The notes beneath the pieces are model-generated. The model was not told where the DNA came from. It saw only the letters and a list, made by a program, of their open reading frames with translations, and ran no database searches. A program made the position numbers and the translations under genes. This document shows positions 1-64,000 of a stretch of DNA of 64,000 nt, one piece after another; positions within the stretch are counted from its first letter, which is position 1, and every line of letters starts with the position of its first letter. Source of the DNA: an uncultured Actinomycetota bacterium (GTDB lineage Bacteria; Actinomycetota; Actinomycetes; DATJPE01); assembly GCA_963820065.1 (NCBI GenBank), contig CAWFYM010000002.1:27103-91102 (forward strand), in the 5' to 3' direction.

Positions 1-136
1 GCTGATGGGCAACAACCGCCGCCACCACCGACGGTGCGTCGGCGGCCCGGGCGACCACCTCGTGACCAGCCTGCTCGAGCAGCAGCGCCAGGCCCTCGCG
101 GACGACGGCGGAATCGTCCCCGACCACTATCCGCAC
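1..136 (-). CDS. NarL/LuxR-family response regulator, N-terminal receiver fragment (gene runs off the window start)
   Basis: Minus-strand GTG at 136 overlaps the stop of the upstream kinase (GTGA). It translates to VRIVVGDDSAVVREGLALLLEQAGHEVV, a receiver-domain N-terminus. Confidence 0.6.
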   Translation of the reverse strand, partial: MRIVVGDDSAVVREGLALLLEQAGHEVVARAADAPSVVAAVVAHQ

Positions 137-2001
137 GGGAGCCTCGCTTCCACTCTCGTCCCGCTCGTTGGCGTGCTGTCAACGACCAGTTGTCCACCGG
201 TCGCGGCGACTCGATCCCTGAGGCCGGCGAGCCCGGAGCCGGGTTGTTCGGCGGCACCGCCCCTTCCGTCGTCTGAGACCACAACGGTGAGCTGACCATC
301 CTGGCGAGCGATGTCGATACCGACGTTCGTGGGCTCAGCGTGCTTGAGCGCGTTGGCGAGCCCCTCGCAGGCGACGTAGTAGGCCGTGGTGGCGACAGCG
401 TCCGGGACAGCATCGGCGATGACCCGGGCGCGCACGGGGACCGGACTGGTGCGGACCAGCTCCCGAATCGCGGCCGGAAGTCCCTCGTCGAGGCCGCGGG
501 GACGGATCCCCGCAGCCAGGCGGCGGAGCTCGGCGACCGCCTCTGCCAGATCGCGGACCGCCTGTGCGAGGACGTCCCGCATGCAGTCTTCCGGTGCTGC
601 CCGCTGCTGGGCGGACTGCAGGGACATCCCGATCGCGACGAGCCGCTGCTGGGCCCCGTCGTGGAGGTCGCGCTCGAGTCTCCGACGCTCGGCGTCGGTG
701 GCCTCCAGCAGGCGGGCCCTGGACGCCCGGGTCTCGGCCAACGCCTGGCGAAGGGCCATACGGGAGTGGGTCAGTTCCAACGGGAGGCGAGCTCGACGCA
801 GCGCTTCCCGTAGCAGCCGGGGCCGCCGCCCTGCCGCGTCATATCCGATGCATGCCAGCAGCCTCCCGGCCACAGCGACCTCCATCGACTGGCCGGCTGG
901 CCGAGCGGTCGGCGCTCCGTCGCCCCGGCGCCAACTGGCTCCTTCTTCGGAGGGCACCCAGTAGGCGACCCGCAGGCAGGGGTCCAGGAGTGCTTGCTGC
1001 AAAGCCGATTCCACCTGCTCTGGCTCGGCGCGGCCGTCCCGGATCTCATCCTGGAGCCGGTCGAGCCGTGCGAGAGCCTCGCGGCGACCGCGGTCGAAAC
1101 GTGCATCGACAGCAGATTGGACGCGTCGTCGGAGGAGTGCGAACACCGTGGCCGCCGCCAGCGTTGCCACGGCAACCCCGAGGTTCGAGGTGCGTCCCAC
1201 GGCCGCCCCAACACCTATGGTCACCAAGGCGAATACAGCGATCACTGCGCCGGTCAGCATGACGTAGGCGACGGTACGACTGACCAGCGTGTCGACGTCG
1301 TAGAGGTCGTGTCGAAGGATGGCGATCGCGACGCTGATCGGAATGCTGATGTACACGAGGAGTAACCCCACAACCACGACCACGTCGGCTGCGTCTGTGA
1401 GCAGGAATGTTGCCCATGTCGTCAAGAGGACGGCCGGCAGCAACAGAACGCTCAAGAAGATCCACTTCAGCTGGCGCCGTACAACCTCGTCGCCTGTGCC
1501 GAAGCGCACCGCCACTCGGGCTGTCGAGCCCACGACGAGGGCCAGCAACAGAACCAGGGAGCCCACGCCCAACACCCCGTTGACCCATGGCGCAACGGTG
1601 ACCGGCGGATATCCCGGGATCTGCTCGGGGCCGGGACCGTAGCTTCCCGGGTCCAGGGCCACCCCCGCGTGGAATACCAGCACAAAGGCAACCCAGCCTG
1701 CTGGGAGCAGCCACCACCCGCGGCCCAGCCGTCCGTCGGGGACGTAGGCCGCCAACAGTGCGGGTGGCAGGAAGAGCCATACCCAGCCGGCGACCGACGC
1801 CACCGCAAGCAAGAGGGCTAGGCCGTGCGGAGGGGACCCGTCGGAGGCGGCGCTGTCCGGGGAGAGAAGCGCGAACGGCAGCAGTCCCAGCGCCACCAAG
1901 AGGAATCCGACGACTCTCGGCCCCCGGGCGAGCAACAACACGCCGAGTATGACACTCGGCGCGGCCACGATGGCCGCCAGTGCGATTTGCCAGCCCGTCA
2001 T
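127..2001 (-). CDS. Sensor histidine kinase (HisKA_3 + HATPase_c) with polytopic N-terminus
   Basis: 624-aa ORF with multiple hydrophobic helices. Juxtamembrane motif SVAIAILRHDLYDVDTLVSR, H-box ERRRLERDLHDGAQQRLVAIG, and a C-terminal ATPase (VSDDGRGG...GSGLAGLRDR). Confidence 0.85.
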   Translation of the reverse strand: MTGWQIALAAIVAAPSVILGVLLLARGPRVVGFLLVALGLLPFALLSPDSAASDGSPPHGLALLLAVASVAGWVWLFLPPALLAAYVPDGRLGRGWWLLPAGWVAFVLVFHAGVALDPGSYGPGPEQIPGYPPVTVAPWVNGVLGVGSLVLLLALVVGSTARVAVRFGTGDEVVRRQLKWIFLSVLLLPAVLLTTWATFLLTDAADVVVVVGLLLVYISIPISVAIAILRHDLYDVDTLVSRTVAYVMLTGAVIAVFALVTIGVGAAVGRTSNLGVAVATLAAATVFALLRRRVQSAVDARFDRGRREALARLDRLQDEIRDGRAEPEQVESALQQALLDPCLRVAYWVPSEEGASWRRGDGAPTARPAGQSMEVAVAGRLLACIGYDAAGRRPRLLREALRRARLPLELTHSRMALRQALAETRASRARLLEATDAERRRLERDLHDGAQQRLVAIGMSLQSAQQRAAPEDCMRDVLAQAVRDLAEAVAELRRLAAGIRPRGLDEGLPAAIRELVRTSPVPVRARVIADAVPDAVATTAYYVACEGLANALKHAEPTNVGIDIARQDGQLTVVVSDDGRGGAAEQPGSGLAGLRDRVAATGGQLVVDSTPTSGTRVEARLPCG

Positions 2002-2318
2002 CCCGGTTACCTAATGGTGGCGAAGGCACGAAGGTGAACGCCGACCACCCGGGCTCGGCCGGTGTGGTCTACAACACATAGTCTCGCAATCGAGCCACCG
2101 TTGTCGTGCGTGCTGGCACGTATCGCCCTGAGAACTGGGACTCACGTCCGCCGACGGACCGCCGCTCCGGACGTGATGCCCGAACCGGACCAGCGACGAC
2201 GGCTATTCGATCTTTCGTAATCTTGTGGATTGCGCTGGCGGGGCGGTCGCTCCCCGGTGGCGAGTGTGAGGGCGCGGACGGCGGAGTGGAAGCCCCGCGC
2301 TCCTTCGGCCGCCACTAA

Positions 2319-4799
2319 TCAGCAGAGGAGGCGCTCGCCAGCGGGGTCGAGCAGCGGTTGGTCGGAGACGACAGCGCGCCGTCGTTCGCCGAGGATGCCG
2401 ATCGTCAGCTCCTTGCCGACCGTGGCGTGCTCGACGGGAAGGTAGGCAAGGGCGATCGACCGCTCGATGGTGTGCCCGTAGCCACCCGAGGAGACGTACG
2501 CAACGGGACGGGCGCCCTCGGCGTAGACGGGTTCGAGCCCGTGGGCGTCGACGTCCACGGCGTCGACGACGAGACAGGACAACACGTGGGTGCGGCCCGA
2601 GTCGTACTCACGGGACAAGGCGTCGCGGCCGATGAAATCGCCCTTGTCAAGAGCGACGAAGCGATCGAGCCCGGCCTGCAGTGGCGACCAATCGGCGGAA
2701 AGGTCCGCGCCCCACAGCCGGTAGCACTTCTCCAGGCGCATCGACTCCAGCGCTCGGTAGCCAAAATCCACGAGACCGAGATCCTCGCCGGCCTCGCGCA
2801 GCAGCTCGTACAGAGTCCGCTGCTGCTCGATCGGGTGGTGCAGCTCCCAGCCCAGCTCGCCCACATATGAGACCCGCATCGCGAGGACGCGTACGCGTCC
2901 GACCTCGACATGGCGTGCACAAAAGAAGCGGAATCCTTGGTTAGAGAAGTCGTCGCGCGACACTCGCTCCAGCAGCTCCCGCGACCTCGGCCCGGCGATG
3001 GTGAGGACGCCGTCGCGTGCCGTGACGTTGTCGATCCGCACTGATCCGTCACGCGGTGCGTGTTGTTCGATCCAGGCGAGGTCGTGCGTCTCGGTGGCGG
3101 CGGCCGACACCACGTAGTAGCGGCCAGGTTGGAGAAGCGCGACGGTGACGTCGGCCTCGACGCCTCCCCGTGCGGTGCACATCTGCGTCAGCGACATCTT
3201 TCCCACGTCGGTCGGCAACCGGTTCGCGCAGAGCCGGTCCAGGAAGGGCTCGGCGCCGTCCCCGCTGACGATGAACTTCGCAAAGCTCGTCTGATCCAGC
3301 ACCCCGACACCGCCGCGCACGGCACGGCACTCCTGTCCGACGGCGTCGAACCAGTTGCCGCGACCGAATGAATACTCGTCGCGGGCGGGACCGGTCGTCG
3401 CGAACCAGAGCGGGCGTTCCCAACCGGATCGCACGCCCATCACCGCGCCCTTGGCGACAAGGCGGTCGTACAGCGGGTCGGTCTTGAGGGGGCGCCCCGC
3501 AGGTCGCTCCTCCTCGGGAAAGTGGATCTTGTACTCGTCCTCGAACACCTCCGAGGCGCGTTCGACGGCATACGAGGTCGACCGTGCGTAGTCCCCGAAG
3601 CGACGGACGTCGAGCTCCCACATGTTCTCGCTCGGCTGGCCGTGCGCGATCCACTCTGCGCAGAACTTGCCTGCACCGCCGCCGAATACGATGCCGAAGA
3701 TCGAGAAGCCAGCAAGTACGTGGAGCCCCGGCTGACCCGGGATTGGACCCATCAGGCAACGTCCGTCGGGCGTGTATCCGTCGGGGCCATTGATCACGCT
3801 CTTGATCCCCACCTCGCCAAAGGAGGGGATCCGCTCGGCAGCCCCACCGAGGCAGTCCTCGATCTGCTCGAGGTTCGGCGGCAGGAGCCGGCTGTGGAAG
3901 TCCTCGGGGATCCCATCCAGCGCCCACGTGAGTGGGTTGCGCTCGAACGGCCCAACGAGCAAGCTGCTTCCCTCTTGGCGCGCGTAGAAGGAGTTGTCCG
4001 GGTCGCGAAAGACGGGTAGCTCGACCGACCGCGTCGCGATCGCGGGCATCGGGTCGGTTACCAGGTAGTGATGCTGCAGCGAAACGATCGGCAGCTCGAT
4101 GCCGGCAAGCCGGCCCACCTCGCGCGACCACTGCCCGGCCGCAATCACCACGTGCTCCGCCCTGATGTCGCCGGCGGGCGTCGACACCGTCCAGCCGCCG
4201 CCCTGGCGGACGAGCTGGGTGACCGGTGCGTGTCGGAGAATGGTCGCGCCCCGGTCCACAGCTCCCTTGGCGAGGGCGTTCGTCAGGCTCGTCGGATCTA
4301 TGTGGCCGTCGGTCGGGAGATAGGCGGCTGCGAGGACTCCATCGGGCCGGGCGAGCGGGAACAGCTCGTAGGCCCGCTCGGGGGAGAGAATTTCAAACGG
4401 AACCCCCACGTTCTCGGCGATCCCCCGCACCTGTTCGAACTGATGGACCCGGTCGCGAGTCGTGGCTATCCGGACGCTGCCGCACTGGTGGAAGTCGACC
4501 GGAAGTCCTGTCTCCCGCTCAAGTGCTGAGTACAGCTCGACCGACGTGCGGAGCAAACGCATCAGGTTGTAGCTCTGGATGAATTGAGTGCAGAGGCCCG
4601 CAGCGTGCCAGGTCGACCCGCTGGTGAGTTCGTTCGCCTCCACGAGCGCGACGTCACTCCAGCCGAGCCGCGTGAGGTGGTAGAGCGTTGATACCCCTGC
4701 GATGCCGCCGCCCACGACGACGACGCGCGCCTCGGTGATCACGGTCGCTCTATGTCGATGCCGCCCACGCGATGTGCGACGCGGCGCCGCTCGGCCCAT
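2319..4799 (-). CDS. FAD-dependent oxidoreductase fused to a GcvT-type aminomethyltransferase domain (dimethylglycine/sarcosine dehydrogenase family)
   Basis: 826-aa ORF with an N-terminal VVVVGGGIAG dinucleotide-binding fold of DAO-type oxidases and a C-terminal GcvT-like half. An in-frame GTG at 4742 is a plausible alternative start. Confidence 0.85.
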   Translation of the reverse strand: MGRAAPRRTSRGRHRHRATVITEARVVVVGGGIAGVSTLYHLTRLGWSDVALVEANELTSGSTWHAAGLCTQFIQSYNLMRLLRTSVELYSALERETGLPVDFHQCGSVRIATTRDRVHQFEQVRGIAENVGVPFEILSPERAYELFPLARPDGVLAAAYLPTDGHIDPTSLTNALAKGAVDRGATILRHAPVTQLVRQGGGWTVSTPAGDIRAEHVVIAAGQWSREVGRLAGIELPIVSLQHHYLVTDPMPAIATRSVELPVFRDPDNSFYARQEGSSLLVGPFERNPLTWALDGIPEDFHSRLLPPNLEQIEDCLGGAAERIPSFGEVGIKSVINGPDGYTPDGRCLMGPIPGQPGLHVLAGFSIFGIVFGGGAGKFCAEWIAHGQPSENMWELDVRRFGDYARSTSYAVERASEVFEDEYKIHFPEEERPAGRPLKTDPLYDRLVAKGAVMGVRSGWERPLWFATTGPARDEYSFGRGNWFDAVGQECRAVRGGVGVLDQTSFAKFIVSGDGAEPFLDRLCANRLPTDVGKMSLTQMCTARGGVEADVTVALLQPGRYYVVSAAATETHDLAWIEQHAPRDGSVRIDNVTARDGVLTIAGPRSRELLERVSRDDFSNQGFRFFCARHVEVGRVRVLAMRVSYVGELGWELHHPIEQQRTLYELLREAGEDLGLVDFGYRALESMRLEKCYRLWGADLSADWSPLQAGLDRFVALDKGDFIGRDALSREYDSGRTHVLSCLVVDAVDVDAHGLEPVYAEGARPVAYVSSGGYGHTIERSIALAYLPVEHATVGKELTIGILGERRRAVVSDQPLLDPAGERLLC

Positions 4800-5148
4800 C
4801 CCGTGATCTCGGAACTGTGGAAGGAAACGACTTCAAACCGCCCGAGAAGAGGGTGCGGGTCGCCCGTGACCATTGGCCCAGGGGCGGTCATCCGCGAGGA
4901 CTTTGGAGAGGTCGACCATGTTCTCAGGCTATCCAGTCCGGCCGGGCGGCAGGATGAAGCCGGGCTGTGGGTTCCGGGCCAAGGTTGGCCGAGTCATCAC
5001 GCGCTGAAATGGAGGTGCTCGGGTTTTCGAACTCGTGCCGAAACGCCTTTGCCGCGCCAATGGTTGTGCCAATGCCAGCGCGAGTCCTGGACTCCGGGAC
5101 CGCCTATACCCGCAGTTCTGCGTCCGAGCTGGCAGAGGGGCAGCCTGA

Positions 5149-6048
5149 TTGGGCGACCTGGTCCTTCGTCGGTCGGCCCCCGCAGTCATCCTTCGGGCGG
5201 AGGCGATCCCCCCGAAGGTCGATGTCGGTGCCGCTCAGAGTCCATCCCGCAGTTCGATGTCCTCGTGCGCGGCGCTGCCTACGGTCGACTCCATGCCCAT
5301 CGACAGCGTTCCCGTGACCGCGGCAGGCATCAATTCCGAGGGCAGCCTTCAGGCAACGCTCGGGAGGATGCTTCGCTCTGGCGTTGACAGCAACGCCGCC
5401 TTGAACGCGCTGATCCGCGACTACACCACGTTCCACATCGTGCTCGTCTTCGTCGGAGGGCTGTTCCTCCTTGGCCTCGTGACGATCAGCATCGTCTTCT
5501 GGTCCCGCTTCGCGAGGACCCGGACATCGGATGTTCCAGCCACCACCTTCGAGCGGGCGACGTACGTTTCCTTCGGTGTGCTCAGCGTGGTGGTGGGTCT
5601 GTTCCTGGCCCTGGTCGTCGCCGCGAACGTGAGCAGCGTCGCTAACCCTCGACAAGGGCTTTCGGGCGCGGTGGGCATGCTCGGTCACCCGCGGGCGGGG
5701 ACGCCCACGGGAGATTTCCAACAGGCGGTCGTCACATGGTTGGAGTCCGGAAACGCCGAGGTACCCGCCCGCGTCCAAGACAGAATCGATGACCGCCTCG
5801 CCTGGCAGCGACCCAAGGCGATCGTCTGCAGCGTCATGCTTCTCGTGGCTCTGGCGATCAGCGTGCAGGTGTGGCGCTCGCTGGTCAGGCGGTCCCGCTC
5901 GCCAGCTCGCGGAGGAACTCCCGCGACAGGCGCTCTTCTCGTGGTTGGGGTGGCGACGGTCGTCGCCTCTTTGCTCCTGATGCTCATGGTCATGGGGAAC
6001 ACGCAAGGCTCCATCGCGCCCCTGTCGTTGACGCTCTTCCTCGGGTAG
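5149..6048 (+). CDS. Hypothetical polytopic membrane protein upstream of a two-component pair
   Basis: 299-aa ORF with about four hydrophobic helices, co-oriented with and 60 nt upstream of the kinase at 6108. The start codon is uncertain and no recognisable domain was seen. Confidence 0.5.
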   Translation: MGDLVLRRSAPAVILRAEAIPPKVDVGAAQSPSRSSMSSCAALPTVDSMPIDSVPVTAAGINSEGSLQATLGRMLRSGVDSNAALNALIRDYTTFHIVLVFVGGLFLLGLVTISIVFWSRFARTRTSDVPATTFERATYVSFGVLSVVVGLFLALVVAANVSSVANPRQGLSGAVGMLGHPRAGTPTGDFQQAVVTWLESGNAEVPARVQDRIDDRLAWQRPKAIVCSVMLLVALAISVQVWRSLVRRSRSPARGGTPATGALLVVGVATVVASLLLMLMVMGNTQGSIAPLSLTLFLG

Positions 6049-6107
6049 GGATGCGCAACCGGACGGGCCGCCTTCACGTCGACAGGCGACCACGCGATGC
6101 TGTGACC

Positions 6108-7466
6108 ATGGCGTGGGTCTCATGGTGGAAGGGCTGGCTCTCGGACAGCGGTGGCGATAGCGCGGCGGCCCCGGGCCGGAGCGGGGTTGCCTACCAACGG
6201 GTGGCAGGGTGGATCCGCCGCCACCCGACCTTGGTCGATACGGCGCTTGCCGCGCTGGTGGGCGCTTGCGCCGTGCCGCAGCTCGTCTATTTTGCCGGGC
6301 AGCCGGGCGGCGGGTTCGCCGTACGGCTGCTGTTCACGGCGCTCATGGTGGCTCCGTTGGTCTGGCGCCGTCGGTTCCCGCTGTCGGTGTTCGCTTTCGC
6401 GGCTGCGGTTGCTCTGGTCCAGTGGAGCGTCAACGTCACGTTGGCCGCGGACGTCGCCCTGCTCGTCTACCTCTACACCGTGGCCAGCCGGTATCCGGTG
6501 CGGGTTGGTGTGCTGGCCGCTGCTGTGGTCGAGGCCGGCATGATCATGGCCGCCGTCCGGTGGGGTCTCGCCGCGTCGTTAGGTCAATCCTGGTTGGTCA
6601 CTCTCCTGCTGCTGTCCGCCCCGGTCGCGGCCGCCCTCCTGCTGGGCGTGAGCGTACGGGTTCGGCGGCAGTCCCTCGCCGCACTCACGGACCGTGCGGA
6701 CCAGCTGGAACGCGAACGGGACCAACAGGCCGCCAACGCGGCCGCGGCCGAACGCACCCGCATCGCTCGCGAGATGCACGACGTCGTGGCGCACAGCATG
6801 TCGGTCATGGTCACGCTGTCGGATGCGGCCGTCGTGAAGCTTGCTGTCGAACCGGAGCGCGCCGCACTGGCCATGCGTGAGGTGTCGACGACGGGCCACC
6901 TTGCCCTCGACGAGATGCGTCGCCTGCTCGGCGTGCTACGCACCGAGGGGGACGAGTTCGGGCTTCGGCCGCAGCCTGGTCTGGCGGCGATCGACGGGCT
7001 CATCGAGCAGGTGCGGGCCACCGGACTGACTGCCGAGCTCACTATCTCGGGGACCGAAGTATCGATGCCGCCGAGTCTCGAGCTGGCGGTGTATCGCCTG
7101 GTGCAGGAGGCCATCACCAACGCCCTCAAGCACGCCGCCGGCCTAGCCCGGATCACGGTTGCTGTCGATCTCCGGCCGGACCTGGTCACTGTGGACGTTC
7201 ACGACGATGGCGCCGGAGGTCTCCGGCTCGAGCCGACGGGCGGGCTGGGGCTCACCGGTATGAGTGAGCGGGCTGCCGTCTACGGCGGCACGGTGAGCGC
7301 CGGACCCGACCCTGCCGGGGGATGGCGTGTCTACGCACACCTGCCCCTTTCCTTGAGCACGCTCACAAAAGCTCCGGATCCCATGGCGGCCCCCAGTGCA
7401 CTGGCCGCGCTCGACGCTCCGGCCGACCTGGCGGCCCGTGGAGTCGAGAGGGAGCTTGCCCCGTGA
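6108..7466 (+). CDS. Sensor histidine kinase (HisKA_3 + HATPase_c)
   Basis: ATG at 6108 in the frame of track ORF 5871..7466. It has TM helices, the H-box AERTRIAREMHDVVAHSMS and an ATPase domain. Its stop overlaps the regulator start (GTGA). Confidence 0.85.
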   Translation: MAWVSWWKGWLSDSGGDSAAAPGRSGVAYQRVAGWIRRHPTLVDTALAALVGACAVPQLVYFAGQPGGGFAVRLLFTALMVAPLVWRRRFPLSVFAFAAAVALVQWSVNVTLAADVALLVYLYTVASRYPVRVGVLAAAVVEAGMIMAAVRWGLAASLGQSWLVTLLLLSAPVAAALLLGVSVRVRRQSLAALTDRADQLERERDQQAANAAAAERTRIAREMHDVVAHSMSVMVTLSDAAVVKLAVEPERAALAMREVSTTGHLALDEMRRLLGVLRTEGDEFGLRPQPGLAAIDGLIEQVRATGLTAELTISGTEVSMPPSLELAVYRLVQEAITNALKHAAGLARITVAVDLRPDLVTVDVHDDGAGGLRLEPTGGLGLTGMSERAAVYGGTVSAGPDPAGGWRVYAHLPLSLSTLTKAPDPMAAPSALAALDAPADLAARGVERELAP

Positions 7467-8167
7467 GCATCCGAGTGCTGCTCGTCGATGACCAGCCCCT
7501 GATCCGAGTGGGGTTTCGCATGATCCTGGAGGAGTCCGATGACATCGACGTCGTCGGAGAAGCTGAAGACGGAAACGAGGCCGTCCGACTCACCGGAGAA
7601 CTCTCGCCCGACGTCGTGCTCATGGACGTCCGCATGCCCGGCCTTGACGGTATCGAGGCGACCCGGCAGATCATCGCTCGCGACGAGGCAGCGCGCGTCT
7701 TGATCCTGACCACGTTCGACCTCGACGAATACGCCTTCTCCGCTCTGCGAGCCGGGGCCAGCGGATTCGTCCTCAAGGACGTCCGGGTCGATGAACTGGC
7801 GCGCGCGATCCGCGCAGTGGCCAGCGGTGATGCCGTTGTGTCGCCGCGGATGACTCGTCAGCTCCTTGACCTCTACGCGGCGCACCTGCCGGATCGCCCG
7901 GCAGATGATGGGGGGATGGCGAGGCAGCTCGAACAGCTGACGCCTCGTGAGCGTGACGTGATGCTCGAGGTGGCCAGCGGGCTTTCGAATACTGAGATCG
8001 CGGAGAAGCTCGTCGTATCGGAGGCCACGGTCAAGACCCACGTCAGCAGCCTGTTGGCCAAGCTTGGTCTGCGCGGGCGCGTGCAGGTCGTGATCTTCGC
8101 CTACGACGTGGGCCTGGTCCGCGTCAAACCCACGCCCCCTGATGGCTGGCCAACCTCTGCTGAGTGA
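7463..8167 (+). CDS. NarL/LuxR-family response regulator
   Basis: GTG at 7463. Receiver domain IRVLLVDDQPLIRVGF and LuxR HTH LTPRERDVMLEVASGLSNTEIAEKLVVSEATVKTHV. Confidence 0.9.
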   Translation: MSIRVLLVDDQPLIRVGFRMILEESDDIDVVGEAEDGNEAVRLTGELSPDVVLMDVRMPGLDGIEATRQIIARDEAARVLILTTFDLDEYAFSALRAGASGFVLKDVRVDELARAIRAVASGDAVVSPRMTRQLLDLYAAHLPDRPADDGGMARQLEQLTPRERDVMLEVASGLSNTEIAEKLVVSEATVKTHVSSLLAKLGLRGRVQVVIFAYDVGLVRVKPTPPDGWPTSAE

Positions 8168-8454
8168 CAAGTCTCGGCAAGTGACGCATCTCCGCGCGGG
8201 CGGGCCTACTAGTCCTTCGACGCGGGAGTGCGACGACCTGGCCTGGTCGACACATTTGTCGGGCGCACGTCTCCGGAATCGGGTGGAGCTGAGGCAGCGC
8301 TCAGTGCCTTCTGGGTCGGAGACCTGTGCGGACGTCGGGGACTGGATGCACGGAGTATGCCAGGGCCACATGGCGAGGCCCCGATCGCTGCGGCAGCGAC
8401 CGGGGCCCGGCTCCTTGTCAGGGGCACCTCCCTCGTCGTCCGTCGTTGTCGTGT

Positions 8455-8758
8455 CTAGATTTCTGGTGGGGCACTGGTCAGGGGGGGAGCGCAGCCGCGC
8501 CAGGCCATAGGTTTTTCGTGGCCGAGTGCTCGCGTGCTCGATGCCGTGGGCTTCCGGACCGACGCGGTCGTGGGACGGAGGCTCACGAACGATCTCGCTG
8601 CTGCCGGCCAGCGCTGGCGGTTCAGCGCCGCCCCAGTTCGCCTCGATGATCGCGTCGAACTCGGCACGGACCAGGTCTGGATCGGCGCAGACCAACTCAG
8701 CGAACGTTTCCTGCACCTGAACTGCCGACCTTGTGCCCGAGGCTGGGATTGGCTTCAT
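8455..8758 (-). CDS. Hypothetical ~100-aa protein immediately downstream of hsp20 (reading frame ambiguous)
   Basis: ATG at 8758, 10 nt after the hsp20 stop, translating MKPIPASGTRSAVQVQETFAELVCADPDLVRAEFDAIIEANWGG. As written the frame never closes and runs antisense through the regulator gene. It closes at 8455 if the G7 run at 8481-8487 is one base shorter. Confidence 0.3.
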
Positions 8759-8768
8759 GGCAACCTGC

Positions 8769-9206
8769 TCAGACAGAAATGGCCTGCCGAGCCTGGTCGG
8801 GTGAGTTGATGGTGATCTTGCGAGGCTTGGCCTGCTCGGCGACTGGGACTCGCAGCCGCAGTACTCCACTGGCGTAGTCCGCGCCAACGCGGGTGAGGTC
8901 GAGGTTGTCCCCCAGGATCAACTGCCTGCTGAACACTCCACGCGGCCGTTCGGCGGCGAGCACCTCCTGCTTGGCTTCCAAGGTGGGGCGCTCGGCCTTG
9001 ATGGTCAGGACGTTGCGTTCCACGTCGAGGTCGATCGTGGAGGGGTCGATGCCGGGGAGGTCGAATTCAAGCACGAACACGTCATCGTCTCTCCAGGCAT
9101 CCATCGGCATTACCGAGGGACGAGTCGTGGTGCCTACGCCGCCGAACATCTGCTGGGTGAGTCGATCCAGCTCCCGGAACGGGTCGGTACGCATCAGCAC
9201 GGCCAT
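8769..9206 (-). CDS. Hsp20/alpha-crystallin small heat-shock protein
   Basis: ATG at 9206 preceded by CAGGAGG. Alpha-crystallin domain [40 protein letters not shown]. Confidence 0.9.
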
Positions 9207-9250
9207 GGCCGCTACCTCCTGGTTTTCGTCTGCTCCGATCTGTCTCTGAT

Positions 9251-9299
9251 CTGTGGCAGTTGCCACAGGTTTGATATAGCACTCCACATCAATGATGTG
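9251..9299. promoter_or_regulatory. Two perfect palindromes in the hsp20 / merR-like divergent intergenic region
   Basis: CTGTGGCA-gt-TGCCACAG at 9251-9268 and CACATCA-a-TGATGTG at 9285-9299. A TTGAC hexamer follows at 9306. Confidence 0.5.
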
Positions 9300-9339
9300 C
9301 AAGTGTTGACTCAGAGATGTCGCGAGAAAGGAGCAGTCT

Positions 9340-9624
9340 TTGGCGGAGGTCGACTCAGGCCTTGGCGTCTACGGCATCACCACGGCCGCGGAGCTGGTGG
9401 GGATGGACCCGCAGAGCCTGCGCCTGTACGAGCGGCGTGGGCTCCTTGAGCCGGCCCGCACCGACGGAGGTACCCGCCGCTACAGCGCCGCCGACCTTGA
9501 CCGCCTCCGCCGCATAGGCGACCTCCTCAACGGGGGCCTCAACCTGGCTGGTATCGCCATCGTGCTCGATCTCGAAGGGGACAACGCGCGCCTCCGCGGC
9601 CAGCTCCGCGCACTCAGTGAGTAG
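9340..9624 (+). CDS. MerR-family transcriptional regulator (heat-shock regulator-like), divergent from hsp20
   Basis: TTG start at 9340 preceded by GAAAGGAG. Mer[43 protein letters not shown]. Confidence 0.85.
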
Positions 9625-9781
9625 ACCGAACGCTCAACTCATTCCTGCTGGTGACCGCGCGTCCGTTCGGTGATCAGACCCCTGATACTCGTCGGCGTGT
9701 GGTCGGTCGAATCGCCTCGTTGCCGGCGTCATCCCAGCCGGGGCTAACCGAAGTGGGCCTCGCCCAGTCGCGGGCGCGCCG

Positions 9782-10140
9782 CTATGCCCGCTGTTCCAGC
9801 TCCGAGCTGGCAGACGAATCGAGCGGCAGGGTGACACGGAAGGCCGTCCCGTTTGGGCTGCCCTGGCAGGTGACCTGACCACCGTGGGCGTGCACGACGG
9901 CATCGACGATCGACAGGCCGAGGCCGCTTTCCGCCAAGAGCGCGGGACCGCCCGGCATCGGCTCTGTAGAAGCGCTCGAATACTCGCGCCGCGACGTCAG
10001 GGGGCATGCCTGGGCCTTCGTCGACCCATGCGCCGTCGGTGCCCGCTGACAGGTCGATGGGTCGAGCGGGGTCAACGGCGCGTGCGTCGACCACGGCATC
10101 TGAGGTGAGGCTCAGGACATCCACTGGCGTGCGCGCAAGC
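9782..10140 (-). pseudogene. Remnant of an OmpR-partner-type histidine kinase C-terminus (HATPase_c only, internally deleted and frameshifted)
   Basis: DEGPGMPPDVAARVFERFYRADAGRSRALGG in one frame continues as SGLGLSIVDAVVHAHGGQVTCQGSPNGTAFRVTLP in the next. There is no H-box, no N-box region and no N-terminus. Confidence 0.7.
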
Positions 10141-10275
10141 CGTTGAGACCAGTCGCGTTCTGGCCAGACGTCGTCGCGGCTGCACGAGCGGTGACGGAGC
10201 TGGTCCTTGCATGGAAGCGCCCCCACCGCGAAGCGACGCCGGTCGGCTGGGCGTAGGCAGAGCCGTGAGCGTCGA

Positions 10276-10325
10276 CCGTCAGAGCCGTCAGAGCCGTCAG
10301 AGCCGTCAGAGCCGTCAGAGCCGTC
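10276..10325. repeat. 9-bp tandem repeat CCGTCAGAG, 5 full copies plus a 5-nt partial copy
   Basis: Direct reading of 10276-10325, where all five full copies are identical. Confidence 0.95.
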
Positions 10326-10482
10326 CGGGCCCGGCTGGGCAGGACCAAAGGCCATGGCGTGCGTCGCGGTTCAGCGCTTGGCTGGAGCGGTAGGTCGCCC
10401 CAGCGCGCGCGTGCGCGTCGTACGACTTTGTCCGTGTGCCGACGGACTCGGCCACGAGAGCAACCAGAGAAGCGGGTATGTG

Positions 10483-11529
10483 ATGAACATCGAGTCAATG
10501 TCCACGACGGCCCAGCAGTTGGTCGCCCCAGGGAAGGGCATCCTGGCCGCCGACGAGAGCACACCGACCATGGCGAAGCGCCTGGCCGCCATCGGCGTCG
10601 CATCGACCGAGCCCGTTCGGCGCGCCTACCGCCAGCTGCTGTTCACCACCCCTGGCCTGGGCGAGTACATCAGCGGAGTCATCCTCTTCGACGAGACGAT
10701 CCGCCAGACAGCGGCCGACGGCACTCCACTCCCGGAGTTGCTGAAAAGGCAAGGGATCATCCCAGGGATCAAGGTCGACGCCGGCACCAAACCACTGGCC
10801 GGGTTCCCCGACGAAGTGGTCACCGAAGGCCTTGATGGGCTTCGTCCCAGGCTGGAGGAGTACGCGTCCCTCGGTGCTCGTTTCGCCAAGTGGCGCGCGG
10901 TCATTCGAATCAAGGACGGGCTGCCTTCGGCCACCTGTCTGGAGGCGAATGCCCATGCCCTGGCGCGGTACGCCGCTCTCGCGCAGGAGGCCGGGCTGAC
11001 CCCGATCGTCGAGCCGGAGGTGCTCATGGACGGAGTCCACGACATCGACCTGTGTGCCTCGGTGACCTTGGCAGCGCTGCGCGCCGTGTATGAGCAGCTC
11101 GGTCGTCACCGAGTCGTCCTGGAAGCCAGCCTGCTCAAGCCCAACATGGTCCTTCCCGGCCAGGACTGCCCAGTGACCGTCCACGATGACGAGATCGCAG
11201 AGCGGACGATCGCCGTCGCCAGGCAGGCCGTACCCGCCGCAGTGCCCGGACTGGTCTTCCTCTCCGGCGGTCAGTCCGACGAGCAGGCCACCTCTCGTCT
11301 GGATGCGCTGAACAGGCGGGGCCCGCAGCCGTGGCAGTTCAGCTTCTCCTTCGGCCGAGCCCTGCAGGCGCCGGTGCTCCGCGCGTGGGCCGGAGATGAG
11401 GCGAACGCCGACGCGGCACAGGCCTCCCTTCTGCATCGCGCGCGACTGAACGCAGCCGCACGCCATGGGTCGTACCGACCCGAGATGGAAAGCGACAAGA
11501 CAGGCGCGGCGGAAGCCGCCCACGCCTGA
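10483..11529 (+). CDS. fba: Fructose-bisphosphate aldolase, class I (Schiff-base type)
   Basis: Motifs GKGILAADESTPTMAKRL, LLKPNMV, FLSGGQS and SFSFGRALQ. The ATG at 10483 gives 348 aa. The upstream part of track ORF 10207..11529 is non-homologous. Confidence 0.9.
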   Translation: MNIESMSTTAQQLVAPGKGILAADESTPTMAKRLAAIGVASTEPVRRAYRQLLFTTPGLGEYISGVILFDETIRQTAADGTPLPELLKRQGIIPGIKVDAGTKPLAGFPDEVVTEGLDGLRPRLEEYASLGARFAKWRAVIRIKDGLPSATCLEANAHALARYAALAQEAGLTPIVEPEVLMDGVHDIDLCASVTLAALRAVYEQLGRHRVVLEASLLKPNMVLPGQDCPVTVHDDEIAERTIAVARQAVPAAVPGLVFLSGGQSDEQATSRLDALNRRGPQPWQFSFSFGRALQAPVLRAWAGDEANADAAQASLLHRARLNAAARHGSYRPEMESDKTGAAEAAHA

Positions 11530-11640
11530 CCTCGAACGTGCGTCGGCCGGTGCAGGTGCTCGTGTCCAGCACTCGGCCGATCGTGCGTCCGGCAGTGGGG
11601 CCATGCCCCAGTTGGGGCGTCGATCTGCCACGAATCGAGA

Positions 11641-12339
11641 GTGAGTGCGATGGGAGACTCGGCCATGTGCCGGTTCCGTGATCGGGTCGATGCCGGGCGT
11701 CAGCTTGCCCAGCGTCTCGAGCGCCTACGTGGCGAGGACCTCGTCGTTCTCGGGCTGCCCCGGGGCGGTGTTCCAGTGGCCTTCGAGGTCGCGAGGGCCC
11801 TCCAGGCTCAGCTCGACGTCATCGTCGTACGCAAGCTCGGCGTGCCGTTCCAACCCGAGCTCGCCATGGGCGCAATCGGCGAGGGTGGGTTCCGCGTCGT
11901 GGAGCCTGGCGTGGTCAGTCATTCCCTGATCACCTCGGACGAGTGGCGTTCGGTACAGCGTCAAGAGCGCCGAGAGCTCGAGAAGCGGGTCGCCATGTTC
12001 CGGCGTGGTCGTGAGCGCCTCGACCTGCGAGGTCGGGTCGCCGTGGTTGTCGACGACGGCATCGCAACAGGTTCGACCGCGCGGGTCGCATGCGACATCG
12101 CGCGCCATCTCGGCGCCGCGAGGGTGGTGTTGGCGGCGCCCGTAGCACCCCTCGAGACCGTCCAGAGCTGGGCAGGTGTCGACGAGCTCGTGTGCCTCGA
12201 AACGCCGGAGCGGCTCGGGTCGGTCAGTCAGTACTACGACGACTTCTCCGCGATCCGCGACGAGGAGGTCATCGGACTGCTCGAGCGAGCCGAACGGCTG
12301 TTTCGCGGTGCAGGCCGCGGCACTGACGGAGTCGACTGA
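11641..12339 (+). CDS. Phosphoribosyltransferase-family protein
   Basis: FRDRVDAGRQLAQRL...VVLGLPRGGVPVAFEVA and the PRPP-binding loop VAVVVDDGIATGSTA. Confidence 0.8.
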   Translation: MSAMGDSAMCRFRDRVDAGRQLAQRLERLRGEDLVVLGLPRGGVPVAFEVARALQAQLDVIVVRKLGVPFQPELAMGAIGEGGFRVVEPGVVSHSLITSDEWRSVQRQERRELEKRVAMFRRGRERLDLRGRVAVVVDDGIATGSTARVACDIARHLGAARVVLAAPVAPLETVQSWAGVDELVCLETPERLGSVSQYYDDFSAIRDEEVIGLLERAERLFRGAGRGTDGVD

Positions 12340-12478
12340 AACCTCGGGCAGGGTCGGAGCTGCTGACCCCGGGTGATGACGGCCGCACATGCCGCACGAC
12401 GCACATACAGATGAAGGCTGGGCCACCGAACTGTGCGCCGGCGCTCGAGGCTCGCGCCTGGAGACGCCCTGAAGGCGG

Positions 12479-13456
12479 TCAGGCGCGGGACGGCAGATCC
12501 GCGCCGGTGAACTCCGCTGACATCTCCCAGAGGCGGCGAGCTGAGTCGCGGTCGACGGCGTGCGCGTCTACGCCCATGTAGCGGGCGAGCGGAGACTCAG
12601 GATCGGTGGGCGCGGCAATGTCGCAGTCCTCGCAGTACACGCCTCCCATGCTGTCGAGCATGGGTGAGGTTGCCGCCCACAGGGAGGTGGCGGCACCCTG
12701 TTCGGGCGTCTTGAAGCCCTCGCGCACCGCTCCGTGCTCATCGATCCATCCGAGCGCGACCATTTCCTCGCGCGGCATGTGGCGCTGCAGCGGGGTCATG
12801 ATCCCGCCGGGATGTACGGCGAATGCGCGGACGCCGTCGTCGGCGCCGAGGGAGTCCAGGTGTACCGCGAACAGGCTGTTCGCCGTCTTGGACTGACCGT
12901 ACGCCCGCCACTTCTCGTACGGTTCGTCGTGCCACATCGGGTCCTGCCAACGGATGTCAGACAACTTGTGCCCGGTCGAGGACAGGGAGACCACGCGCGC
13001 CCCGCCGGCCGCCGTGAGAGCCGGCCACAACTCGCAGGTGAGCACGAAGTGCCCAAGGTGATTGGTCGCGAACTGGGCCTCCCAGTTCTCGCCCACGCGC
13101 GTCTCGGGGCAGGCCATGATGCCGGCGTTGTTGATGAGGACGCCAACGGGGCGGGCCGACTTCAGGACCCGTGCGGTGAACGCCCTGACACGGCCGAGGT
13201 CGGAGAGGTCGAGCTCCTCGACCTCGACGCTGCCCTGCACCTGCGCGAGTGCCTCCTCGGCCACGGCGCTTCGGCGTGAGGGAACGATGACGTGAGCGCC
13301 GGCACCTGCCAGCGCACGCGTGGTCTCAAGACCGAGGCCCGAGTAGCCGCCTGTGACGATCGCCAACCGACCACTGAGCTCCACCCCTTCGAGGACCTCG
13401 GCGGCCGTGCTGTCGTGGCCGAACCCGGAGCTGATCGGCTGCTGCGGGGTCGTCAT
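12479..13456 (-). CDS. Short-chain dehydrogenase/reductase (SDR) family oxidoreductase
   Basis: LAIVTGGYSGLGLETTRALAGAGAHVIVPSRR Rossmann motif. ATG at 13456 (MTTPQQPISS) lies within track ORF 12479..13519. Confidence 0.85.
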   Translation of the reverse strand: MTTPQQPISSGFGHDSTAAEVLEGVELSGRLAIVTGGYSGLGLETTRALAGAGAHVIVPSRRSAVAEEALAQVQGSVEVEELDLSDLGRVRAFTARVLKSARPVGVLINNAGIMACPETRVGENWEAQFATNHLGHFVLTCELWPALTAAGGARVVSLSSTGHKLSDIRWQDPMWHDEPYEKWRAYGQSKTANSLFAVHLDSLGADDGVRAFAVHPGGIMTPLQRHMPREEMVALGWIDEHGAVREGFKTPEQGAATSLWAATSPMLDSMGGVYCEDCDIAAPTDPESPLARYMGVDAHAVDRDSARRLWEMSAEFTGADLPSRA

Positions 13457-13788
13457 GCGGGAAGCGTAGCCGCCGGGTCTGTGCCCGAACGTGCCTCGCG
13501 GCCCAGGTGTCAGGTGCAACGAGACTGGGCCGTTGTGCCGGCAGATCCTTGTTGTCGGCCGTCATTCTTATCGGCCACCGCTCCGTGCTTGGTGTGGCCC
13601 CAGCGGTGGTGAGTCTGCGGTGGCGCCGGCTCGGCCAGCTGCGTCGCCTATCGTGTCCACGACCTAGTGCCTTCGGAGGGCGCCTCGTGCAGATCGGTCG
13701 CCTTCGGGCAAGTCGGAGAGCCCCAGCAGGGTCGCAGGGAGACTTTTGCGACGGTGGCGTCAAGCTCCGCAACGAGGTTCGGCTACGC

Positions 13789-14637
13789 ATGGCCGTCCTG
13801 GTTGTGGTGATGGGCTTGATTGCTTCGGTAGCCGGGTCAAGCGAAGCGGCAAGTGGCGCCGTCAGCGTGAAGGTCGGTGACGTCTTGACTCCTGCGTCCT
13901 CGTGCGTGACCAGAGTTGTCGCTGCGGGTGACATGAACTCCGTGCGCGCGGCTCGTCGTACCGGCGCCCTCGCCAAGAGCCTTCATCCTGATGTGGTCGC
14001 AGTCCTTGGTGACCTTGCGTACCCCAATGGCTCCCTTCGTCGCTACCGCAAGGGCTACGACCGAACACCGTGGGGGCAGCTCAAGAAGGACACGCGCCCG
14101 GTGCCAGGCAACCACGACTACCGAACGAAGAATGCGAAGGGCTACTTCACCTATTTCGGTGATCCGCCCCGTCGCTATGCCTACAAGCTGGGTTGCGGCT
14201 GGCGCGCGTACGCCCTCAACAGCGAGAGGCACGTGGCAGGACAAGCGAGATGGCTTCGGAAGGACCTCCGGGCGCATCCGCACGCCAACGTCGTGGCGTA
14301 TTGGCACAGGCCTCGCTTTTCCTCCGGCCAGCATGGAAGCGATCGCGGGATGCGACGGTTGTGGGCGGCCCTGGCCGGGCGAACGGCCATCGTCCTCAAT
14401 GGGCACGAACACTCCTACGAGCGTTTTGCCCCCAAGGGTCAGCGCCGACAGTTCGTTGTCGGAACTGGTGGGTCCTCGACCTACCCGTTCAGACGGCACC
14501 ACGCCGTTGGCAGCGTCAAGCGCATCACTGGCTCGCCGGGGGTCCTTCTCCTCAAGCTCGCGAAGGGTTCCTACTCGTGGAGATTTCTTGACGTTCACTC
14601 CCATGTGCTGGATCGCGGCCACAGACTGGCCCGCTGA
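13789..14637 (+). CDS. Secreted calcineurin-like metallophosphoesterase
   Basis: ATG at 13789 gives the signal-like MAVLVVVMGLIASVAGSSEAASG. Motifs AAGDMN, GDLAYPNG, PGNHDY and LNGHEHSYERF. Confidence 0.8.
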   Translation: MAVLVVVMGLIASVAGSSEAASGAVSVKVGDVLTPASSCVTRVVAAGDMNSVRAARRTGALAKSLHPDVVAVLGDLAYPNGSLRRYRKGYDRTPWGQLKKDTRPVPGNHDYRTKNAKGYFTYFGDPPRRYAYKLGCGWRAYALNSERHVAGQARWLRKDLRAHPHANVVAYWHRPRFSSGQHGSDRGMRRLWAALAGRTAIVLNGHEHSYERFAPKGQRRQFVVGTGGSSTYPFRRHHAVGSVKRITGSPGVLLLKLAKGSYSWRFLDVHSHVLDRGHRLAR

Positions 14638-14658
14638 CGCGCCCGGCGCGGGGCTAGG

Positions 14659-15402
14659 TCACCCGACCGGAAGGCGCCGTGTCGTCAGCAGCCAGATGCC
14701 GAGCCAGCCTTCTCCAACCATGGACGGCAGGGCCACCATCACGAGGAACAGCCCGGATACGGTCGAGTAGTCGGTAAGGACCAGGTGCGCCATGGTGTCC
14801 GCGGCATAGGCAAGACCGGCGAACGCGAGAATGTAGCCCAGCACACGGGGTGCGAAACGTGAGCGGGCGACGAGCGCGCCGAGCAGCACCAGGTGGACAC
14901 CGAACAGGCACAGGCCCAGCTGCCATGTCGTCTGGAAGTTGTCGACGGCCTGCATGGTCTGCACAGCCTGTGCGTCGGCCGCAGGCGCTGCACTCGTTGC
15001 CAGGGTCAAGGCCTGGACCAGGAAGACCAACGAGACACCGAGCATGACGCTGTAGCCGAGTCGGAACCACGCCATGACGATGGACAGGTCCCGGTTGACG
15101 CTACGGAAGACCACCTGAAGGGCCCAGGCCAAAGTGATGTCGAGCAACACGATGAGAAGGAACGCCAGGATGCCCGCTCGAAGCAACTCGGGGGAGTCGG
15201 CGATGTTCGCCGTCGTCGCCAGCGGGTCGCCCTCCACGACGAGTCCCTCGAGAGCGAGGAAGTTGGCAACGATCGCCAGGACGAACATGACCAGATAGGA
15301 CGCACCGGCGATGCGGGCGATCCGCCTGGTCTGCGTGCCCGGTGTCTCGGGCGTGAGCGTCGGCTGCTTCGTGGTGCGTGTGCCAACGGTTTGAGTGGTC
15401 AC
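14659..15402 (-). CDS. DUF4386-family membrane protein
   Basis: 247-aa ORF with six hydrophobic helices. Motifs RIAGASYLVMFVLAIVANF and LVARSRFAPRVLGYIL are typical of the family. Confidence 0.75.
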   Translation of the reverse strand: MTTQTVGTRTTKQPTLTPETPGTQTRRIARIAGASYLVMFVLAIVANFLALEGLVVEGDPLATTANIADSPELLRAGILAFLLIVLLDITLAWALQVVFRSVNRDLSIVMAWFRLGYSVMLGVSLVFLVQALTLATSAAPAADAQAVQTMQAVDNFQTTWQLGLCLFGVHLVLLGALVARSRFAPRVLGYILAFAGLAYAADTMAHLVLTDYSTVSGLFLVMVALPSMVGEGWLGIWLLTTRRLPVG

Positions 15403-15451
15403 GACTTCTCCTTGGAGTACCAGTGGTCGCAGTGCAGCTCGGGGGAGTGGG

Positions 15452-16501
15452 CTAGGCGTTCGGTCGAACGACGATCACGCACTTGCCTGCGATGCGTCCG
15501 GACTCGAGATCGGTGAGCGCATCGCGCGCGTCAGACAGGGGATACCTGCCTCCGATCAGGGGGACCACCGCACCGCTGGACATCAGTCCGGCCAGTCGAT
15601 CGATGGTTTCGTGGTGCTCGCGGCTGATGAAGGACGTGAGGCGTTGACGGGAGAAGACAGACACCGCGGCGGCGCGGAGGTTGCGGCCGATGCCACCGGT
15701 CCACTTCCCGCCGCCTTCGCCCCCGACGATGACCAGCGTCCCGGAGGGCGTGAGCGCGCGCTTGAGCCGCCGCACCGGATTGAGACCCCCGGCATCGATG
15801 ATGAGGTCGTATTGCGTGCTGCCGTCGAGGTAGTCATCGCTCGCGTAGTCGATCACCCGCTCGACCCCGAGGCTGGTCACAGCTGCTGCCTTGGCCGCGC
15901 TCGAGACGCCCGTGACGTGGGCGCCGAGCGCCGTCGCGATCTGCACGGCGTAGCTCCCCACGCCACCGGAGGCACCGATCACGAGCACGGATTGGCCAGC
16001 CTCGATCCGGCCGACGTCAGTCAGAGCCTGGAGGGCTGTGGAGCCCGAGATGGCGGCAACGGCAGCCGACTCGAAGGTGAGGCTCGCGGGCTTGTGGCTG
16101 AGTTTGCGCTCGGGTGCCGCCGCGTACTCGGCGAAGGTGGCGCGTCCGATCCCGAAGACCTCGTCTCCGACCTCGAATCGGCGCACGTCCTTGCCGACGG
16201 CGGCGACGACACCTGCGAGGTCGAGGCCTGGGACCGGCTGCTTCGGCCTGGTGAGTCCGAAGCCCAGCACCCGGATGAGGTAGGGGCTGCCGGACATCAG
16301 GTGCCAGGTGCCGCGGTCGACGCCAGCCGCGCGCACCTCGACGAGGACCTCATCGTCGGCGATGGTCGGGCAAGCGATCGAGGCTTCCTCAATCACGTCA
16401 GGACCGCCGTATCGAGGGGCGATGACCGCACGCATGCGCAGGGTCGCGGCCCGGGGGTCGGCTGAGTGGGCATCCAGGGTGACGTGGCTGCTCTGAGACA
16501 T
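15452..16501 (-). CDS. NAD(P)-dependent medium-chain dehydrogenase / quinone oxidoreductase
   Basis: 349-aa ORF with a GroES-like N-terminus (EVLVEVRAAGVDRGTWHLMSG) and the Rossmann motif VLVIGASGGVGSYAVQIA. Confidence 0.85.
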   Translation of the reverse strand: MSQSSHVTLDAHSADPRAATLRMRAVIAPRYGGPDVIEEASIACPTIADDEVLVEVRAAGVDRGTWHLMSGSPYLIRVLGFGLTRPKQPVPGLDLAGVVAAVGKDVRRFEVGDEVFGIGRATFAEYAAAPERKLSHKPASLTFESAAVAAISGSTALQALTDVGRIEAGQSVLVIGASGGVGSYAVQIATALGAHVTGVSSAAKAAAVTSLGVERVIDYASDDYLDGSTQYDLIIDAGGLNPVRRLKRALTPSGTLVIVGGEGGGKWTGGIGRNLRAAAVSVFSRQRLTSFISREHHETIDRLAGLMSSGAVVPLIGGRYPLSDARDALTDLESGRIAGKCVIVVRPNA

Positions 16502-16518
16502 GAGGTCCTCTCCGATAC

Positions 16519-16569
16519 GGTTTCGTACTAAGTACGACGATGTGCGAAACCATAGCCGTACTTAGTACG
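16519..16569. promoter_or_regulatory. Paired 13-bp palindromes, candidate TetR operators between divergent genes
   Basis: CGTACTAAGTACG at 16524-16536 and CGTACTTAGTACG at 16557-16569. They are flanked by GGTTTCG (16519) and CGAAACC (16545). Confidence 0.5.
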
Positions 16570-16598
16570 ATGGGTCAAGTCATCCACGAAGGGGTCCC

Positions 16599-17261
16599 AT
16601 GTCTGGTCCGGTTGCGCACGTTCCCCTGACCGAGGAGCGGGTTCTCGATGGTGCCCTCGCTCTCGCCGACCGGATCGGGATCGAGGCACTGACGATCCGC
16701 CGGCTCGCGACGGAGCTCGGCGTCAAGCCGATGACGATCTACCACTACCTACCTTCGAAGTCGGCCATCGTGGACGGCATGGTTGAACGGGTGTTCGCCG
16801 AGATCGACCTTCCATCTCAGCGGCTGCCGTGGACGGAGGCGATCCGCGTGCGGTGCCTGTCAGCCCGCAGCGCGCTCAACCGGCACCCATGGGCGGCGGC
16901 CCTGATGGAGTCGCGCACCTCGCCCGGGCCGGTGAATCTGCGTCATCACGAGGCCGTACTCGCCTGCCTGCGTCGGGGTGGTCTGTCCTGGCAGATGACT
17001 GCGCACGCCTACGCGATCCTCGACAGCTACATCTTCGGTTTCGCTTTCGAAGAGGCCACCCTCCCGGCCTCGGGTGGCGAGGGGTTCGTGGAGGCCACGA
17101 CCGAGATCGCCGCGGCCTTCGATCCGCTCGAGTACCCCATGCTCTCGGCGTTCGTCGCTGAGCACGTCGTGCTGCCCGGGTACTCCTTCGGTGACTCATT
17201 CGAGTTTGGACTGGACCTCATCATCAGCGGACTCGAGCAGGCAGCTCTTTCGGTGGGGTAG
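16599..17261 (+). CDS. TetR-family transcriptional regulator
   Basis: N-terminal HTH LTIRRLATELGVKPMTIYHYLPSK with a TetR_C-like remainder. It is divergent from the dehydrogenase gene. Confidence 0.85.
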   Translation: MSGPVAHVPLTEERVLDGALALADRIGIEALTIRRLATELGVKPMTIYHYLPSKSAIVDGMVERVFAEIDLPSQRLPWTEAIRVRCLSARSALNRHPWAAALMESRTSPGPVNLRHHEAVLACLRRGGLSWQMTAHAYAILDSYIFGFAFEEATLPASGGEGFVEATTEIAAAFDPLEYPMLSAFVAEHVVLPGYSFGDSFEFGLDLIISGLEQAALSVG

Positions 17262-17618
17262 ACGAACCGACACCCGTGTTCGCCCGGCCCGCAAGGAGTC
17301 CAGCCGGAGGCTGGTCTTGAGGTCTGGAGCGGAAAGCACACGAAATCGCGCCTGGCCGTGAGCATGCCGCTTGCTACTCGGTGCGCCACCGGGCCACGTC
17401 TGATGTGTCCCATCGAGTACGGAAGCGGGCGCGTCCTCCTTGGAGTCCAACGATCGCCGTGACCGATGGCTGGCCGGATACCGAACGCATACCGACGCAT
17501 GCCGATTCGATACCGCGCAGGGGCAGCGTGACGGGTCGCGGACCGAGCGTCTCTGAACGACGTCGAGTAGTGAGGTCCGACTTGATCCGTCAGATCCATC
17601 AACTGCTTGGAGGACACC

Positions 17619-18707
17619 ATGAAGCTTGGAGTCGTCGCTCTGCGACGAACGCTCGCCGTGGTCTGTGTGGCATCGACCGTGGCGATCCCGACGCCGGCCC
17701 CCGCCGCATCGACTCATGGCCACCGGCACTCGCAGATCGTCTGGACGCAGTTCAACGAGGACTTCACTGCGGCCCGCCTCATGATCGGCGGACCCGCCGG
17801 GAAGGATGTCCGACCGCTCACCGCTTGGGTTGACGGGGTCGTGGACCTGGACGCGCAGATTTCTCCTGACGGCCGGTCCGTGCTCTTCGGGCGGGAGACT
17901 GCTGATGACGTGCAGATTGTCCTGGTCTCGACGCGTGGGGGCCATCAGCGTGTCCTCGACTTCGGTTGTGTCGATCCATGTGCGGTTGACATCGCCCCGA
18001 CGTGGACCCCGGACGGTCGGCATGTCGTCTTCAACCGCGTGGTCGGTCCCTTTGATGAAGCAACCGGCGACGCGGAGTCCGCGTCCCTGTGGGTCGGCAA
18101 TATCAAGACGGGATCGGCGCACCGGATCTCCCCGATGGGCATCGACGGGCACTACGAAGAGGTGGGCGCGAGCTTCGCCCCGTCGGGCTACATGGTCTTC
18201 CTTCGCCTCCGCCTCGAGAACTCCGCCCGGGGATTCGGTAGCGCAGTCTTCCGTCGAGACCCGAACGGTCGTACCCGGCAGCTCACACCGTGGCGTCTCG
18301 ATGCAGATATCGCGAGCGTGTCTCTCGCGACGTCCGGCCCCACCAAAGACCTCGTGGTCTTCGAGACCTACGGGCACGGCCTCAACCAACCGGGCGACGC
18401 GGCGCAAGCTGTCGGGACCGTTCCTGCCACCTGCCATCCGGTGGCGGACTGCGCCCGGCAGGTTCGGCTGCTGACCGACCGATCCTTCGATACCGACTAC
18501 CCCGTCGAGAACTACAACCCGGCGTGGTCCCCTGACGGCCGCAGGATCGCCTTCGTTCGCGCCTTCGAGGGGACCGCGACCGAGCCTTCCAACGCCGACA
18601 TCTGGACCATGCGCTGGAACGGCACCGCGAAGCACCGCGTCACCCGGTCGCCGCTCTGGGACTTCCGCCCGGACTGGGGTATCGCACCCCACGACTCTCT
18701 CCGCTGA
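17619..18707 (+). CDS. Secreted TolB-like beta-propeller (PD40 repeat) protein
   Basis: GGAGG then ATG at 17619 with signal peptide MKLGVVALRRTLAVVCVASTVA. PD40-like repeats ISPDGRSVLFGR, WTPDGRHVVFNR and WSPDGRRIAFVR. Confidence 0.8.
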   Translation: MKLGVVALRRTLAVVCVASTVAIPTPAPAASTHGHRHSQIVWTQFNEDFTAARLMIGGPAGKDVRPLTAWVDGVVDLDAQISPDGRSVLFGRETADDVQIVLVSTRGGHQRVLDFGCVDPCAVDIAPTWTPDGRHVVFNRVVGPFDEATGDAESASLWVGNIKTGSAHRISPMGIDGHYEEVGASFAPSGYMVFLRLRLENSARGFGSAVFRRDPNGRTRQLTPWRLDADIASVSLATSGPTKDLVVFETYGHGLNQPGDAAQAVGTVPATCHPVADCARQVRLLTDRSFDTDYPVENYNPAWSPDGRRIAFVRAFEGTATEPSNADIWTMRWNGTAKHRVTRSPLWDFRPDWGIAPHDSLR

Positions 18708-18715
18708 TGCTGCGC

Positions 18716-18760
18716 GCAGTGCCGACGGGGCCGAGAGCCCCGTCGGCACTGCCGTTGTTC
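18716..18760 (+). terminator. Rho-independent-type terminator after the PD40 gene
   Basis: 16-bp perfect stem GCAGTGCCGACGGGGC / GCCCCGTCGGCACTGC with a 5-nt loop, followed by a weak U tract (CGTTGTT). Confidence 0.6.
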
Positions 18761-18978
18761 GAGCGTGTGCGCCCGTCAGTCTGAACTCCTGGCCGACTGG
18801 GTCGACTCCGACAGGATGTTCGGACAGCGGTCAACAATGTCGACCGGCGACCAGCCAAGGCGGCTGAAAGGTCTTGCAAGAACTCCGGGAGGTGATGTCG
18901 GATCGGCGGGCTGGTGTTCGTAGCAGGGGTGAGTGGCCGTCCACGAGGGGCGCCCCAAGCGGCAGGAGATGATCCGAG

Positions 18979-19302
18979 ATGCAGTACCTGGTTTCCGTAA
19001 TCGACGACGGCACCGGCCCGACGACCCACACCGAAGAGATCGCCATCGACGCGTTCAACGATCGGCTCCGGGACGAGGGCTACTGGGTCTTCGCGGGCGG
19101 TCTCGGGTCGCCGGACCCGGCTACCGTCGTCGACAACAGGGGCGGCGAGCCTGTGCTCACCGACGGGCCTTTCGTGGAGTCGAAGGAGTACCTCGCCGGC
19201 TTCTGGATCCTCGAGGCCCCCGACCTCGACGTTGCGCTCAAGCTCGCCGCTGAGGGGTCGAAGGCGTGCAACCGGAAGATCGAGGTGCGGCCGTTCCTGT
19301 AG
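18979..19302 (+). CDS. YCII/DGPF-domain protein
   Basis: 107-aa ORF with TDGPFVESKEYLAGFWILE. It sits in the typical position directly upstream of a sigma-70-family gene. Confidence 0.85.
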   Translation: MQYLVSVIDDGTGPTTHTEEIAIDAFNDRLRDEGYWVFAGGLGSPDPATVVDNRGGEPVLTDGPFVESKEYLAGFWILEAPDLDVALKLAAEGSKACNRKIEVRPFL

Positions 19303-20531
19303 GCGGGGTCGACGTCCGGGCGGCGATCACCCAGGCCCACCGCGAGGAATGGGCTCGAGTGGTCGCCGCCCTGACCAGGCGCTTCGGCGACCTCGACATC
19401 GCAGAGGAGGCGGCGGCCGAGGCGTTCGCGACCGCCGTCGAGCGCTGGCCGGCGGGCGGCGTACCCCCTAATCCGGGCGCCTGGCTGACCACCACCGCCA
19501 ACCGCAAGGCCATCGATCGGATCCGGCGCGAGACCAAGCGAGACGACAAGCAGAAGGAGGCTCAGCAGTTGTACGACGACGACCCGCTCGAGCCTGTCGG
19601 CACCATCGAGGACGACCGGCTCCGGCTGATCTTCATCTGCTGCCACCCCGCGCTCGCGATGGAGGCCCGCGTGGGGCTGACGCTACGCATGGTCGGCGGT
19701 CTGACCGTGCCTGAGATCGCCCGGGCCTTCCTCGTTCAGGAGTCCGCCATGGGGCAACGCATCACCCGTGCGAAGGCCAAGATCAAGGCCACGCGCATCC
19801 CCTACCAGGTGCCGTCCGCGGAGGACCTGCCGGCACGCGTCTCTGGCGTGCTCGCCGTCCTCTTCCTCGTCTTCAATGAGGGCTACCTGGCGACCGGCCC
19901 CGATTCTGATCCCGTGCGGCCCGACCTGACGGCAGAGGCCATTCGGCTCACTCGCCTGATCCGTGCGCTCCTACCGGAGGACGGGGAGGTGGCCGGATTG
20001 TTGGCGCTGATGCTCCTCATCGAGGCCCGCCGCACCGCCCGGGTTTCGGCGAGCGGCGAGCTGGTCACCTTGGGCGAGCAGGACCGTGGCGCGTGGGACG
20101 TGGCGCTGGTCGCCGAGGGCCATCGGCTGGTGCGCGAACGCCTGGCCGCCGGCAAGGCGCCGGGTCGTTACCAGATCCTCGCGGCCATCAACGCCGTGCA
20201 CACCACGGCCCGCGACGTACGCGACACCGACTGGTCGCAGATTGTCGCCCTGTACGACCAGCTCGTGCGCGTCGACCCCTCGCCGATCGTTGCTCTCAAC
20301 CGGGCCGTCGCAGTCGCCGAGCTCGACGGCCCGGAGGTGGCCCTGGCGACGGTCGACCCTCTCGAACACGCGTTGTCCGGCTATCACGCGTTCCACGTGA
20401 CCCGCGCAGACCTGCTGCGCCGGTTGGGCCGAAGCGATGAGTCGCGCGCGGCGTACGACAAAGCCATCGAGCTGGCGGGCAACACAGCCGAGACCGCCTA
20501 CCTGAAACGTCGCCGCGACCAGCTTGCGTAG
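19266..20531 (+). CDS. ECF-type sigma-70 family factor with a long C-terminal extension
   Basis: GTG at 19266 overlapping the YCII gene by 37 nt. Region 2 (NPGAWLTTTANRKAIDRIRRE), region 4 (TVPEIARAFLVQESAMGQRITRAKAKI) and a ~200-aa helical C-terminal domain. Confidence 0.8.
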   Translation: MQPEDRGAAVPVGGVDVRAAITQAHREEWARVVAALTRRFGDLDIAEEAAAEAFATAVERWPAGGVPPNPGAWLTTTANRKAIDRIRRETKRDDKQKEAQQLYDDDPLEPVGTIEDDRLRLIFICCHPALAMEARVGLTLRMVGGLTVPEIARAFLVQESAMGQRITRAKAKIKATRIPYQVPSAEDLPARVSGVLAVLFLVFNEGYLATGPDSDPVRPDLTAEAIRLTRLIRALLPEDGEVAGLLALMLLIEARRTARVSASGELVTLGEQDRGAWDVALVAEGHRLVRERLAAGKAPGRYQILAAINAVHTTARDVRDTDWSQIVALYDQLVRVDPSPIVALNRAVAVAELDGPEVALATVDPLEHALSGYHAFHVTRADLLRRLGRSDESRAAYDKAIELAGNTAETAYLKRRRDQLA

Positions 20532-20543
20532 CGCCGATCCCCA

Positions 20544-21107
20544 TCAGCCCTCTGAGACGGGGACAACCACTTCGTTCCGACGCCGGAACCACGGCGTCCA
20601 GGGCGGGTCGTAGCGGGCGAATCGCGGTGGGCCGCTTGCCTCGAGCCCGTCTTCCCTCACAGCCCGAAGTAGCTGGACGGTCTGCTGCTCGTACGCCGTG
20701 GACGTCCATCGGCCCGAGTACCTCGCCACGGCGGCGAGCTCCTCGGGTACGGCGCGGATCGCGACCCGGGAATCGCCAGGGTCCGGGAGCGACTCCCGCG
20801 TCGAGCCCTCCGGCATGACGAAGGAGACGACGTAGCGCCCGGATGGCGATTCGGTGGTCTGGGTCTCCACGGCTTCCGGCACGTCATCGGGGACGTCGCG
20901 GCGCTGGAGCACCGGGGCGGTCATGGCCACGCTCCGGTTGCCTTCGTTGCGCCCACGCAGATAGGCCACCAAGGGACGGAAGGCCGTACTGCCCGCTTTT
21001 TCGAAGGAGTCATCAACCTCGACTTCGGCGACCACGTGCGCTGGGTAGCGCCGCAGCTCGAACCCGGGTCCCTGCCGCACCACCTCGTACCGCTGCTGCT
21101 CGGTCAT
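20544..21107 (-). CDS. SOUL heme-binding-family protein
   Basis: ATG at 21107 (MTEQQRYEVVRQGPGFELRRYP...AFRPLVAYL...NRSVAMTAPV), a family-typical N-terminus. Confidence 0.8.
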   Translation of the reverse strand: MTEQQRYEVVRQGPGFELRRYPAHVVAEVEVDDSFEKAGSTAFRPLVAYLRGRNEGNRSVAMTAPVLQRRDVPDDVPEAVETQTTESPSGRYVVSFVMPEGSTRESLPDPGDSRVAIRAVPEELAAVARYSGRWTSTAYEQQTVQLLRAVREDGLEASGPPRFARYDPPWTPWFRRRNEVVVPVSEG

Positions 21108-21205
21108 GAGACCTTTCGCCTTTCCCCGCCCACCGGTGCTGTCCACTCGCACCGTACGCGTGCGGCGGGAACCCTCGTCCCCGTGTCGCCCAGCCTGCCG
21201 AACTG

Positions 21206-21820
21206 CTAGGTGGGCCGAAGAAGGAGTTCAGCCTGCCGACGGCACAGTCGCACGAGTTCGTCTCGGGTGAGTTCGGACGAACCGAGAGCGAGTTGGATCG
21301 ACAATCCATCGATGGTGGCGGAGAGAAGGCGAGCCGCCTGCCCCGCATCGGTGGTCGCGAAACTCCCGCGGTCGCAGCCGTACGTGATCACCTCAGTCAG
21401 CAAGGACCGCCACCCGGCGTCGAGTTCGTCGTGCACCGCGGCTACACGTGGGTCGCGTGCGGCGCTGGACCAAAGGTGAAACCACAGGATCCACCCCGGA
21501 TCCGCCGGCCCGGACGCTGCGGAGAGCGCAATCACCTCGTCGAGGCGCGCCCAGGGCTCCTCGATGTCCTGAACCACGTCGGCTACCTCGGTGGCGAGCT
21601 GCTCCTCGCTGAGTCTGATCGCCTGAACGACTAGCTCCTCCTTGGAGGGGAAGTAGTACGTGACATGCCCCGGCCCGATGCCAGCTCGAGCTGCCACGTC
21701 GGCGACCCTGACGTTGGCGAGTCCGCGCTCGACCATGAGCTCGGCTGCTGCCTGAACGATGATGGCCTCGCGAGCTCGCCCCTTGGCTCGTCGGGTTCTT
21801 GGCGTTTGTGTCGCGGTCAC
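21206..21820 (-). CDS. TetR-family transcriptional regulator, coupled to the agmatine deiminase gene
   Basis: GTG at 21820 overlaps the upstream stop (GTGA). HTH domain REAIIVQAAAELMVERGLANVRVADVAARAGIGPGHVTYYFPSKEEL. Confidence 0.85.
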   Translation of the reverse strand: MTATQTPRTRRAKGRAREAIIVQAAAELMVERGLANVRVADVAARAGIGPGHVTYYFPSKEELVVQAIRLSEEQLATEVADVVQDIEEPWARLDEVIALSAASGPADPGWILWFHLWSSAARDPRVAAVHDELDAGWRSLLTEVITYGCDRGSFATTDAGQAARLLSATIDGLSIQLALGSSELTRDELVRLCRRQAELLLRPT

Positions 21821-22842
21821 ATAGCGCCCTGCGGAATCTGCTGAGTGACGCAGTGCGGGCCGCCGCCTCCGTAGGCCAGGGCGTCCCCTGGAACGCCCAC
21901 GATCTCGCGGTCCGGGTAGATCTCCTGAAGTCGCGCCAGCGCGGGGCCGTCGGTTGCTCCTCCCGAGACAGGGACGATCACGCCACCATTGGGCAGGTAG
22001 TGGTTGGCGTAGGACACCTTTGGGTCAGGTCCGGGGTCGATCAAAGAAACGTCGATCGCGCGACCCTCGGCGTCGGTTGCTGCCCTCAAGGCCGCCAGAT
22101 TGTCGTGTGCAGGCTGGTAGTCGGGCCCATTCCGGTCCGAGGTCACCTCGAGCAGAACCCGCCCGGGGGCGAGGTATTGGGCCACCCCGTCCACGTGACC
22201 ATCGGTGCCCTCCGGGCCAACGTCCAGCACGTGCCCGTGCGGCAGCCACACGATCGTGCGCACCCCCAGGTAGGCGCGCAGGATCTGTTCGATCTGCTCC
22301 CGGTTGAGCTGCCCGTTGCGATTGGGGTTGAGCAGGCATTGCTCGGTGGTCAGAAGTGTTCCCTCCCCGTCGACGAAGAAAGCACCGCCTTCCAGCACCA
22401 TCGGAGCGGTGAAGACGGGCAACCCAAGCTCCTCGGCCACCCGGGTCGCGAGCCGGGCGTCATCGTCATGCGGTTCCCAACGGCCGCCCCAGGCGTTGAA
22501 CCCGAACTGAACCACCGCCGACTGTCCGCTCGGGTCGCAGACAAAGATCGGCCCGCTGTCCCTGGCCCAGGAGTCGTTGATCGGGATCTCCAGTGGATCG
22601 ACCCCGTGTCCGCACCGACGACGAACGTCGGCGGCATCCCCGGGGTTGCACACCATCAGGACGGGTTCGAACGCGGCGATGGCTGATGCGACGGTCGCGT
22701 AGTCCTGCTTGGCGTCGTCGAAGCGGGGGCCCCAGAGCTGCTTGCGAGCCGGCCACGCCATCAGGCAGCCCGCATGCGGAGCCCACTCGGCCGGCATCGA
22801 AAAGCCCTGGGAGATCGGCGTCTCAGGCAGGTGATTCGCCAC
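21817..22842 (-). CDS. aguA: Agmatine deiminase
   Basis: AAGGAGG then GTG at 22842. Motifs PAEWAPHAGCLMAWP, NDSWARDSGPIFV, GTDGHVDG and the catalytic-Cys tail GGGGPHCVTQQIP. Confidence 0.85.
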   Translation of the reverse strand: MANHLPETPISQGFSMPAEWAPHAGCLMAWPARKQLWGPRFDDAKQDYATVASAIAAFEPVLMVCNPGDAADVRRRCGHGVDPLEIPINDSWARDSGPIFVCDPSGQSAVVQFGFNAWGGRWEPHDDDARLATRVAEELGLPVFTAPMVLEGGAFFVDGEGTLLTTEQCLLNPNRNGQLNREQIEQILRAYLGVRTIVWLPHGHVLDVGPEGTDGHVDGVAQYLAPGRVLLEVTSDRNGPDYQPAHDNLAALRAATDAEGRAIDVSLIDPGPDPKVSYANHYLPNGGVIVPVSGGATDGPALARLQEIYPDREIVGVPGDALAYGGGGPHCVTQQIPQGAM

Positions 22843-22898
22843 TCGTCCTCCTTTGACTGGGGGTCGCTGCCTTCACTATATTGGATGAAAACCAAAGT

Positions 22899-22916
22899 TC
22901 TCCTGTCATCAGGAGA
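22899..22916. promoter_or_regulatory. Inverted repeat in the aguA / urease divergent promoter region
   Basis: TCTCCTG-tcat-CAGGAGA inside the only AT-rich stretch of the intergenic region, with a TATATT hexamer at 22877. Confidence 0.35.
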
Positions 22917-22941
22917 TCCACCTTCGGCCGACAGGGTGCGG

Positions 22942-23580
22942 ATGAACCTGGGACCCACGGAGCTCGCGCGCCTGCTGGTCTTCCAGGTCGCCGAGATGGC
23001 CCGGCGAAACCGTGCTGCGGGGCTCAGCCTCAACGCCCCGGAGGCCATCGCCATCGCCTGCGACGAGATGCATGTGGCGGCGCGCGCTGGGGCGAGCTTT
23101 GAGGAGGTTCACCGAGCTGGGTATCGCTCAGTGACTCCGGACGACCTCATGGAGGGTGTTGCCGATCTGATCAGCGAGATCAGGTTGGAGGTTCTGCTGG
23201 CTGAGGGAAGCCGCCTCATCGTGCTGCGTGATCTCGGCAGGGCCGAGGAGCTGGACGAGCCAGCGGCGCCGAGGAGGGCGGACGCTGCCCCCGGCGCCAC
23301 ACGGCTAGGCGACGGCGCGATCACTTTGAACGCGGGGCTCGGTGTCGTCGAGATCGAGGTGCACAACACGTCCGACCATCTCGTTCGGGTGTCGTCCCAC
23401 TTTCCCTTTGACCGAGTGCAGGCCCGCCTGGTGTTCGATCGCGAGGTTGCCGCCGAGTGCCGGCTCGACATCCCGGCCGGAGACACAGTCCGGTGGGGGC
23501 CGGGCGAGACGAAGACGGTGCGCCTGGTTCGCATCTCCACAGCGCACATCGATGACACCGATTCTGAAGCGGGTGCTTGA
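22942..23580 (+). CDS. ureAB: Urease gamma-beta fusion subunit
   Basis: MNLGPTELARLLVFQVAEMARRNRAAGLSLNAPEAIAI (gamma) is joined to ITLNAGLGVVEIEVHNTSDHLVRVSSHFPF (beta) in one 212-aa ORF. Confidence 0.9.
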   Translation: MNLGPTELARLLVFQVAEMARRNRAAGLSLNAPEAIAIACDEMHVAARAGASFEEVHRAGYRSVTPDDLMEGVADLISEIRLEVLLAEGSRLIVLRDLGRAEELDEPAAPRRADAAPGATRLGDGAITLNAGLGVVEIEVHNTSDHLVRVSSHFPFDRVQARLVFDREVAAECRLDIPAGDTVRWGPGETKTVRLVRISTAHIDDTDSEAGA

Positions 23581-25295
23581 TGTCGATCCAGATGTCGCGT
23601 CACGAATACAACGCTCGCTACGGACCCACGACCGGCGACGAGGTGCGTCTCGCCGACACCGACCTCTGGGTCACCGTCGAGGATGACCATGTGGGATTCG
23701 GGGACGAGCCGCTGTGGGGCTACGGGAAAAACATCCGGTCACGGATGACGCAGTCCGATCACGCCACCGCCGAGAGCGAGCTCGATGTCGTCGTGGCCGG
23801 GGTGCTGGTCGTCGATCCCTACCTCGGCGTTGTGAAGACCAACATTGGGATCAAGGATGGCCGGATCGTCGGTATCGGCCGTGCGGGCAGTCCAGATCTG
23901 ACCTCCGGCGTCGACATGATCATCGGCCCGAACACGTTGCCGATCATGGGGTACGGGCTGATCGCCACTGCGGGCGGCGTGGACAGCCACGTGCACCTCA
24001 TCACTCCCACGTTGGTCCCGTCGGCGCTTTCGGCTGGAGTCACGACGCTCATTACCGCGGGGTTCGAGGAACCTCCCATGGCGATGGGGATCACCCTGAG
24101 GGCGTTCGAACACTTGCCCCTCAACATCGGGTTGCAGGCCAGCGCGCGCACGGACGTCCCGAGCTCGGCCGACCGCGTGATAGCGGCAGGAGCCGTCGGC
24201 CTGAAGATTCACGAGGATTGGGGGGCCTACCCGGAGGTCATCGACTCGACCCTCCAGCAAGCCGAGGATCACGACATCGCCGTGAGCATGCATACCGACT
24301 CCCTGAACGAATCAGCTGAACTGGCTGAGACGATCGAGGCCATCGGTGGCCGCGCCGTCCACGCGTACCACGTCGAAGGAGCTGGCGGCGGCCACATCCC
24401 TGACGTCATGGGGCTGGTGGCCGAGCCGAACATCATCTGCTCGTCGACGACACCGACCGTGCCGTACGGAACGGCGACGGCTGCCGAGCACCGAGAGATG
24501 ATCCTGGCCGTTCACGGCGGGAACCCGTCGGTCCCGGCTGATGTTGCTGCCGCTGATGAGCGGGTGCGCGAGACCACTATGGCCGCGGAAGGACCCTTGC
24601 ATGAGCTGGGTGCCATCTCCATCGTCAACAGCGATTCCCAGGGGATGGGCAGGATCGGCGAGACCGTGCGAAGGACCTTTCAGCTGGCCCATCACATGAA
24701 GGCGTGGAGCGCCAGCGCGGACGCCGAGGGGCTCCCGGTGCAGGCGCCGGGGGATGGTCGCGACCACCGTGGGACGGACAACCGGCGGGTGTTGAAGTAC
24801 CTCGCAAAGATCACGGCCGAGCCGGCGCTCGTGCACGGGATAGCCGAGGAGGTCGGATCACTCCGTCCCGGACGACAGGCCGACATCGTGCTGTGGGAGC
24901 CCTCCGCATTCGGGGTGAAGCCTTTGCTCGTCCTCAAGGCCGGCCACTTCGCCTGGGGGGCGGTCGGCGAAGGCAACGCGTCCATCGAGGGGTGCCAACC
25001 GGTCTTGACTCGCGGCCACTGGGCGGCGATGGGAACCGCGCCGAGCACGGTTGGGACGACGTTCGTCTCCCAGTCCGCGCTGGACGGGGGGATCAAGTCT
25101 GAGCTATCGAGCGGCCGGCGCTTCGTCGCCGTTTCGGGGACCCGTGAGGTTCGTCGAGAGTCAATGCTGTGGAACACGATGACACCCAAGGTGCGCGTCG
25201 ACCCTGGAGACGGATCCGTCTGGCTGGGGGATCGATCTCTGACCTCACGCCCTGCAAGCCAGGTGCCGTTGAACCGCCGGTACTTCTTGCACTAG
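23580..25295 (+). CDS. ureC: Urease alpha (catalytic) subunit
   Basis: ATG at 23580 overlaps the ureAB stop (TGATG). All nickel-site motifs are present: GGVDSHVHL, GLKIHEDWG, MHTDSLNES, YHVEGAGGGHIPD and NSDSQGMGRIGE. Confidence 0.95.
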   Translation: MSIQMSRHEYNARYGPTTGDEVRLADTDLWVTVEDDHVGFGDEPLWGYGKNIRSRMTQSDHATAESELDVVVAGVLVVDPYLGVVKTNIGIKDGRIVGIGRAGSPDLTSGVDMIIGPNTLPIMGYGLIATAGGVDSHVHLITPTLVPSALSAGVTTLITAGFEEPPMAMGITLRAFEHLPLNIGLQASARTDVPSSADRVIAAGAVGLKIHEDWGAYPEVIDSTLQQAEDHDIAVSMHTDSLNESAELAETIEAIGGRAVHAYHVEGAGGGHIPDVMGLVAEPNIICSSTTPTVPYGTATAAEHREMILAVHGGNPSVPADVAAADERVRETTMAAEGPLHELGAISIVNSDSQGMGRIGETVRRTFQLAHHMKAWSASADAEGLPVQAPGDGRDHRGTDNRRVLKYLAKITAEPALVHGIAEEVGSLRPGRQADIVLWEPSAFGVKPLLVLKAGHFAWGAVGEGNASIEGCQPVLTRGHWAAMGTAPSTVGTTFVSQSALDGGIKSELSSGRRFVAVSGTREVRRESMLWNTMTPKVRVDPGDGSVWLGDRSLTSRPASQVPLNRRYFLH

Positions 25296-25338
25296 TCGAA
25301 GCTCGGCGCGCCAGCCCGTCCGGTGGTGACCACGACCA

Positions 25339-25354
25339 ATACCCCCTGGGGTAT
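25339..25354. promoter_or_regulatory. 16-bp palindrome ATACCCC-ct-GGGGTAT, candidate operator (copy 1)
   Basis: 7-2-7 perfect inverted repeat 34 nt upstream of the ATG at 25388. It is near-identical to the site at 26349. Confidence 0.5.
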
Positions 25355-25387
25355 AGTGGTCGCACGTCCATCTCGGGAGGTTCCCCC

Positions 25388-25504
25388 ATGTGTAGTCCCG
25401 CTCTCTGCTCGGCGTGCCGCAAGGTGACGTACTCCGGTTGTGGCATGCACGTCGACCAGGTCCTGGCGAGTGTCCCGGTCGACAAGCGCTGTACCTGTCG
25501 CTGA
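25388..25504 (+). CDS. 38-aa cysteine-rich small protein
   Basis: GGGAGG then 7 nt then ATG. Sequence MCSPALCSACRKVTYSGCGMHVDQVLASVPVDKRCTCR has 6 Cys. The stop lies 9 nt before the sigma gene start. Confidence 0.55.
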   Translation: MCSPALCSACRKVTYSGCGMHVDQVLASVPVDKRCTCR

Positions 25505-25513
25505 AACGCTCAC

Positions 25514-26326
25514 GTGGACCGCACCGAGCTGAGTGGTCAGTTAGCCGAGCAGGCTCCAGGACTGCTGCGCTACGCGCGCAGCATCACCTCGGACCCTCGC
25601 CGGGCCGAGGATCTCGTGCAGGACACGCTGGTCCGGGCACTCGAACGCTGCAACTCTTTCCGGGGTGAGTCCTCGCTGGCGACCTGGCTGCATCGCATCC
25701 TGCACAACCTCGCGGTCGACCAGGGGCGACGAAGAGGTGAGGTCCCTACCGACCTGACTGCAGACTCGGAGGCAGAGCGTGTCGAGACGCTCTGGCGCAA
25801 CGACTCCTACACGGTCGACTCCGCCCTCATCCTGGAGCGTGCACAGACGTCTGAGCGACTGCAGGACGCACTGCTCCGTCTGCCCTTGATCTACCGCTCG
25901 GCCGTCGTCCTGCATGACGAAGAGGGGCTGGTCATGTCCGATGTCGCGCAGATCCAGGACATCGGCCTCCCAGCTGCGAAGCAACGACTGCGTCGCGGCA
26001 GGATGATGCTGGTCAGTGAACTTGCCGCTGACCAGAGCCGAGTTGGGTCACCGGCTACGTCGATGCGGTGCTGGGACGCCCGGCACCGCGTGTCGGACTA
26101 TATGGACGAAGAGCTGACCCAACGGGACCGGTCCCTTCTCGAGGCCCATCTGGAGAGCTGCCCGATGTGCCCGCCCCTGTACGCCGGGCTCGTCGGCGCC
26201 CGAGACGCGCTAGGGGCCAGGCGAGACTCCGACGCGGTCGTGCCCACCCATCTTGCGGAACGGATCACTCGCTCGGAAGCTCCCTCGCCGGGTCCCAGGA
26301 CGTCTTCGGCGTCGACCGAGGAATAG
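25514..26326 (+). CDS. ECF sigma factor with a C-terminally fused ZAS (zf-HC2) anti-sigma domain
   Basis: Region 2 (DLVQDTLVRALER...ATWLHRILHNLAVDQGRRR) and region 4 (YRSAVVLHDEEGLVMSDVAQIQDIGLPAAKQRLRRGR). These are followed by CWDARHRVSDYMDEEL...EAHLESCPMC, which is C-x25-H-x3-C-x2-C. Confidence 0.8.
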   Translation: MDRTELSGQLAEQAPGLLRYARSITSDPRRAEDLVQDTLVRALERCNSFRGESSLATWLHRILHNLAVDQGRRRGEVPTDLTADSEAERVETLWRNDSYTVDSALILERAQTSERLQDALLRLPLIYRSAVVLHDEEGLVMSDVAQIQDIGLPAAKQRLRRGRMMLVSELAADQSRVGSPATSMRCWDARHRVSDYMDEELTQRDRSLLEAHLESCPMCPPLYAGLVGARDALGARRDSDAVVPTHLAERITRSEAPSPGPRTSSASTEE

Positions 26327-26348
26327 ACGTCCGTCTCGGTTGGTTGCA

Positions 26349-26364
26349 ATACCCATAGGGGTAT
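26349..26364. promoter_or_regulatory. 16-bp palindrome ATACCC-atag-GGGTAT, candidate operator (copy 2)
   Basis: It lies 30 nt upstream of the thioredoxin ATG. The 19-nt context CAATACCCATAGGGGTATA matches CAATACCCCCTGGGGTATA at 25337 in 16 of 19 positions. Confidence 0.5.
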
Positions 26365-26393
26365 ACCGGCCCACGATCATCAAGGATGTGACC

Positions 26394-26786
26394 ATGGCTA
26401 CCGTCGCACTGACCGCCAACACCTTCGAGACCGCCGTGCTCGACAACGACATCGTGCTCGTCGACTTCTGGGCGGCCTGGTGTGGCCCGTGCCGTCAGTT
26501 CGCGCCGGTGTTCGAGGCCGCCTCCGACTCGCACCCGGACATTGTCTTCGGCAAGGTCGACACCGAGGCCGAGCAGGGACTGGCTGGTGCGGCCGGCATC
26601 ACGTCGATCCCGACCCTGATGGCCTTCCGTGGCGGCATCCTGGTGTTCTCTCAGCCTGGCGCCCTTCCGGCGGCAGCCCTGCAGCAGGTCATCGACGGGG
26701 TCCGTGGCCTGGACATGGACGACGTCCGGCGGCAGGTCGCCGAGCAGTCAGCCGCGAACGCCGATGAGACCATGGCCCGGCCGTGA
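26394..26786 (+). CDS. trxA: Thioredoxin
   Basis: VLVDFWAAWCGPCRQFAPVFE with the WCGPC active site. 130 aa with a short C-terminal tail. Confidence 0.9.
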   Translation: MATVALTANTFETAVLDNDIVLVDFWAAWCGPCRQFAPVFEAASDSHPDIVFGKVDTEAEQGLAGAAGITSIPTLMAFRGGILVFSQPGALPAAALQQVIDGVRGLDMDDVRRQVAEQSAANADETMARP

Positions 26787-27190
26787 CGTACGGCAACACG
26801 GTCGTCCTGGACCAGCCGTTCGAGGATGCCGTCGCGGCGGTGCGGGGCGCGCTGTCCGATCAGGGCTTCGGGGTCCTCACTGAGATAGACGTACAGGCGA
26901 CGATGAAGACCAAACTGGACGCAGACCTCGAGCCGTATCTGATCCTCGGCGCCTGTAACCCACCGCTCGCCTACCAGGCGCTGCAGGCGGAGCCCTCCGC
27001 TGGCCTGCTCCTGCCGTGCAACGTCATCGTCCGCCAGACCGAGCAGGGCACCGTCGTGGAAGTCATCGACCCGATGACCATGGTTAGCGTCTCCGGGAAC
27101 CCAGTTCTGCAGCCCGTCGTCGACGAGGCGGCCAGCAGGCTGAACGCAGTGCTCGCGGCCTTGGTGCCCGTGGCTACGCCTGCGGCATGA
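26783..27190 (+). CDS. DUF302-domain protein
   Basis: GTG at 26783 overlaps the trx stop (GTGA). Family-typical motifs FGVLTEIDVQATMKTKL...YLILGACNP and LLLPCNVIV. Confidence 0.85.
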   Translation: MTYGNTVVLDQPFEDAVAAVRGALSDQGFGVLTEIDVQATMKTKLDADLEPYLILGACNPPLAYQALQAEPSAGLLLPCNVIVRQTEQGTVVEVIDPMTMVSVSGNPVLQPVVDEAASRLNAVLAALVPVATPAA

Positions 27191-27394
27191 CTGACAACGC
27201 AGACGTGCCCGCCTAGAGAACCGCTCACGTCAGAGGCTCACCTTGGTGGCTCCACCGGCTCCGACCTCCGCCATGAAAGTCAGTTCAAGTCTGCCTCGCC
27301 GGGACCAGGTGGCGTTTTCGACGTCTCCGAGGGAAGTCTCAGCGGTGGCTGTCTTAGATCGGCGCGGTCGCTCCGGCCGCGCATACTTGGGCCC

Positions 27395-28729
27395 GTGGTT
27401 GCGGATCCGCGTCGGTCGGCCGCGTTCCGGTCTGCCCGGATCGCCTCCCTGGTGGCGGGACTGGCAGCCCGGTCATCGACGACTGCTCTCCGCGCCAGGT
27501 TCGCCGACGACCCCGCCGGACTGCGTCGCAGGTCTCGTGCCCGAAACGCCGATTCGCTCCGCACCACTTTGGGCGGGATGAAGGGCGGGGCGCTCAAGGC
27601 CGGCCAGTTGCTCTCGACGGTCGACTCGCTGTTTCCTCCGGATCCTGACCACATGTGGACCGAGGCTCTAACGACACTGCAGGAGACGAACCCACCTCTG
27701 GAGTGGCCACAGGTGGAGCCGGTCTTGCGACGGGGCCTGGGCGCCGAGTGGCGTGACTCGCTTGTTGAGATCGATCCCGTCGCGGTGGCTGCGGCGTCGA
27801 TCGGTCAGGTGCATCGCGGGACCTGGCGCGACGGGCGGGAGGTCGCCGTGAAGGTGCAGTACCCCTTCGCGAAGGAGGTCCTCCTCGCCGATCTGCGCGC
27901 CCTGTCCGTGTCCCTCCGGCTTGCCGGAGCAGTCCTGCCCGGGCTGCTCGCGGCGCCGGTCGTGGACGAGCTGCGACTGCGGGCCGGGGAGGAGCTCGAC
28001 TATGTCCATGAGGCGCGGGCGCAGCGTGAGGTCGCGGCAGCCTTTGCAGGCTCCAACGAGTACGCAGTCCCCGACGTCGTGGCAGCTGCGGACGGGGTCC
28101 TCGTCAGCGAGTGGCTTCAGGGTCGTCCGCTCGTCACGGCCGTCGGTGACTCGGAGGAAGAACGTCGTCGGATTGCGGCGCTCTACCAGGGATTCGCGCT
28201 GCTGGCACCTGCCCGTGCGGGCTGGTTGCATGCCGATCCGCACCCTGGCAACTTCCGGATCACCCCGGACGGTCGCCTTGGTGTGCTCGACTTCGGGGCC
28301 GTCGTCGCGATGCCCGACGGTCTACCCCAGGCGTTCGGCCGACTTGTGCGTGCCTTCGCCGACGAGTCCGCCCCCGGTGAAGCGGAGTCGGCGCTTCTCT
28401 CAGCTGGGTTGATCAGGCCAGGGCGTCGGGTCGACATCGAGAGCCTGCGAGCGGTCATGTCGCCGTTCAGTGAGCCCGCCCGCCACGAGGCGTTCGCGTT
28501 CTCGTCGTCATGGTTGCGTTCGTGCTTTGCTCGCGACGACGCCGCTCGCGACCCCGACTACACCGCGGCGATGGGGCTCACACTGCCGGCAGAACATCTC
28601 ATGACCCAGCGGGTCTGGCTCGGGGTGATCGGGGTGCTCTGCCGCCTCGATGTCACTGTGCCTGTACGCCCCGTCCTGTGCGACCTACTGCCCGGGTTCG
28701 ATGCAGTTGGCGGACTTGAGGACTCGTAA
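27395..28729 (+). CDS. ABC1/UbiB-family atypical kinase
   Basis: GGALKAGQLLS, AAASIGQVHRGTWRDGREVAVKVQYP and HADPHPGNF. The start codon is uncertain. Confidence 0.85.
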   Translation: MVADPRRSAAFRSARIASLVAGLAARSSTTALRARFADDPAGLRRRSRARNADSLRTTLGGMKGGALKAGQLLSTVDSLFPPDPDHMWTEALTTLQETNPPLEWPQVEPVLRRGLGAEWRDSLVEIDPVAVAAASIGQVHRGTWRDGREVAVKVQYPFAKEVLLADLRALSVSLRLAGAVLPGLLAAPVVDELRLRAGEELDYVHEARAQREVAAAFAGSNEYAVPDVVAAADGVLVSEWLQGRPLVTAVGDSEEERRRIAALYQGFALLAPARAGWLHADPHPGNFRITPDGRLGVLDFGAVVAMPDGLPQAFGRLVRAFADESAPGEAESALLSAGLIRPGRRVDIESLRAVMSPFSEPARHEAFAFSSSWLRSCFARDDAARDPDYTAAMGLTLPAEHLMTQRVWLGVIGVLCRLDVTVPVRPVLCDLLPGFDAVGGLEDS

Positions 28730-29079
28730 CCACGAGACGGTCATGGGGTGGGGTGACGGATGGCCGGAGTCGCAAGCGCGGTTCGCGACTTCTAGGTGGA
28801 TTTCGTTGTGCACAGTTGGGTTCTGGGGGTTGTGGCTGTCGGTGGCTTGTGGCAGAATCGTTCATACGTTCGAAGTATGAGTAGCGGCCTTTGAGAGCCA
28901 AGGATGCGCCGGGGTTGTCCCGGTTGGCGCCGAGATCGGATCGGTGTCCTGCCTGTGTCCGTTGGTCCAGCCGCTGCTCGTCTCGTGTTCTCCTACCTTC
29001 CTGGTTCGTCTGGGGGGTGGTTGCAGAACCGGGGTCCGGGCGGGGTGTTGGGCCGGTGCCCGCCTGGGAGGTGACCCCG

Positions 29080-30351
29080 ATGTCTGTTGTGCAGCTTCCA
29101 CCCCGTGGGGTTGCCGGGACCGCGCTGGCTGCGCGGGACGCGGTGGCGGCGTTGGCGTCCTGCGACCTGGCCGGCTTGTCCGGCAGCGAGGCGGTGGACC
29201 TGTTGGGCGTGGTGGGTCCGATGCTGGCTCAGTTGGAGTCGGTGGCGGTGACCGCGGCGCACGTGGTCAAGGAGTCCGGGGTGTGGGGGTTGGACGGGTC
29301 GCGCAGCGCCAAGGCGTTCCTGGAACGCACCACCCGCGCGCCAGGCGCGAAGGTCAGCGCCGATCTGAAGCTCGCGGACCGCCTCACGACGGTGCTGCCG
29401 TTGACCGCCCAGGCGCTTCGCGAGGGGTCGATCACCGTCGACCACGCACTCGCGCTGTCGCGTGGGGCGTGCGGCTCACCGGCGCGCCGTGAGGCGTTGG
29501 CCGACCCGGTCCGCGGTGAGGGTTTCCTGCTTGGGTTCGCGGGGTCTGCCGGTGGATCAGTTCAAGACTGTGATCGCCCGGTGGGCTTACCGGGTCGACC
29601 CCGACGCCGAGGACGCCAAACGCAAAGCCGCCGCCGATGACTTCCACTTCGATCTCGCCGAGACGATGGACGGCACCCACCTGCGGGGGTTCGTGACCCC
29701 CGAGGCCAGCGAAGCGCTGAAAACCGCGCTGACCGCGGCCATCGGGGTCCCAGCGAGTGACGACGGGCGTTCCCCGTCCCGGCGCCGCCATGACGCGCTC
29801 GCCACGTTGTGCCAGCTCAGCCTGGACAGCCCCGGTTTGGGCACCAGCGGAGGCCTCCGCCCCCAGCTCGTCGTCCACGTCGACTGGGCGACCCTCACCG
29901 CGATGCCCGGCGCGGCCGGCCTGGACCCCGCGGTCCTGCAGGAGACCGGCACCCCGATCCCCAGGACGCGTGCTGGACCGGATCGCGTGTGACAGCGAGG
30001 TGACCAGGGTGGTGTTCGGGCCGCAGTCCCAGGTCCTGGACGTCGGCAGAGCCCAGCGCACCTTCACCGGGGCCAGACGCAGGGCCCTGGATGCCAGAGA
30101 CCGCGGCTGCCGAGCCCCGGGCTGTCACGCCCCACCGAGGTTATGCGAAGGACACCACAAGACCCCCTGGTCCCTAGGCGGCACCACCAACGTCGACGAC
30201 GGCTACCTCCTGTGCTGGGCCCACCACCAATGGGTCCACGAACGAGACATCACACGTCACCCACACCACCGACGGCGGACTGCGCTTCGAAGGCGCAGAC
30301 GGCCACTGGTACGGCACCACCTACCCCCGCCAACTGACCCTCCCCGGCTAA
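29080..30351 (+). pseudogene. DUF222 / HNH endonuclease (actinobacterial 13E12-type family), three +1 frameshifts as written
   Basis: Four consecutive homologous segments in frames 1>2>0>1 (coordinate mod 3): MSVVQLPP...GEGFLLGFAGS; LPVDQFKTVIARWAYRVDPD...ETGTPIPR; VLDRIACDSEVTRVV...GCRAPGC...CEGHHKTPWSLGG...LLCWAHHQWVHE; HVTHTTDGGLRFEGADGHWYG. Confidence 0.8.
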
Positions 30352-30412
30352 GCCGTAGGGGCGGGTCGCCGCCTCGATCGACACGGCTGGTCGGCGCCGA
30401 CACCGCCCGTCC

Positions 30413-31564
30413 TCATGGATTGGTGGGCTCGACCCCTTCAGGCGCCTGCGCGGTCTCGGTGTCGACGGTGTCCAACCTCACTCGGCGCCGCCAGAGCAGG
30501 GACGCGACCAGCCCAACCGGCATCGGCAGGATCCAGGTGACCATGCGGTACAGCAGGAGTGCCGTCCCGAGGTCGCTCGTGGCCGAGTTCGACGTGAGGC
30601 TGAGAATGCCGGCCACCCAGCCCACGGCAAGGGCGTCCTTGCCGGGGATCGGCAGCATGTTGAGCGCCATGACGAGGCCGGTGGTCAGGACGACGGCGCT
30701 TGCGCTGACGCTGTCGCTGGTCAGGCCGGAGAACCGCATCACCAGCAGCATCACCAACGCATTCGAGAGCCCCCAGGTGACGTTGGCCATGATCAGGACG
30801 CGCCCGTTGCCGTCGATGGTGCTCTTGGTGCGAGCCCCGAACTTGACCACGCTTTCCTCGAGGTCCTCGGGTGGAGTTCGGTGGAACCGTCGGATGACCC
30901 ACGAGGCGACTGATGAGAGGAAGCGTCCGAACGTGTGGGCGGCTTCTTCGCTTCGCGCCACCTTGATGATGAGCCACATGGCGACGACGAACGCGATACC
31001 TATGCCGACGAACCAGAAGAAGCCGCTCCAGGTTCCCTGTCCGGTCCCGAGGACCAAAGCCAGGCCCAGCAGAGGCATGAACACGACCATGGCGTACCGG
31101 GCCACCATCGCGATGATGACTGCGACGGCGGACTGCTCGTCGTTGAAGCCGTACGTGCGATACATGGCGAACCGAATGGCCATGTCGGCCGGTGGAGGGA
31201 ACGCGAAGGCGGTGAGCTGGCTGGTCGCGGAGGACTCGGTGCCTTGGTAGAGGGTCAGTCCGGGGAGCGACGCCTTCGACGTCCACCCGAGTGCGACGAT
31301 GGCCAGCAGTCCGGCGAGGAGCAGGGCCACGATTTGGCCAACGGAGAGCGCCTTCAGGTCGGCCCACACGTCTGCCCAGTCGACTTCGCTGGGCAGGATG
31401 ACGAAGAACGCGTAGTACAGCAGCGCGAGGACGATAAGGACGCCGACTGCTTTGAGCAGCTTCCTGTTCCGAAGGATCCGAGCCGCGGTAGAACGCTGGT
31501 AAGGCTCGGCGGTGCCGGCTTCCTCGCCATGGGCGGGGCCCGGCGAGTCGTCAGGTGTCATCAT
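30413..31564 (-). CDS. Flippase-like membrane protein (LPG_synthase_TM / UPF0104, YbhN-like)
   Basis: 383-aa polytopic ORF with LKAVGVLIVLALLYYAFFVILPS...ADMAIRFAMYRTYGF. It overlaps the upstream amidotransferase gene by 14 nt. Confidence 0.8.
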   Translation of the reverse strand: MMTPDDSPGPAHGEEAGTAEPYQRSTAARILRNRKLLKAVGVLIVLALLYYAFFVILPSEVDWADVWADLKALSVGQIVALLLAGLLAIVALGWTSKASLPGLTLYQGTESSATSQLTAFAFPPPADMAIRFAMYRTYGFNDEQSAVAVIIAMVARYAMVVFMPLLGLALVLGTGQGTWSGFFWFVGIGIAFVVAMWLIIKVARSEEAAHTFGRFLSSVASWVIRRFHRTPPEDLEESVVKFGARTKSTIDGNGRVLIMANVTWGLSNALVMLLVMRFSGLTSDSVSASAVVLTTGLVMALNMLPIPGKDALAVGWVAGILSLTSNSATSDLGTALLLYRMVTWILPMPVGLVASLLWRRRVRLDTVDTETAQAPEGVEPTNP

Positions 31565-32429
31565 TTGGGCTGGCCATGCTCAGCGGGACCAGGTGGGCGG
31601 GCGGTTCGGGAACGGCCAGTTGTGTGGTCACGGACACGTCTCGGTGGACGTGCACGATCTCGCCCACATCGAGCATTCGCCACCCGGCTTCCCCGTCGAG
31701 CTTCTCGGACGCGACAACAACCGACGGGATGTGATGAAGGTCTTCGGAGTGCACTGAGGACGTGGCGCTGCGCGCGTGCATCCCGGGGCCGGGGCTGGAG
31801 GTCGCGGGCGCGGCCGTCGTGGCTGCGCTGGCCCCGGCGGGACGCTCGAGCACGTGGAGGGCGTGAGTCGCGGGGTATCTCAACGCCCACAGCTCACCGG
31901 GTCTCGCCACGACCGTGTTCAGCGACGATACCGGCAGCCGCTCACCGATCCAGCGCGCGGCAGCGGCAATCCCGGCGCCCACATCGCCATCGCGCTGATC
32001 GGTCTGCTGCAGGATAAGCGCGCAATATCGTTCCGAATCGGTGTCGCCCTGGACGAGATCCCGATAGTCCCCGAGCTGCGCTTCCAGAACGTCGAGCCCG
32101 CCGAAGCCGCCGTTGTGAGCCATGATCAGTCCGCCCATGGTGAACGGATGGGTGTTGCGGACGGCACGTTCTCCGGTTGTAGCCCACCGAACATGCGCGA
32201 CGAAGGCTGTGGACTCGGCCTCGACGGCCTCTCGGATGAAATCGGGGTCTCGGTACCCCGGGGCCGGCTGCTTGTCGATCGCCGGCTGCCCGGCGTCATC
32301 GAACCATCCCAGCCCGGTCCCGTCGACGTTGCGACGGCTTTCCACCTCCATGGAGTCCGGCGCGTCGAGCAGCCAGAACGTGGCCTTGACCGGATGAGGG
32401 CCTGAAGACATACCGAACAAGCGACACAT
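31551..32429 (-). CDS. Class II (Ntn) glutamine amidotransferase, YafJ-type
   Basis: GGGAGG then ATG at 32429 gives MCRLFGM with the nucleophile Cys2. Motifs GWFDDAG, FVAHVRWATTG, NTHPF and DTDSERYCALI. Confidence 0.85.
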   Translation of the reverse strand: MCRLFGMSSGPHPVKATFWLLDAPDSMEVESRRNVDGTGLGWFDDAGQPAIDKQPAPGYRDPDFIREAVEAESTAFVAHVRWATTGERAVRNTHPFTMGGLIMAHNGGFGGLDVLEAQLGDYRDLVQGDTDSERYCALILQQTDQRDGDVGAGIAAAARWIGERLPVSSLNTVVARPGELWALRYPATHALHVLERPAGASAATTAAPATSSPGPGMHARSATSSVHSEDLHHIPSVVVASEKLDGEAGWRMLDVGEIVHVHRDVSVTTQLAVPEPPAHLVPLSMASPNDDT

Positions 32430-32549
32430 CAGGGCCTCCCTTGCGTCTCGGACGGCCATCGTTTCATCCAGGCCCGCCTCGTGGCAGGCATGCAGCGCTT
32501 TTCCGGTGGCACTGTCGTGTCTCTGGCTCGTTGATTGCTCGATCTTCGA

Positions 32550-32599
32550 GCCACTACTTACTGATACTATGTACCAGTAAGTAGCACTGCTTAGTAGTG
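32550..32599. promoter_or_regulatory. Nested inverted repeats, candidate PadR operator
   Basis: CTACTTACTG (32553-32562) and CAGTAAGTAG (32574-32583). A third related half-site TTAGTAGTGG (32590-32599) pairs with CCACTACT at 32550. Confidence 0.45.
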
Positions 32600-32615
32600 G
32601 GCGAGGAGGCGTTCG

Positions 32616-32945
32616 ATGGGCAAGCAAGTGACGGAGATGCTCAAGGGGACGCTGGAGGGAATCGTTCTCGCGTTTCTGTCCGGGAGGCCCGCGTACGGCT
32701 ACGAGATCACGGCGTGGCTGCGAGAGGAGGGCTTCTCCGACATCGCCGAAGGGACGGTGTATGCGCTACTCATCAGGATCGAGCAGCGGGGTCTCGTCGA
32801 CGTCGAGAAAGTCGCCTCCGAGAAGGGGCCACCGCGCAAGGTGTACTCCCTCAACGCTCAGGGACGGGAGTCACTCGATGAGTTCTGGAGGACCTGGAGC
32901 TTCCTCACAGACCGGCTCGACCAGCTCCGCAAAGGAGACGGATAG
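32616..32945 (+). CDS. PadR-family transcriptional regulator
   Basis: GAGGAGG then ATG. LEGIVLAFLSGRPAYGYEITAWL...GTVYALLIRIEQRGLV...PRKVYSLNAQG. Confidence 0.9.
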   Translation: MGKQVTEMLKGTLEGIVLAFLSGRPAYGYEITAWLREEGFSDIAEGTVYALLIRIEQRGLVDVEKVASEKGPPRKVYSLNAQGRESLDEFWRTWSFLTDRLDQLRKGDG

Positions 32946-32947
32946 GC

Positions 32948-33307
32948 ATGGCCACAGGGTGGATCGAGCAGAAGAAGCGATACCGGCAGTACACGGCGCG
33001 CAGGGATCGGCTGGCCGTGGGCTATCGCACGGCGATCGAGGCACTTGAGCGGTACCTGGAGTTCTTCGGCCCCGGGAAGGGAGACAGCCTTCTGGCGATG
33101 CTGGAGGACCTGGCTGATCTCTTCGAGCAGAGCGCCGCGAATGGAAGTGCCATCCGCGAGATCGTCGGCGAGGACTCCGTGGAGTTCGCCGAGGCGTTTC
33201 TTCGGAACTACCCCGAGGCGCAGTGGATTGGGCGAGAGCGGGAGCGGCTCAGCCGTGCCATCGAACGTGCCGCCGGCGAAGAAGGAGTGTCCGATGACGA
33301 CCGATAG
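32948..33307 (+). CDS. DUF1048-domain protein (usual PadR partner)
   Basis: WIEQKKRYRQYTARRDRLAVGYRTAIEALERYL. The start lies 2 nt after the PadR stop. Confidence 0.8.
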   Translation: MATGWIEQKKRYRQYTARRDRLAVGYRTAIEALERYLEFFGPGKGDSLLAMLEDLADLFEQSAANGSAIREIVGEDSVEFAEAFLRNYPEAQWIGRERERLSRAIERAAGEEGVSDDDR

Positions 33308-33734
33308 CGTGAAATCCGTCTGGCCGCAGGGCGCCCCACGGGTCGGGGACCGAGCCACGATGACTCGGACCGTCGAGACCGAGGACATCGAGCGGTTCAC
33401 GGCGATGAGCGGCGACCGCAACCCCGTTCACTACGACGCTGACATCGCGGCACGGACGCGCTTCGGCAGCATCGTCGTCCAAGGCGGCGTGACCTCGGCG
33501 ATCCTGAATGCTGTCGTCGCTGAGAAGTTGCCCGGGCCGGGCACGGTGTTCCTCGAGACCCACTGGAAGTTCTTGGCTCCGACGCGGCCGGGCGACGAGA
33601 TCACCGGCGAGGTGGAGGTGACATCGGTGCGCGACGACAAGCCGATCACGACACTGCTCACGCGCGTGGTTCGTGGCGACGGAGTTGTGGCCATCGAGGG
33701 CACCGCGGTGTGCTGGACCATGGCCCTCGGCTGA
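33294..33734 (+). CDS. MaoC-like (R)-specific enoyl-CoA hydratase / hot-dog fold dehydratase
   Basis: GAAGGAG then ATG at 33294. FTAMSGDRNPVHYDADIAARTRFGSIVVQGG. Confidence 0.85.
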   Translation: MTTDSVKSVWPQGAPRVGDRATMTRTVETEDIERFTAMSGDRNPVHYDADIAARTRFGSIVVQGGVTSAILNAVVAEKLPGPGTVFLETHWKFLAPTRPGDEITGEVEVTSVRDDKPITTLLTRVVRGDGVVAIEGTAVCWTMALG

Positions 33735-33770
33735 CTCGTTCGACGGCCTCGGCGGCGAGTGGCGGCCGGG

Positions 33771-34414
<644 letters not shown>

Positions 34415-34418
<4 letters not shown>

Positions 34419-36544
34419 GGCGGTCTCAGCGGAAGTCGTGCTTCCACAACTCCGCCACGGTCGCCGGGACCGGCGATGAGCGTGCCGCCCAGTTCGCGCA
34501 CACGCGCCTGCATGGCCTCGAGCCCGACGCCTGCCTTCCAAGGTTCGCGCCGCTCACCGTCGTCACGTACTCCCACGACCAGGCAGTCGGTCACCTCAAG
34601 GCTGACGACCGCGAGCGACGCCGCCGAGTGGCGTGCAGCGTTGGTCATGGCTTCGGTGGCGATTCGGAAGGCGGTGACCTCGACCAGCGGCGGCAGGCTC
34701 GGAAGGGTCTCTGGTGCGACCACGCGCACGGTGAGTGGTGTGTCTGTCTCGGGTCGAGAGAGTTGCAGGGCGCGCTGCTCGAGGGCACCGATCAGGCCGA
34801 CCCGATCGATGGCCTCGGGGCGGAGGCCCTCGACCAGCCGACGAACCTCGAGGAGGGTCGCTCTCGCATCAGCCCCCAACTCGCGAAGCACAGACGCGGC
34901 CCGCTCAGGGTGAGCGGCGACAAGATTGGCCGCGGCATCGGCGGCCAGGCCGATCCCGGTCAGCGAAGGCCCCAGTCCGTCGTGGAGTTCATGCCGTAGG
35001 CGTTGGCGCTCTTCCTCCCGGGCGGCGATCACCATCGTGCGTGAGACGCGCAGTTCCTCGGAGACCACCAGCGCATGCACGGCGGCTGACAAGGGAGCGG
35101 CGACGAGCGACAGCGCCTCCTCGTCGAGCGAGGTCAAGTGACGCTCGCCGGGCCGGGGTTCCACGACCAGCTCGCCGACTCCGGCCCCGCCGTATCGCAG
35201 CGGCAGTCGGTGTGGCGTCGAAGCAGGAACACCGGACACAGCCAGGGTTTCTGGACCTGCGAGGACCGCGACGTAGGGGAGCTTCAGCCCATTCCGGATG
35301 GCATCGGCGACGGCGTCCAGATCGCCGAGCCCGTCCAACTGCTTGCCGACTGCCCCGACGACCGCTGCCGGGTCGCGGCGGGCGCCGTAGACGAGCCGCT
35401 CGACGGCTCGTCTGAGGCTCGGAAGGGCGAACGCCGCGGCGACGGCGACACCGGCCGATAGAACGGCAGCGCTACCGGTCCGGTCGACCAAGGTCGCATC
35501 GAACGCCGCGACAACCAGCGCGCTCCCCAGGACAACGACGCTGCTGAGCAGGAGCCAGGTCAGGGCCCGCGAGACGAAGGGCCGAATGTCATACAGCTGG
35601 CCCCTGAGGATGGCCACCGCCACCGCGGCGGGGATGAGCGGGATAGCGAACAGCACCAGGATCGGGGTGCCGGCCACCAGGCTCCAGGGAATCACTCCCA
35701 GCACCACGATGGACGTCGCGAGGATGAGCCAGAGCAGCTGCTGCCTCGTCCTTGAGTCGCCATGGCGATAGCGGACGACCAGTGCAGCGACCCCTGCTCC
35801 CAACGCCGCGAGCGTCCGCAGCTCTGCGACGATCCATACCGATGCCAGGCTTTGGTAGTCGGGGATTGAGCCCCAGGCTGAGGGCACCCCGGGTTGGGGC
35901 GGAACAGGATCAGCGCCCGCGTCGAGCGCGAACAGCGGGGCGGTCACCACGACAGCGATCAACACTGGCAGCCACCGTCGGGAGGGCAGGCGACCGTCAG
36001 GGAACACGAGCAACATGACGGGCAGGAACAGACCGATCGACCACGGCCACGACCAGGTGAAGACAGATACCGCCGTCCTCACCACACCGCTAGGAGCGCC
36101 CTGATCCTGGAGCACCGAGGCGGCCGGCGCCGCCACCGCGCTCAAGAGGTGACCGAAGCCGTCGAGGGTGAGCAGCCATCCAACGGGGTTCCTTGGTCGA
36201 AACCAGACGATGAACCCGCCGCAGATCGCGAAGGACGCGCCGATCAGGGAATTGCTGACGACGAAAGCGTTGAGACTGTCCGACCAACTCCAGCCTGCCA
36301 CCCGAGTCAGTGCGATCGTCGTGGCGACCATGGCCGCGGCAGCGAGAAGGGCGAGCGTTGCAGGGACGGAAGCATTGTGGACCTTCTGGTCAGCGCCGCC
36401 CTCTCGCACGAGCCCAGTGTGCCCCTCCCAGGGTCCCGACGCGGAGGGAATCTCTCCCGGGCGTGCGGGATCCCGTCCCGCTCCGAGGTCCGCCCTGAAC
36501 TGTGACGGGGGAACGTCTGTCGGCCAGCGTGAGTGCCCCACCAC
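34415..36544 (-). CDS. Sensor histidine kinase (HisKA_3), paralogue of the kinases at 127 and 45152
   Basis: 709-aa ORF with a polytopic N-terminus. Motif IPAAVAVAILRGQLYDIRPFVSR, H-box EERQRLRHELHDGLGPSLTG and an ATPase domain. The start codon is uncertain. Confidence 0.85.
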
Positions 36545-36561
36545 AGGATTCCGGAGGACAC

Positions 36562-37299
36562 ATGGACACCGACCGCCTTGCCGTCGAGGAGATTGCTCTG
36601 CACAAACCCGTCCGCGACCTGCGCAGGACCTCGAGACTCCTTGCTGCGGTGATCTTGCCGGTGGGTCCTCTCGCGGTGGCCGTCATCAGGGCTGTGCTGC
36701 CTTACTACACAGCGACCACGAACGGGCAGACGGTGGACGACGTGGTGGCCGACCCGGGCCAGCAGTCTGTGGTGCTCTGGGCTGCCTTCATCGCGGCGTT
36801 GACCCTGCTGCCGGGGATCCTTGCGGTCGGCCGCCTCACCCGCCGACGGGCTCCGACCGCGACCTTCGTGGGAGTGCTGCTGGCCGGCGTCGGCTACCTC
36901 GTGCTCCCGATCATGGTTGCGGCCGACGTCCTTCTGTGGACGGGGGCAAACGCTCAGCTCGACCGGGCATCGCTCGTCCATCTCATGGACTCGGTGCATC
37001 CAACCGTTGGCCTCGCGCTCGCCCTGTTCGTGTTGTGTCACGTGACTGGGACGGTGGTGCTGGGTGTCGCGATGTGGCGCAGTCGAGCTGTGCCCAGATG
37101 GGCGGCCGTCGCCACGGCGGTCTCACAGCCTCTGCACTTCATCGCCCTGGTCATCCTGGCGAACGCCGTCGTGGACACCGGAGCCTGGCTCCTCAACGCC
37201 CTGGGCTTCATGGCCGCGTCGGTAGCGATCCTGCGGTTGTCCGATGACGAGTGGGAGCTCCCGTCCCTCCCTCGCGAGCGAGCAGATCAGGGCGCCTGA
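36562..37299 (+). CDS. 245-aa DUF4386-like membrane protein, paralogue A
   Basis: GGAGG then ATG at 36562 with six hydrophobic helices. MWRSRAVPRWAA and the C-terminal LRLSDDEWELPS match the protein at 47270. Confidence 0.7.
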   Translation: MDTDRLAVEEIALHKPVRDLRRTSRLLAAVILPVGPLAVAVIRAVLPYYTATTNGQTVDDVVADPGQQSVVLWAAFIAALTLLPGILAVGRLTRRRAPTATFVGVLLAGVGYLVLPIMVAADVLLWTGANAQLDRASLVHLMDSVHPTVGLALALFVLCHVTGTVVLGVAMWRSRAVPRWAAVATAVSQPLHFIALVILANAVVDTGAWLLNALGFMAASVAILRLSDDEWELPSLPRERADQGA

Positions 37300-37694
37300 A
37301 GGTGCCTGTCGTCGAGGGCTCCCGACAGGGCACGACCAAAACCTTCGACGTCACCCGCGATGGCTTCCAGTGCAGCCGCATCGAGCACTTCGACGAACCC
37401 GCCGTCCGCCAGCTCGGCAACGACGGTCGGAGTCCGCGCTGCGGTGAAGGCCATCAATTCTGGAGTTCGCTCATTGCGATGCACCAAGTCGAAGGGCACC
37501 TCGAGGCCCCTGCAGAGCACATCCCATGATCGCCGCCGTCGTACTCCTCGGTGGGTGATGTCGCACAATGAGCAGCTGGCCGTCCCGCGCAGGTGCCCGA
37601 CGACGTACGCCAGCTCACCACGAACGCCGCCGTCAGCGTTGTAGACGCCAACCAGGCGTCGGACCGTACGCGGGAGATCAGCATCCGGGGTCAC
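37287..37694 (-). CDS. Hypothetical 135-aa protein with a CxxC motif
   Basis: ORF with protein-like composition (LVGVYNADGGVRGELAYVVGHLRGTASCSLCDITH). It is convergent with the preceding gene and I did not recognise a family. Confidence 0.55.
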   Translation of the reverse strand: MTPDADLPRTVRRLVGVYNADGGVRGELAYVVGHLRGTASCSLCDITHRGVRRRRSWDVLCRGLEVPFDLVHRNERTPELMAFTAARTPTVVAELADGGFVEVLDAAALEAIAGDVEGFGRALSGALDDRHLQAP

Positions 37695-37736
37695 TCGACA
37701 AGTATGTCGTCGCTGATCGTCCGGTGCCGAGTCGGA

Positions 37737-38588
37737 TCAGCTCGAGGTCTTGGTCCATGTGCCCTGGTAGATGGCAGCCCTGTCACCGCACGGATCCTTG
37801 CCGACCGGGGTGAGTTTCATCGTCTTCCCGTTGTTGGTCAGCGTGGAGGACCAGGCCCACTGCGGGTCTGGATCCTCACAGAAGGAACCGTTGGTCGAAT
37901 TGGGGAAGGGAGGCACCTCAATCGTCGGTCGCAGGGTCAGTCGCCCCGCAGCGCGGTAGGCCACATCATCCCTTAGCCCGCCGCCCTGGGGATCCTCGAG
38001 GAGCCATCCGACGTTGTTGATCGTCAGCCTCCAGCGTCCTGTGGGAGGGGGTTGACCTGAGGTCGCCTTGGAAACGTCAGCGGAGGAGACCGCGCGCGTC
38101 CAGTGCCCGGCGATCGAAGCGGGCGGCGGGGTCGGCTTGCCCACCGTCGCGGAGACCGTGTCGGTGACCGTCTGCCCGTCCAGAGTGACCAGTCGTGTCT
38201 CGAAAGTGTGTTGTCCTGGCTTGAGGAAGGAGGTGACCAGCCAGTTGCCGTCGTCGCCGTAGAAATACGGAGGGTTCCTCTCCGTCCAGCCCAGCTCCGA
38301 GTCGATCAGGAAGTCGACCTCGGAGACATCAGCCGCGTCGATCGACGGTGTGGCCTCCCAGTGGATGCGGTGTGGCAGGGCCGCCACACCGTCGATGCTC
38401 GCGGTGATCGAGGCCGCACCGACCGTTGAGCTCGGCGTGGGCAACGATGCCGCCGCTGAAGGCGTCGAGGCAGGTGCAGGTGTTGACACACCTGAGCTTG
38501 AGCACCCCACCAAGGCCAGCAGCACGAAGGCGCTGGTCAGGGGGAGCGCCGGTCGGCCTCGGAGGACCGACTGGCGTGGCCGCCTCAT
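37737..38588 (-). CDS. Lipoprotein, 283 aa
   Basis: ATG at 38588 gives MRRPRQSVLRGRPALPLTSAFVLLALVGCSSSG with a lipobox LVGC. It overlaps the corrected stop of the upstream gene (ATGA). Confidence 0.7.
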   Translation of the reverse strand: MRRPRQSVLRGRPALPLTSAFVLLALVGCSSSGVSTPAPASTPSAAASLPTPSSTVGAASITASIDGVAALPHRIHWEATPSIDAADVSEVDFLIDSELGWTERNPPYFYGDDGNWLVTSFLKPGQHTFETRLVTLDGQTVTDTVSATVGKPTPPPASIAGHWTRAVSSADVSKATSGQPPPTGRWRLTINNVGWLLEDPQGGGLRDDVAYRAAGRLTLRPTIEVPPFPNSTNGSFCEDPDPQWAWSSTLTNNGKTMKLTPVGKDPCGDRAAIYQGTWTKTSS

Positions 38589-40403
38589 CGGGTCAGCCAT
38601 TTCCCTGAGCTGAGCATCCGCGCGAGCAGGTCTTGGTGTGCGTGCGCGGGGGATGCGGATCGTCCCAGCAGCATCGACGACGCTGCTCCAGGCGACTTCG
38701 CGGTCGAGGTCGCCGCAGTCGCCGCCGTCATCGTCGTGGTGCAGCCGGAGCACTGGTCGGGCCGGTTGTGGCGGACGATGCTGGAGTGGAAGGTGATCGG
38801 GTCGCGGGTGTAGATCCCGCCCCCGGCCAGGGTGAGCGCCGGTGACCCGCCGACAGAGTTGCCGGTCACAGCGCACGTGGTCGAGGGTGAGCTCGCTGTT
38901 CATGTCATCGAGGAACGGGAAGGCGCCGTTCCAGATGCCGCCACCCTTGACCTCGCCGCCGGTCCCGAATCCGCGCCCGCGGTTTCCGGTCACGGCGACG
39001 TGGTGCATGGTCAGCCGCGAGTTGACGTAGAGGCCGACACCCCAGACGTATACGTCGCCGTGTGGCGCACGTGCGGTGGTGTTGTTGTCGCTGATCACAC
39101 TGTTGCTCATCGTGAACCTCTTGGAGTTCCCGCACTCTCGCCCGAAGTTCTGGACCGCAGGCATCGCCACGGCGAGGCCATGCCGCGCGGTGATGACGGT
39201 GGAGTTGCCGGTCACGGACAGCCCGCGGATCGTGCCGTGCGCGCACCACCCCATGGCGCCACCCGCTGGCCAGTCGACGGTCTCCTTGACCAGCGACCGC
39301 TGACGGTTGTTGTTGACGGTGCTGTTGACAAGCCTCAGGCGGCTGTAGCCCAACTGCATGCCGGACATCTGAACCCCGGCGCTGCCCTGGGGGTTGTGTA
39401 CGACTGCGACGTTTCGGTCGATGTGGGATGAGCGAATCGTGACGGTGCTTTCGTCGCCTTCGTCGCTGACGTGGATCCCGCCGGAGTTGACCAGCATATC
39501 GGTGGACGACCCGTCTGGGTTGGTGACCGGGTTGGTGCTGGTCAGGCTGGCCTTGTTGGCGCTGACCGAGCTGTGGCGCATGGTCAGAGTCGTGCCGGAC
39601 TGCATGAAGAGGCCGCCGCCTTCGGCGTACCTGCCGTGCGGCGCCACTGCGGACGCGGTGTTGCCGGTGACCGTCGAGTGGTCCAGGGTCAACGCGTTCC
39701 AGCTGACGATGCCCCCGCCGTCGGCGTCGGAGGCCAATGGCCCACCAGCCCGGTTGTTCGACACCGTCGTGCGAACCAAGGTGAGGTCACCCCAGTTGTC
39801 GACCCCACCGCCGAAGGCGCCGGCGAAGGTGCAGAACCCATCCGGGCAGCGCGGCCAGTACTCCTCCTGGTCGGCTGAGGGCAACTTGCTCTCGGTCGGG
39901 GAGACCCGGTTGTTGCGGATGAGGCTGTCGGACACGGTCACTGTGGCGCCCGGACCGAAGTCCTGGCCGGGCATGATGAGCAATCCCGCACCGGAAGCGA
40001 TCGCTCCATCCAGCCCGGCGAACGGGACAGACTCCGGTCCGGAGTGCGCACGGCCCCCGGTCAACGTCAGCCCCGAGACGTGCACGGTCGGCTGCCAGGG
40101 CGCGTCGAACGTCCCCACCGTCAACACATGCGCCCCGCCGACCAGGGCGGTGCGGCCCGCCCCGGCGCCAGCGAGGGTGATGCTCTTGGTGACCACCACC
40201 CCGCCAGCGAACCGGCCCGCGGGGATGCGCACGGTGTCCCCGTGGTGCGCCGCGTTCACCGCCGCCTGCACAGTCGGGTAGCACGCGCCGCGCACCCGCA
40301 CGCACACCGAGCCACCATCCGCAACGGCCTCACCGGCCGGGACGACCACGAGCCCACCGGCCACTGCCACCGCCGCGAACGCGATACCCGCTGCCCGCCT
40401 CAT
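38585..40403 (-). pseudogene. Secreted right-handed parallel beta-helix repeat protein, one +1 frameshift near 38870 as written
   Basis: Signal peptide MRRAAGIAFAAVAVAGGLVVVPAGEAVA and repeated VTGN...GGG(I/L) units. After LTLDHVR the repeat continues in the next frame (VTGNSVGGSPALTLAGGGIYTRD...) and stops at 38585. Confidence 0.7.
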
Positions 40404-40739
40404 CGCAGCGCTCCAAAGAGATAGCCGCAGGCAGGCGCGAAACCCATGGCCCGCAGCGGACACACCGAAGAGACAGACACCTCAACCATGCTGGTAGTCA
40501 CAGAGAACTCCTCGAAAAGGTCGGGTCTTGACGGACAACGCTCGTGGAGGATGGCGCTTCGCCTGTCACACGCACTAGGGGCCGGAGTCCCACCCACCCG
40601 GGAACATTTCCCGAAACTAGGAGGCAGCTCAGACCCCCTACATCCGTGCCAGCAGAACAAGAAATCTCAGCGCTAGCACCAACCCGGTCGAGAGCAGAAC
40701 ACGAGGACCGAGCTCGGGGCATCTGCATCTCCTAGAGTT

Positions 40740-40766
40740 ATTCACTAGTGTTCGGCACTAGTGAAT
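40740..40766. promoter_or_regulatory. Perfect 11-5-11 inverted repeat, candidate TetR autoregulatory operator
   Basis: ATTCACTAGTG-ttcgg-CACTAGTGAAT, where each arm contains the palindrome CACTAGTG. It overlaps the first possible start of the TetR ORF. Confidence 0.55.
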
Positions 40767-41442
40767 GAGACGGATACTGTTCCTCTGGATGGCACCTGTC
40801 AAGAGGGACCCTGGGACCCCAATCACTGGGCACCCATTGACGCGCGCAGAGCGAGCGGCGGCAACGAGGCGGCGGATCGTCGAAGCGGCCAGTCGGCTAT
40901 TGGTCGAACGTGGTTGGCGCAGCACGACCATGGCCGCGGTTGCCGACGCGGCGGGGGTGGCCGTCCAAACGGTGTATTTCGTTTTCCACACCAAGCAGAA
41001 ACTGCTCGCTGACGTCTACGACTACGCCGTCCTTGGCGACGTCGGCGCGCCTCCGCCCGACGCACAGCTGTGGTTCACGGCCGTGCTCGAAGATCCCGAC
41101 CCTCGCCACGGCCTGCAGCTGTTCGTGGAAGGAAACGCCAGGATCCTCGTGCGCGTCGGCCCGTTGGTCCACGTCCTGCTGGCCAGCGGTGAGCCGGACG
41201 TCCGCGCCCTGTTCGACAGCCGGGAACAACTCCGTCACCAGGCGTTCGCCGCGTACGTCGAGAGCCTGCGCAGCCGGGGTCACCTACGAAGGGGCCTCGA
41301 CTCCTCCCGAGCCACCGACATCCTGCACGTGCTGCTCGGCCCCCAGCTCTTCGCCTCGGTCGCCGATCTCGGGTGGACCGCCGAGGAATGGACAACCTGG
41401 ATCACCTCGACCACCGCCCAACAGATCCTCGAGCAACCCTGA
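40765..41442 (+). CDS. TetR-family transcriptional regulator
   Basis: RRRIVEAASRLLVERGWRSTTMAAVADAAGVAVQTVYFVFHTKQKLL. The real start is probably the ATG at 40789 (MAPVKRD). Confidence 0.85.
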   Translation: MRRILFLWMAPVKRDPGTPITGHPLTRAERAAATRRRIVEAASRLLVERGWRSTTMAAVADAAGVAVQTVYFVFHTKQKLLADVYDYAVLGDVGAPPPDAQLWFTAVLEDPDPRHGLQLFVEGNARILVRVGPLVHVLLASGEPDVRALFDSREQLRHQAFAAYVESLRSRGHLRRGLDSSRATDILHVLLGPQLFASVADLGWTAEEWTTWITSTTAQQILEQP

Positions 41443-41906
41443 GTTCGTGCCCAACGCCCGGCGCTGGGACTCACGCAGTGAGCATGACCTCGCTCATCGG
41501 CCGGCGTGGGGCAGTAGGCGGAACCTCGCCGTACCCCAGCCGAAGCAGGGACTGCGGATAGGCCCATCCACCGTTCGGGTCCCGAACCATCGGCGAGGAG
41601 GACGAGGAGCAGCGCGTTGTCCTCGAAGTCTGCGACCGACCGCTCCGGGACACGGGTCGACATGGCAAAGTCGCGGACCAGGGATGATGTGACTACCGGC
41701 CGGGGGTGAACCCGTCGACGAAGGCAACAACTCAGTCATGGTGGTCGTCATGGGAACTCCCTCAGCGCTGGATCCGCCCCTGGTGAACTAGATCCCTGCA
41801 GGCTGGTGCTCCGGAGGTCCCGGGTGCTAGGGCATGGGGTCCCGGTCGACCGGAATCCTTCCCGCCCCGCGTGGGTGGCGAGAAGGTTCGCAGCTCACGG
41901 TGTTCT

Positions 41907-43184
41907 TCAGGCTTCCACGAGGGCGCGAAAGAAGTCGTTGTCGAATCGGTGTTGCGGATCCCAACGTTCGCGCAACGCGACGAAGTCACCGAAACGCGGG
42001 TACGTCTCGCGCACCTGCTTCGCATTGGACGTGAACAACTTGCCCCAGTGCGGGCGTGCCTCGAAGGGTGCAAGCACCGCCTCGACTGTCTCGAGGACGG
42101 GCAGGACAGCGTCGACGTCGTCCGCCCAGGTGAAGTGCAGAGCGACGCTGTCCCGTCCGTGGCAGGGACTGAGCCAGAGCGAGTCGCTCGCCACCGTGCG
42201 AATCTCGCTGACCTGAAGAACCGGGGCGATGCTGGAGGCGATGCTCTTCAGCGCCAGGAGCGCATTCCTCGCGTGCGCCCGGTCCACGAGGTATTCGCTC
42301 TGGAGCTCGTGGCCGCTACTCGGTGTGAAGTCGGGCCTGAAGTGAGGTATCCGCTCGAACCACGGCCCGGCGATCCCGCCCTGCTGCGTGCAAGCCTCGG
42401 TGGGCATGCCGGGCACGGGATGCCGCCGAGACATCGCGGCACGCGCGGTCGACCAGCTCAGCTCGACTCCGGGATCAGCCGTGTCCCGTTTCACCCACAC
42501 CTGCTCGAAGCGATCGTTCGCCCAGCTGGTGAAAAGGCTGACGCTTCGTGCGCAGTCCATGAGTTCGTCGAAGTGATCGAGCGCCTCGTCGAACGGTAGG
42601 TCGTCCCACACCGTTTGCTTGACGTCGTAGGTCGGAACCAGAGCGAGCTCGGCCCGGACGACGACACCGAGAGCGCCTAGGGCCACGACGGTCCCGTCGA
42701 AATCTGGCTCGCCTCGACTGACGACTCGAAGGTCGCCGTCGGCGGTGACGATCTCCAGCGAATGCGCGGCGGTCGCGAGGCATCCGAGCCCGGAGCCGGA
42801 TCCATGGGTGCCGGTGGCCAGCGAGCCAGCAACAGAGATGTGTGGCAGTGAGCCCATGTTGGCGAGGGCCATCCCGGCGGCCTGAACCAGCGGCGCCAGT
42901 TCACCCCAGCGGACCTGTCCACCGACCGTCACGGTCTGCGCGTCTGCGTTGATGGCCACCGCAGCGGGCATGCGGTCGAGCGCGATCAACACACCTTCGG
43001 TGTCTGCGACGGTCGAGAATGAATGACCGGTGCCGAGTGCGTGGGCATGGCGGGAGGACGCAACGAGCTCGCGGAGCTCGTCCAGGGATCGAGGGTGCTC
43101 GACCCGGCCGGCGGCAAAGTGGACGTTGCCTGCCCAGTTGCGAAGCGCGTCCCTCTCGCTGATGCTCATTTGGGCGACTCGCAA
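41907..43184 (-). CDS. FAD-linked sugar-1,4-lactone / alditol oxidase (ALO family)
   Basis: NWAGNVHFAAGRVEHPRSLDELRELV...HALGTGHSFS, plus the C-terminal ALO domain (RPHWGKLF). Confidence 0.85.
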   Translation of the reverse strand: MRVAQMSISERDALRNWAGNVHFAAGRVEHPRSLDELRELVASSRHAHALGTGHSFSTVADTEGVLIALDRMPAAVAINADAQTVTVGGQVRWGELAPLVQAAGMALANMGSLPHISVAGSLATGTHGSGSGLGCLATAAHSLEIVTADGDLRVVSRGEPDFDGTVVALGALGVVVRAELALVPTYDVKQTVWDDLPFDEALDHFDELMDCARSVSLFTSWANDRFEQVWVKRDTADPGVELSWSTARAAMSRRHPVPGMPTEACTQQGGIAGPWFERIPHFRPDFTPSSGHELQSEYLVDRAHARNALLALKSIASSIAPVLQVSEIRTVASDSLWLSPCHGRDSVALHFTWADDVDAVLPVLETVEAVLAPFEARPHWGKLFTSNAKQVRETYPRFGDFVALRERWDPQHRFDNDFFRALVEA

Positions 43185-43306
43185 GATTCATGGGAGCTGG
43201 CCGAGCCCCGCGGTGAGCCGATCCTAGGGTCGGGGCTCGGGCCGCTTCCAACGTAAGTGCGCCGCGCCCGTCGGACGGCGCAACTGATCGCGGGTGGGAG
43301 ACGACG

Positions 43307-44428
43307 ATGACGATTCCTCTTCCTGACGACGCCCACGTCCTGCTGACACCCCCAGACTCTGACGAGGTCACCCAGGTAGCGGGTGGGGTTCTTGCGGCAG
43401 TAGCAGGGGAGCAGGGTCCCACCGAGCTTCAGCGGCTGCTTGTCACGGCCCTGTTCACGGCCATGACCGGTCACGAGCCAGACTTGTCGACTGCTGGCCC
43501 GGCCGATGCGCAGGAGTTCGCACGCGTCCTTGCGCGACGGAACGAGGCCTACCGACGGCGCATCGTGCAGGTGATGGCGCTGTCCGCACTCGTGGTCCAT
43601 CCGCTCCCAACCACTGTTTCCGACCGCCTCGATGCCTACGCGGACGCGCTCGGCGTCCACGACGGGCTTCTCCGCGCCGCGCGCGACCTAAGCACCCACT
43701 CGATGGCCTTGGTCCAGGTCGACTTCGACCGCAACGGCTACCTCCAAGAGGCGGCAGGCACCCTGGCCGGGACGAACGGGATCGCGGAGGTCTGGGGACT
43801 GGCCGAAGATGACCCTGGACTAGCCGCGCGTTGGTCCGCGCTGGGAGACCTGCCTCCTGACAGCCTCGGTCGCAGGGTCCACGACTTCTACCTGGCGCGC
43901 GGATTCGAGTTTCCGGGTCGACCTGGATCAGCACCGCCGTTGCTGGCTCAGCACGATTGGGTCCACGTGCTGGCCGACTACGGGACGACCGTGGAGAACG
44001 AACTCGAGGTCTTCGGGTTTATCGCACGCGCCAATGACGACCCGCGGGCGTTCAGCCTGCTCGCTATGGTCGTCAGCCTCTTCGAAACGGGCGCCCTCGC
44101 GCGAGGGGCAGGCCTGTTTGAGGCTGACGCCGGTCACCTGTCGCGAACGGGTATGACTCGTCGATTGGGGGATGCCATGCGACGCGGCGCATTGTGCAGG
44201 GGCAGCAACGACTTCCTGGCGCTGGACTGGTTTGCCCTGGCAGACCGCCCAGTCGCCGTCGTGCGGCAGGAGCTGGCCCTTCCCGACAAGAGCCCGATAG
44301 CACGGTCGATGGGCAGCACCGGCCCGTGGCAGCCAGGGGGCATCAGCGCGTACCAGTGGGAGGCGGGGCACCAGAAGGCTGACCGCGAGGGCCGAGAGTA
44401 CGACGGGTACGGCGCGGCTCTCGGCTAG
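43307..44428 (+). CDS. Hypothetical protein with a Coq4-type HDxxH-x11-E motif
   Basis: 373-aa ORF. LAQHDWVHVLADYGTTVENELEVFGF contains H-D-x-x-H then 11 residues then E. Confidence 0.6.
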   Translation: MTIPLPDDAHVLLTPPDSDEVTQVAGGVLAAVAGEQGPTELQRLLVTALFTAMTGHEPDLSTAGPADAQEFARVLARRNEAYRRRIVQVMALSALVVHPLPTTVSDRLDAYADALGVHDGLLRAARDLSTHSMALVQVDFDRNGYLQEAAGTLAGTNGIAEVWGLAEDDPGLAARWSALGDLPPDSLGRRVHDFYLARGFEFPGRPGSAPPLLAQHDWVHVLADYGTTVENELEVFGFIARANDDPRAFSLLAMVVSLFETGALARGAGLFEADAGHLSRTGMTRRLGDAMRRGALCRGSNDFLALDWFALADRPVAVVRQELALPDKSPIARSMGSTGPWQPGGISAYQWEAGHQKADREGREYDGYGAALG

Positions 44429-44486
44429 GGCTGTCAAACCTTGGGCTTTCGCCCGTTGATCTCCTCGGCGTCCCTTGCTTCCGCGG

Positions 44487-45155
44487 TCACACCTGCGGCC
44501 GGCCGAGGCCAGCCTCCCGCGCCCGGATGATGGCCTCGGCTCGGTCGGCGACCGACAGCTTGGCGAAGATCGCCGAGATGTGGTTGCTCACTGTCTTCGT
44601 GCTGATCACTAGTTGCTGCGCGATGGCGGTGTTCGACCGACCAGCGGCGACGAGGTCGAGGACCTCGCGCTCGCGAGACGTCAGCTCCGGGAACGGCGCG
44701 GCTGCCGTCGCCGCTTGGTGACCGCGGGCGAAGAAATCGATGATGCGGCTCGCTACTGAGGGTCCGAAGACGGCCTGCCCGGCGGCGACCGCCCTGATGG
44801 AACGCAGGATCTCCTCCTGCTGGGCGCCCTTGACAACATACCCTGACGCTCCGGCTCGCATGGCTGCGAAGACTGAGTCGTCGTCCTCCAGCATGGTCAG
44901 CACGAGGACTCGGGTTCCCGGCGAGCTGCGCATGATCGCCCGCGTGGCGTCGACCCCGTTCGTCCCCGGCATGTTGAGGTCCATGATGACGACGTCGGGG
45001 TGGGTGAGCTGGACCTCGCGGTGGGCAGCCTCACCGTCGCCCGCCTCGCCGACCACGTCGATGTCGGGCAGCGAGGCGGCCAGCGCCCGGAGACCGTCAC
45101 GCATGAGCGGGTGGTCATCGACGATGACCATCCGAATGATCGACGGCTCGTTCAT
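44487..45155 (-). CDS. NarL/LuxR-family response regulator
   Basis: ATG at 45155 overlaps the kinase stop (ATGA). Receiver IRMVIVDDHPLMRDGL and HTH LTSREREVLDLVAAGRSNTAIAQQLVISTKTVSNHISAIF. Confidence 0.9.
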   Translation of the reverse strand: MNEPSIIRMVIVDDHPLMRDGLRALAASLPDIDVVGEAGDGEAAHREVQLTHPDVVIMDLNMPGTNGVDATRAIMRSSPGTRVLVLTMLEDDDSVFAAMRAGASGYVVKGAQQEEILRSIRAVAAGQAVFGPSVASRIIDFFARGHQAATAAAPFPELTSREREVLDLVAAGRSNTAIAQQLVISTKTVSNHISAIFAKLSVADRAEAIIRAREAGLGRPQV

Positions 45156-47116
45156 GCGGGGTTCAAGGGAAGGACGGCGTGGACCCACCCGCCCTGGTCG
45201 GTCGGGCCAGCGGTCAGGCGACCGCCGAGCTCGGTGGCACGCTCGTTCATGGACATCAGTCCGATGCCCTGCTCCCAGGGCGCTGCTGGTCTTCCCCCGT
45301 CGTCGCTAACTTCCACGTGTAGGCCACCGTCGACCCGAACGGTGATGGCACAACAACGGGCATGGGAGTGGCGCAAGGTGTTGGTCACCGCCTCAGCCGC
45401 GATCCTGTACGCCGCTACCTCCACCGCCGCAGGCATCGAGGGCAAGGACGCTGGGGCGTCGATCGTCACCCGGAACGACCCGTCGTCCCTTCGCCAGGCG
45501 TGGTCGGCGCGCTGGCGCAGCGCACCGACCAGACCGAGCTCGTCGAGGGCCTGGGGACGGAGGTCTTGGACGAGGCGCCGGATCTCGTCGATGGTCGAGG
45601 TGAGGTCCGACCGTAGCTGGACCAACAGCTCGGCGGTCTGATGGGGATCAGAGGAGGAAAGGTTGTGGGCGGCATCGACCTTAAGGGTGACCGCGGTGAG
45701 AGCGCTCCCCAAGCCGTCGTGCAGGTCCCGTCGCAGTCGGCGTCGCTCTTCCTCTCGAGCGGTGACGATCCGGGCCCGCGAATCCTGCAGCTCATGTGAC
45801 AGGTTGACCGCCTGCCAGGCCAAGGTGATCGGCGCAACGAGCATCGTGAGGGCTCGGCGGTCGGCGGCAGACAGGTGAGACTCCCCGGGCCGCAAACCGA
45901 TCAAGAGGTCCGCGTCAGGTCCGTCCGGGACATCGAGGGCGAAGGTTTCGGCGTGCTCCGGTAGCCGGCCATGGTCGGTCACGACCCGGCCCCCTGCGAT
46001 CACGGCGACGTACGGGAGGCGCAGCGTGTCGCAGACCGCGGCTAGGACTCCGTCCAACCCGTCTCCCAGGCGAACGACAACCCGGGCGGTGGCGTCCGAA
46101 GGGTCGCGCCGGCGGCCGTACAACAAGTGGTCCACGCTCGACTGCAGACGAGAACGAACCGGCGCGAAAGCCACCGCGATAGCGCCGACGGCGACCAAGG
46201 GGGCGGCCTCCGTGTGCTGGGTGGAGAAGTCGCCGAGAAGCGCCACTAGCCCCAGGTAGGAAGCGACGACGCCTGCCGTCAGGAGACCGTAGACGATCGA
46301 CCGGTTGACGATCAGCGAGATGTCGTAAAGCTCGTAGCGAACGATCGCGACGGTGGCAGCCGCGGGGATCAAGGCCATCGTCAGCAAGAAAAGAACCGGC
46401 CCATTCGTGGTAACCAGGCGTTGCGCGTTGAGCAGCACGAACACGCTGACGGCCCAGAGCAACCACATCACCTGAAGCCGTTCCACCCCAGTGGAGCGAC
46501 GCGCTCGTAGGCCAAGCGACACCACGCTGATGAGCAGCACGAGCAGTCCGAGGCCGACGAAGAACGGCAGCACGCCCGACGCGACCTGTCCTGCGCCGTC
46601 TGGGAGCAGGGGTCCACTGTCCGCGATCTCCTCCTCGGCCAGGGCGTCAGGTCGGAGAACGAGAAGTGGCGCAGTCACCGTCAACCCGAGCGTCACGGCG
46701 ACCAGCCACCGCCAGCGATCCGAAAGCGGGCGACCGTCCGGAAATAGCTGCAGGATCAGGGGAAGACAGACGAGCGGCGCGGGAATCCAGATACTGATGC
46801 CGACGGCGGTGAAGGCGCGCTCCCAAGCCGGGCTCAGGTCGCCGACGCCCGTGACTATTCCGAGGCAGGCGACGCTGGCGGTGTAGCAGGCACCGAAGGC
46901 CACGAACAGGCGGCCGATCGGGTGCCCAGAGCGTTGGCTGAGGACGAGGACTCCGAACCCGGTGAAGGTCAGCGCCATGACGGAGTTCGACAGGAGGTAC
47001 GAGTCCGCCGCGTCACTCAGCGTGAAACCGCCAGCGAGCCACGACACCCAGGCGCCGAAGACCAGCAGCACCGTGAGAGCAGCCGCCACGGCGGGAAGTC
47101 GCCCCTTCGCGGTCAT
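45152..47116 (-). CDS. Sensor histidine kinase (HisKA_3), paralogue of the kinases at 127 and 34415
   Basis: 654-aa ORF with a polytopic N-terminus. Motif IPAAATVAIVRYELYDISLIVNR, H-box EERRRLRRDLHDGLGSALTA and an ATPase domain. Confidence 0.85.
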   Translation of the reverse strand: MTAKGRLPAVAAALTVLLVFGAWVSWLAGGFTLSDAADSYLLSNSVMALTFTGFGVLVLSQRSGHPIGRLFVAFGACYTASVACLGIVTGVGDLSPAWERAFTAVGISIWIPAPLVCLPLILQLFPDGRPLSDRWRWLVAVTLGLTVTAPLLVLRPDALAEEEIADSGPLLPDGAGQVASGVLPFFVGLGLLVLLISVVSLGLRARRSTGVERLQVMWLLWAVSVFVLLNAQRLVTTNGPVLFLLTMALIPAAATVAIVRYELYDISLIVNRSIVYGLLTAGVVASYLGLVALLGDFSTQHTEAAPLVAVGAIAVAFAPVRSRLQSSVDHLLYGRRRDPSDATARVVVRLGDGLDGVLAAVCDTLRLPYVAVIAGGRVVTDHGRLPEHAETFALDVPDGPDADLLIGLRPGESHLSAADRRALTMLVAPITLAWQAVNLSHELQDSRARIVTAREEERRRLRRDLHDGLGSALTAVTLKVDAAHNLSSSDPHQTAELLVQLRSDLTSTIDEIRRLVQDLRPQALDELGLVGALRQRADHAWRRDDGSFRVTIDAPASLPSMPAAVEVAAYRIAAEAVTNTLRHSHARCCAITVRVDGGLHVEVSDDGGRPAAPWEQGIGLMSMNERATELGGRLTAGPTDQGGWVHAVLPLNPA

Positions 47117-47269
47117 GGCTCATTGTGCGCCCGTGGTTGCCACCTTGGGGTAGGGGCAAGCACCCATCTCCAGTAGGAGAAGCCGGGACAGATGGGTGGG
47201 CGACCCCGCGACAGCCAGCTGCGGTCTGGCCCACAGTCGAGCCAACACGATGACAAACGAGGAGCCACC

Positions 47270-48007
47270 ATGTCTGTTTCCAGGGGATCGATCCCAGCCG
47301 CTCCGCCTCACAGCGGGGAAGCGGAGCCGACTCTGCACGACACTCGACGGTTCTGGCGGATCCTGCTCGCGATCATCGCCCCGCTCCCGATGTTGGCGAA
47401 GGCAGCTGACTACTTGCTCTACCCGACCCCGTCGGACGACTCGTTCGCCGCAAGCGTCGAAGCCTTTGCAGCCCATGAGAAATTGGTCGTCGTTCTGCAG
47501 TGGCTCGACGCGGTCTTCGTGGTCGGCCTAATCCCAGCGGTTGCCGCCGTCGCCTGGGCGACACGGCGAGCCACGCCACGGCTGACCACGGTGGCCGCGT
47601 TCATCACCATGTCTGGCTTCCTCGCAGCGATCGCCATCCTCCCCAATGGGGACCGTGACGCCTTGGTCACCGTTCAAAACGGCTTGGACGTGGCGGCGGT
47701 CGGTCGGCTGAGCGACGCGTTGGACTCCAACCCCGTCGTCGGCCTCGCCTCGCTCGGGTTCATCGTCGCGCTGCTCATCGGATTGCCTCTTCTGGGGCTT
47801 GCGTTGTGGCGCAGCCGGGTTGCCCCAGCCTGGATGGGGATCGCCCTGATCGTCGGTGCGTTCACGCACCCCTTTCTCCAGGTGAGCCACGTCCTCGTGG
47901 CCGCCGGGCTCGTCGTGGCGGCGGTCGGTTTCGGGGGCGCGACCGTGGCGTTGCTTCGTCAGTCGGACCACGAGTTCGACCTGCCGCCTATCGCGGTCGC
48001 ACCGTGA
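47270..48007 (+). CDS. 245-aa DUF4386-like membrane protein, paralogue B
   Basis: GAGGAG then ATG at 47270. LWRSRVAPAWMG and the C-terminal LRQSDHEFDLPP. Same length and layout as the protein at 36562. Confidence 0.7.
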   Translation: MSVSRGSIPAAPPHSGEAEPTLHDTRRFWRILLAIIAPLPMLAKAADYLLYPTPSDDSFAASVEAFAAHEKLVVVLQWLDAVFVVGLIPAVAAVAWATRRATPRLTTVAAFITMSGFLAAIAILPNGDRDALVTVQNGLDVAAVGRLSDALDSNPVVGLASLGFIVALLIGLPLLGLALWRSRVAPAWMGIALIVGAFTHPFLQVSHVLVAAGLVVAAVGFGGATVALLRQSDHEFDLPPIAVAP

Positions 48008-48025
48008 CGTCACCGCAGACCCAGA

Positions 48026-49687
48026 TTGCCCTCAGCTGACAGGCTGGACGCCCCTGCTGCGCGGCCCCAGGATGGGTCCGTGTCCGAGCTCCGGCTGGTA
48101 ATCGCGTCCAGGATCGTCACCCAGTCGGGCGACGACGTCACGGCGCTGCTCGTCGCCGGAGATCGGGTCTTCGCCGCCGGATCGGTGGACGAGATGGAGT
48201 GCCTGGCGCCGGATGCTGGGCGCTGGGACTACGGCGACGTGACCGTCGTGCCCGGCCTCAACGACGCGCACAGCCACCTGACGATGACCGCAGCGCAGGC
48301 GACCGGACTCGACCTCTCAGGTGATGATGTCGACGGGCCGGACGCCCTCGAACGGGCACTGATGAACTTCGCGGAGGGCCTACCGCCGGGGGCCTGGCTG
48401 ATCGGCAACCGCTACGACCACGTGCGCAGCGGCAACGGTCGCCGGCTGACGCGAGCAGATCTGGATCGGCTCGTCCCTGACGGTCCGGCCATCGTGGTGA
48501 ACATCGGCGCCCACTGGGGTGTGGCCAACTCCCGAGCTCTCGCGTTGGGCGGCCTTGACGACGGATCGGGCGACCCGGCGGGCGGACGGCTCGGGCGCGA
48601 CGAACAGGGACGACTCGACGGATATCTCGCCGAGCAGGCGCTGTTTGACTTCGTCTACCCGTCGCTCGCCTCGGGGACGCCGATCGCACCGGTCATTGGT
48701 GTCGATGCCCACGCCGCGGCGATCCTCGAGGTCGCCGAAACGTTTCTCGCCTCCGGCCTCACCTCTGTGGGGGACGCAATGGTCGGGCCGCACGAGCTCC
48801 GGGCGCTGCAGGAGGCGCGGAACCGTGGGCTCGGGCTGAGGGTGAACGCGCTGCTCACCTACCCCAACCTCTCGACGGTCGCCGACCTCGGACTTCGGGA
48901 CGGCTTCGGTGACGAGTGGCTGCGGATCGGGGGGATCAAGGCCTTCGCGGACGGTGCCGTCGCCGGTCGTTCTTGCGCCGTCGCGGAGCCGTTCGAGGGT
49001 ACGGACGATCGAGGCATCCTCACGATGGACGAGGCGCGACTCACCGAGCTCGTCGAGCAGGCGACCGGCGCGGGCGTGCGGCTCGCGATCCATGCCAACG
49101 GGGAACGAGCGATCACCATGGTGCTCGACGCCTTGGAGGCGGCCCCGGATCGGGGGGAGGGTCGCCGGCTCAGGCACCGCATCGAGCACTGCTCCCTCGT
49201 GACGCCGGAGATCCTTTCCCGGATGGCGAGCCTCGATGTCATGGCTGTGCCCTTCGGCAGCTACGCCTGGTTTCACGGCGAAACGCTGATCGGTTGGTAC
49301 GGGCGCGCGCGGCTGGAACGGATGTTTGCTCATCGGTCGATGCTGGATGCCGGCCTCACCGTCGCAGGTTCATCGGACTATCCCTGCGGCCCCTTCGAAC
49401 CCCTGCTCGGGCTTCAGAGCTGTGTCACCAGGCGTTCTCGGCAGGGGAGCGACGTAGGACCGAGCCAGCGGGTCTCGCTGCGCGAGGCCCTGTGGATGTA
49501 CACCGTGGGGTCGGCGACCGTGTCAGGCGAGGAGGCCGTCAAGGGTCGGCTCGCGCCGGGATTCCTCGCCGACTTCACGGTGCTGGAGGGAGATCTCATG
49601 GCCGTGGACGCAGATGAGGTCGGCGCGGTGGAGGTTTTGGCCACGTGGGTCGGCGGCGAGCCGCGCTGGCAGCGTGGGTCTGCCTGA
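48026..49687 (+). CDS. Amidohydrolase-family (Amidohydro_3) metal-dependent hydrolase
   Basis: 553-aa ORF with VVPGLNDAHSHL, LAIHANGERA, HRIEHCS and GSSDYP. The start codon is uncertain. Confidence 0.85.
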   Translation: MPSADRLDAPAARPQDGSVSELRLVIASRIVTQSGDDVTALLVAGDRVFAAGSVDEMECLAPDAGRWDYGDVTVVPGLNDAHSHLTMTAAQATGLDLSGDDVDGPDALERALMNFAEGLPPGAWLIGNRYDHVRSGNGRRLTRADLDRLVPDGPAIVVNIGAHWGVANSRALALGGLDDGSGDPAGGRLGRDEQGRLDGYLAEQALFDFVYPSLASGTPIAPVIGVDAHAAAILEVAETFLASGLTSVGDAMVGPHELRALQEARNRGLGLRVNALLTYPNLSTVADLGLRDGFGDEWLRIGGIKAFADGAVAGRSCAVAEPFEGTDDRGILTMDEARLTELVEQATGAGVRLAIHANGERAITMVLDALEAAPDRGEGRRLRHRIEHCSLVTPEILSRMASLDVMAVPFGSYAWFHGETLIGWYGRARLERMFAHRSMLDAGLTVAGSSDYPCGPFEPLLGLQSCVTRRSRQGSDVGPSQRVSLREALWMYTVGSATVSGEEAVKGRLAPGFLADFTVLEGDLMAVDADEVGAVEVLATWVGGEPRWQRGSA

Positions 49688-49696
49688 GGCGCGGGC

Positions 49697-50530
49697 TCAC
49701 GCATCGCGTCGCAGCAACGCAAACCCGGCGCCGACCACGGCGATCGCCACCCAGGCGATGAACACCACGACACCTTGCTCGTAGCTCAGGAGATCGACTC
49801 CGGTCTGGGCGCCGGTGAACGCGTTGCCCGCGTTGGAGGGGAGGTACTTCAGGACCGACCCCCAGCTCTCGGGCAGCAGTGCGGTCAGCAGCGCCGGGAC
49901 GAACAGCACGCCGCCGATCAAGACACCAAGCCCGGCTCCGATGCCGCGCAGCAGCACGCCGAGAGCGACCCCGAGCACACCGATGCCCACCAGATAGCCG
50001 ACGGTGCCGAGCACATACCCGGCAACGTCGGGATCCGACCAAGCCACGCTCGTCACTCCGCCCTGGGTCAGCAGCGACGTCCCACCGAAGAAGGCGAGCA
50101 GCACCCCAGCGAGAATGATGGGGGTGACGATGGCCACGAACGTGACGGTCTTGCCGAGGAGGACTGGCCATCGCTTGGGCACCGCCGCCAAGGTGGTGCG
50201 GATCATGCCCGAGGAGTATTCGCGCGCCCCGACGAGGACGCCGAGCACGGCCACGATGAGTACCCCGAAGTTGGCTCCGGCCAGCACGGTCTGCAGCGGG
50301 CTCGTGCCAGCGAAGCCCGGACGGCCAGACGGGTCACTCACTTGGCCGCTTGCGACCGCGGCCGAGACGAGGCCGAACGCGACGATGGCGAGAAACAGTC
50401 CGGCCAGGGTGAGCCAGGTGGAGCGCAAGGTGCGCAGCTTGATCCACTCGGAGCGAACGACTCGGCCGACCGACGTGTGGGACTCTCCGGTGTCCACGGC
50501 CATAGGCGCGGGGACGGTGAGGGTGGTCAT
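49697..50530 (-). CDS. ABC-2-type transporter permease
   Basis: 277-aa ORF with six hydrophobic helices. Its start codon shares one base with the ATPase stop. Confidence 0.8.
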   Translation of the reverse strand: MTTLTVPAPMAVDTGESHTSVGRVVRSEWIKLRTLRSTWLTLAGLFLAIVAFGLVSAAVASGQVSDPSGRPGFAGTSPLQTVLAGANFGVLIVAVLGVLVGAREYSSGMIRTTLAAVPKRWPVLLGKTVTFVAIVTPIILAGVLLAFFGGTSLLTQGGVTSVAWSDPDVAGYVLGTVGYLVGIGVLGVALGVLLRGIGAGLGVLIGGVLFVPALLTALLPESWGSVLKYLPSNAGNAFTGAQTGVDLLSYEQGVVVFIAWVAIAVVGAGFALLRRDA

Positions 50531-51240
50531 CAGGCGGCCTTCCGGTCCATGTGGGTGCTGTTCGCGCCGTGGTACTCCACGGCGTCTTGGGTGAGTTCCA
50601 GGAATGCTTCCTCGAGCGACGCGGCCTGCGGGGTTAGCTCATGCAGGGTGATGTGGTTCGCCATGGCGACGTCCCCGATGGTTCTCGCTTCGAGACCCTC
50701 AACGTCGAGCACGCCGTGGTCGCGGGAGACGACCGTCACCTGCGGTGAGGCGAGCAGGTCGCGTAAGGCTGTGGCGTCCGGGGTCACGACTCGCACTCGG
50801 CTGGTCGACGCGGCCGTGATGAACGCGGCCATGCCCACGTCGGCGAGGATGCGGCCGCGGCCGATGACGATGAGGTGTTCCGCAGTGAGCTCGAGCTCGC
50901 TCATGAGGTGGGAGCTGAGGAATACCGTGCGCCCTTCGGCGGCCAAACTCTTGAGGAGGTTGCGGATCCACAGGATGCCATCGGGGTCGAGGCCGTTGAC
51001 CGGCTCGTCGAGCATGACGATCTGGGGATCGGCCAGCAGAGCCGAGGCGATGCCCAGCCGTTGACCCATCCCGAGAGAGAAGCCGCCCGCGGGCTTGCGA
51101 CCGACGTCGGCCAGGCCGACTACCTCGAGGAGGTCGTCCACCCGTCCGGCTCCGATGCCGACGGTGGCGCCGAGCGCCAGCAGGTGGTTGCGGGCTGACC
51201 GGCCTTTGTCGACCGCCTTGGCCTCGAGCAGAGCTCCAAC
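50530..51240 (-). pseudogene. ABC transporter ATP-binding protein, 5'-truncated (no Walker A)
   Basis: The signature and Walker B (FSLGMGQRLGIASALLADPQIVMLDEPVNGLDP) and H-loop (VFLSSHLM) are present. Homology begins only at VGALLEAKAVDKGRSARNHLL, and the N-terminal third is absent. Confidence 0.8.
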
Positions 51241-51250
51241 GGGGCTGGTG
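51230..51250. other. Breakpoint between two unrelated sequence blocks (contig join or chimera)
   Basis: The truncated ABC ATPase (minus strand) and the truncated kdsD (plus strand) meet within about 10 bp, with no spacer, repeat or mobile-element end. Confidence 0.7.
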
Positions 51251-52090
51251 GGGCAGAAGCTGGCCGCGACCCTCGCCTCGACCGGCACCCGGGCGTTCCC
51301 GCTCCACCCGGCCGAGGCGGTCCACGGCGACCTCGGGCCGGATCCGGGCCGACGACGTGGTGATCGCCCTCTCGCAGAGCGGCGAGACCGAGGAGGTCCT
51401 GCGGCTGATCCCGGCGCTCCGGCGGATCGGCGCCAGCCTGGTGGCGATCACCGAGCGGGCGACCAGCACGCTCGGGCGGGCGGCCGACCTCTGCATCGCG
51501 CTGGGGCCGATCGAGGAGGCCTGCCCGCTCGGCCTGGCGCCCGTCGGCCAGCACGACGGCGATGATGGCCGTCGGCGACGCCCTGGCGCTCCTGGTCAGC
51601 CGGATGCGCGACTTCTCGCGCCGAGGATTTCGCCCTCTATCACCCGGCCGGCAGCCTGGGGCGCAAGCTGATGCGGGTCGAGGACGTGATGCGGACCGGC
51701 CGGCACATCCGCCGGGCGCAGCGTCGACGAGACCGTCCGCGAGGTCTTCGTCCGGCTCGCCGGCCCGCGGCGGCGGTCGGGGGCGGTGCTGGTCGAGGAC
51801 GACGACGAGCCGGCTGCTGGGGATCTTCACCGACAGCGACCTCGCCCGCCTGTTCGAGAAGCGCCGCGAGGGCGACCTCGACCGGCCGATCGGCGAGGTG
51901 ATGACGCGCCGACCCGTACCGGGTCGCGCGTCGGGCTCGATGCTGGCCGACGCGGTCGAGCTGATGAAGGCGCACAAGATCAGCGAGCTGCCGGTCGTCG
52001 ACCGGGGCGATCGCCTGGTCGGGCCTGATCGACGTCACCGACCTGATCGGCCTGTCCCGCCGCCGACTTCGAGGAGTCGACGCGAGCTGA
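51240..52090 (+). pseudogene. kdsD: Arabinose-5-phosphate isomerase (KdsD/GutQ: SIS + 2 CBS), 5'-truncated with at least 6 +1 frameshifts as written
   Basis: GLVGQKLAATLASTGTRAFPLHPAEAVHGDLG; DDVVIALSQSGETEEVLRLIPALRRIGASLVAITERATSTLGRAADLCIALGPIEEACPLGLAP; MMAVGDALALLVSRMRDFS; RVEDVMRTG; LLGIFTDSDLARLFE; AHKISELPVVDRGDRLVG. These pieces lie in successive frames. Confidence 0.75.
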
Positions 52091-52094
52091 CGCC

Positions 52095-52653
52095 CGACAC
52101 GACCTGCCGCGATCCCGGCGGAACTCGCCGCGCGTTGCGCGGCGATCGAGCTGCTGGCGGTCGACGTCGACGGCGTCCTGACCGACGGCGTGCATCGTCG
52201 TCGACGACCAGGGCGTCGAGTCGAAGCATTTCTACGTCCGCGACGGCCTCGGCGTTCGCGCTCTGGCAGACGCGCCGGCAAGCGGTCGGCGATCGTCTCG
52301 GGCCGGTCGGCCGAGGTCGTCGAACCGCCGGGCCGCCGAGCTGAAGATCGACCGCGTCGCCCAGGGGATCGACGACAAGGCGTCGGCCGTTCCGGGCGCT
52401 GCTCGCGGAGTTCGGGCTCGACGCCGCGCAGGTCTGCTACGTCGGCGACGACCTGATCGACCTGCCGGCGCTGCGGTCGGTCGGCCTGGCCGCCTGCCCG
52501 GCCGACGCCGTCGCCGAGGTCCGCCAGGCGGCCCATCTCACGACCCGCGCAACCGGAGGAAGAGGCGTCGTCCGCGAGGTCGTCGAGGTCGTCATGAAGG
52601 CGCAAGGGCTGTGGCACGCCGCTTGCGAGGGGTACCGCGTGCCAGCGATGTAA
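52095..52653 (+). pseudogene. kdsC: Kdo-8-phosphate phosphatase (KdsC/YrbI HAD family), about 5 +1 frameshifts as written
   Basis: IELLAVDVDGVLTDG; HFYVRDGLG; GKRSAIVSGRSAEVVE; ELKIDRVAQGIDDKASA; VCYVGDDLIDLPALRSVGLAACPADAVAEVRQAAHLTTRATGGRGVVREVVEVVMKAQGLW. Confidence 0.75.
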
Positions 52654-52763
52654 GCGGGCTCAGGCGGAGCCGCCGTCCCAACCGGAAGTTCGTCCGTGCG
52701 CGATCGAGGTCGTCGCTCGATCGCCGGAACAGGAACTCGCCGACGTTACGGAATGGTTAATTC

Positions 52764-55700
52764 GTGTTCAAGACACTCTTCAAGCTCGTGACCGTGTTCG
52801 GCCTCCTGGTGGTGCTCCTACCAGGGGTACGTCCGCGCGTTCGCGTTCGTGATCAACCGCCTGACCGCGGACCGCCACGTCGACCAGATTCCGTTCGAGC
52901 TCCACGACTCCGACGCCGTGCCGGGGGCCAAGGAGATGGCCCGCGTCTACTTCGGCAAGGACCACTGGACGAGCCGCCCCGACGTCGCCGCTCCACTTCA
53001 ACTCCGACCGCGGCATCTACCTGTATCGCCAAGAAGATCGCCCCGCCCGAGGGCGAGGACGGCGTCAAGGCCGACGGCAAGCGGCTGGTGTTCAAGGGGT
53101 CGCCGTCATCCTCAAGACGCAGGGCGGCCGCAGCACCAAGATCATCACCAGCGAGGAAGCCCGGCTCGACTTCAACAAGCGGCTCGGCTTCGACGCCAAG
53201 CCCGAGCGCCGAGCCCATGACCGTCAAGCACGCCCGGCTCGAGCGCAACGTGATGATCCGCGACGACCGCGGCACGCCCGACGACCCGAAGGACGACATG
53301 GTCGTCGGCCCGCTGACCTGGATCGAGTACGACGACGACAAGCTTCAGGTCCACACCGATTCCGACATCCTCCTGGTCGACCGCGACCTCCGCGTGACGG
53401 CCACCGGCCTGGACATCAAGCTCCGGCCCAAGACCGACCCCAACCGGCCGAGCGGCCCCGCCACGGGCTTCGAGGGCGCCGAGAGCGCCGTCTTGCGCAA
53501 GAACGTCAACATGGTCTTCGGCGACGTCGGCAGCACCGGCGTGCTTCCCGGCGCGGTGAAGACCAAGAAGACGGCCGACGGCAAGATCGTCGCCGAGGCC
53601 GAGGTCGACCCCAAGCTCGCCCAGAGACCGAGCAAGAAGCCGGCCGCCGCGAGCCCGTGCCGCTGAACATCCAGTGCGACGGGCCGATGCAGATCGACCT
53701 GCCCAACGCCCCCATGCCGGTGAAGGTCGGCCCGCCCGCGCCCCCCGCGCCGACGCTCGTCCGGTACAACCGCAACGTCGTCGTCCGCCGCGGCAAGCTC
53801 ACCGAGCTTCCCGACCAGCTCAACTGCGACACCCTCGACCTCACGCTCCTGCCGGCCGAGAAGCCCGCCACGAAGCCCGACGACGCCGAAGCTCGACGAC
53901 GGCTCGCCAAGGCCGACAAGCCGGCCGCGCCGCGAAGCCGCCGCCGCGGCCGACGGCGAGGAGAAGGGCCTCTTCGGCGGCCTGGCGCTCCGCCGGGCCA
54001 AGGCGAGCGGCCACGCGGTCTGGCTCCAGATGCCGTCGCAGGGCGCCAAGGTCCTCTGCATCGAGCTGATCCACAACAAGGACCCGCTCACCGGCAAGAA
54101 CACGACCCACTTCCTGGGCGGCTCGCGGCGGCTGATGGTCATCAAGGAGGACGTCGCGCCAGGAAGGCCCCGACAAGGGCAAGGTTCAGTCGGTCACCCA
54201 CGTCTGGTGCGCCGACGCGACCCTGATCGACGACGGCGACATGGACCGCGCGCACCCTCGTGGCCAACGGCCCCGGGCTGCTGGAAACCCGGCCCGGCCC
54301 CAAGCAGGGGAGGGCCCCCCAGGCGAGACGCCCCCCGACCGCACGGCCGTCTGGCAGGACCAGCTCTGGCTCCGGAACGAGATCGGCCCCGACGGCGCGA
54401 TCACCGGCAAGATCATCGTCCTCAAGGGGCAGCCGCGCGTCGTCAGGACCGGCTCCAGAAGGCCTCGCTCGACGCCGCCGACAGCATCGTCGTCTGGCTC
54501 GAACTCGAAGCCCGAGGCCCCCAAGACCGCCACGACGCTCGACCTCGCGAGGTCGTCCCCGCCGCCTACACGGCCGCCGATCCGGCCTCGACCGCGCCCA
54601 AGCTCGGCGGCGGCGGCATGACCATCCGCCGGCTGCTGGCCGTCAAGGACGTCCACCTGGTCACGCCCGTCGCACGACATCCGCTACCGCGAGAGACCTC
54701 GACGTCGACTTCCAGCAATCCAAGATCACGCGCGCTCGCCCCCGGCGCCCGGCACGCCGCGCCCAAGCCCGTCGCGCCCCCGCCGCCGCGCCGGAGCCGC
54801 CGCCGACGCCTCCGGCCGGAGCCAGTCGGCCGCCCCCGCGCCCAAGCCGGCCGAGCCCCTGATGACCGCCGTCGGCCGACCGCGTGCAGGTCATGATGAT
54901 CGTCGGCCCCAAGCCGCCCGCGCACCGGCCAAACGGCCGCGTCGGCCTCGACTCGCCGATTCCCGGCGGCTCGGACGCGAACTACCAGATCCGCGACGTC
55001 GACGATGCGCGGCGGGGTCGTCCTCCATCAAGACCCCGAGCCGGGCAAGACGAAGGGGACCGACGCCGTCGGCGAAGTCCTCATCCTTCGCAACGACGCC
55101 CCGGGCAAGGCGGTCTTCGACCTGTATCACCACGATCCGTACTCGATCAAGACCCGCACGCATCAACCCCGAGACCATGCCCCGCGCCCGGGTCGAGACC
55201 GAGGAGATGACGATCGAGGCCAAGCGTCATCGGCGTCAACCAGACGACCAACCAGGCCTGGGCCTACGGCGCCGGCAAGCTCACCCAGATGACCGACCGC
55301 GGCCTCCTGACCGACCGCTCGCCCGACGCCCAGAACCAGCGCCGCAGGACGGCGACGACAAGACCGTCGTCGTCGACAAGCCGCAGAAGCGAGCGGGCAA
55401 GGTGAAGTCCGAGAAGACCAAGATCACCATCACCTGGGCCGACAAGATGACCTTCGAGGGGGTCACGGTCGACCCGTATGAACCGGCCCGCCGCCAAGGC
55501 CGTCTTCTACAACAACGCCCGGGCCGAGATGGAAGACGCGCGTGCTCTACGGCGGCGAATCGATCACCACCTACACCGACCGGCCGATCCCGCTGGCCGA
55601 GGTCGGCAAGCTGACCCGGAAGCCGAAGCCCGCCGCCGCGCCGCGAACGCGGAGGACCTGCCGGCCGCCGGCGCGTCGAGGACGAGAACGAGAAGCCCGA

Positions 55701-56750
55701 CCTCGCGCTCATCGTCTGCAAGGGCGAGCCGGGCGCCGTCAGGAACGCGACATGGCCGTGGCCATCACCCGCAAGGTCGATCCCGACCGGCCGGTCCTCA
55801 TGAGCCTGCAGAAGCTCGCCGGTCCAGCAGCTGACCTACGACCGTCGCAGCGGCGAGTTCCTCGCGCCGGGGCCGGGCATGGTCTACCTCTACGACCGTG
55901 AGAACGACCCGACTGAAGCCGAAGGACAACGCCCGCTCCGGCCCTGACCGCCGCGCCGCGTCGGATCGTCCAGCCGACGGCCTACCAGGCAGGCGGCGAC
56001 GGCGACGACAAGGTCGCCGTCCGCAACGCCGACGCGCGGCGCCGCCGTCCGCCGGGACGCCGCGCAAAAGTCGCTGCTGCCGCCGCTTGATCCTCACCCA
56101 GATCCGGTTCAACAAGGAGATGCGCGGACGGTTCGGGACCGGCAAGCAAGACGACGTCGATCAAGCAACGCTGGGCCGAGTTCTTCGGCGGCGTCGAGAC
56201 GGCCCGCTGCGAGGTCCCGGCGTGCTGAAAGCGCCGCTCAACTACGACCACCTGCCGGCCAACGCCTACTTCCTGACCTCGGAGACCCTCCGCGTCATCA
56301 CCGAGCCGCCTCCGGCCGGCTCCGCCGCGGAACGCCCCGAGCCGCAACTTCCTGAAAGCCTGGGACAACGCCTCCGTCACCGCCCGCGACACCACGCTTC
56401 AGGCCGACGTGATCACCTATGATTCGCTCAACGACCTGGTCTACGCCAACGCCCTGGAAGGCCGGAAGGTCCAGATCGCCCAGCAGAACGGCCTCGGCCA
56501 GCCGATCTCGCCGGGCACCGCCACCGGCCGTGCGGATGAACCCCAAGACCGGCGCGGTCGACATGGCCAACCCCAGCGACATCCAGTTGATCGACCACCA
56601 CACCGGCAAGCGTCCCAAGGCGGTCAAGGACTCCGAGCCCGAACCCGGCACCCAAGGACGGGCAAGCCCGCCAAGCCCAAGGAGAAGCGCAAGCCTCCCA
56701 GGCCGCCGCATCCAGAACCGCATGGAACGCCGGGGCTTCACCGGAAGCTG
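52764..56750 (+). pseudogene. Very large N-terminally membrane-anchored protein (possibly LptC/OstA-like by position), many frameshifts as written
   Basis: N-terminal anchor FKTLFKLVTVFGLLVVL, then protein-like segments hopping between all three plus frames for about 4 kb (for example PLNIQCDGPMQIDLPNAPMPVKVGPPAPPAPTLVRYNRNVVVRRGKLTELPDQLNCDTLDLTLLPAEKP). It occupies the slot after kdsD-kdsC. The LptC/OstA family assignment is not verified. Confidence 0.4.
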
Positions 56751-56759
56751 ACCGTCGCA

Positions 56760-56787
56760 TCGCCGGGGCACGCGAACGCCCCGGCGA
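56760..56787 (+). terminator. GC-rich stem-loop after the large ORF (possible terminator)
   Basis: TCGCCGGGGC-acgcgaac-GCCCCGGCGA, a 10-bp perfect stem with no U tract. Confidence 0.3.
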
Positions 56788-57066
56788 CTAGCACGAAGCT
56801 CGCCCGTTCGTCGAGCTGTTGAATCCGCTGAGGCTCATGATGGGTCTTCGAAGTGGCGGCTGTTCGATAGCCGGGGTCTGTGCCCCGAGACCGGGCCGAC
56901 GTGACCGACCTCAACAGAGGCCGGCTACAAGCCGGCCGAGACGACATTGGCAAGCCCGTCACCCCGATATCCATCATGAGCCTCGTCGAGATCGTCAGTG
57001 CAACATGACGGTCATCGATCAACGCCTTCTATCCGAGGCCGTCTTGGTTCAGTCGCCGCTCCTCGA

Positions 57067-58205
57067 TCAATACACCTCGCCCGGCGCGGGGACCGTGGGA
57101 CGAGGGGAGGGCGGAGGAGGCGGCGGCCGGCGAGGGTAGCGGTGGTGCCAGCCTTCGACGGCGCGGATGGTGTTCAGGTCGTCGCGGGTCAGGCCGTAGC
57201 GGCCGAACCAGGGGGTGCCGAGTTCGCGGACGAGGGCGTCGACCTCGGCGACCCGCTGGCGGCCGGTGGTCGGCGGCGAACTCGGTGCGGGCCGCGGCGT
57301 CGGGCTGGAGGAAGTACTCCTTCCAGAAGGCCCGGCCGCCGAGGACGCCCGCGGCCCCGGCGCCCATGCGCCATCTCGACCTGCACGAGATAGTCGGCGT
57401 AGTCGACGCCCGCCGACAGCAAGCACCCAGGGGCGCTCGCTGGCCGCGTCGAGCGCGTGGAGGTTGTCCTCGAGCTGCTCGTCGCTCTCGCGGCCGAGCG
57501 TGCCGGGGAACTCGGCCTTGTAGACGTCGCAGAACCGGCTGAGCTGGCGGGCCGACTCGATCACCGTCTCGGCCTTGCGGTCGAGGAACGAGGCGTCGGT
57601 CTTCTTCTCGCCGCCGAAGGGGAACGCGACGGTCTCCAGCAGCAACAGGATGTCGTGCTTCTTGCACTCGTCGTAGACGTCGCTCGATCATCGCCGAATT
57701 GGTGCTCGGCCGAGTGCGGCTCGGTCGGCTCGAACTGGGCGAGCAGCTTGACGGCGTCGGCCCCCATCAGCTTGATCTTCTCGACGCTCCAGCCCGGCTC
57801 GACCGCCGCCAGCGGCGCGCCGACCTTGTTCTTGGGGCTGGCCGACTTCTCGACCCGGACGAGCAGCCCCTTGTGCGGGCGGGATCGCCCCCGAGGCGAT
57901 CGCCGACCAGGCGCCGTAGTAGGCGTCGATCAGCACGCCCGAGGCCGCCGGGCGCCAGCGTGCCGCATCAGGTCGAGCTTGGCCTCGACGATCTCCTCAT
58001 AGGTCGGCGTCGCGGTCCTCGCCCCTCGGCCTTGAGGGCCTTGGCCGCCATGTCGATCACCGAGCTGTTCTGGTCGAGGGCCAGCATCGTCAGCGTGCCG
58101 TTGGGGTTGCTGATCCGCTGCAGGCCCCGCAGCTTGCCGGGCGTCAGCCCCTTGCTCAGCAACGTCGTGGCGCTCAGCTTGGCGCGAGGTATCCCCGAAC
58201 GACAT
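57067..58205 (-). pseudogene. LacD-like class I aldolase (tagatose-1,6-bisphosphate aldolase family), several frameshifts as written
   Basis: [29 protein letters not shown]; [18 protein letters not shown]; KLMGADAVKLLAQFEP; LLLETVAFPFGGEKKTDASFLDRKAETVIESARQLSRFCDVYKAEFPGTLG; LSAGVDYADYLVQVEMA; GVLGGRAFWKEYFLQPD. These pieces lie in successive frames. Confidence 0.65.
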
Positions 58206-58604
58206 GGCCGACCTTCTTCTCTGTCTGGACGCCTACCGAAATTCCGACGAACGAGCCGCGACCGCATTCTAACCGGCTCGCGTGGCCGACGCCAGGCCGA
58301 CGCGATTGCGGACGCGCGGGCCAATCGCTTACGAACGGCTCGATCCGTTCGGACACGTCTGATGGCCGATGCATGGGCGCGGCGTGGCCGGGATCCGGCC
58401 AGCGTGCTCGATACACAAGGGATTGCGAGCACGCCTTGACTTCGTTCGCACCGGGCCCGCTCGACTGGGGCCGGCGTCCGGGCCGCGACGGCTCTCCCCC
58501 GTCGCATTCGCATCGCATTTCCATCCAACGTACGCGGGCCGGCCGCAGGCGTCCGCCCCCAGAGAGGGACCGCCACGGCCGCCGCGGATCGGAGAGTCTC
58601 CGAC

Positions 58605-59672
<1,068 letters not shown>

Positions 59673-59879
59673 GCCGACGCTTGAGCCGCGATCCGTCGGA
59701 AAAACTCCAGCCGCCCGCCGCGAGCGTCGATAACAGTGTGTCGGATGGAAGATCCGACCCGGTCAGGGAAGACCGAGACCAGGCCCCGTAATCCTCGGTC
59801 GCGTCCAGGGACGGATGCGCGACCCGCGGGCCAAGGGCCAGGGAAGGCCCCTGCTTCAGATATTCGCGGTATCGCAAGC

Positions 59880-59914
59880 GCCCCGCCGGTTTCACGACCC
59901 GGCGGGGCGTTTTG
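59880..59914 (+). terminator. Rho-independent terminator
   Basis: GCCCCGCCGG-tttcacgac-CCGGCGGGGC followed by GTTTTG. Confidence 0.6.
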
Positions 59915-59950
59915 CATTGCGCCGGCCGTCGCGACCGAACCTGCGATGCC

Positions 59951-60515
59951 TCAGCGGGCGCCGACGCCGATCAGCACGCGCATGCCGTCGCTGAGCGCCC
60001 GCTCGTAGAAGAAGAGCTGGTTCTCGGGGGCGTCGACCAGGGTCGAGAACCGCTGCTCGGTCGCCGTCGATCAGCTCGCAGCGGAGCCGGACGCGGCCGA
60101 AATCGTCGGGCGAGGGGGCGCCAGCGTCGTCTCGGCCCGCCAGCCTCGGCCCAGGTCGCACGTCAGCGATCTCGCCCGGCATCGAGCCGGCCGCTCTGCA
60201 CTTCGAGCAGCTCGAAGCCATGATCGGGCAAGACCTTGCGAAGCTGCGCCTTGACGCTCGACAGCCGGGGGTCGATCTTCGACTCCCCCGGCATCGCCCG
60301 GATCGCGAACACCGTCACCTGCGGCGCCGCGGCGGGATCGCGACGTGGGAAGCCGCGGATGAAGGGGCGTTCGGGAGGGGGGAGCGGCGACCGGCGACTC
60401 GCGCACCAGGTCCGGCAGTCGCTGCGTCACGATCAGGCCCGAGACCGAGACTCCGACGACGACCAGGGCGATCTGGAACCAGCAGCGTGTAGTCGCGCCG
60501 CCGGGGCGTGGGCAC
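59951..60515 (-). pseudogene. Hypothetical membrane-anchored protein downstream of the anti-sigma gene, frameshifted as written
   Basis: MPTPRRRDYTL, the TM segment FQIALVVVGVSVSGLIVTQ, then VTVFAIRAMPGESKIDPRLSSVKAQLRKVLPDHGFELLEVQSG and a tail ending at the TGA (59951-59953). The pieces lie in several frames. Confidence 0.35.
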
Positions 60516-60522
60516 GAGAGGC

Positions 60523-61069
60523 TTACTCCGACATCGCGACGACCGGGCTGATCGTCATCGATTCCAGGAGGTTGTAGGCCAGGTACCAGGCGTCCACCCC
60601 GCCGGCGCCGAGCTGGGCCGACAGGTCGATCGCCTGCACCGTGTCGGCGTTCGAGCGGATCAGCACGAACTGGCCTTCCTCGATCCGCACGTTCGAGCGG
60701 TCGCAAGCTGGCCATCCGTCGATCCGCACTACCGGCTCGCGGTCGGCCCCACGCCATCGACAGGCCGAGGGCCAGCAAGATCGCCGCGGCCTGGGCGAGC
60801 ACCACCGTCGCGGCGGCGGCGGCCACCGCCAGCGGAGCGTCGGCGTCGCGACGGAGCGACGTGGACGGACGCCTTCACGTCGGGCCACGGCCGGATGAGT
60901 CGGACGCCGTCGCGGAGAGCCGATCAAGATCGTCGGCGACCGACGTCCAGACCTGATCCCACGCCTGAGCCGAGGGCTCGACCGGACGGGTCGCCTCCCA
61001 CAGGGCGTCAAGCCGGGCGGCCGGATCGCGGATTTCTTCGTCGCCACGCATCGTTCCCATCCTCTCCAA
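60523..61069 (-). pseudogene. Putative single-pass anti-sigma factor, frameshifted as written
   Basis: It starts 7 nt after the sigma stop. Cytoplasmic N-terminus (MRGDEEIRDPAARLDALWEATRP), TM segment AAAAATVVLAQAAAILLALGLSMAW, then an extracytoplasmic tail ending at 60523. Confidence 0.45.
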
Positions 61070-61075
61070 ACACCT

Positions 61076-61656
61076 TCAGTCGAGCCCTTTGAGCTGGTTC
61101 CAGTCGAGCGCCGCCTGCAACTTCTCGCGGGCCGCGTTGATCCGGCTCATGACCGTCCCGATGGGGACTTCCTGGGTCTCGGCGATTTCCTTGTAACTCA
61201 TCCCAAGCTCGGCGAACAGGACGAAGGTCGTGCGGATCTTGGGGGAGAGCCGGTTCCAGCGCCTCGTCGAGCGCCCGTCGCAGGTCTTGCTGTCGCAGCC
61301 GCCGTCCCGGGTCTTCGTCGATCGTCGCCGTCCGAGGTTCGCTCGTCGAGGGGGACTGTTCGCTTCCGCTTCCGGCTCCGACCCCAGTCGAGGGCCGAAT
61401 TCGAGACGATCCGCAGGAGCCAGAACCGGAACCCGCCCCGGCCGTCGAAATCGGCCAGCCGCGAAAACGCCTTCAGCAACGATTCTTGAACCACGTCGAG
61501 GGCGTCGTGCTCGTTGCCCAGCAGCCGGTAGGCCACCCGGTAGGCGTCGTTCCGATGCCGCTGAAACAGCTCCTCACGCGCCGCCGAATCCCGCTGCCGG
61601 GCACGCTGAACCAGGACTTCATCGGTGATCGGCGCGATCGTCGGGGCCTCGAGCAT
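61076..61656 (-). pseudogene. ECF sigma-70 family factor, two +1 frameshifts as written
   Basis: Region 2 is intact (REELFQRHRNDAYRVAYRLLGNEHDALDVVQESLLKAFSRLADFDGRGGFRFWLLRIVSNSALDWGRSR). Region 4 (SPKIRTTFVLFAELGMSYKEIAETQEVPIGTVMSRINAAREKL) lies in another frame and ends at 61076. Confidence 0.75.
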
Positions 61657-62302
61657 ACGATCTCCTACCCATTGCAGACGCCGAACCGCCCGGCCTTATT
61701 CGCCCCGCTCCGAGGCGGCGTCGCCAATCTATTATCGCTCAACGCCCATCCGAGTTCACCCGCGTTCGGCCTGTTTCACCATGGACGGCACGGCCGCCTC
61801 GCCCGTGTCGGCGTTTCGGGGTTGACCACTTGAGGCGATCCTTGCAAAATGCGGCCCTCAAGTAACAGGAGGTTCCACACCCTTGGCATTCACTTCTTAC
61901 GCCCGGCCCCTTGCGACTTGAGCCCGAATCGGCTGACTGGCGAGCGGGGAGACGGACCGAGCCCCTTGCAGCGGGCGATCGTGAAGACCAGGAGGTCTTG
62001 CGGACGGTCGCGGCGGGGGAGCGGCTCTTCTCGAACGCGAAGGCGGCCCTCGGGTCGCGTTTTCGACTACGAGAACGGACTGGTCCGCAAATCGCCGCGA
62101 GATTCATGCTCTTCAGGAGGAAGATCGGATCTCGACCCGCGAAACTCGCCCGAAAACCTTCGGGATCGCATCGAGCCGGCCTACCGACCGGGACGGTCGA
62201 GCGCGACCGAGGAGGTCGACGACTGACGGGGGTAGGATGGAGATCGATCAGGCCCTCGGTAACGCCGAATTCATGCAGCTATCAAGGAGGATACTCGCCG
62301 TG

Positions 62303-62940
62303 ATGCGTCGTTGTTTTGCCCCCACGGCAGTACTGGCGGCCACGTTCATCCTGGCGATGGACGCGCGGACGGACGTGCCCACGCCAGCACCATCAATCCG
62401 AACGCCTCGACGGCCGTCGCCGAATTACCGACTCACCGTGAACGGCGGGCTGCCGGTCCCGGACGCCAACATCGCCGGCCCGCAAGTCGTGGCGATGGTC
62501 GCTCCGGCCGGCGGTGTCGTCCCCCCGACCAACGCCGACGGCACCCAGGGCAGCCCCCTGACCGTCCTGAGCGACTCGACGGGCTTCGACCCCAGCCAAC
62601 TGGTCGTCGCCCTCAAGGACGCCACCAGCGACGTCGGGCGAACCGGAGCAACTGCTCGGCCTGGTCTTCTTCGGCAAGGGCCTCGACGCCGACGGCGTGC
62701 TCCACTTCAGCCTGAGCATCGACAAGGCGCTCGCCGCCAACCCGCCGACGCTCGTCTCGTCCACTCCGGGCGTCACCATCACCGCCGACTCCGTCGCTCC
62801 GCCGACCGACGGATCGGCTCCGGCGGCTCGACCAACCCTCCGACCGGAGAACGTCCCCGAGCCGGTCGCCGTGCATGCTCTGGTCGGCCGTCGCCGGCGC
62901 CGTCGCCCTCCGCGCTCGCCGGCAGTGCAGCGAGCGCTGA
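62303..62940 (+). pseudogene. Secreted protein with a PEP-CTERM sorting signal, frameshifted as written
   Basis: AAGGAGG then ATG at 62303 with signal MRRCFAPTAVLAATFILA. After a 1-nt correction the C-terminus reads VPEPVAVMLWSAVAGAVALRARRQ. Confidence 0.55.
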
Positions 62941-63197
62941 AAACTCGACGCGGCCGTCGACACGCCCGGCGTACACACGTTCGCCGCGGCGTTTTTTTAC
63001 TCGCGAATCGCGGCGACTTTTTTGAACTCGCCGTGAACTGCAAGCCGCCAACCTGACTGGTTTCCCGGGAATCTTCCTCGAAAAAACTGTAGCGTGACGC
63101 AAAACGAATCAAGCATAATCACAAGACACAAGGGATGACGTACAGCCCGCTGGCTTGCATGACCGCTCTTCAGAGCGTACCTTAATAGAGCCAAGCC

Positions 63198-63970
63198 ATG
63201 AACGACACCCCCGCGCACTTCATCGCCGTCTGTCCGAGCTGCCTGCTCGGATTGAGGGTGAACTACGAGTACAGTGGGCGGATGGTCCGCTGTCGTCACT
63301 GCGACGAGGCGTTTCGTCCGTTCTCGCCCGACTTCGGCTCGGCCTCGGGATCGGCGGAATACGCCGTGGGGCCGGTCGCGGCGGCCGAGGACCGAACCGG
63401 AACTGGTCGTCTCGTGCCCGGAGCTGCGCGACGACGTTGAGCGTGCCGCGCCCGGTACGCGGGCCGTCACGTCCGTTGCGGCGGCTGCCGGCACAAGTTC
63501 CTGGTCGTCCCCGACAGCGGCGACCGGCGAATCCCGCCGAAGCCTCCGATAGCCGACTCGGACCCGGCCGATCAGGACGAGCGGACCCCCGATCCCGACG
63601 TCAGGCGGAGCGAGATCGCCCGACTGACCGAAGAAGTCGCCGCGCTCCGCGAACGGAACGACCTGCTGCTCGCGTCGATACGACGAATTGAACGCGAAAT
63701 CGAAGCCTGAAGGCCCAGGTCCAGCAACTCGAAGCCGATCGCGAGGCGGCCGAAAGCCGGATCGCCAAGCTGACCGATCGCGTCGACCGCAACGCCCCGT
63801 CGCCCAGGCCCCGTGGGGCTCGCCTCGATCGACGGACGAGGACCAAGACCGCGACGACACCGCCCCGCGACCTTCCCCTTCCGCTCGGAACGCTCGGCCT
63901 CCTCCGGCCGCTGACCCGGTCCGCTGCTCGGCTCGGGCCGAAATCACCTCCGGAGGCGACTGGCAGCTGA
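63198..63970 (+). pseudogene. Zinc-ribbon plus coiled-coil protein, frameshifted as written
   Basis: CPSCLLGLRVNYEYSGRMVRCRHCDEAF, a second CP..C-type ribbon in a shifted frame, then the coiled coil EIARLTEEVAALRERNDLLLASIRRIEREIEALKAQVQQLEADREAAESRIAKL across a frame change. Confidence 0.45.
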
Positions 63971-64000
63971 GCCGCTTATTTAATCACAATGCATCTGTTT

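Follow-up and report, generated by a model that had tools for sequence, protein, structure and literature searches.

A family of ECF sigma factors fused to a soluble RsrA-like zinc anti-sigma domain, candidates for one-protein thiol or persulfide switches

Results

The locus lies in the window, by which we mean the whole 64-kb stretch of DNA that was analysed. Here, an ECF sigma factor gene runs on into a zinc anti-sigma (ZAS) domain, and the fusion gene is accompanied by a small-peptide gene, a thioredoxin gene, a DUF302 gene and two operator palindromes. The features are as follows.

25339..25354, no strand assigned: CsoR/CstR-family operator palindrome ATACCCCCTGGGGTAT (match to TACCC-N4-GGGTA; homologous sites in L082, L086 and L089)
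25388..25504, + strand: gene for a 38-aa Cys-rich peptide (6 Cys, 1 His), with a GGGAGG ribosome-binding site
25514..26326, + strand: ECF sigma / ZAS anti-sigma fusion gene, 270 aa, GTG start (open reading frame list, Pfam, NCBIfam)
25553..25738, + strand: sigma region 2, residues 14-75 (PF04542 Sigma70_r2, E 3e-15)
25853..26011, + strand: sigma region 4, residues 114-166 (PF08281 Sigma70_r4_2, E 6e-8)
26012..26068, + strand: linker, residues 167-185 (AF2 secondary structure, dip in pLDDT)
26069..26278, + strand: soluble ZAS / class-I-like anti-sigma domain, residues 186-255 (PF13490, RsrA alignment, AF2 helices)
26349..26364, no strand assigned: second CsoR/CstR-family operator ATACCCATAGGGGTAT, 30 nt upstream of the thioredoxin gene
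26394..26786, + strand: thioredoxin, 130 aa, WCGPC (PF00085, E 8e-25; TIGR01068, 98.6 bits against a cutoff of 96.8)
26783..27190, + strand: DUF302 protein gene (PF03625, E 7e-26), overlapping the thioredoxin stop (GTGA)

The fusion protein showed the features of an ECF (group 4) sigma factor. Both PF04542 and PF08281 were matched, the sigma70-ECF model TIGR02937 gave 69.4 bits against a cutoff of 42.9, and regions 1 and 3 had no Pfam match in the fusion protein, whose Pfam domains all score above their gathering cutoffs. The segment LPAAKQRLRRGRMMLV in region 4 is nearly invariant across the sigma-ZAS family. The only Cys and His residues of the extension are C186, H191, H212, C216, C219 and H246, which gives a C-x25-H-x3-C-x2-C motif with ligand codons at 26069-71 (C186), 26147-49 (H212), 26159-61 (C216) and 26168-70 (C219). 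This is the H-x3-C-x2-C pattern of a ZAS motif with its upstream Cys ligand, and zf-HC2 (PF13490) matched residues 188-217 (E 1.1e-7; 32.3 bits against a threshold of 22.2). The sequence-only reading had described regions 2 and 4 and a complete ZAS motif with the ligand spacing of RsrA in one 270-aa frame with no transmembrane helix. The Pfam, NCBIfam and homologue-cluster results bear out the domain content, the residue positions and BLASTP alignment the motif, and the maximum Kyte-Doolittle 19-residue mean of 0.71 in the extension the missing membrane helix. A linker of about 20 aa had also been proposed. Residues 167-185 do separate the domains, but only about 10 of them (177-185) are unstructured, since the AF2 model extends the region-4 helix to residue 176; the linker thus consists of the end of this helix, about 10 poorly conserved residues and Met184 (26063-26065).

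When the extension was compared with RsrA from Streptomyces coelicolor by BLASTP, it showed 27% identity over 66 aa (E 6e-5), with the RsrA sequence verified against PDB 5frf_A. C186, H212, C216 and C219 align to C11, H37, C41 and C44 of RsrA, and the alignment spans RsrA residues 11-75, including the helix-4 segment VPxxLxxR[IV]. AF2 placed helices at residues 186-197, 203-215, 220-235 and 245-255 (pLDDT 70-92), and a three-helix bundle with a fourth helix, the class-I anti-sigma-domain fold, is predicted. With the 83-sequence alignment, the domains of the full protein were modelled well, with no confident ZAS docking; at a pTM of 0.38, the relative position of the domains is therefore not confidently predicted. 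A Foldseek search of the PDB returned ECF sigma chains only. When the sequence of the extension by itself was searched against the PDB, RslA alone was matched, and this marginally (E 0.098). The closest solved sigma factor is SigH of Mycobacterium tuberculosis (E 9e-16, about 30% identity).

The fusion is conserved among the relatives. A sigma factor is combined with zf-HC2 in every one of the 120 best homologue clusters, which show 58-86% identity and a length of about 250-275 aa. Among 1.8 billion representatives, the sequences closest to the extension are either fused proteins or fragments of such proteins. The four ligands are invariant (83 of 83 aligned sequences), and the dN/dS of the fusion gene against L086, L089 and L082, averaged over the whole divergence, is 0.14-0.18, indicating purifying selection. 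The ZAS domain gave 0.16-0.20, and both halves are under purifying selection; the ZAS part, whose conservation the sequence-only reading had made a point of, is conserved. That reading had also asked for a stop or frameshift in 26030-26065 to be looked for. None occurs in the orthologues, and a metagenome contig from the independent run X2, covering 25929-26151, has neither a stop nor an indel; the read support consists of low-depth metagenome contigs from four runs. At the DNA level, the frame is uninterrupted in loci L001-L018 and L081-L094, and overall it is open in more than 100 homologue clusters and at least 24 loci.

An in-frame ATG lies two codons ahead of the first zinc ligand, where a separate anti-sigma factor had been suggested to start. 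We regard this as a coincidence: column 184 holds Met and Leu in roughly equal numbers (43 and 40 of 83), and no Shine-Dalgarno sequence precedes Met184 in the window sequence. Those short database entries starting MRCWD or MLVSALA that we examined are gene calls on truncated contigs. In one of them, P0161 (contig L091), the frame stays open to the contig edge at the DNA level, and others begin within region 4 (MLVSALA...), as expected from truncated gene calls. The one exception found is P0190 (locus L092), a stand-alone relative of 78 aa.

The two matches to TACCC-N4-GGGTA at 25340 and 26350, the only ones in the 64-kb window, flank the sigma gene. A TATAGT hexamer resembling a -10 element overlaps the first operator, which precedes the 38-aa open reading frame by about 35 nt; a scan of 25100-27500 for consensus sigma-70 promoters and terminators found nothing. 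Because the stop of the 38-aa frame sits 9 nt before the sigma start, the two genes are probably co-transcribed. The peptide matched no Pfam or NCBIfam family; it has 100% amino-acid identity in L088-L090 and homologues in 10 loci. Downstream, the thioredoxin gene does follow at once, as had been noted, starting 67 nt past the sigma-ZAS stop. The further suggestion that thioredoxin is a SigR-like target found no support, as the gene stands behind a CsoR/CstR-family operator without an ECF-type promoter, both in the window and in the relatives. Judging by this position, thioredoxin is a member of the CstR-operator-marked island and not a demonstrated sigma target. It shares 75% identity with the thioredoxin of the L081 island, and the thioredoxin-DUF302 pair likewise occurs in L089 and L090.

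The relatives place the fusion gene in a sulfur context. In the closest ones (L082, L086 and L088-L090), the gene order is DUF2892, 38-aa frame, sigma, rhodanese, TauE, thioredoxin, DUF302 and CstR. The islands include CstR, rhodaneses, persulfide-dioxygenase-rhodanese and CoA-disulfide-reductase-rhodanese fusions, TauE and TusA/DsrE, and sulfur genes also surround the Pengzhenrongella locus L081 and L001, L003, L009 and L010. SulP permeases lie near sigma-ZAS in L005 and L014, and one relative carries a sigma-ZAS-rhodanese triple fusion that was found in two independent assemblies. A cation-efflux gene and a P-type ATPase lie near some relatives. The sulfur link, though frequent, is not universal, since about half of the family loci lack sulfur genes within 5 kb. 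A CsoR-family repressor is present in L081, L086, L089, L090 and L093. The regulator of the L081 island has the pattern Cys35...Gly60...Cys64 and, like CstR (PMC8643695), is without the Cu(I)-ligand His. Operators of the form ATACCC-N4-GGGTAT, homologous to the two in the window, occur 3-8 times per related locus; by comparison with the cst operator of S. mitis (PMC8643695), they are putative CstR-type operators of island genes. Taken together, the neighbours of the relatives point to reactive sulfur species over generic disulfide stress.

A DUF2892 gene lies upstream of sigma-ZAS on the same strand in 24 of 24 family loci, against none of 61 unfused ECF loci, and is always first in the sigma-ZAS operon of the relatives. 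It encodes a small YgaP-like membrane protein of two helices, whose CP[LI]Y motif contains a conserved Cys. The unfused proteobacterial ECFs (L020-L080) were considered as ECF285-like genes with DUF2892 neighbours, and none had one. Upstream of the DUF2892-sigma operon, GTATCC-N16-CGTC was found in at least 18 loci, from Actinomycetota, Chloroflexia and Gemmatimonadales MAGs, with a spacer of invariantly 16 nt. From this position we infer a candidate autoregulatory promoter of the sigma-ZAS operon. Looser matches in the relatives with spacers of 14, 15, 17 or 18 nt were treated as chance, because every operon-proximal site has exactly 16 nt.

The window holds a smaller set of these genes. Homology to the relatives is limited to the blocks 25333-26287 and 26320-27164, whose edges fall at the operators, and the kept blocks are "operator, 38-aa Cys peptide, sigma-ZAS" and "operator, thioredoxin, DUF302". 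The 64-kb window has no cstR or DUF2892 gene, and genes for rhodanese-TauE, sulfurtransferase and persulfide dioxygenase are absent from it as well. GTATCC-N16-CGTC is not found in the 64 kb, where the best sites score at most 8 and true sites score 27-38. Judging from these blocks, the window locus is a reduced derivative of a persulfide island. Transcription of its sigma gene probably starts at the CstR-operator promoter, and the targets of its sigma factor, if any, probably lie beyond the 64 kb.

Discussion

As far as sequence can establish it, the gene really does encode an ECF sigma factor fused to an RsrA-like zinc anti-sigma domain, and it belongs to a conserved family. ZAS anti-sigma factors are the classic example of thiol switching in Actinobacteria, and to our knowledge every study of them has dealt with two separate proteins. 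A sigma-ZAS that is soluble and covalently linked would be a minimal system, of fixed stoichiometry, for the coupling of zinc release to sigma release, and a compact redox or persulfide switch for synthetic use could be built on it.

For the window protein, we somewhat favour a cis-inhibited one-polypeptide ECF sigma/anti-sigma switch that responds to thiol oxidation or sulfane sulfur, and a thiol-based cis switch is the most economical reading. For sigma-ZAS we infer zinc binding, cis inhibition, a redox or sulfane-sulfur trigger and the regulon. In the reduced, zinc-loaded state, the ZAS domain would fold onto regions 2 and 4 of its own chain and block RNA polymerase binding. When the ligand cysteines are oxidised or persulfidated, zinc and sigma would be released, and the free sigma would direct transcription at GTATCC-N16-CGTC promoters, including that of its own operon. 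The likely signal is reactive sulfur species or the resulting thiol stress, because CstR-controlled islands for persulfide/sulfide detoxification are where the operon usually lies, and the sigma factor would act as a second regulatory tier alongside CstR. The persulfide-island setting therefore makes the protein a promising candidate for a thiol or persulfide switch within one polypeptide, even though the window copy has lost the partner gene and the promoter. More tentatively, the whole family may represent an undescribed one-component sigma factor that senses sulfane sulfur (persulfide or polysulfide) via its ZAS cysteines, with the Cys-bearing DUF2892 protein, a second, feed-forward tier over CstR in the sulfide-detoxification islands of actinobacteria and a promoter class of its own. 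The CstR-type islands, the rhodanese fusion, the invariant DUF2892 gene and the defined promoter would connect ECF signalling with the sensing of reactive sulfur species, a link that our literature search did not find for the sigma-ZAS family.

Many ZAS domains are redox-insensitive, and sequence alone cannot tell which are. Accordingly, the ZAS domain could be a constitutive cis anti-sigma with structural zinc, either with DUF2892 or another partner as the sensor, displacing or stabilising the ZAS domain, or with a cytoplasmic protease that removes the extension. We regard this as the best of the alternatives, although an improbable one. On the one hand, DUF2892 is the only universally linked gene, its product carries the conserved Cys in CP[LI]Y, ECF285 has been suggested to have a DUF2892 protein, encoded at position -1, as a novel anti-sigma factor, and proteolytic activation is the model proposed for ECF48, ECF52 and ECF53 (PMC8999054). 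On the other hand, sigma-ZAS is intact and under purifying selection in the window and its lineage though DUF2892 is absent here, and the ligand spacing and flanking residues match redox-active RsrA. Regulated intramembrane proteolysis is ruled out because the extension has no membrane anchor.

The absence of the partner gene and promoter is the reason why the window copy may be functionally orphaned. Compared with relatives at 80-86% identity, the window lacks DUF2892, the ECF promoter, rhodanese-TauE and cstR, homology begins and ends at operators, and promoter-like sites in the 64 kb all fall far below true ones in score. The gene could accordingly be a remnant of a partly deleted island, left without its cognate promoter and heading to loss, even if the CstR-type promoter may still drive its expression. 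We consider such decay unlikely, since the frame is intact with every ligand present and the dN/dS of 0.14-0.18, though averaged over the whole divergence, indicates no relaxation. Moreover, the search covered only 64 kb of the genome, and a contig from an independent run, X3, shows the same arrangement. The window copy is useful as a "partner-less" variant made by nature, but it is not the best model of the system.

It is still less likely, though by little, that the extension acts positively, in the manner of the Cys-rich domain of CorE/CorE2, so that the protein would need a bound metal (Zn, Cu or Cd) for activity and would sense metal and not thiol stress. A comparable proposal exists for the Cys-rich extensions of ECF238, ECF287 and ECF288 (PMC8999054), the operator type is common to Cu-sensing CsoR, and the cation-efflux and P-type ATPase genes stand beside some relatives. 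However, the extension is a full four-helix, RsrA-homologous ZAS domain and no short Cys-rich tail, the island regulator lacks the Cu-ligand His, and the islands hold sulfurtransferases and persulfide dioxygenase, not metal efflux. Finally, the conserved open frame, the Met184 column and the independent contig essentially refute the idea that the fusion arose as an artefact of assembly or sequencing, or that the ZAS domain is made separately from Met184 so that there are two ordinary products, notwithstanding the in-frame ATG and the one stand-alone relative.

In comparison with known systems, SigR-RsrA of S. coelicolor and SigH-RshA of M. tuberculosis (ECF12) resemble the cis switch that we favour in their soluble ZAS domain with the same C-x25-H-x3-C-x2-C motif, a thioredoxin gene nearby and SigH as the closest solved sigma. 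They are encoded by two genes, whereas the window and its relatives have one polypeptide. The sequence-only reading had taken the locus for a SigR-type system, but the protein is not a SigR/SigH orthologue (TIGR02947, 58.5 bits against a cutoff of 251.55). The promoters differ as well, GGAAT-N18-GTT for SigR against GTATCC-N16-CGTC in the relatives, and thioredoxin here stands behind a CstR-type operator.

We know of no fused ZAS extension, ECF48s2 included, that has been characterised experimentally. The earlier statement that fused extensions are catalogued and a soluble one is uncharacterised is sound in this respect, but the soluble subgroup is itself already catalogued, as ECF48s2 (supplement of Casas-Pastor et al.). 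As here, ECF48s2 is actinobacterial with a short soluble zf-HC2 extension at the C-terminus; that extension is given as about 60 aa, and ours has about 85-100 aa. The comparison is with the published description of the subgroup, whose reference sequence is WP_048473130.1. ECF48s1, ECF48s3, ECF48s4, ECF52 and ECF53 have transmembrane helices and long extracytoplasmic parts, unlike the fusion here. ECF48 is described without conserved context or promoter, while the sigma-ZAS family has both. The proteobacterial ECF285 shares a two-TM DUF2892 protein at position -1 with the relatives but differs in having no fused ZAS domain and a predicted promoter AA-Xn-CCTCT. ECF287 is described with an extension of about 80 aa of unknown domain, two Cys in region 4, TetR/MerR and alpha/beta-hydrolase genes as context and TCG in the -35 element; identity with it was rejected on this description, as region 4 here has no Cys and context and promoter differ.

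The cst and cst-like operons of S. aureus, E. faecalis and streptococci share with the relatives' islands a CsoR-family repressor without the Cu-ligand His, ATACCC...GGGTAT operators, rhodaneses, TauE and the two rhodanese fusions with persulfide dioxygenase and CoA-disulfide reductase. Of these islands, the window has only the operators, thioredoxin and DUF302, with no cstR. Unlike the relatives' islands, the described cst systems include no sigma factor. A one-component logic is also seen in ECF41 (SigJ) and the CorE-type ECF238, in which a C-terminal extension acts in cis without a separate anti-sigma factor; their extension is SnoaL-like or a Cys-rich tail of roughly 20 aa, and not an anti-sigma domain as in the fusion described here.

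Domain organization and conservation of sigma-ZAS

The gene at 25514-26326 on the forward strand is an unbroken ORF of 813 nt with a GTG start, and its 270-aa product (sigma-ZAS) joins regions 2 and 4 of an ECF sigma factor to a zinc anti-sigma (ZAS) domain. It showed three Pfam domains above the gathering threshold.

Residues 14-75, Sigma70_r2
Residues 114-166, Sigma70_r4_2
Residues 188-217, zf-HC2 anti-sigma zinc finger, E 1.1e-7

Membership in the ECF superfamily was indicated by TIGR02937 of NCBIfam (69.4 bits vs cutoff 42.9). The candidate zinc ligands C186, H212, C216 and C219 have the spacing C-x25-H-x3-C-x2-C. By BLASTP, the extension aligned with residues 11-75 of RsrA (27% identity, E 6e-5; RsrA sequence verified against PDB 5frf_A), placing the four ligands on C11, H37, C41 and C44 and likewise matching the C-terminal 'VPxxLxxR[IV]' helix. 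No part of the extension is markedly hydrophobic (maximum Kyte-Doolittle 19-residue mean 0.71), and the thioredoxin gene starts 67 nt past the stop codon. Considering the ORF, domains, ligands, hydropathy and thioredoxin spacing, the sequence-only reading was accurate in describing a sigma factor and a complete ZAS domain in one polypeptide, lacking a transmembrane helix and directly followed by thioredoxin.

The fusion is real, conserved and soluble. All of the best 120 homologue clusters carry the sigma domains and zf-HC2, at 58-86% identity and mostly 250-275 aa. Alignments of 20 and 83 members place the ZAS segment among the best-conserved parts and show the four ligands and a downstream CPPLY motif to be invariant. 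We confirmed the continuous frame in the DNA of 18 genome loci from Actinomycetota (Cellulomonas, Dermatophilaceae, Micrococcales, Acidimicrobiia, Microthrix) and from Chloroflexia and Gemmatimonadales MAGs. A metagenome contig from an independent run covers 25929-26151 with one non-synonymous difference, no stop and no indel. The absence of a stop between the two parts, noted from the sequence, thus holds, and so does the conservation of the ZAS part: between the window gene and three relatives, dN/dS is 0.14-0.18 for the whole gene, and restricting the comparison to the ZAS part gives 0.16-0.20.

When the extension alone was searched against 1.8 billion representative proteins, 238 matches were found at E <= 0.001, including 51 that reached E <= 1e-10. 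Many short matches start with MLVSALA..., a point within region 4, and others with MRCWD.... In the one entry checked at the DNA level, the MRCWD-type protein P0161 (locus L091), the frame is open up to the contig edge; therefore, we take the short entries to be truncated calls of fused genes. One true stand-alone relative was found, P0190, a 78-aa soluble ZAS protein (L092, 3001-3237) 43% identical to the fused domain. Its gene comes after a lipoprotein gene, without a sigma gene upstream, and the contig stops 84 nt downstream, so one may lie on that side.

A conserved partner gene and promoter, and sulfur islands in relatives

All 24 family loci examined have a DUF2892 gene upstream of sigma-ZAS in the same orientation, and the same scan found none at 61 unfused proteobacterial ECF loci. 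At least 18 loci across phyla have an ECF-type promoter, (T)GTATCC-N16-CGTC, 5' of this gene, with a spacer of 16 nt in every case. Judged from the sequence, it is the expected autoregulatory promoter of the family. Four loci (L011, L012, L013 and L016; Acidimicrobiia/Microthrix-type and Gemmatimonadales) have an additional gene between DUF2892 and sigma-ZAS, within the operon driven by this promoter, for a thioredoxin-like membrane protein with a CxxC motif and a C-terminal membrane segment. Locus L002 holds two complete DUF2892/sigma-ZAS modules and a third promoter copy at 4397-4426 (-), which precedes an apparently decayed DUF2892 frame, followed by a gene for a secreted protein without a known family.

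The genes flanking sigma in related loci belong to a persulfide/sulfide detoxification (cst-like) island. The island of Pengzhenrongella phosphoraccumulans, whose sigma is 65% identical to that of the window, contains the following genes.

First part: CsoR-family repressor, thioredoxin, YgaP-like/DUF2892 membrane protein, then sigma-ZAS
Rest: TauE, metallo-beta-lactamase-rhodanese (CstB-like), CoA-disulfide-reductase-rhodanese, rhodanese, TusA, DsrE

This repressor has Cys35, Gly60 and Cys64 and lacks the Cu(I)-ligand His, the absence of which is the signature of the persulfide sensor CstR (PMC8643695). Comparable islands surround sigma-ZAS in L001, L003, L009 and L010, and SulP permeases lie nearby in L005 and L014. 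At 80-86% identity, the gene order is DUF2892, a 38-aa ORF, sigma-ZAS, rhodanese, TauE, thioredoxin, DUF302 and CstR. A 405-aa sigma-ZAS-rhodanese triple fusion, P0014, shares 73% identity with the window protein and occurs in two assemblies independent of each other (L093 5001-6218 and L094 624-1841); it looks like a stop-codon loss because rhodanese is the next gene in sister loci.

The window locus as a reduced derivative

Homology with the close relatives L082, L086 and L089 is limited to two blocks, listed here with the features in and around them.

22774-25295 (+), urease genes directly 5' of the island remnant
25333-26287, block one, first operator through sigma gene
25339-25354, putative CsoR/CstR-family operator (ATACCC-N4-GGGTAT), ~35 nt upstream of the 38-aa ORF
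25388-25504 (+), 38-aa Cys-rich peptide gene, 6 Cys and 1 His, GGGAGG ribosome-binding site
26320-27164, block two, third operator through trx and DUF302
26349-26364, putative CsoR/CstR-family operator (ATACCC-N4-GGGTAT), 30 nt upstream of thioredoxin
26783-27190 (+), DUF302 gene, GTGA overlap with the thioredoxin stop
27395-28729 (+), 444-aa ORF, by eye an ABC1/UbiB-type kinase, where relatives have cstR

The window locus lacks the DUF2892 gene and ECF promoter, urease genes adjoining the first operator instead; it also lacks the rhodanese-TauE segment and cstR, the ABC1-kinase gene coming after DUF302. A position-weight scan of the 64 kb for the ECF promoter gave nothing above 8, vs 27-38 for true sites. 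The ureC-operator junction was seen again in an independent run. Accordingly, the locus is a mosaic remnant without partner gene, promoter or local repressor, and since its breakpoints coincide with repeated operators or adjoin them, deletion or recombination between these is suggested. By eye, from the translations, one urease ORF apparently joins UreA-like (gamma) and UreB-like (beta) parts, and ureC follows with overlapping stop and start.

The TACCC-N4-GGGTA palindrome occurs exactly twice in the window, at 25340 and 26350. Extended to ATACCC-N4-GGGTAT, it is a G/C-tract pseudo-palindrome of the kind to which CsoR-family repressors bind (compare the S. mitis cst operator, ATACCCTTATGGGGTAT; PMC8643695), and related loci have 3-8 copies per 10-20 kb. 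Despite the two operators, no cstR/csoR gene is found within the window; either the repressor gene is elsewhere in the genome or the promoters are now unrepressed. Since the ECF promoter is absent, the sigma gene is probably co-transcribed with the 38-aa ORF from an operator-overlapped promoter with a TATAGT -10-like hexamer. Thioredoxin had been noted as a classic SigR-regulon product; its own operator places it in a CstR-type regulon rather than among the targets of the window sigma, and its overlap with DUF302 suggests translational coupling.

The 38-aa peptide (MCSPALCSACRKVTYSGCGMHVDQVLASVPVDKRCTCR) ends 9 nt before the sigma-ZAS start and matched no Pfam or NCBIfam family. Its homologues occur in 10 related loci, and its amino-acid sequence is 100% identical in L088-L090, where the neighbouring sigma is only ~81% identical. 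A CstR-type operator lies just 5' of the ORF wherever positions were checked (window, L001, L010, L082, L086, L089). Possibly, the peptide is a small island protein that binds metal or sulfur.

Proposed mechanism and alternatives

From sequence and context, we infer that the extension would bind zinc and fold back on regions 2 and 4 of its own chain, that thiol oxidation or persulfidation would free it from sigma, and that the freed sigma would drive GTATCC-N16-CGTC promoters. We lean somewhat towards such a cis-inhibited thiol/sulfane-sulfur switch. In the AF2 model, built from an 83-sequence alignment (mean pLDDT 81.6), the extension has four helices, which fits a class-I anti-sigma domain, but at a pTM of only 0.38 the model gives no confident docking of the domains. 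Foldseek and PDB sequence searches returned ECF sigmas only, M. tuberculosis SigH/SigE being best, and an extension-only PDB search gave a marginal RslA match.

The next candidate, and an unlikely one, is a cis anti-sigma that does not respond to redox state and is controlled by the DUF2892 partner or by proteolysis; the constant partner suits it, as do the DUF2892 proteins at -1 of proteobacterial ECF285, proposed as a new anti-sigma type (ECF re-classification supplement). That the window copy is a local orphaned remnant is improbable; the missing partner and promoter speak for it, the low dN/dS against it. Slightly less probable still is a positive metal-dependent extension as in CorE; the alignment with the anti-sigma factor RsrA speaks against it. 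An artefact, or a separate product from internal initiation, can practically be set aside. Met184, noted as sitting where a separate anti-sigma would start, has no ribosome-binding site ahead of it, and among 83 sequences 43 have Met at this position and 40 have Leu.

Comparison with known ECF systems

The thiol switch would work similarly to SigR-RsrA, yet sigma-ZAS is not a member of that system. None of three defining features tested was found: no NCBIfam equivalog matched (SigH_actino only 58.5 bits vs cutoff 251.55), the anti-sigma part is not a separate downstream gene, and the SigR/SigH promoter consensus differs from GTATCC-N16-CGTC. An assignment to ECF287 was rejected because that group is described with other features.

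Among the modes of ECF control, fused regulatory extensions rank second in frequency (PMC7826278), and the actinobacterial groups ECF48, ECF52 and ECF53 have a fused zinc finger, mostly with transmembrane helices (PMC8999054). ECF48s2 has a short (~60 aa) soluble zinc-finger extension, and no conserved context or promoter was reported for ECF48 (ECF re-classification supplement). Compared by description, sigma-ZAS may be a member of ECF48s2; the conserved DUF2892 partner and promoter are absent from the group description. The claim that a soluble sigma-ZAS fusion is uncharacterised stands, but as a domain architecture it was already catalogued. In the literature searched, no ECF sigma was linked to DUF2892 in the sense seen here, or to CstR or persulfide sensing. 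What is newly visible is a testable link to reactive-sulfur-species islands.

Follow-up and report, generated by a model that had tools for sequence, protein, structure and literature searches.

A probable technical chimera of actinobacterial and Paludisphaera-like planctomycete DNA in a deposited metagenome contig

Results

Our analysis of a 64-kb stretch of DNA (64,000 nucleotides, hereafter the window) suggests that the junction between positions 51,239 and 51,240 is, with high probability, a technical chimera within a deposited metagenome contig of 107,411 bp. The segment to its left (1..51239) is high-quality Actinomycetota sequence with intact genes, as judged by tetranucleotide frequencies (TNF), GC content, a check for frameshifts and Pfam matches. 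The segment to its right (51240..64000) belongs to a Paludisphaera-like member of the Isosphaeraceae and has a poor consensus, as judged by colinearity, TNF, GC content and frameshifts. The original prediction was that two unrelated sequences had been joined here, as a chimeric assembly or a bin contaminant, and it is supported by the phyla found on the two sides, by TNF, by the blunt form of the join, by an intact copy of the interrupted gene in a sister genome and by a step in the density of frameshifts.

Actinobacterial homology stops at window position 51237 in blastn comparisons with three actinobacterial loci (L005, L006 and L007), which themselves run on into the 5' part of the ATPase gene past the equivalent of that position. 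Paludisphaera homology begins at 51240 in blastn comparisons with P. borealis CP019082 (locus L001) and two related records, this position being the second base of codon 65 in the 340-aa P. borealis KdsD. With these end points and a three-way, base-by-base alignment, the join (51238..51240) is blunt, with an ambiguity of 0-2 nt, and the comparison found no microhomology beyond the AA at 51238-51239. It had been claimed that two genes are cut back to back at about 51,240, with no spacer, direct repeat, IS end or att-like sequence between them, and both truncations do converge on this one point. Searches at the join found no repeats, direct repeats, IS end or palindrome (the matches around it were at chance level), and no integrase or tRNA either; ARAGORN detected no tRNA genes, and Rfam no family at gathering threshold, anywhere in the 64-kb window, which is also free of any N.

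On the left, the interrupted gene is that of an ABC transporter ATPase, of which a minus-strand fragment is left (50530..51239, residues 76-310 of 310), recognized by Pfam ABC_tran and by alignment to P0123, the 310-aa orthologue from a near-identical sister genome. The fragment is identical to P0123 at 235 of 236 positions over residues 76-310, and what is missing are residues 1-75, including GPNGAGKST (Walker A); the minus-strand ORF (50530..51288) accordingly matches ABC_tran at profile positions 82-137 of 137 only, in line with the expectation that the N-terminal third, with its P-loop, had gone. These 75 amino acids are found nowhere else in the window. P0123 is intact, with its N-terminus, on a sister contig of 896,709 bp, and the N-terminal 75 residues lie directly upstream in 26/26 actinobacterial relatives examined, most of which have a HisKA_3 kinase and a LuxR-type regulator ahead of them. 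The neighbouring ABC-2 permease gene (49697..50530, minus strand, 277 aa) is intact: the orthologue P0125 from JGI is of equal length, with 265/277 identical residues and 0 frameshifts, and the match to Pfam ABC2_membrane_2 is weak (24.6 bits, below the gathering cut-off of 27.2 bits). A metagenome scan with this permease returned only relatives at 78-80% on short contigs, none of them of the same species and none reaching the junction.

Across the join runs a fused ORF of 252 aa (P0121; 50530..51288, minus strand), which begins at a GTG, reads through 16-17 codons of KdsD in antisense (MPVEARVAASFCPTSPV) and continues into the ATPase fragment. Its exact sequence is present in a public protein collection, where an exact-sequence look-up found it recorded from NCBI/ENA on one 107,411-bp contig only, and it is a member of the same protein cluster as P0123. 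Since the fused ORF is in that collection, the join belongs to the deposited record and is not a by-product of the cutting of the window. The 30-mer across the junction has no match in GTDB representative genomes or JGI metagenome contigs, neither of which includes the source contig itself; this absence lends weak support to a chimera and is consistent with the sister genome having the gene intact.

The remainder of the left segment is consistently actinobacterial. Among the best 80 GTDB species-representative loci with a relative of the ATPase fragment, essentially all are from Actinomycetota, the top match being MAG MFD09730.bin.2.34, with 83% amino-acid identity. One sister contig, of 896,709 bp, carries near-identical copies of the genes at 43.3, 45-47 and 49.7-51.2 kb, and the counterpart there (P0127) of the histidine kinase at 45152..47116 is identical at 648/654 positions; the exact sequence of the 373-aa protein at 43307..44428 is recorded from two contigs, of which the longer is again that of 896,709 bp. 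The sister contigs are very long, which is compatible with a long-read origin. Pfam domains in the left-side genes were matched at full length, and the content seen includes several HisKA_3 kinases and urease alpha. The closest relative of the left side comes from a MAG collection produced from Nanopore data only, with metaFlye and Medaka (PMC12313526). In this relative (L005, positions 9722-10711; CAWGZO010000001.1 of MFD09730.bin.2.34) there is an apparent frameshift near the 5' end of its own ABC ATPase gene, with 14 residues in one frame (from 9778) and the remainder (...IAVDHISFSVKPG...) in another. This change of frame indicates that consensus indels are present in that long-read MAG set too.

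On the right, the window is colinear with P. borealis CP019082 from 51240 to 62394, the end of the reference locus used, at ~85% nucleotide identity, and eight genes follow each other as they do in the chromosome of P. borealis and in related MAGs: KdsD and KdsC come first, followed by the gene for a 1,340-aa protein, a pair of DeoC-family aldolases, a pair of small genes and then an ECF sigma factor. KdsD (arabinose-5-phosphate isomerase; 51240..52076, plus strand) is a fragment with SIS and CBS domains that comprises residues 65-340 of 340 and contains 9-11 single-base frameshifts, its reading frame shifting about every 100 nt. Once the frame is repaired, it is 88-89% identical to Isosphaeraceae proteins, P. 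borealis included. A KdsD-type isomerase starting in mid-domain without a start codon had been predicted at this place, and the start of homology at 51240, in codon 65, bears this out; of the predicted protein the fragment stands but not the reading frame, which breaks after '...HGDLG' at about 51334 through a frameshift.

The genes that follow are similarly affected. They are a KdsC-like phosphatase (52094..52650, plus strand, 5 frameshifts; 161/179 residues identical to P. borealis after frame correction, and supported by synteny), the homologue of the 1,340-aa P. borealis protein (52683..56745, plus strand, 36 frameshifts; 1014/1291 identical, frame-corrected), a homologue of DeoC/LacD-family aldolases (57070..58205, minus strand, 13 frameshifts; 312/362 identical, frame-corrected, with synteny), a second DeoC-family homologue (58605..59669, plus strand, 3 frameshifts; 315/351 identical, with a match to Pfam DeoC), two small conserved hypothetical genes, homologues of 182-aa and 172-aa proteins, placed by synteny (59954..61051, minus strand, 7 frameshifts in total), and an ECF sigma factor homologue (61079..61656, minus strand, 2 frameshifts; 176/190 identical to P. 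borealis). Frame-corrected, the right-side genes have 79-93% protein identity to P. borealis, and the Kdo-pathway proteins KdsD and KdsC have 87-90% amino-acid identity to those of Isosphaeraceae. Further on, a zinc-ribbon (PF13719/PF13717) protein fragment of Paludisphaera type, with an internal stop or frameshift (63198..63710, plus strand), has its best match in P0134 from a P. borealis MAG (69% identity, E = 3e-70), which lies on an 89,458-bp contig; the KdsD-bearing contig of locus L002 is likewise of 89,458 bp. This gene at 63.2-63.7 kb, with its best match in a P. borealis MAG, implies that the foreign segment reaches the end of the window, and no return to actinobacterial sequence was found right of the join within the window. 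Pfam gave no match for six right-side ORFs, as expected of frameshifted fragments. We found no planctomycete genome of the same species, the best KdsD identity being 89%, so that single errors and real base differences are not separable on this side.

The contrast between the two sides extends to composition. With 4-kb windows set to begin at the junction on either side, each of the 12 on the left was nearer to the left TNF centroid (distances of 0.016-0.022, versus 0.036-0.049 to the right one) and all three on the right were nearer to the right centroid, so that each of the 15 windows fell with its own side; GC content is 0.672 on the left versus 0.692 on the right. The tetranucleotide profiles thus separate cleanly at the junction, and the best-match phyla, compared side by side, are Actinomycetota on the left and Planctomycetota (Isosphaeraceae/Paludisphaera) on the right. 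The taxonomic break that had been placed at about 51,240 is therefore borne out by both homology and composition.

A step in frameshift density, which had escaped the first reading of the sequence and adds to the original prediction, falls at the same point. Frameshift-aware protein-to-DNA alignment against P. borealis proteins covered 8.96 kb of right-side coding sequence and counted 75 frameshifts there, or 1 per 120 nt (39 in seven genes and 36 in the 1,340-aa gene); +1 insertions account for 59 of them and -1 deletions for the other 16. On the left, five genes (7.1 kb in all) were aligned to independently sourced orthologues and contain 0. The same method applied to controls gave 0 for the P. 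borealis MAG (L002), and 3 and 8 in divergent genes of a more distant Isosphaeraceae MAG (L004), the value of 8 being that of the 1,340-aa gene, for which L002 gave 0. In the 1.54 kb directly left of the join, ~13 frameshifts would be expected at the right-side rate and 0 were seen (P = 2.5e-6), so that the step in consensus error rate falls exactly at the join. Such a step is an independent technical signature and suggests that read support differs between the two sides.

Among 27 single-base insertions that could be placed with confidence, C was inserted 16 times and G four times on the plus strand; 15 of the 27 create a CpG and eight extend a homopolymer. Such strand-asymmetric, context-dependent insertions would fit a consensus derived from one or few reads of one orientation. 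Compared with documented error profiles, the pattern (C-biased, CpG-creating and mostly outside homopolymers) was not established as a match to any. Two other measures were tried and given up. Counts of gaps not a multiple of 3 in blastn alignments were unreliable in divergent regions, where the control comparison of L004 with L001 also gave many, and were replaced by the frameshift-aware alignment with its controls; tiling with GC3-filtered ORFs as a measure of gene integrity was dropped, its threshold being too strict for the left side.

Discussion

A chimera should unite different organisms, should break abruptly within genes at a point with no features of a biological junction, and should not be reproduced elsewhere. 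Here an actinobacterial left side meets an Isosphaeraceae right side that is colinear with P. borealis, the break lies abruptly inside genes and has no such features, and the junction is matched neither by its 30-mer nor, outside one contig, by its fused ORF, with the full-length ATPase present in the sister genome and in 26/26 relatives. We propose that an abundant actinobacterial genome would have been assembled with a good consensus, and that DNA from a rare, unrelated Paludisphaera-like planctomycete would have become attached to it, most likely through a chimeric long read, in which two fragments were ligated during library preparation, or through a mis-extension that the assembler left unbroken. 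The planctomycete part would probably have had very low read support, too little for polishing, and single-base errors, mainly of the +1 type, would then break every gene in it. The gene caller may have found a GTG in antisense KdsD and thereby produced the fused 252-aa "ABC" protein across the join. The sequencing platform, the low coverage and the step that made the join are elements that we infer.

A join inside a deposited contig, with both genes cut at a single point as by illegitimate recombination and every right-side gene disrupted, could also result from a transfer between phyla, in which at least 12.8 kb of Isosphaeraceae DNA was integrated by illegitimate recombination into the ATPase gene and is now decaying as pseudogenes. 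We regard this as very improbable. Pseudogenes old enough to have accumulated 1 indel per 120 nt should bear many neutral substitutions and nonsense codons, with a dN/dS moving towards 1, and their indels should be biased to deletion; such a deletional bias in bacterial pseudogenes was reportedly described in 2001 by Mira, Ochman and Moran. What we find in the frame-corrected right side is a dN/dS of 0.265, indicative of purifying selection (versus 0.313 between two intact Isosphaeraceae genomes), a single stop in 1,686 aligned codons, and indels biased 59:16 in the opposite direction, to insertion. These three observations together imply consensus error over functional genes and not decay, and the damage on the right is best read as sequencing or consensus error that probably left the underlying genes functional. 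A history of transfer and decay is also hard to reconcile with a frameshift density that changes exactly at the join, with the intact ATPase gene in the sister genome, or with a junction at which neither an integrase nor a tRNA nor a direct repeat is found. A genomic island should show machinery for integration or traces of a target site (an integrase, a tRNA or att site, direct repeats) and should be flanked by host sequence at either end. Neither is found here; the right side is visible to the end of the window only, and host sequence does not appear again within it. If the frameshifts had a separate technical cause, the junction itself could be physically real, the product of a very recent inter-phylum uptake of an Isosphaeraceae block of at least 12.8 kb, related to Kdo/LPS, into the ABC gene; this version seems to us less probable still.

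A technical origin could also be simpler than a chimeric read or an error in the assembly graph, in that a contaminant contig may have been pasted to another contig of its bin with no N spacer during scaffolding, binning or submission. The blunt join with no overlap, two genes truncated as contig ends would truncate them, the difference in consensus quality between the sides and the absence of any N in the window would all agree with such a concatenation. We nonetheless consider it unlikely, given that scaffolding in standard pipelines puts Ns between contigs and that a gene in the public record was called straight across the join; sequence alone fails to separate it from a chimeric read, and it would be equally technical and have the same practical meaning. 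Hardly credible, finally, is the idea that the right side is authentic actinobacterial DNA, planctomycete-like by convergence or ancient sharing, and that the break is a strain-specific rearrangement. Nothing but the physical contiguity in the record speaks for it, and it is contradicted by 11 kb of sequence that matches P. borealis gene for gene and in the same order at ~85% nucleotide identity, by the shift in TNF, and by the close similarity of KdsD and KdsC to their Isosphaeraceae counterparts.

As a probable technical chimera, the junction resembles known chimeric or contaminant MAG contigs in its abrupt change of phylum and tetranucleotide profile, in the truncation of genes on both sides of a blunt join, in the lack of mobile-element features, in its occurrence in one assembly only and in the intactness of the locus in a close relative. 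It differs from the usual case in that consensus quality drops sharply, from no frameshifts to 1 per ~120 nt, a step which locates the join independently of taxonomy and is known here from sequence alone. Long-read assemblies retain coverage-dependent indels that disrupt gene calls (PMC9262707), and the right segment is like the frameshift-rich, low-coverage long-read consensus addressed by IDEEL-type tests, in which single-base indels fragment every gene and the corrected proteins are highly similar to their orthologues. Unlike the classic errors of Nanopore consensus, which in that work are mainly homopolymer indels, the insertions found here are of the +1 type, lie mostly outside homopolymers and are biased to C on one strand. 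Like a horizontally acquired genomic island, the region has a stretch foreign in both composition and taxonomy that adjoins a disrupted host gene. It departs from such islands in that integrase, tRNA and direct repeats are missing, host sequence does not resume within the window, and the cargo is broken by errors with no signature of decay; moreover, neither the phyla of donor and recipient nor a cargo for Kdo synthesis in a host presumed to be monoderm makes sense functionally.

The significance of these results is thus for data quality and not for biology. The public 107-kb contig and its genome bin would carry at least 12.8 kb of planctomycete contamination, and the fused ABC/antisense-KdsD protein P0121 is already in protein databases as a cluster representative. 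Annotation based on this contig would wrongly credit an actinobacterium with Kdo/LPS genes and would bring in dozens of protein fragments. A step in frameshift density can, on the other hand, place a chimeric join to the base even without reads.

Several further features were noted in the two segments and in related sequences. The 1,340-aa protein encoded after KdsC (11623-15645 in L001) has no Pfam domain and is uncharacterised, although it is conserved in Paludisphaera and related Isosphaeraceae; its homologue in the window (52683-56745) is 79% identical after frame correction and likewise lies beside Kdo-pathway genes. The left 51 kb has an unusual density of NarL-type two-component systems, with at least four HisKA_3 histidine kinases (127-2001, 5871-7466, 34415-36544 and 45152-47116), three of which have a long N-terminal region with no Pfam match (one has a weak HisKA_7TM) and the fourth a DUF7134; homologues of LuxR-type regulators adjoin three of the kinases (7463-8122, 33777-34409 and 44499-45137). 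A 908-aa ORF on the minus strand (37737-40463) has only a weak match to a right-handed beta-helix, and two further long ORFs (17196-18749 and 29757-31250) have no Pfam domain; some of these three may be shadow ORFs of a high-GC genome and not genes. In the 440-aa ORF at 10207-11529 (plus strand) the class-I fructose-bisphosphate aldolase domain is found from residue 99 onward only, and the true start probably lies downstream of the listed TTG. P0131, a 191-aa member of the dimethylglycine-dehydrogenase-like cluster to which the window gene at 2319-4799 belongs, is encoded on a 430,917-bp NCBI/ENA contig and ends in an arginine- and proline-rich tail (…RTRGDAPRAPGRRLDRIDARG); it is apparently a further gene call cut short by a frameshift, in a related assembly of long contigs.

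Follow-up and report, generated by a model that had tools for sequence, protein, structure and literature searches.

Serial single-base insertions in an Isosphaeraceae segment of a chimeric metagenomic contig: a probable consensus artefact

Introduction

Residual indels in long-read genome and metagenome assemblies fragment gene calls, as IDEEL-type analyses show (Sereika et al., 2022, PMC9262707); the published pattern is associated with homopolymers and runs in both signs. In poorly supported regions of such assemblies, conserved genes are split into several ORFs, and reference-guided correction restores the proteins. Chimeric metagenomic contigs, which join different genomes, are recognized by an abrupt switch of phylum and codon usage, by truncated genes, and by synteny that begins at the breakpoint, while consensus artefacts from collapsed haplotypes can carry two alleles in tandem. 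Many consecutive genes may also be disrupted by bacterial pseudogene decay; natural decay brings deletions, insertions and stops together, with a bias towards deletions and with relaxed substitution patterns.

The stretch of DNA analysed here (the window; 64,000 nucleotides) shares traits with each of these systems. Its last 12.8 kb (51240-64000) show the split genes and the restorable proteins of long-read assemblies, but many of the indels lie at sites that vary among relatives. The segment has these marks of a chimera, yet its breakpoint also divides a clean half from an error-laden one. Several of its extra bases resemble alleles in tandem, a likeness for which the support is statistical and partly replicated, and its run of consecutive disrupted genes recalls decay, although the deletion bias, the stops and the relaxed substitutions of decay are not seen. 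Taken together, 51240-64000 is very probably an assembly or consensus artefact within a chimeric contig.

Results

A seamless junction at 51240

To the left of position 51240, the window is clean over 51.2 kb, with 41 intact coding-like ORFs (median 313 aa, 89% coverage) and with protein domains matched by profiles at full length; to the right, the median of the coding-like ORFs is 110 aa and their coverage 36%. GC at third codon positions rises from 81% on the left to 97% on the right, and taxonomic affinity changes from relatives that include Nakamurella, for the last ABC ATPase of the left side, to Isosphaeraceae and Singulisphaera as closest relatives. The features at the junction are:

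50533-51240, minus strand: ATP-binding gene of an ABC-2-type transporter, with which the clean actinobacterial part ends (Pfam ABC_tran)
51238-51242, no strand: seamless chimeric breakpoint, where actinobacterial-type DNA passes into Isosphaeraceae-type DNA (end of similarity, GC switch)
51242-52079, plus strand: kdsD, a KpsF/GutQ-family arabinose-5-phosphate isomerase with an SIS domain and two CBS domains (alignment to contig L081, TIGR00393)

The two genes that flank the breakpoint come from different phyla and meet head to head, each without its 5' end and each cut in the middle of a domain. In the ATP-binding gene, the junction removes about 73 N-terminal codons: 236 homologous residues are left, compared to 309-313 aa in the homologues, and ABC_tran covers only profile positions 82-137 of 137; across these 236 codons, up to 51240, there is no frameshift or gap. 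kdsD starts at about codon 114, with some 113 N-terminal codons absent. ABC homology stops at 51237-51240 and nucleotide similarity to two independent ENA contigs (L083 and L084) ends at 51237, while similarity to two related Isosphaeraceae contigs (L001 and L081) begins exactly at 51240. Composition and affinity switch at a single point, where both flanking genes are truncated and where synteny with relatives starts or stops; the right segment derives from an Isosphaeraceae (Planctomycetota) genome and was mis-joined to an actinobacterial contig unrelated to it. That the clean and the error-laden halves are split at this same breakpoint suggests very different read support for the two. The defects start at the junction and run on to the end of the window at 64000. 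Both the ORF that spans the junction (P0121, 252 aa) and a frameshifted one (P0001) are entries of the public protein collection and come from one contig of 107,411 bp; the defects therefore belong to the public record.

Insertions in every gene of the right segment

A frameshift-aware aligner was used to align the segment with intact homologues taken from contigs of Isosphaeraceae relatives (L001, L081, L082, P0241), and nucleotide alignments to relatives of 87-89% identity served as a second line of evidence; the +1 steps placed by the two agree. In the relatives, these genes are uninterrupted and keep their order: kdsD, kdsC, a large gene of about 1,340 codons, and both aldolase genes are each one ORF in L001, L081 and L082.

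Over 4.4 kb of well-aligned coding sequence, 33-34 single-base insertions stand against one clear single-base deletion (sign test, p ~4e-9), insertions thus making up about 97% of the resolved events. They are distributed over kdsD (10), kdsC (5), the start of the large LptC-like gene (4), a tagatose-bisphosphate-aldolase-like gene (11), and the class I fructose-bisphosphate aldolase (3); further +1 steps occur in an ECF sigma factor gene, a PEP-CTERM-like gene, and three more ORFs. A reference-free frame tracker gives a +1:-1 ratio of 24:7 to the right of the junction as against 8:7 to the left. Spurious insertions amount to about 0.75% of the consensus of the right segment, roughly one extra base per 100-130 bp, with an event density of 0.28% in the class I aldolase, the most conserved gene, and of 0.9-1.2% in kdsD, kdsC and the tagatose-bisphosphate-aldolase-like gene. 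Deleting the extra bases brings back full-length family matches, and the corrected proteins are 77-90% identical to their relatives, with no in-frame stop codon in any of the corrected alignments.

A reading of the sequence alone had described serial +1 shifts in the genes right of the break, with neither a -1 step nor a nonsense codon in the conserved segments. The alignments bear out the serial shifts more strongly than they had been stated, with positions that coincide or differ by a few bases, and extend them to two genes that had not been listed, the tagatose-bisphosphate-aldolase-like gene and the large one. The absence of nonsense codons holds as well; that of -1 steps was put slightly too strongly, insofar as one, at ~53096, is well supported, with insertions otherwise dominant. 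Tabulated by sign over the well-aligned coding sequence, the indels do not include a comparable number of -1 shifts, and premature stops are not found.

Individual genes

The remaining genes of the segment are:

52090-52650, plus strand: kdsC, KDO-8-phosphate phosphatase (alignment to L081, TIGR01670)
52761-56745, plus strand: large conserved Isosphaeraceae gene of ~1,340 codons, 1,341 aa in L001 (alignment to L001 and L081)
57070-58205, minus strand: tagatose-1,6-bisphosphate-aldolase-like gene of the DeoC/LacD family (alignments to P0241, L001 and L082)
58605-59672, plus strand: class I (FbaB-type) fructose-bisphosphate aldolase (alignment to L001, NF006707)
59900-60318, minus strand: hypothetical gene (six-frame translations, by eye)
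60523-61069, minus strand: putative anti-sigma factor, downstream of the ECF sigma gene (six-frame translations, by eye)
61076-61656, minus strand: ECF sigma factor, shifted twice by +1 (profile matches, six-frame translations)
62237-62950, plus strand: secreted protein with VPEP, a hydrophobic stretch and a RARR tail (translations, by eye)
63198-63950, plus strand: protein in which a coiled coil follows two zinc-ribbon-like CxxC...CxxC repeats (six-frame translations, by eye)

kdsD has insertions at ~51334, 51539, 51620, 51720, 51803, 51907, 51926, 51932, 52019 and 52056; its stop codon (~52078) may hold an eleventh. Against the intact 392-aa protein of L081, it aligns at 86% identity with ten +1 events only, in frameshift-aware and nucleotide alignments alike, and after correction the protein reaches 255 bits on TIGR00393 (cut-off 203.7). 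The sequence-only reading had the direction of these steps right and their number, six, wrong; the three insertions at 51907-51932, which lie within 26 bp, cancel in frame and were hidden from it. For kdsC, its serial +1 steps are confirmed as five shifts, at ~52191, 52250, 52269, 52323 and 52389; the gene is 84% identical to the intact 192-aa protein of L081, and once corrected matches positions 1-153 of 154 of TIGR01670 with 147.5 bits (cut-off 107).

The large gene encodes an N-terminal membrane helix and has a weak match to LptC (E = 0.005, below the family cut-off). It shows +1 events at ~52815, 52987, 53025 and 53206 and a -1 event at ~53096, where the missing base is seen both in comparison to L081 and by the frame tracker; about 25 more frame changes follow downstream. 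Compared to L001, there are 30 frame changes: 21 fall in the +1 mod 3 class, and the 9 in the -1 mod 3 class lie mostly in divergent, low-complexity stretches and are indistinguishable from two close +1 events.

In the DeoC/LacD-family gene, eleven insertions occur at ~58182, 58033, 58012, 57962, 57952, 57879, 57704, 57680, 57422, 57369 and 57271, and in its divergent C-terminus a base is missing at 57128 and two are missing at 57089 (net loss, three bases). The gene is 87% identical to P0241 (376 aa) and, in nucleotides, 89% identical to L082; each of its best 120 homologues (359-383 aa) is a single protein. The three insertions of the class I aldolase, at 59066/7, 59136/7 and 59413/4, match breaks previously read near 59068, 59135 and 59410, and are all synonymous third-position C|G pairs, in which removal of either C or G yields the same amino acid. 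Single-base deletion restores the motifs here as had been proposed, except that FGTVEEAYDMG is better given as FGTVKEAYDMG, obtained by deleting C59066 or G59067 and matching L001. The corrected aldolase is 90% identical to L001 and covers positions 5-355 of 355 of NF006707 with 673 bits (cut-off 327); the raw 229-aa ORF covers only positions 2-89 of 229 of DeoC.

Beyond the aldolases, the hypothetical gene at 59900-60318 reads, by eye, in three frames with +1 steps between them, first as VTVFAIRAMPGESK..., then as ...VRLRCELIDGDRAAV..., and then as ...STLVDAPENQLFFYERALSDGMRVLIGVGAR up to the stop codon, and the N- and C-terminal parts of the putative anti-sigma factor appear in separate frames. 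The ECF sigma gene does have the two same-sense shifts on the minus strand that had been noticed before, one in the linker (~61300-61330) and one at ~61247-61256 (GAACCGGCTC on the coding strand); its raw 152-aa ORF matches Sigma70_r2 alone, and joining the three frames gives r2 at 1-70 of 71, r4_2 at 1-54 of 54, and Sigma70_ECF at 7-183 of 185. In the gene at 62237-62950, a single +1 shift had been described; there are two, at ~62638 (GG(G|C)) and ~62874 (GT(G|C)). Its earlier PEP-CTERM label finds no counterpart in the profile searches, as the frame-corrected protein has no Pfam or NCBIfam match at E <= 0.01; judged by eye, the protein may be called PEP-CTERM-like. The gene at 63198-63950 passes through frames 0>1>2>0 and then changes frame again (by eye).

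The inserted bases

The inserted base equals a neighbour in 7 of 33 events (21%), as against 45% for random insertions simulated and placed with the same aligner (p = 0.004). A homopolymer signature, as in classical long-read, 454 or Ion Torrent data, was thus not found, about 80% of the insertions lying away from an identical base; that the inserted bases are mostly unlike their neighbours therefore speaks against the classical homopolymer mode and narrows the candidate error processes. In the held-out gene at 57070-58205, this depletion was not replicated (5 of 11).

At 9 of 30 events, deleting one or the other of two unlike bases that stand side by side gives exactly the residues of two relatives (null ~7.5%, p = 2.5e-4), in a test that was devised after examples had been seen; in the held-out gene, the same test gives 2 of 11 against a null of 7% (p = 0.19). 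At 52190-52193, for example, the segment has G-T-G-C where L001 has GTC (Val) and L081 GGC (Gly), and at 51719-51722 it has CA-G-C where L001 has CAC (His) and L081 CGG (Arg); the pairs that match two relatives include G/V at 52191, A/V at 52019, R/H at 51720, E/D at 51803 and F/Y at 53025. Several of the extra bases thus give the impression of a polymorphic site with both of its alleles in tandem. Synonymous third-position pairs are not enriched (17 of 34, compared to 40-46% in simulated random insertions).

The same insertion mode recurs in independent ENA contigs, L083 and L084, in actinobacterial genes unrelated to those of the right segment. A comparison of these two contigs with each other shows 119 single-base indels over 11 kb, 72% of them not beside an identical base; the contigs have an excess of frame changes with a +1 bias, and both of the frameshifts that were checked against proteins are +1.

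Discussion

The disruption of genes right of 51240 is an artefact of assembly and not biology, and the segment is neither a decaying nor a recoded locus. Insertion-biased consensus error, which the sequence-only reading had put forward, is supported by the 33-34:1 sign bias, by the clean 51 kb on the left, and by its recurrence in two independent public contigs. As to its cause, the tandem alleles would be explained by a gap-averse consensus step, fed, as we infer, by very few reads or by mixed strains that differ slightly: a base present in any input would be retained, and a substitution between co-assembled strains would be handled as an insertion plus a deletion, so that both alleles come to be written in tandem. 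A likelihood-based polisher for which deletions in reads are much cheaper than substitutions would produce such output, and some consensus code turns mismatches into pairs of indels, which is a lead only; we know of no curated description of a tandem-allele insertion signature. Taken as one statement, a chimeric-contig artefact with this cause is the account we lean towards; the tandem-allele, gap-averse detail, considered alone, has about even chances. Plain sequencing noise, that is, one or a few noisy long reads whose errors are mainly insertions, random and unrelated to polymorphism, belongs to the same class of artefact with another cause, and is possible but doubtful. The insertion-only, roughly even pattern at ~0.3-1.2% per base in every gene, the random rate of neighbour-identical insertions in the held-out gene, and a synonymous-pair statistic equal to random expectation all fit it, and indels that break genes at modest depth are known from long-read assemblies; the residual errors of the latter, however, are homopolymer indels of both signs (PMC9262707), unlike the ~33:1 excess of insertions seen here, with 21% beside an identical base. 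Random errors would also not be expected to match the alleles of two relatives in 9 of 30 events or to be sparser in the most conserved gene, and an origin in raw reads predicts substitutions and stops, of which the latter are missing in frame.

Explanations outside this class fare much worse. Deliberate editing or simulation, such as a sequence planted as a test or reads synthesized under an insertion-only error model, could account for the regular one-directional pattern and the abrupt join of the halves, and had been raised as an option before; it is very unlikely, given that P0001 and P0121 were already public on one contig, that independent ENA contigs share the mode, and that the inserted bases are non-random with respect to their neighbours and to variation among relatives. 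A planctomycete fragment transferred into an actinobacterial chromosome and now decaying into pseudogenes would be compatible with a seamless junction that is present in a public contig and with the disruption of all right-side genes. Against this highly improbable reading stand a spectrum of 33-34 insertions, one deletion and no stops, which is unlike decay, the pristine codon usage (third-position GC 97%) and high identity (77-90%) of the corrected genes, the cutting of both junction genes in mid-domain, and the same insertion mode in unrelated actinobacterial genes of other contigs. Programmed +1 ribosomal frameshifting or transcript editing, by which the genes would be expressed despite the insertions, gains from the consistent +1 direction and from nothing beyond it; its probability is negligible, considering how dense the events are in every gene (about one per 100-130 bp, and at 51907-51932 three in 26 bp), the 3-11 sites per gene without a common slippery or stimulatory motif, the absence of the insertions from relatives at every site, and a left side of 51 kb, on the same contig, that has no such event. 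That the extra bases are truly in the DNA, as a planctomycete insert in an actinobacterial genome shaped by insertion-only mutation or systematic +1 recoding or editing, is scarcely credible; if true, it would require that one and the same process also affected unrelated genes of two further public contigs and left the adjoining 51 kb untouched.

With the segment read as an artefact in a chimeric contig, its frameshifted genes are of low biological interest, being a product of assembly rather than a real feature. The proteins themselves are probably intact in the source organism, as had been surmised from the sequence and as is supported by the intact syntenic ORFs of relatives and by the full-length family matches of the corrected proteins.

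A clean and a broken part joined at 51240

Left of position 51240, 89% of the sequence lies in coding-like ORFs (41 of them, median length 313 aa), ten long ORFs carry full-length Pfam architectures, and the gene content is ordinary for an actinobacterium; right of it, the share falls to 36% and the median length to 110 aa. G+C at third codon positions is 81% before the junction versus 97% after it (A+T at these positions is about 3% there). Overall G+C is nearly equal (~0.69 in the Isosphaeraceae part versus 0.67 in the actinobacterial one), so that bulk composition would not show the chimera.

Features of the left part
2319-4832: 837-aa DAO/FAO_M/GCV_T/GCV_T_C protein, full-length in Pfam, intact and dimethylglycine- or sarcosine-dehydrogenase-like
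23568-25295: urease alpha subunit
34415-36682: large HisKA_3 sensor kinase
45152-47119: large HisKA_3 sensor kinase
Two genes left of the break: Amidohydro_3 protein, profile positions 9-470 of 472
50533-51240 (-): ABC-2-type ATPase, abutting the break; ABC_tran matched only from profile position 82

The join at 51238-51242 is an inter-phylum mis-join. Similarity to L001 and L081, two Isosphaeraceae-related contigs with intact homologues, begins exactly at 51240, the preceding 30 bases being unrelated, and similarity of the left part to L083 and L084, two public contigs with relatives of its ABC ATPase, ends at 51237; the junction is thus seamless, with every base accounted for. The ABC ATPase gene (-) and an Isosphaeraceae kdsD (+) meet here head to head, both without their 5' ends: the ATPase has 236 homologous residues, against 309-313 in its homologues, and there is no frameshift or gap in these 236 codons. 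A chimeric read or a mis-join in the assembly graph would give such a seamless junction, and the clean left half would follow if the actinobacterial population was covered far better. Both P0121, a 252-aa ORF running across the junction, and P0001, a 229-aa frameshifted aldolase ORF, are found in a public protein collection on one 107,411-bp contig, P0121 being listed there like a genuine protein; the mis-join and the frameshifts are therefore features of the deposit itself and not changes made to the window.

Isosphaeraceae genes of the right part

The first 155 residues of the aldolase, which are undamaged, were used to scan species-representative genomes and identified L001, a contig of an Isosphaeraceae MAG with 92% amino-acid identity to the query. 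Positions 51240-59672 are syntenic with it at 67-85% nucleotide identity, and in it kdsD, kdsC, a 1,341-aa gene, a 400-aa DeoC/LacD aldolase, and the class I aldolase are single ORFs. A metagenome scan for relatives returned L081 alone, a short-read contig 87.5% identical to 51240-53537, in which kdsD (392 aa) and kdsC (192 aa) are intact. With the repaired DeoC/LacD aldolase as protein query, the 120 best homologues are 359-383 aa long, several of them named Isosphaeraceae or Singulisphaera; L082, the DNA of the top one, shares 89% identity with the window. No relative above ~89% nucleotide identity was found, and the inserted base can thus not be pinned down at every site.

Features of the right part
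52761-56745: ~1,340-codon gene following kdsD-kdsC, conserved among Isosphaeraceae (L001:4445-8470)
57070-58205 (-): DeoC/LacD-family aldolase, tagatose-1,6-bisphosphate-aldolase-like
58605-59672 (+): DeoC/LacD-family aldolase, class I FBP aldolase
63198-63710: small protein with two zinc-ribbon-like repeats (CPSC...CRHC and CPE-C...CGGC) and then a coiled-coil segment, read from translations only and without a family assignment

The two aldolases are transcribed divergently, in an arrangement identical to that of L001. The ~1,340-codon gene encodes an N-terminal membrane helix and proline/alanine-rich linkers, and has only a sub-threshold LptC match (E = 0.005); its product is possibly a bridge protein of the periplasm, LptC/LptA-like but greatly enlarged.

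Frameshifts are almost exclusively insertions

Frameshifts were located with our own frameshift-aware protein-to-DNA dynamic-programming aligner, using the intact relatives as references, and cross-checked by nucleotide alignments; it replaced tblastn, which alone blurred the frames, since alternative frames of GC-rich DNA look alike.

Frameshift events by gene
kdsD: 10 +1 events; no others
kdsC: 5 +1 events; no others in the conserved part
Large (~1,340-codon) gene, first 777 nt: 4 +1 events; one -1 event at ~53096
DeoC/LacD aldolase: 11 +1 events; three bases lost in the divergent C-terminus, one at 57128 and two at 57089 (net -3)
Class I aldolase: 3 +1 events; no others

Over the 4,380 nt aligned, 33-34 insertions thus face one clear deletion (0.75% per base; sign test ~4e-9), and no in-frame stop occurs in any corrected alignment. 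The serial +1 frameshifts that the sequence-only reading had described right of the break are correct in coordinates and direction, and it was also right that nonsense codons are absent from the conserved segments; its kdsD count is too low, as three shifts within 26 bp (51907, 51926, 51932) cancel, and its statement that -1 steps are absent does not hold at ~53096. One of the motifs that it had restored by deleting a base is better read as FGTVKEAYDMG.

The remainder of the large gene holds ~25 further frame changes, so that the whole gene has 21 of class +1 and 9 of class -1 modulo 3; reference identity is only 53% in this remainder, where two close +1 events are indistinguishable from one -1. 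For a reference-free count, a sliding GC3 phase tracker proved too noisy and a 7-state Viterbi frame tracker was used instead. It gives 24 changes of class +1 versus 7 of class -1 on the plus strand of the right part, and 8 versus 7 in the left part, where the frame changes are gene boundaries. In six-frame translations, +1 steps are also seen in the ECF sigma gene, its putative anti-sigma partner, a hypothetical gene at ~59.9-60.3 kb, the zinc-ribbon protein, and a VPEP-tailed protein, whose earlier PEP-CTERM label finds no support from Pfam or NCBIfam. The frame changes number roughly 65 or more in all.

Joining the frames restores the families. The ECF sigma factor goes from Sigma70_r2 alone to r2 and r4_2 in full (Sigma70_ECF 7-183 of 185); the class I aldolase goes from DeoC 2-89 to 2-229 of 229 and, corrected, scores 673 bits on the class I FBA model (positions 5-355 of 355). 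Corrected KdsC matches positions 1-153 of 154, and the corrected KpsF/GutQ match exceeds its cut-off.

Inserted bases and the variation of relatives

Measured against the closest DNA references, the inserted base is identical to a neighbor in 2 of 19 events in the L081 region, in none of three in the class I aldolase, and in 5 of 11 in the DeoC/LacD gene. Random insertions simulated into the same sequence and located with the same aligner are flagged as neighbor-identical in 42-45% of cases (p = 0.004-0.01 versus observed); the depletion is absent from the DeoC/LacD gene, which was held out. Classical homopolymer over-calls were considered as the source of the extra bases and rejected, given that only 7 of 33 events are neighbor-identical.

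Many events resemble two alleles of one site written in tandem, and this is our best mechanistic guess, which we rate about as likely as not.

Window bases at five sites, with the codons of two relatives
51719-51722: window C-A-G-C; L001 CAC (His); L081 CGG (Arg), the window allele being CGC
51801-51804: window GA-C-G; L001 GAC (Asp); L081 GAG (Glu)
52018-52021: window G-T-C-G; L001 GTG (Val); L081 GCG (Ala)
52190-52193: window G-T-G-C; L001 GTC (Val); L081 GGC (Gly)
53024-53027: window T-A-T-C; L001 Tyr; L081 TTC (Phe)

A C|G pair occupies the third codon position in all three class I aldolase events and in both events of the VPEP-tailed gene, and the amino acid is unchanged whichever base is deleted. 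A strict test, devised after these examples had been seen, accepts an event when deleting either of two adjacent different bases gives exactly the two differing residues of two relatives. It accepts 7 of 19 events, compared to 7.7% of simulated ones (p = 3.5e-4); on the held-out DeoC/LacD gene it accepts 2 of 11 against a null of 7% (p = 0.19), and the pooled value of 9 of 30 (p = 2.5e-4) includes the post hoc set. A looser test against the residue sets of the 120 homologues accepts 4 of 11 events, with a null of 21% (p = 0.19). Synonymous third-position pairs are not enriched (17 of 34 versus 40-46% simulated) and are not used as evidence. Event density is 0.28% in the class I aldolase, the most conserved gene, versus 0.9-1.2% in kdsD, kdsC, and the DeoC/LacD aldolase (Poisson p = 0.04), a pattern expected of real polymorphism and not of random noise.

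The same error mode in other public contigs

The closest relatives of the left-part ABC ATPase lie on two 'contig_N' ENA contigs, L083 (ERZ25039459 contig_134083) and L084 (ERZ25039527 contig_80366); full-text searching for these analysis accessions turned up no paper. L083:1-11058 and L084:95-11190 are 93% identical over 11 kb and differ by 119 single-base indels, 75 extra in one contig and 44 in the other, of which only 28% adjoin an identical base (p = 8e-5 versus 45%). Both contigs have split or fused genes, with topA in pieces and kinase-regulator genes fused; by the frame tracker, changes of class +1 and class -1 stand at 14:6 and 20:9 in 14 and 21 kb, versus 1 to 3 changes overall in L001, L081, and L082, all of them short-read contigs. 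Intact proteins allowed two of the frameshifts to be checked, and each is a +1. Independent public assemblies thus show the same error mode, dominated by insertions and mostly outside homopolymers. At L083:11058-11120, L083 abruptly ceases to resemble L084 and the permease gene of the window, halfway through the ABC permease gene and ~3 kb short of the contig end, possibly through another mis-join in that assembly.

Origin of the frameshifts

The frameshifts of the right part are no real biological feature. Pseudogene decay after horizontal transfer would also break genes, but is rejected on the ratio of insertions to deletions, the lack of stops, a codon usage that is still pristine, and the recurrence in other contigs; programmed frameshifting or editing of transcripts is rejected because the sites are many, share no motif, and are missing in the orthologues. 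Deliberate editing of the sequence, raised by the sequence-only reading as an alternative, is unlikely, since the defects are present in the public record, and the recurrence in L083 and L084 favors a pipeline artefact over both biology and editing of the window.

The main proposal of that reading, insertion-biased consensus error, is supported by the sign bias, the lack of stops, and the intact relatives. If a consensus or polishing step favored bases over gaps and worked from very few inputs, it would keep all insertions and repair all deletions; if it handled substitutions as insertion-deletion pairs, it would write both alleles wherever co-assembled strains differ, and the same tandem alleles would arise from an error model that makes read deletions much cheaper than substitutions. 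Such a gap-averse consensus would account for the sign bias, the absence of stops, the mixture of neighbor-identical and non-identical insertions, the matches to the variation of relatives, and the rare deletion. Random insertion-rich read noise, unconnected to polymorphism, would still be an artefact, and we put its probability at about one third. In long-read assemblies, homopolymer indels fragment gene calls below ~40x depth (PMC9262707); the window is a case of the same kind with a different signature, and a literature search on this specific artefact returned only general accounts of long-read indels.

Significance

The practical significance is modest; the result is of use as a warning about a public contig that is chimeric and error-laden, and for the unusual consensus-error signature that it brings out. 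The public 107-kb contig is chimeric and unfit for taxonomy, binning, or claims of horizontal transfer, and truncated or chimeric ORFs such as P0001 and P0121 are now in protein collections. As the errors are almost purely insertions, mostly outside homopolymers, homopolymer-focused quality control would miss them, and they recur in other public long-read-style contigs, possibly as tandemly written strain alleles. Were this tandem-allele reading true, such contigs could be repaired without reads and would reveal the polymorphic sites of the population. The biological significance is nil: kdsD, kdsC, the LptC-like protein, the two aldolases, the ECF sigma/anti-sigma pair, and the others are ordinary genes, surely intact in the organism.
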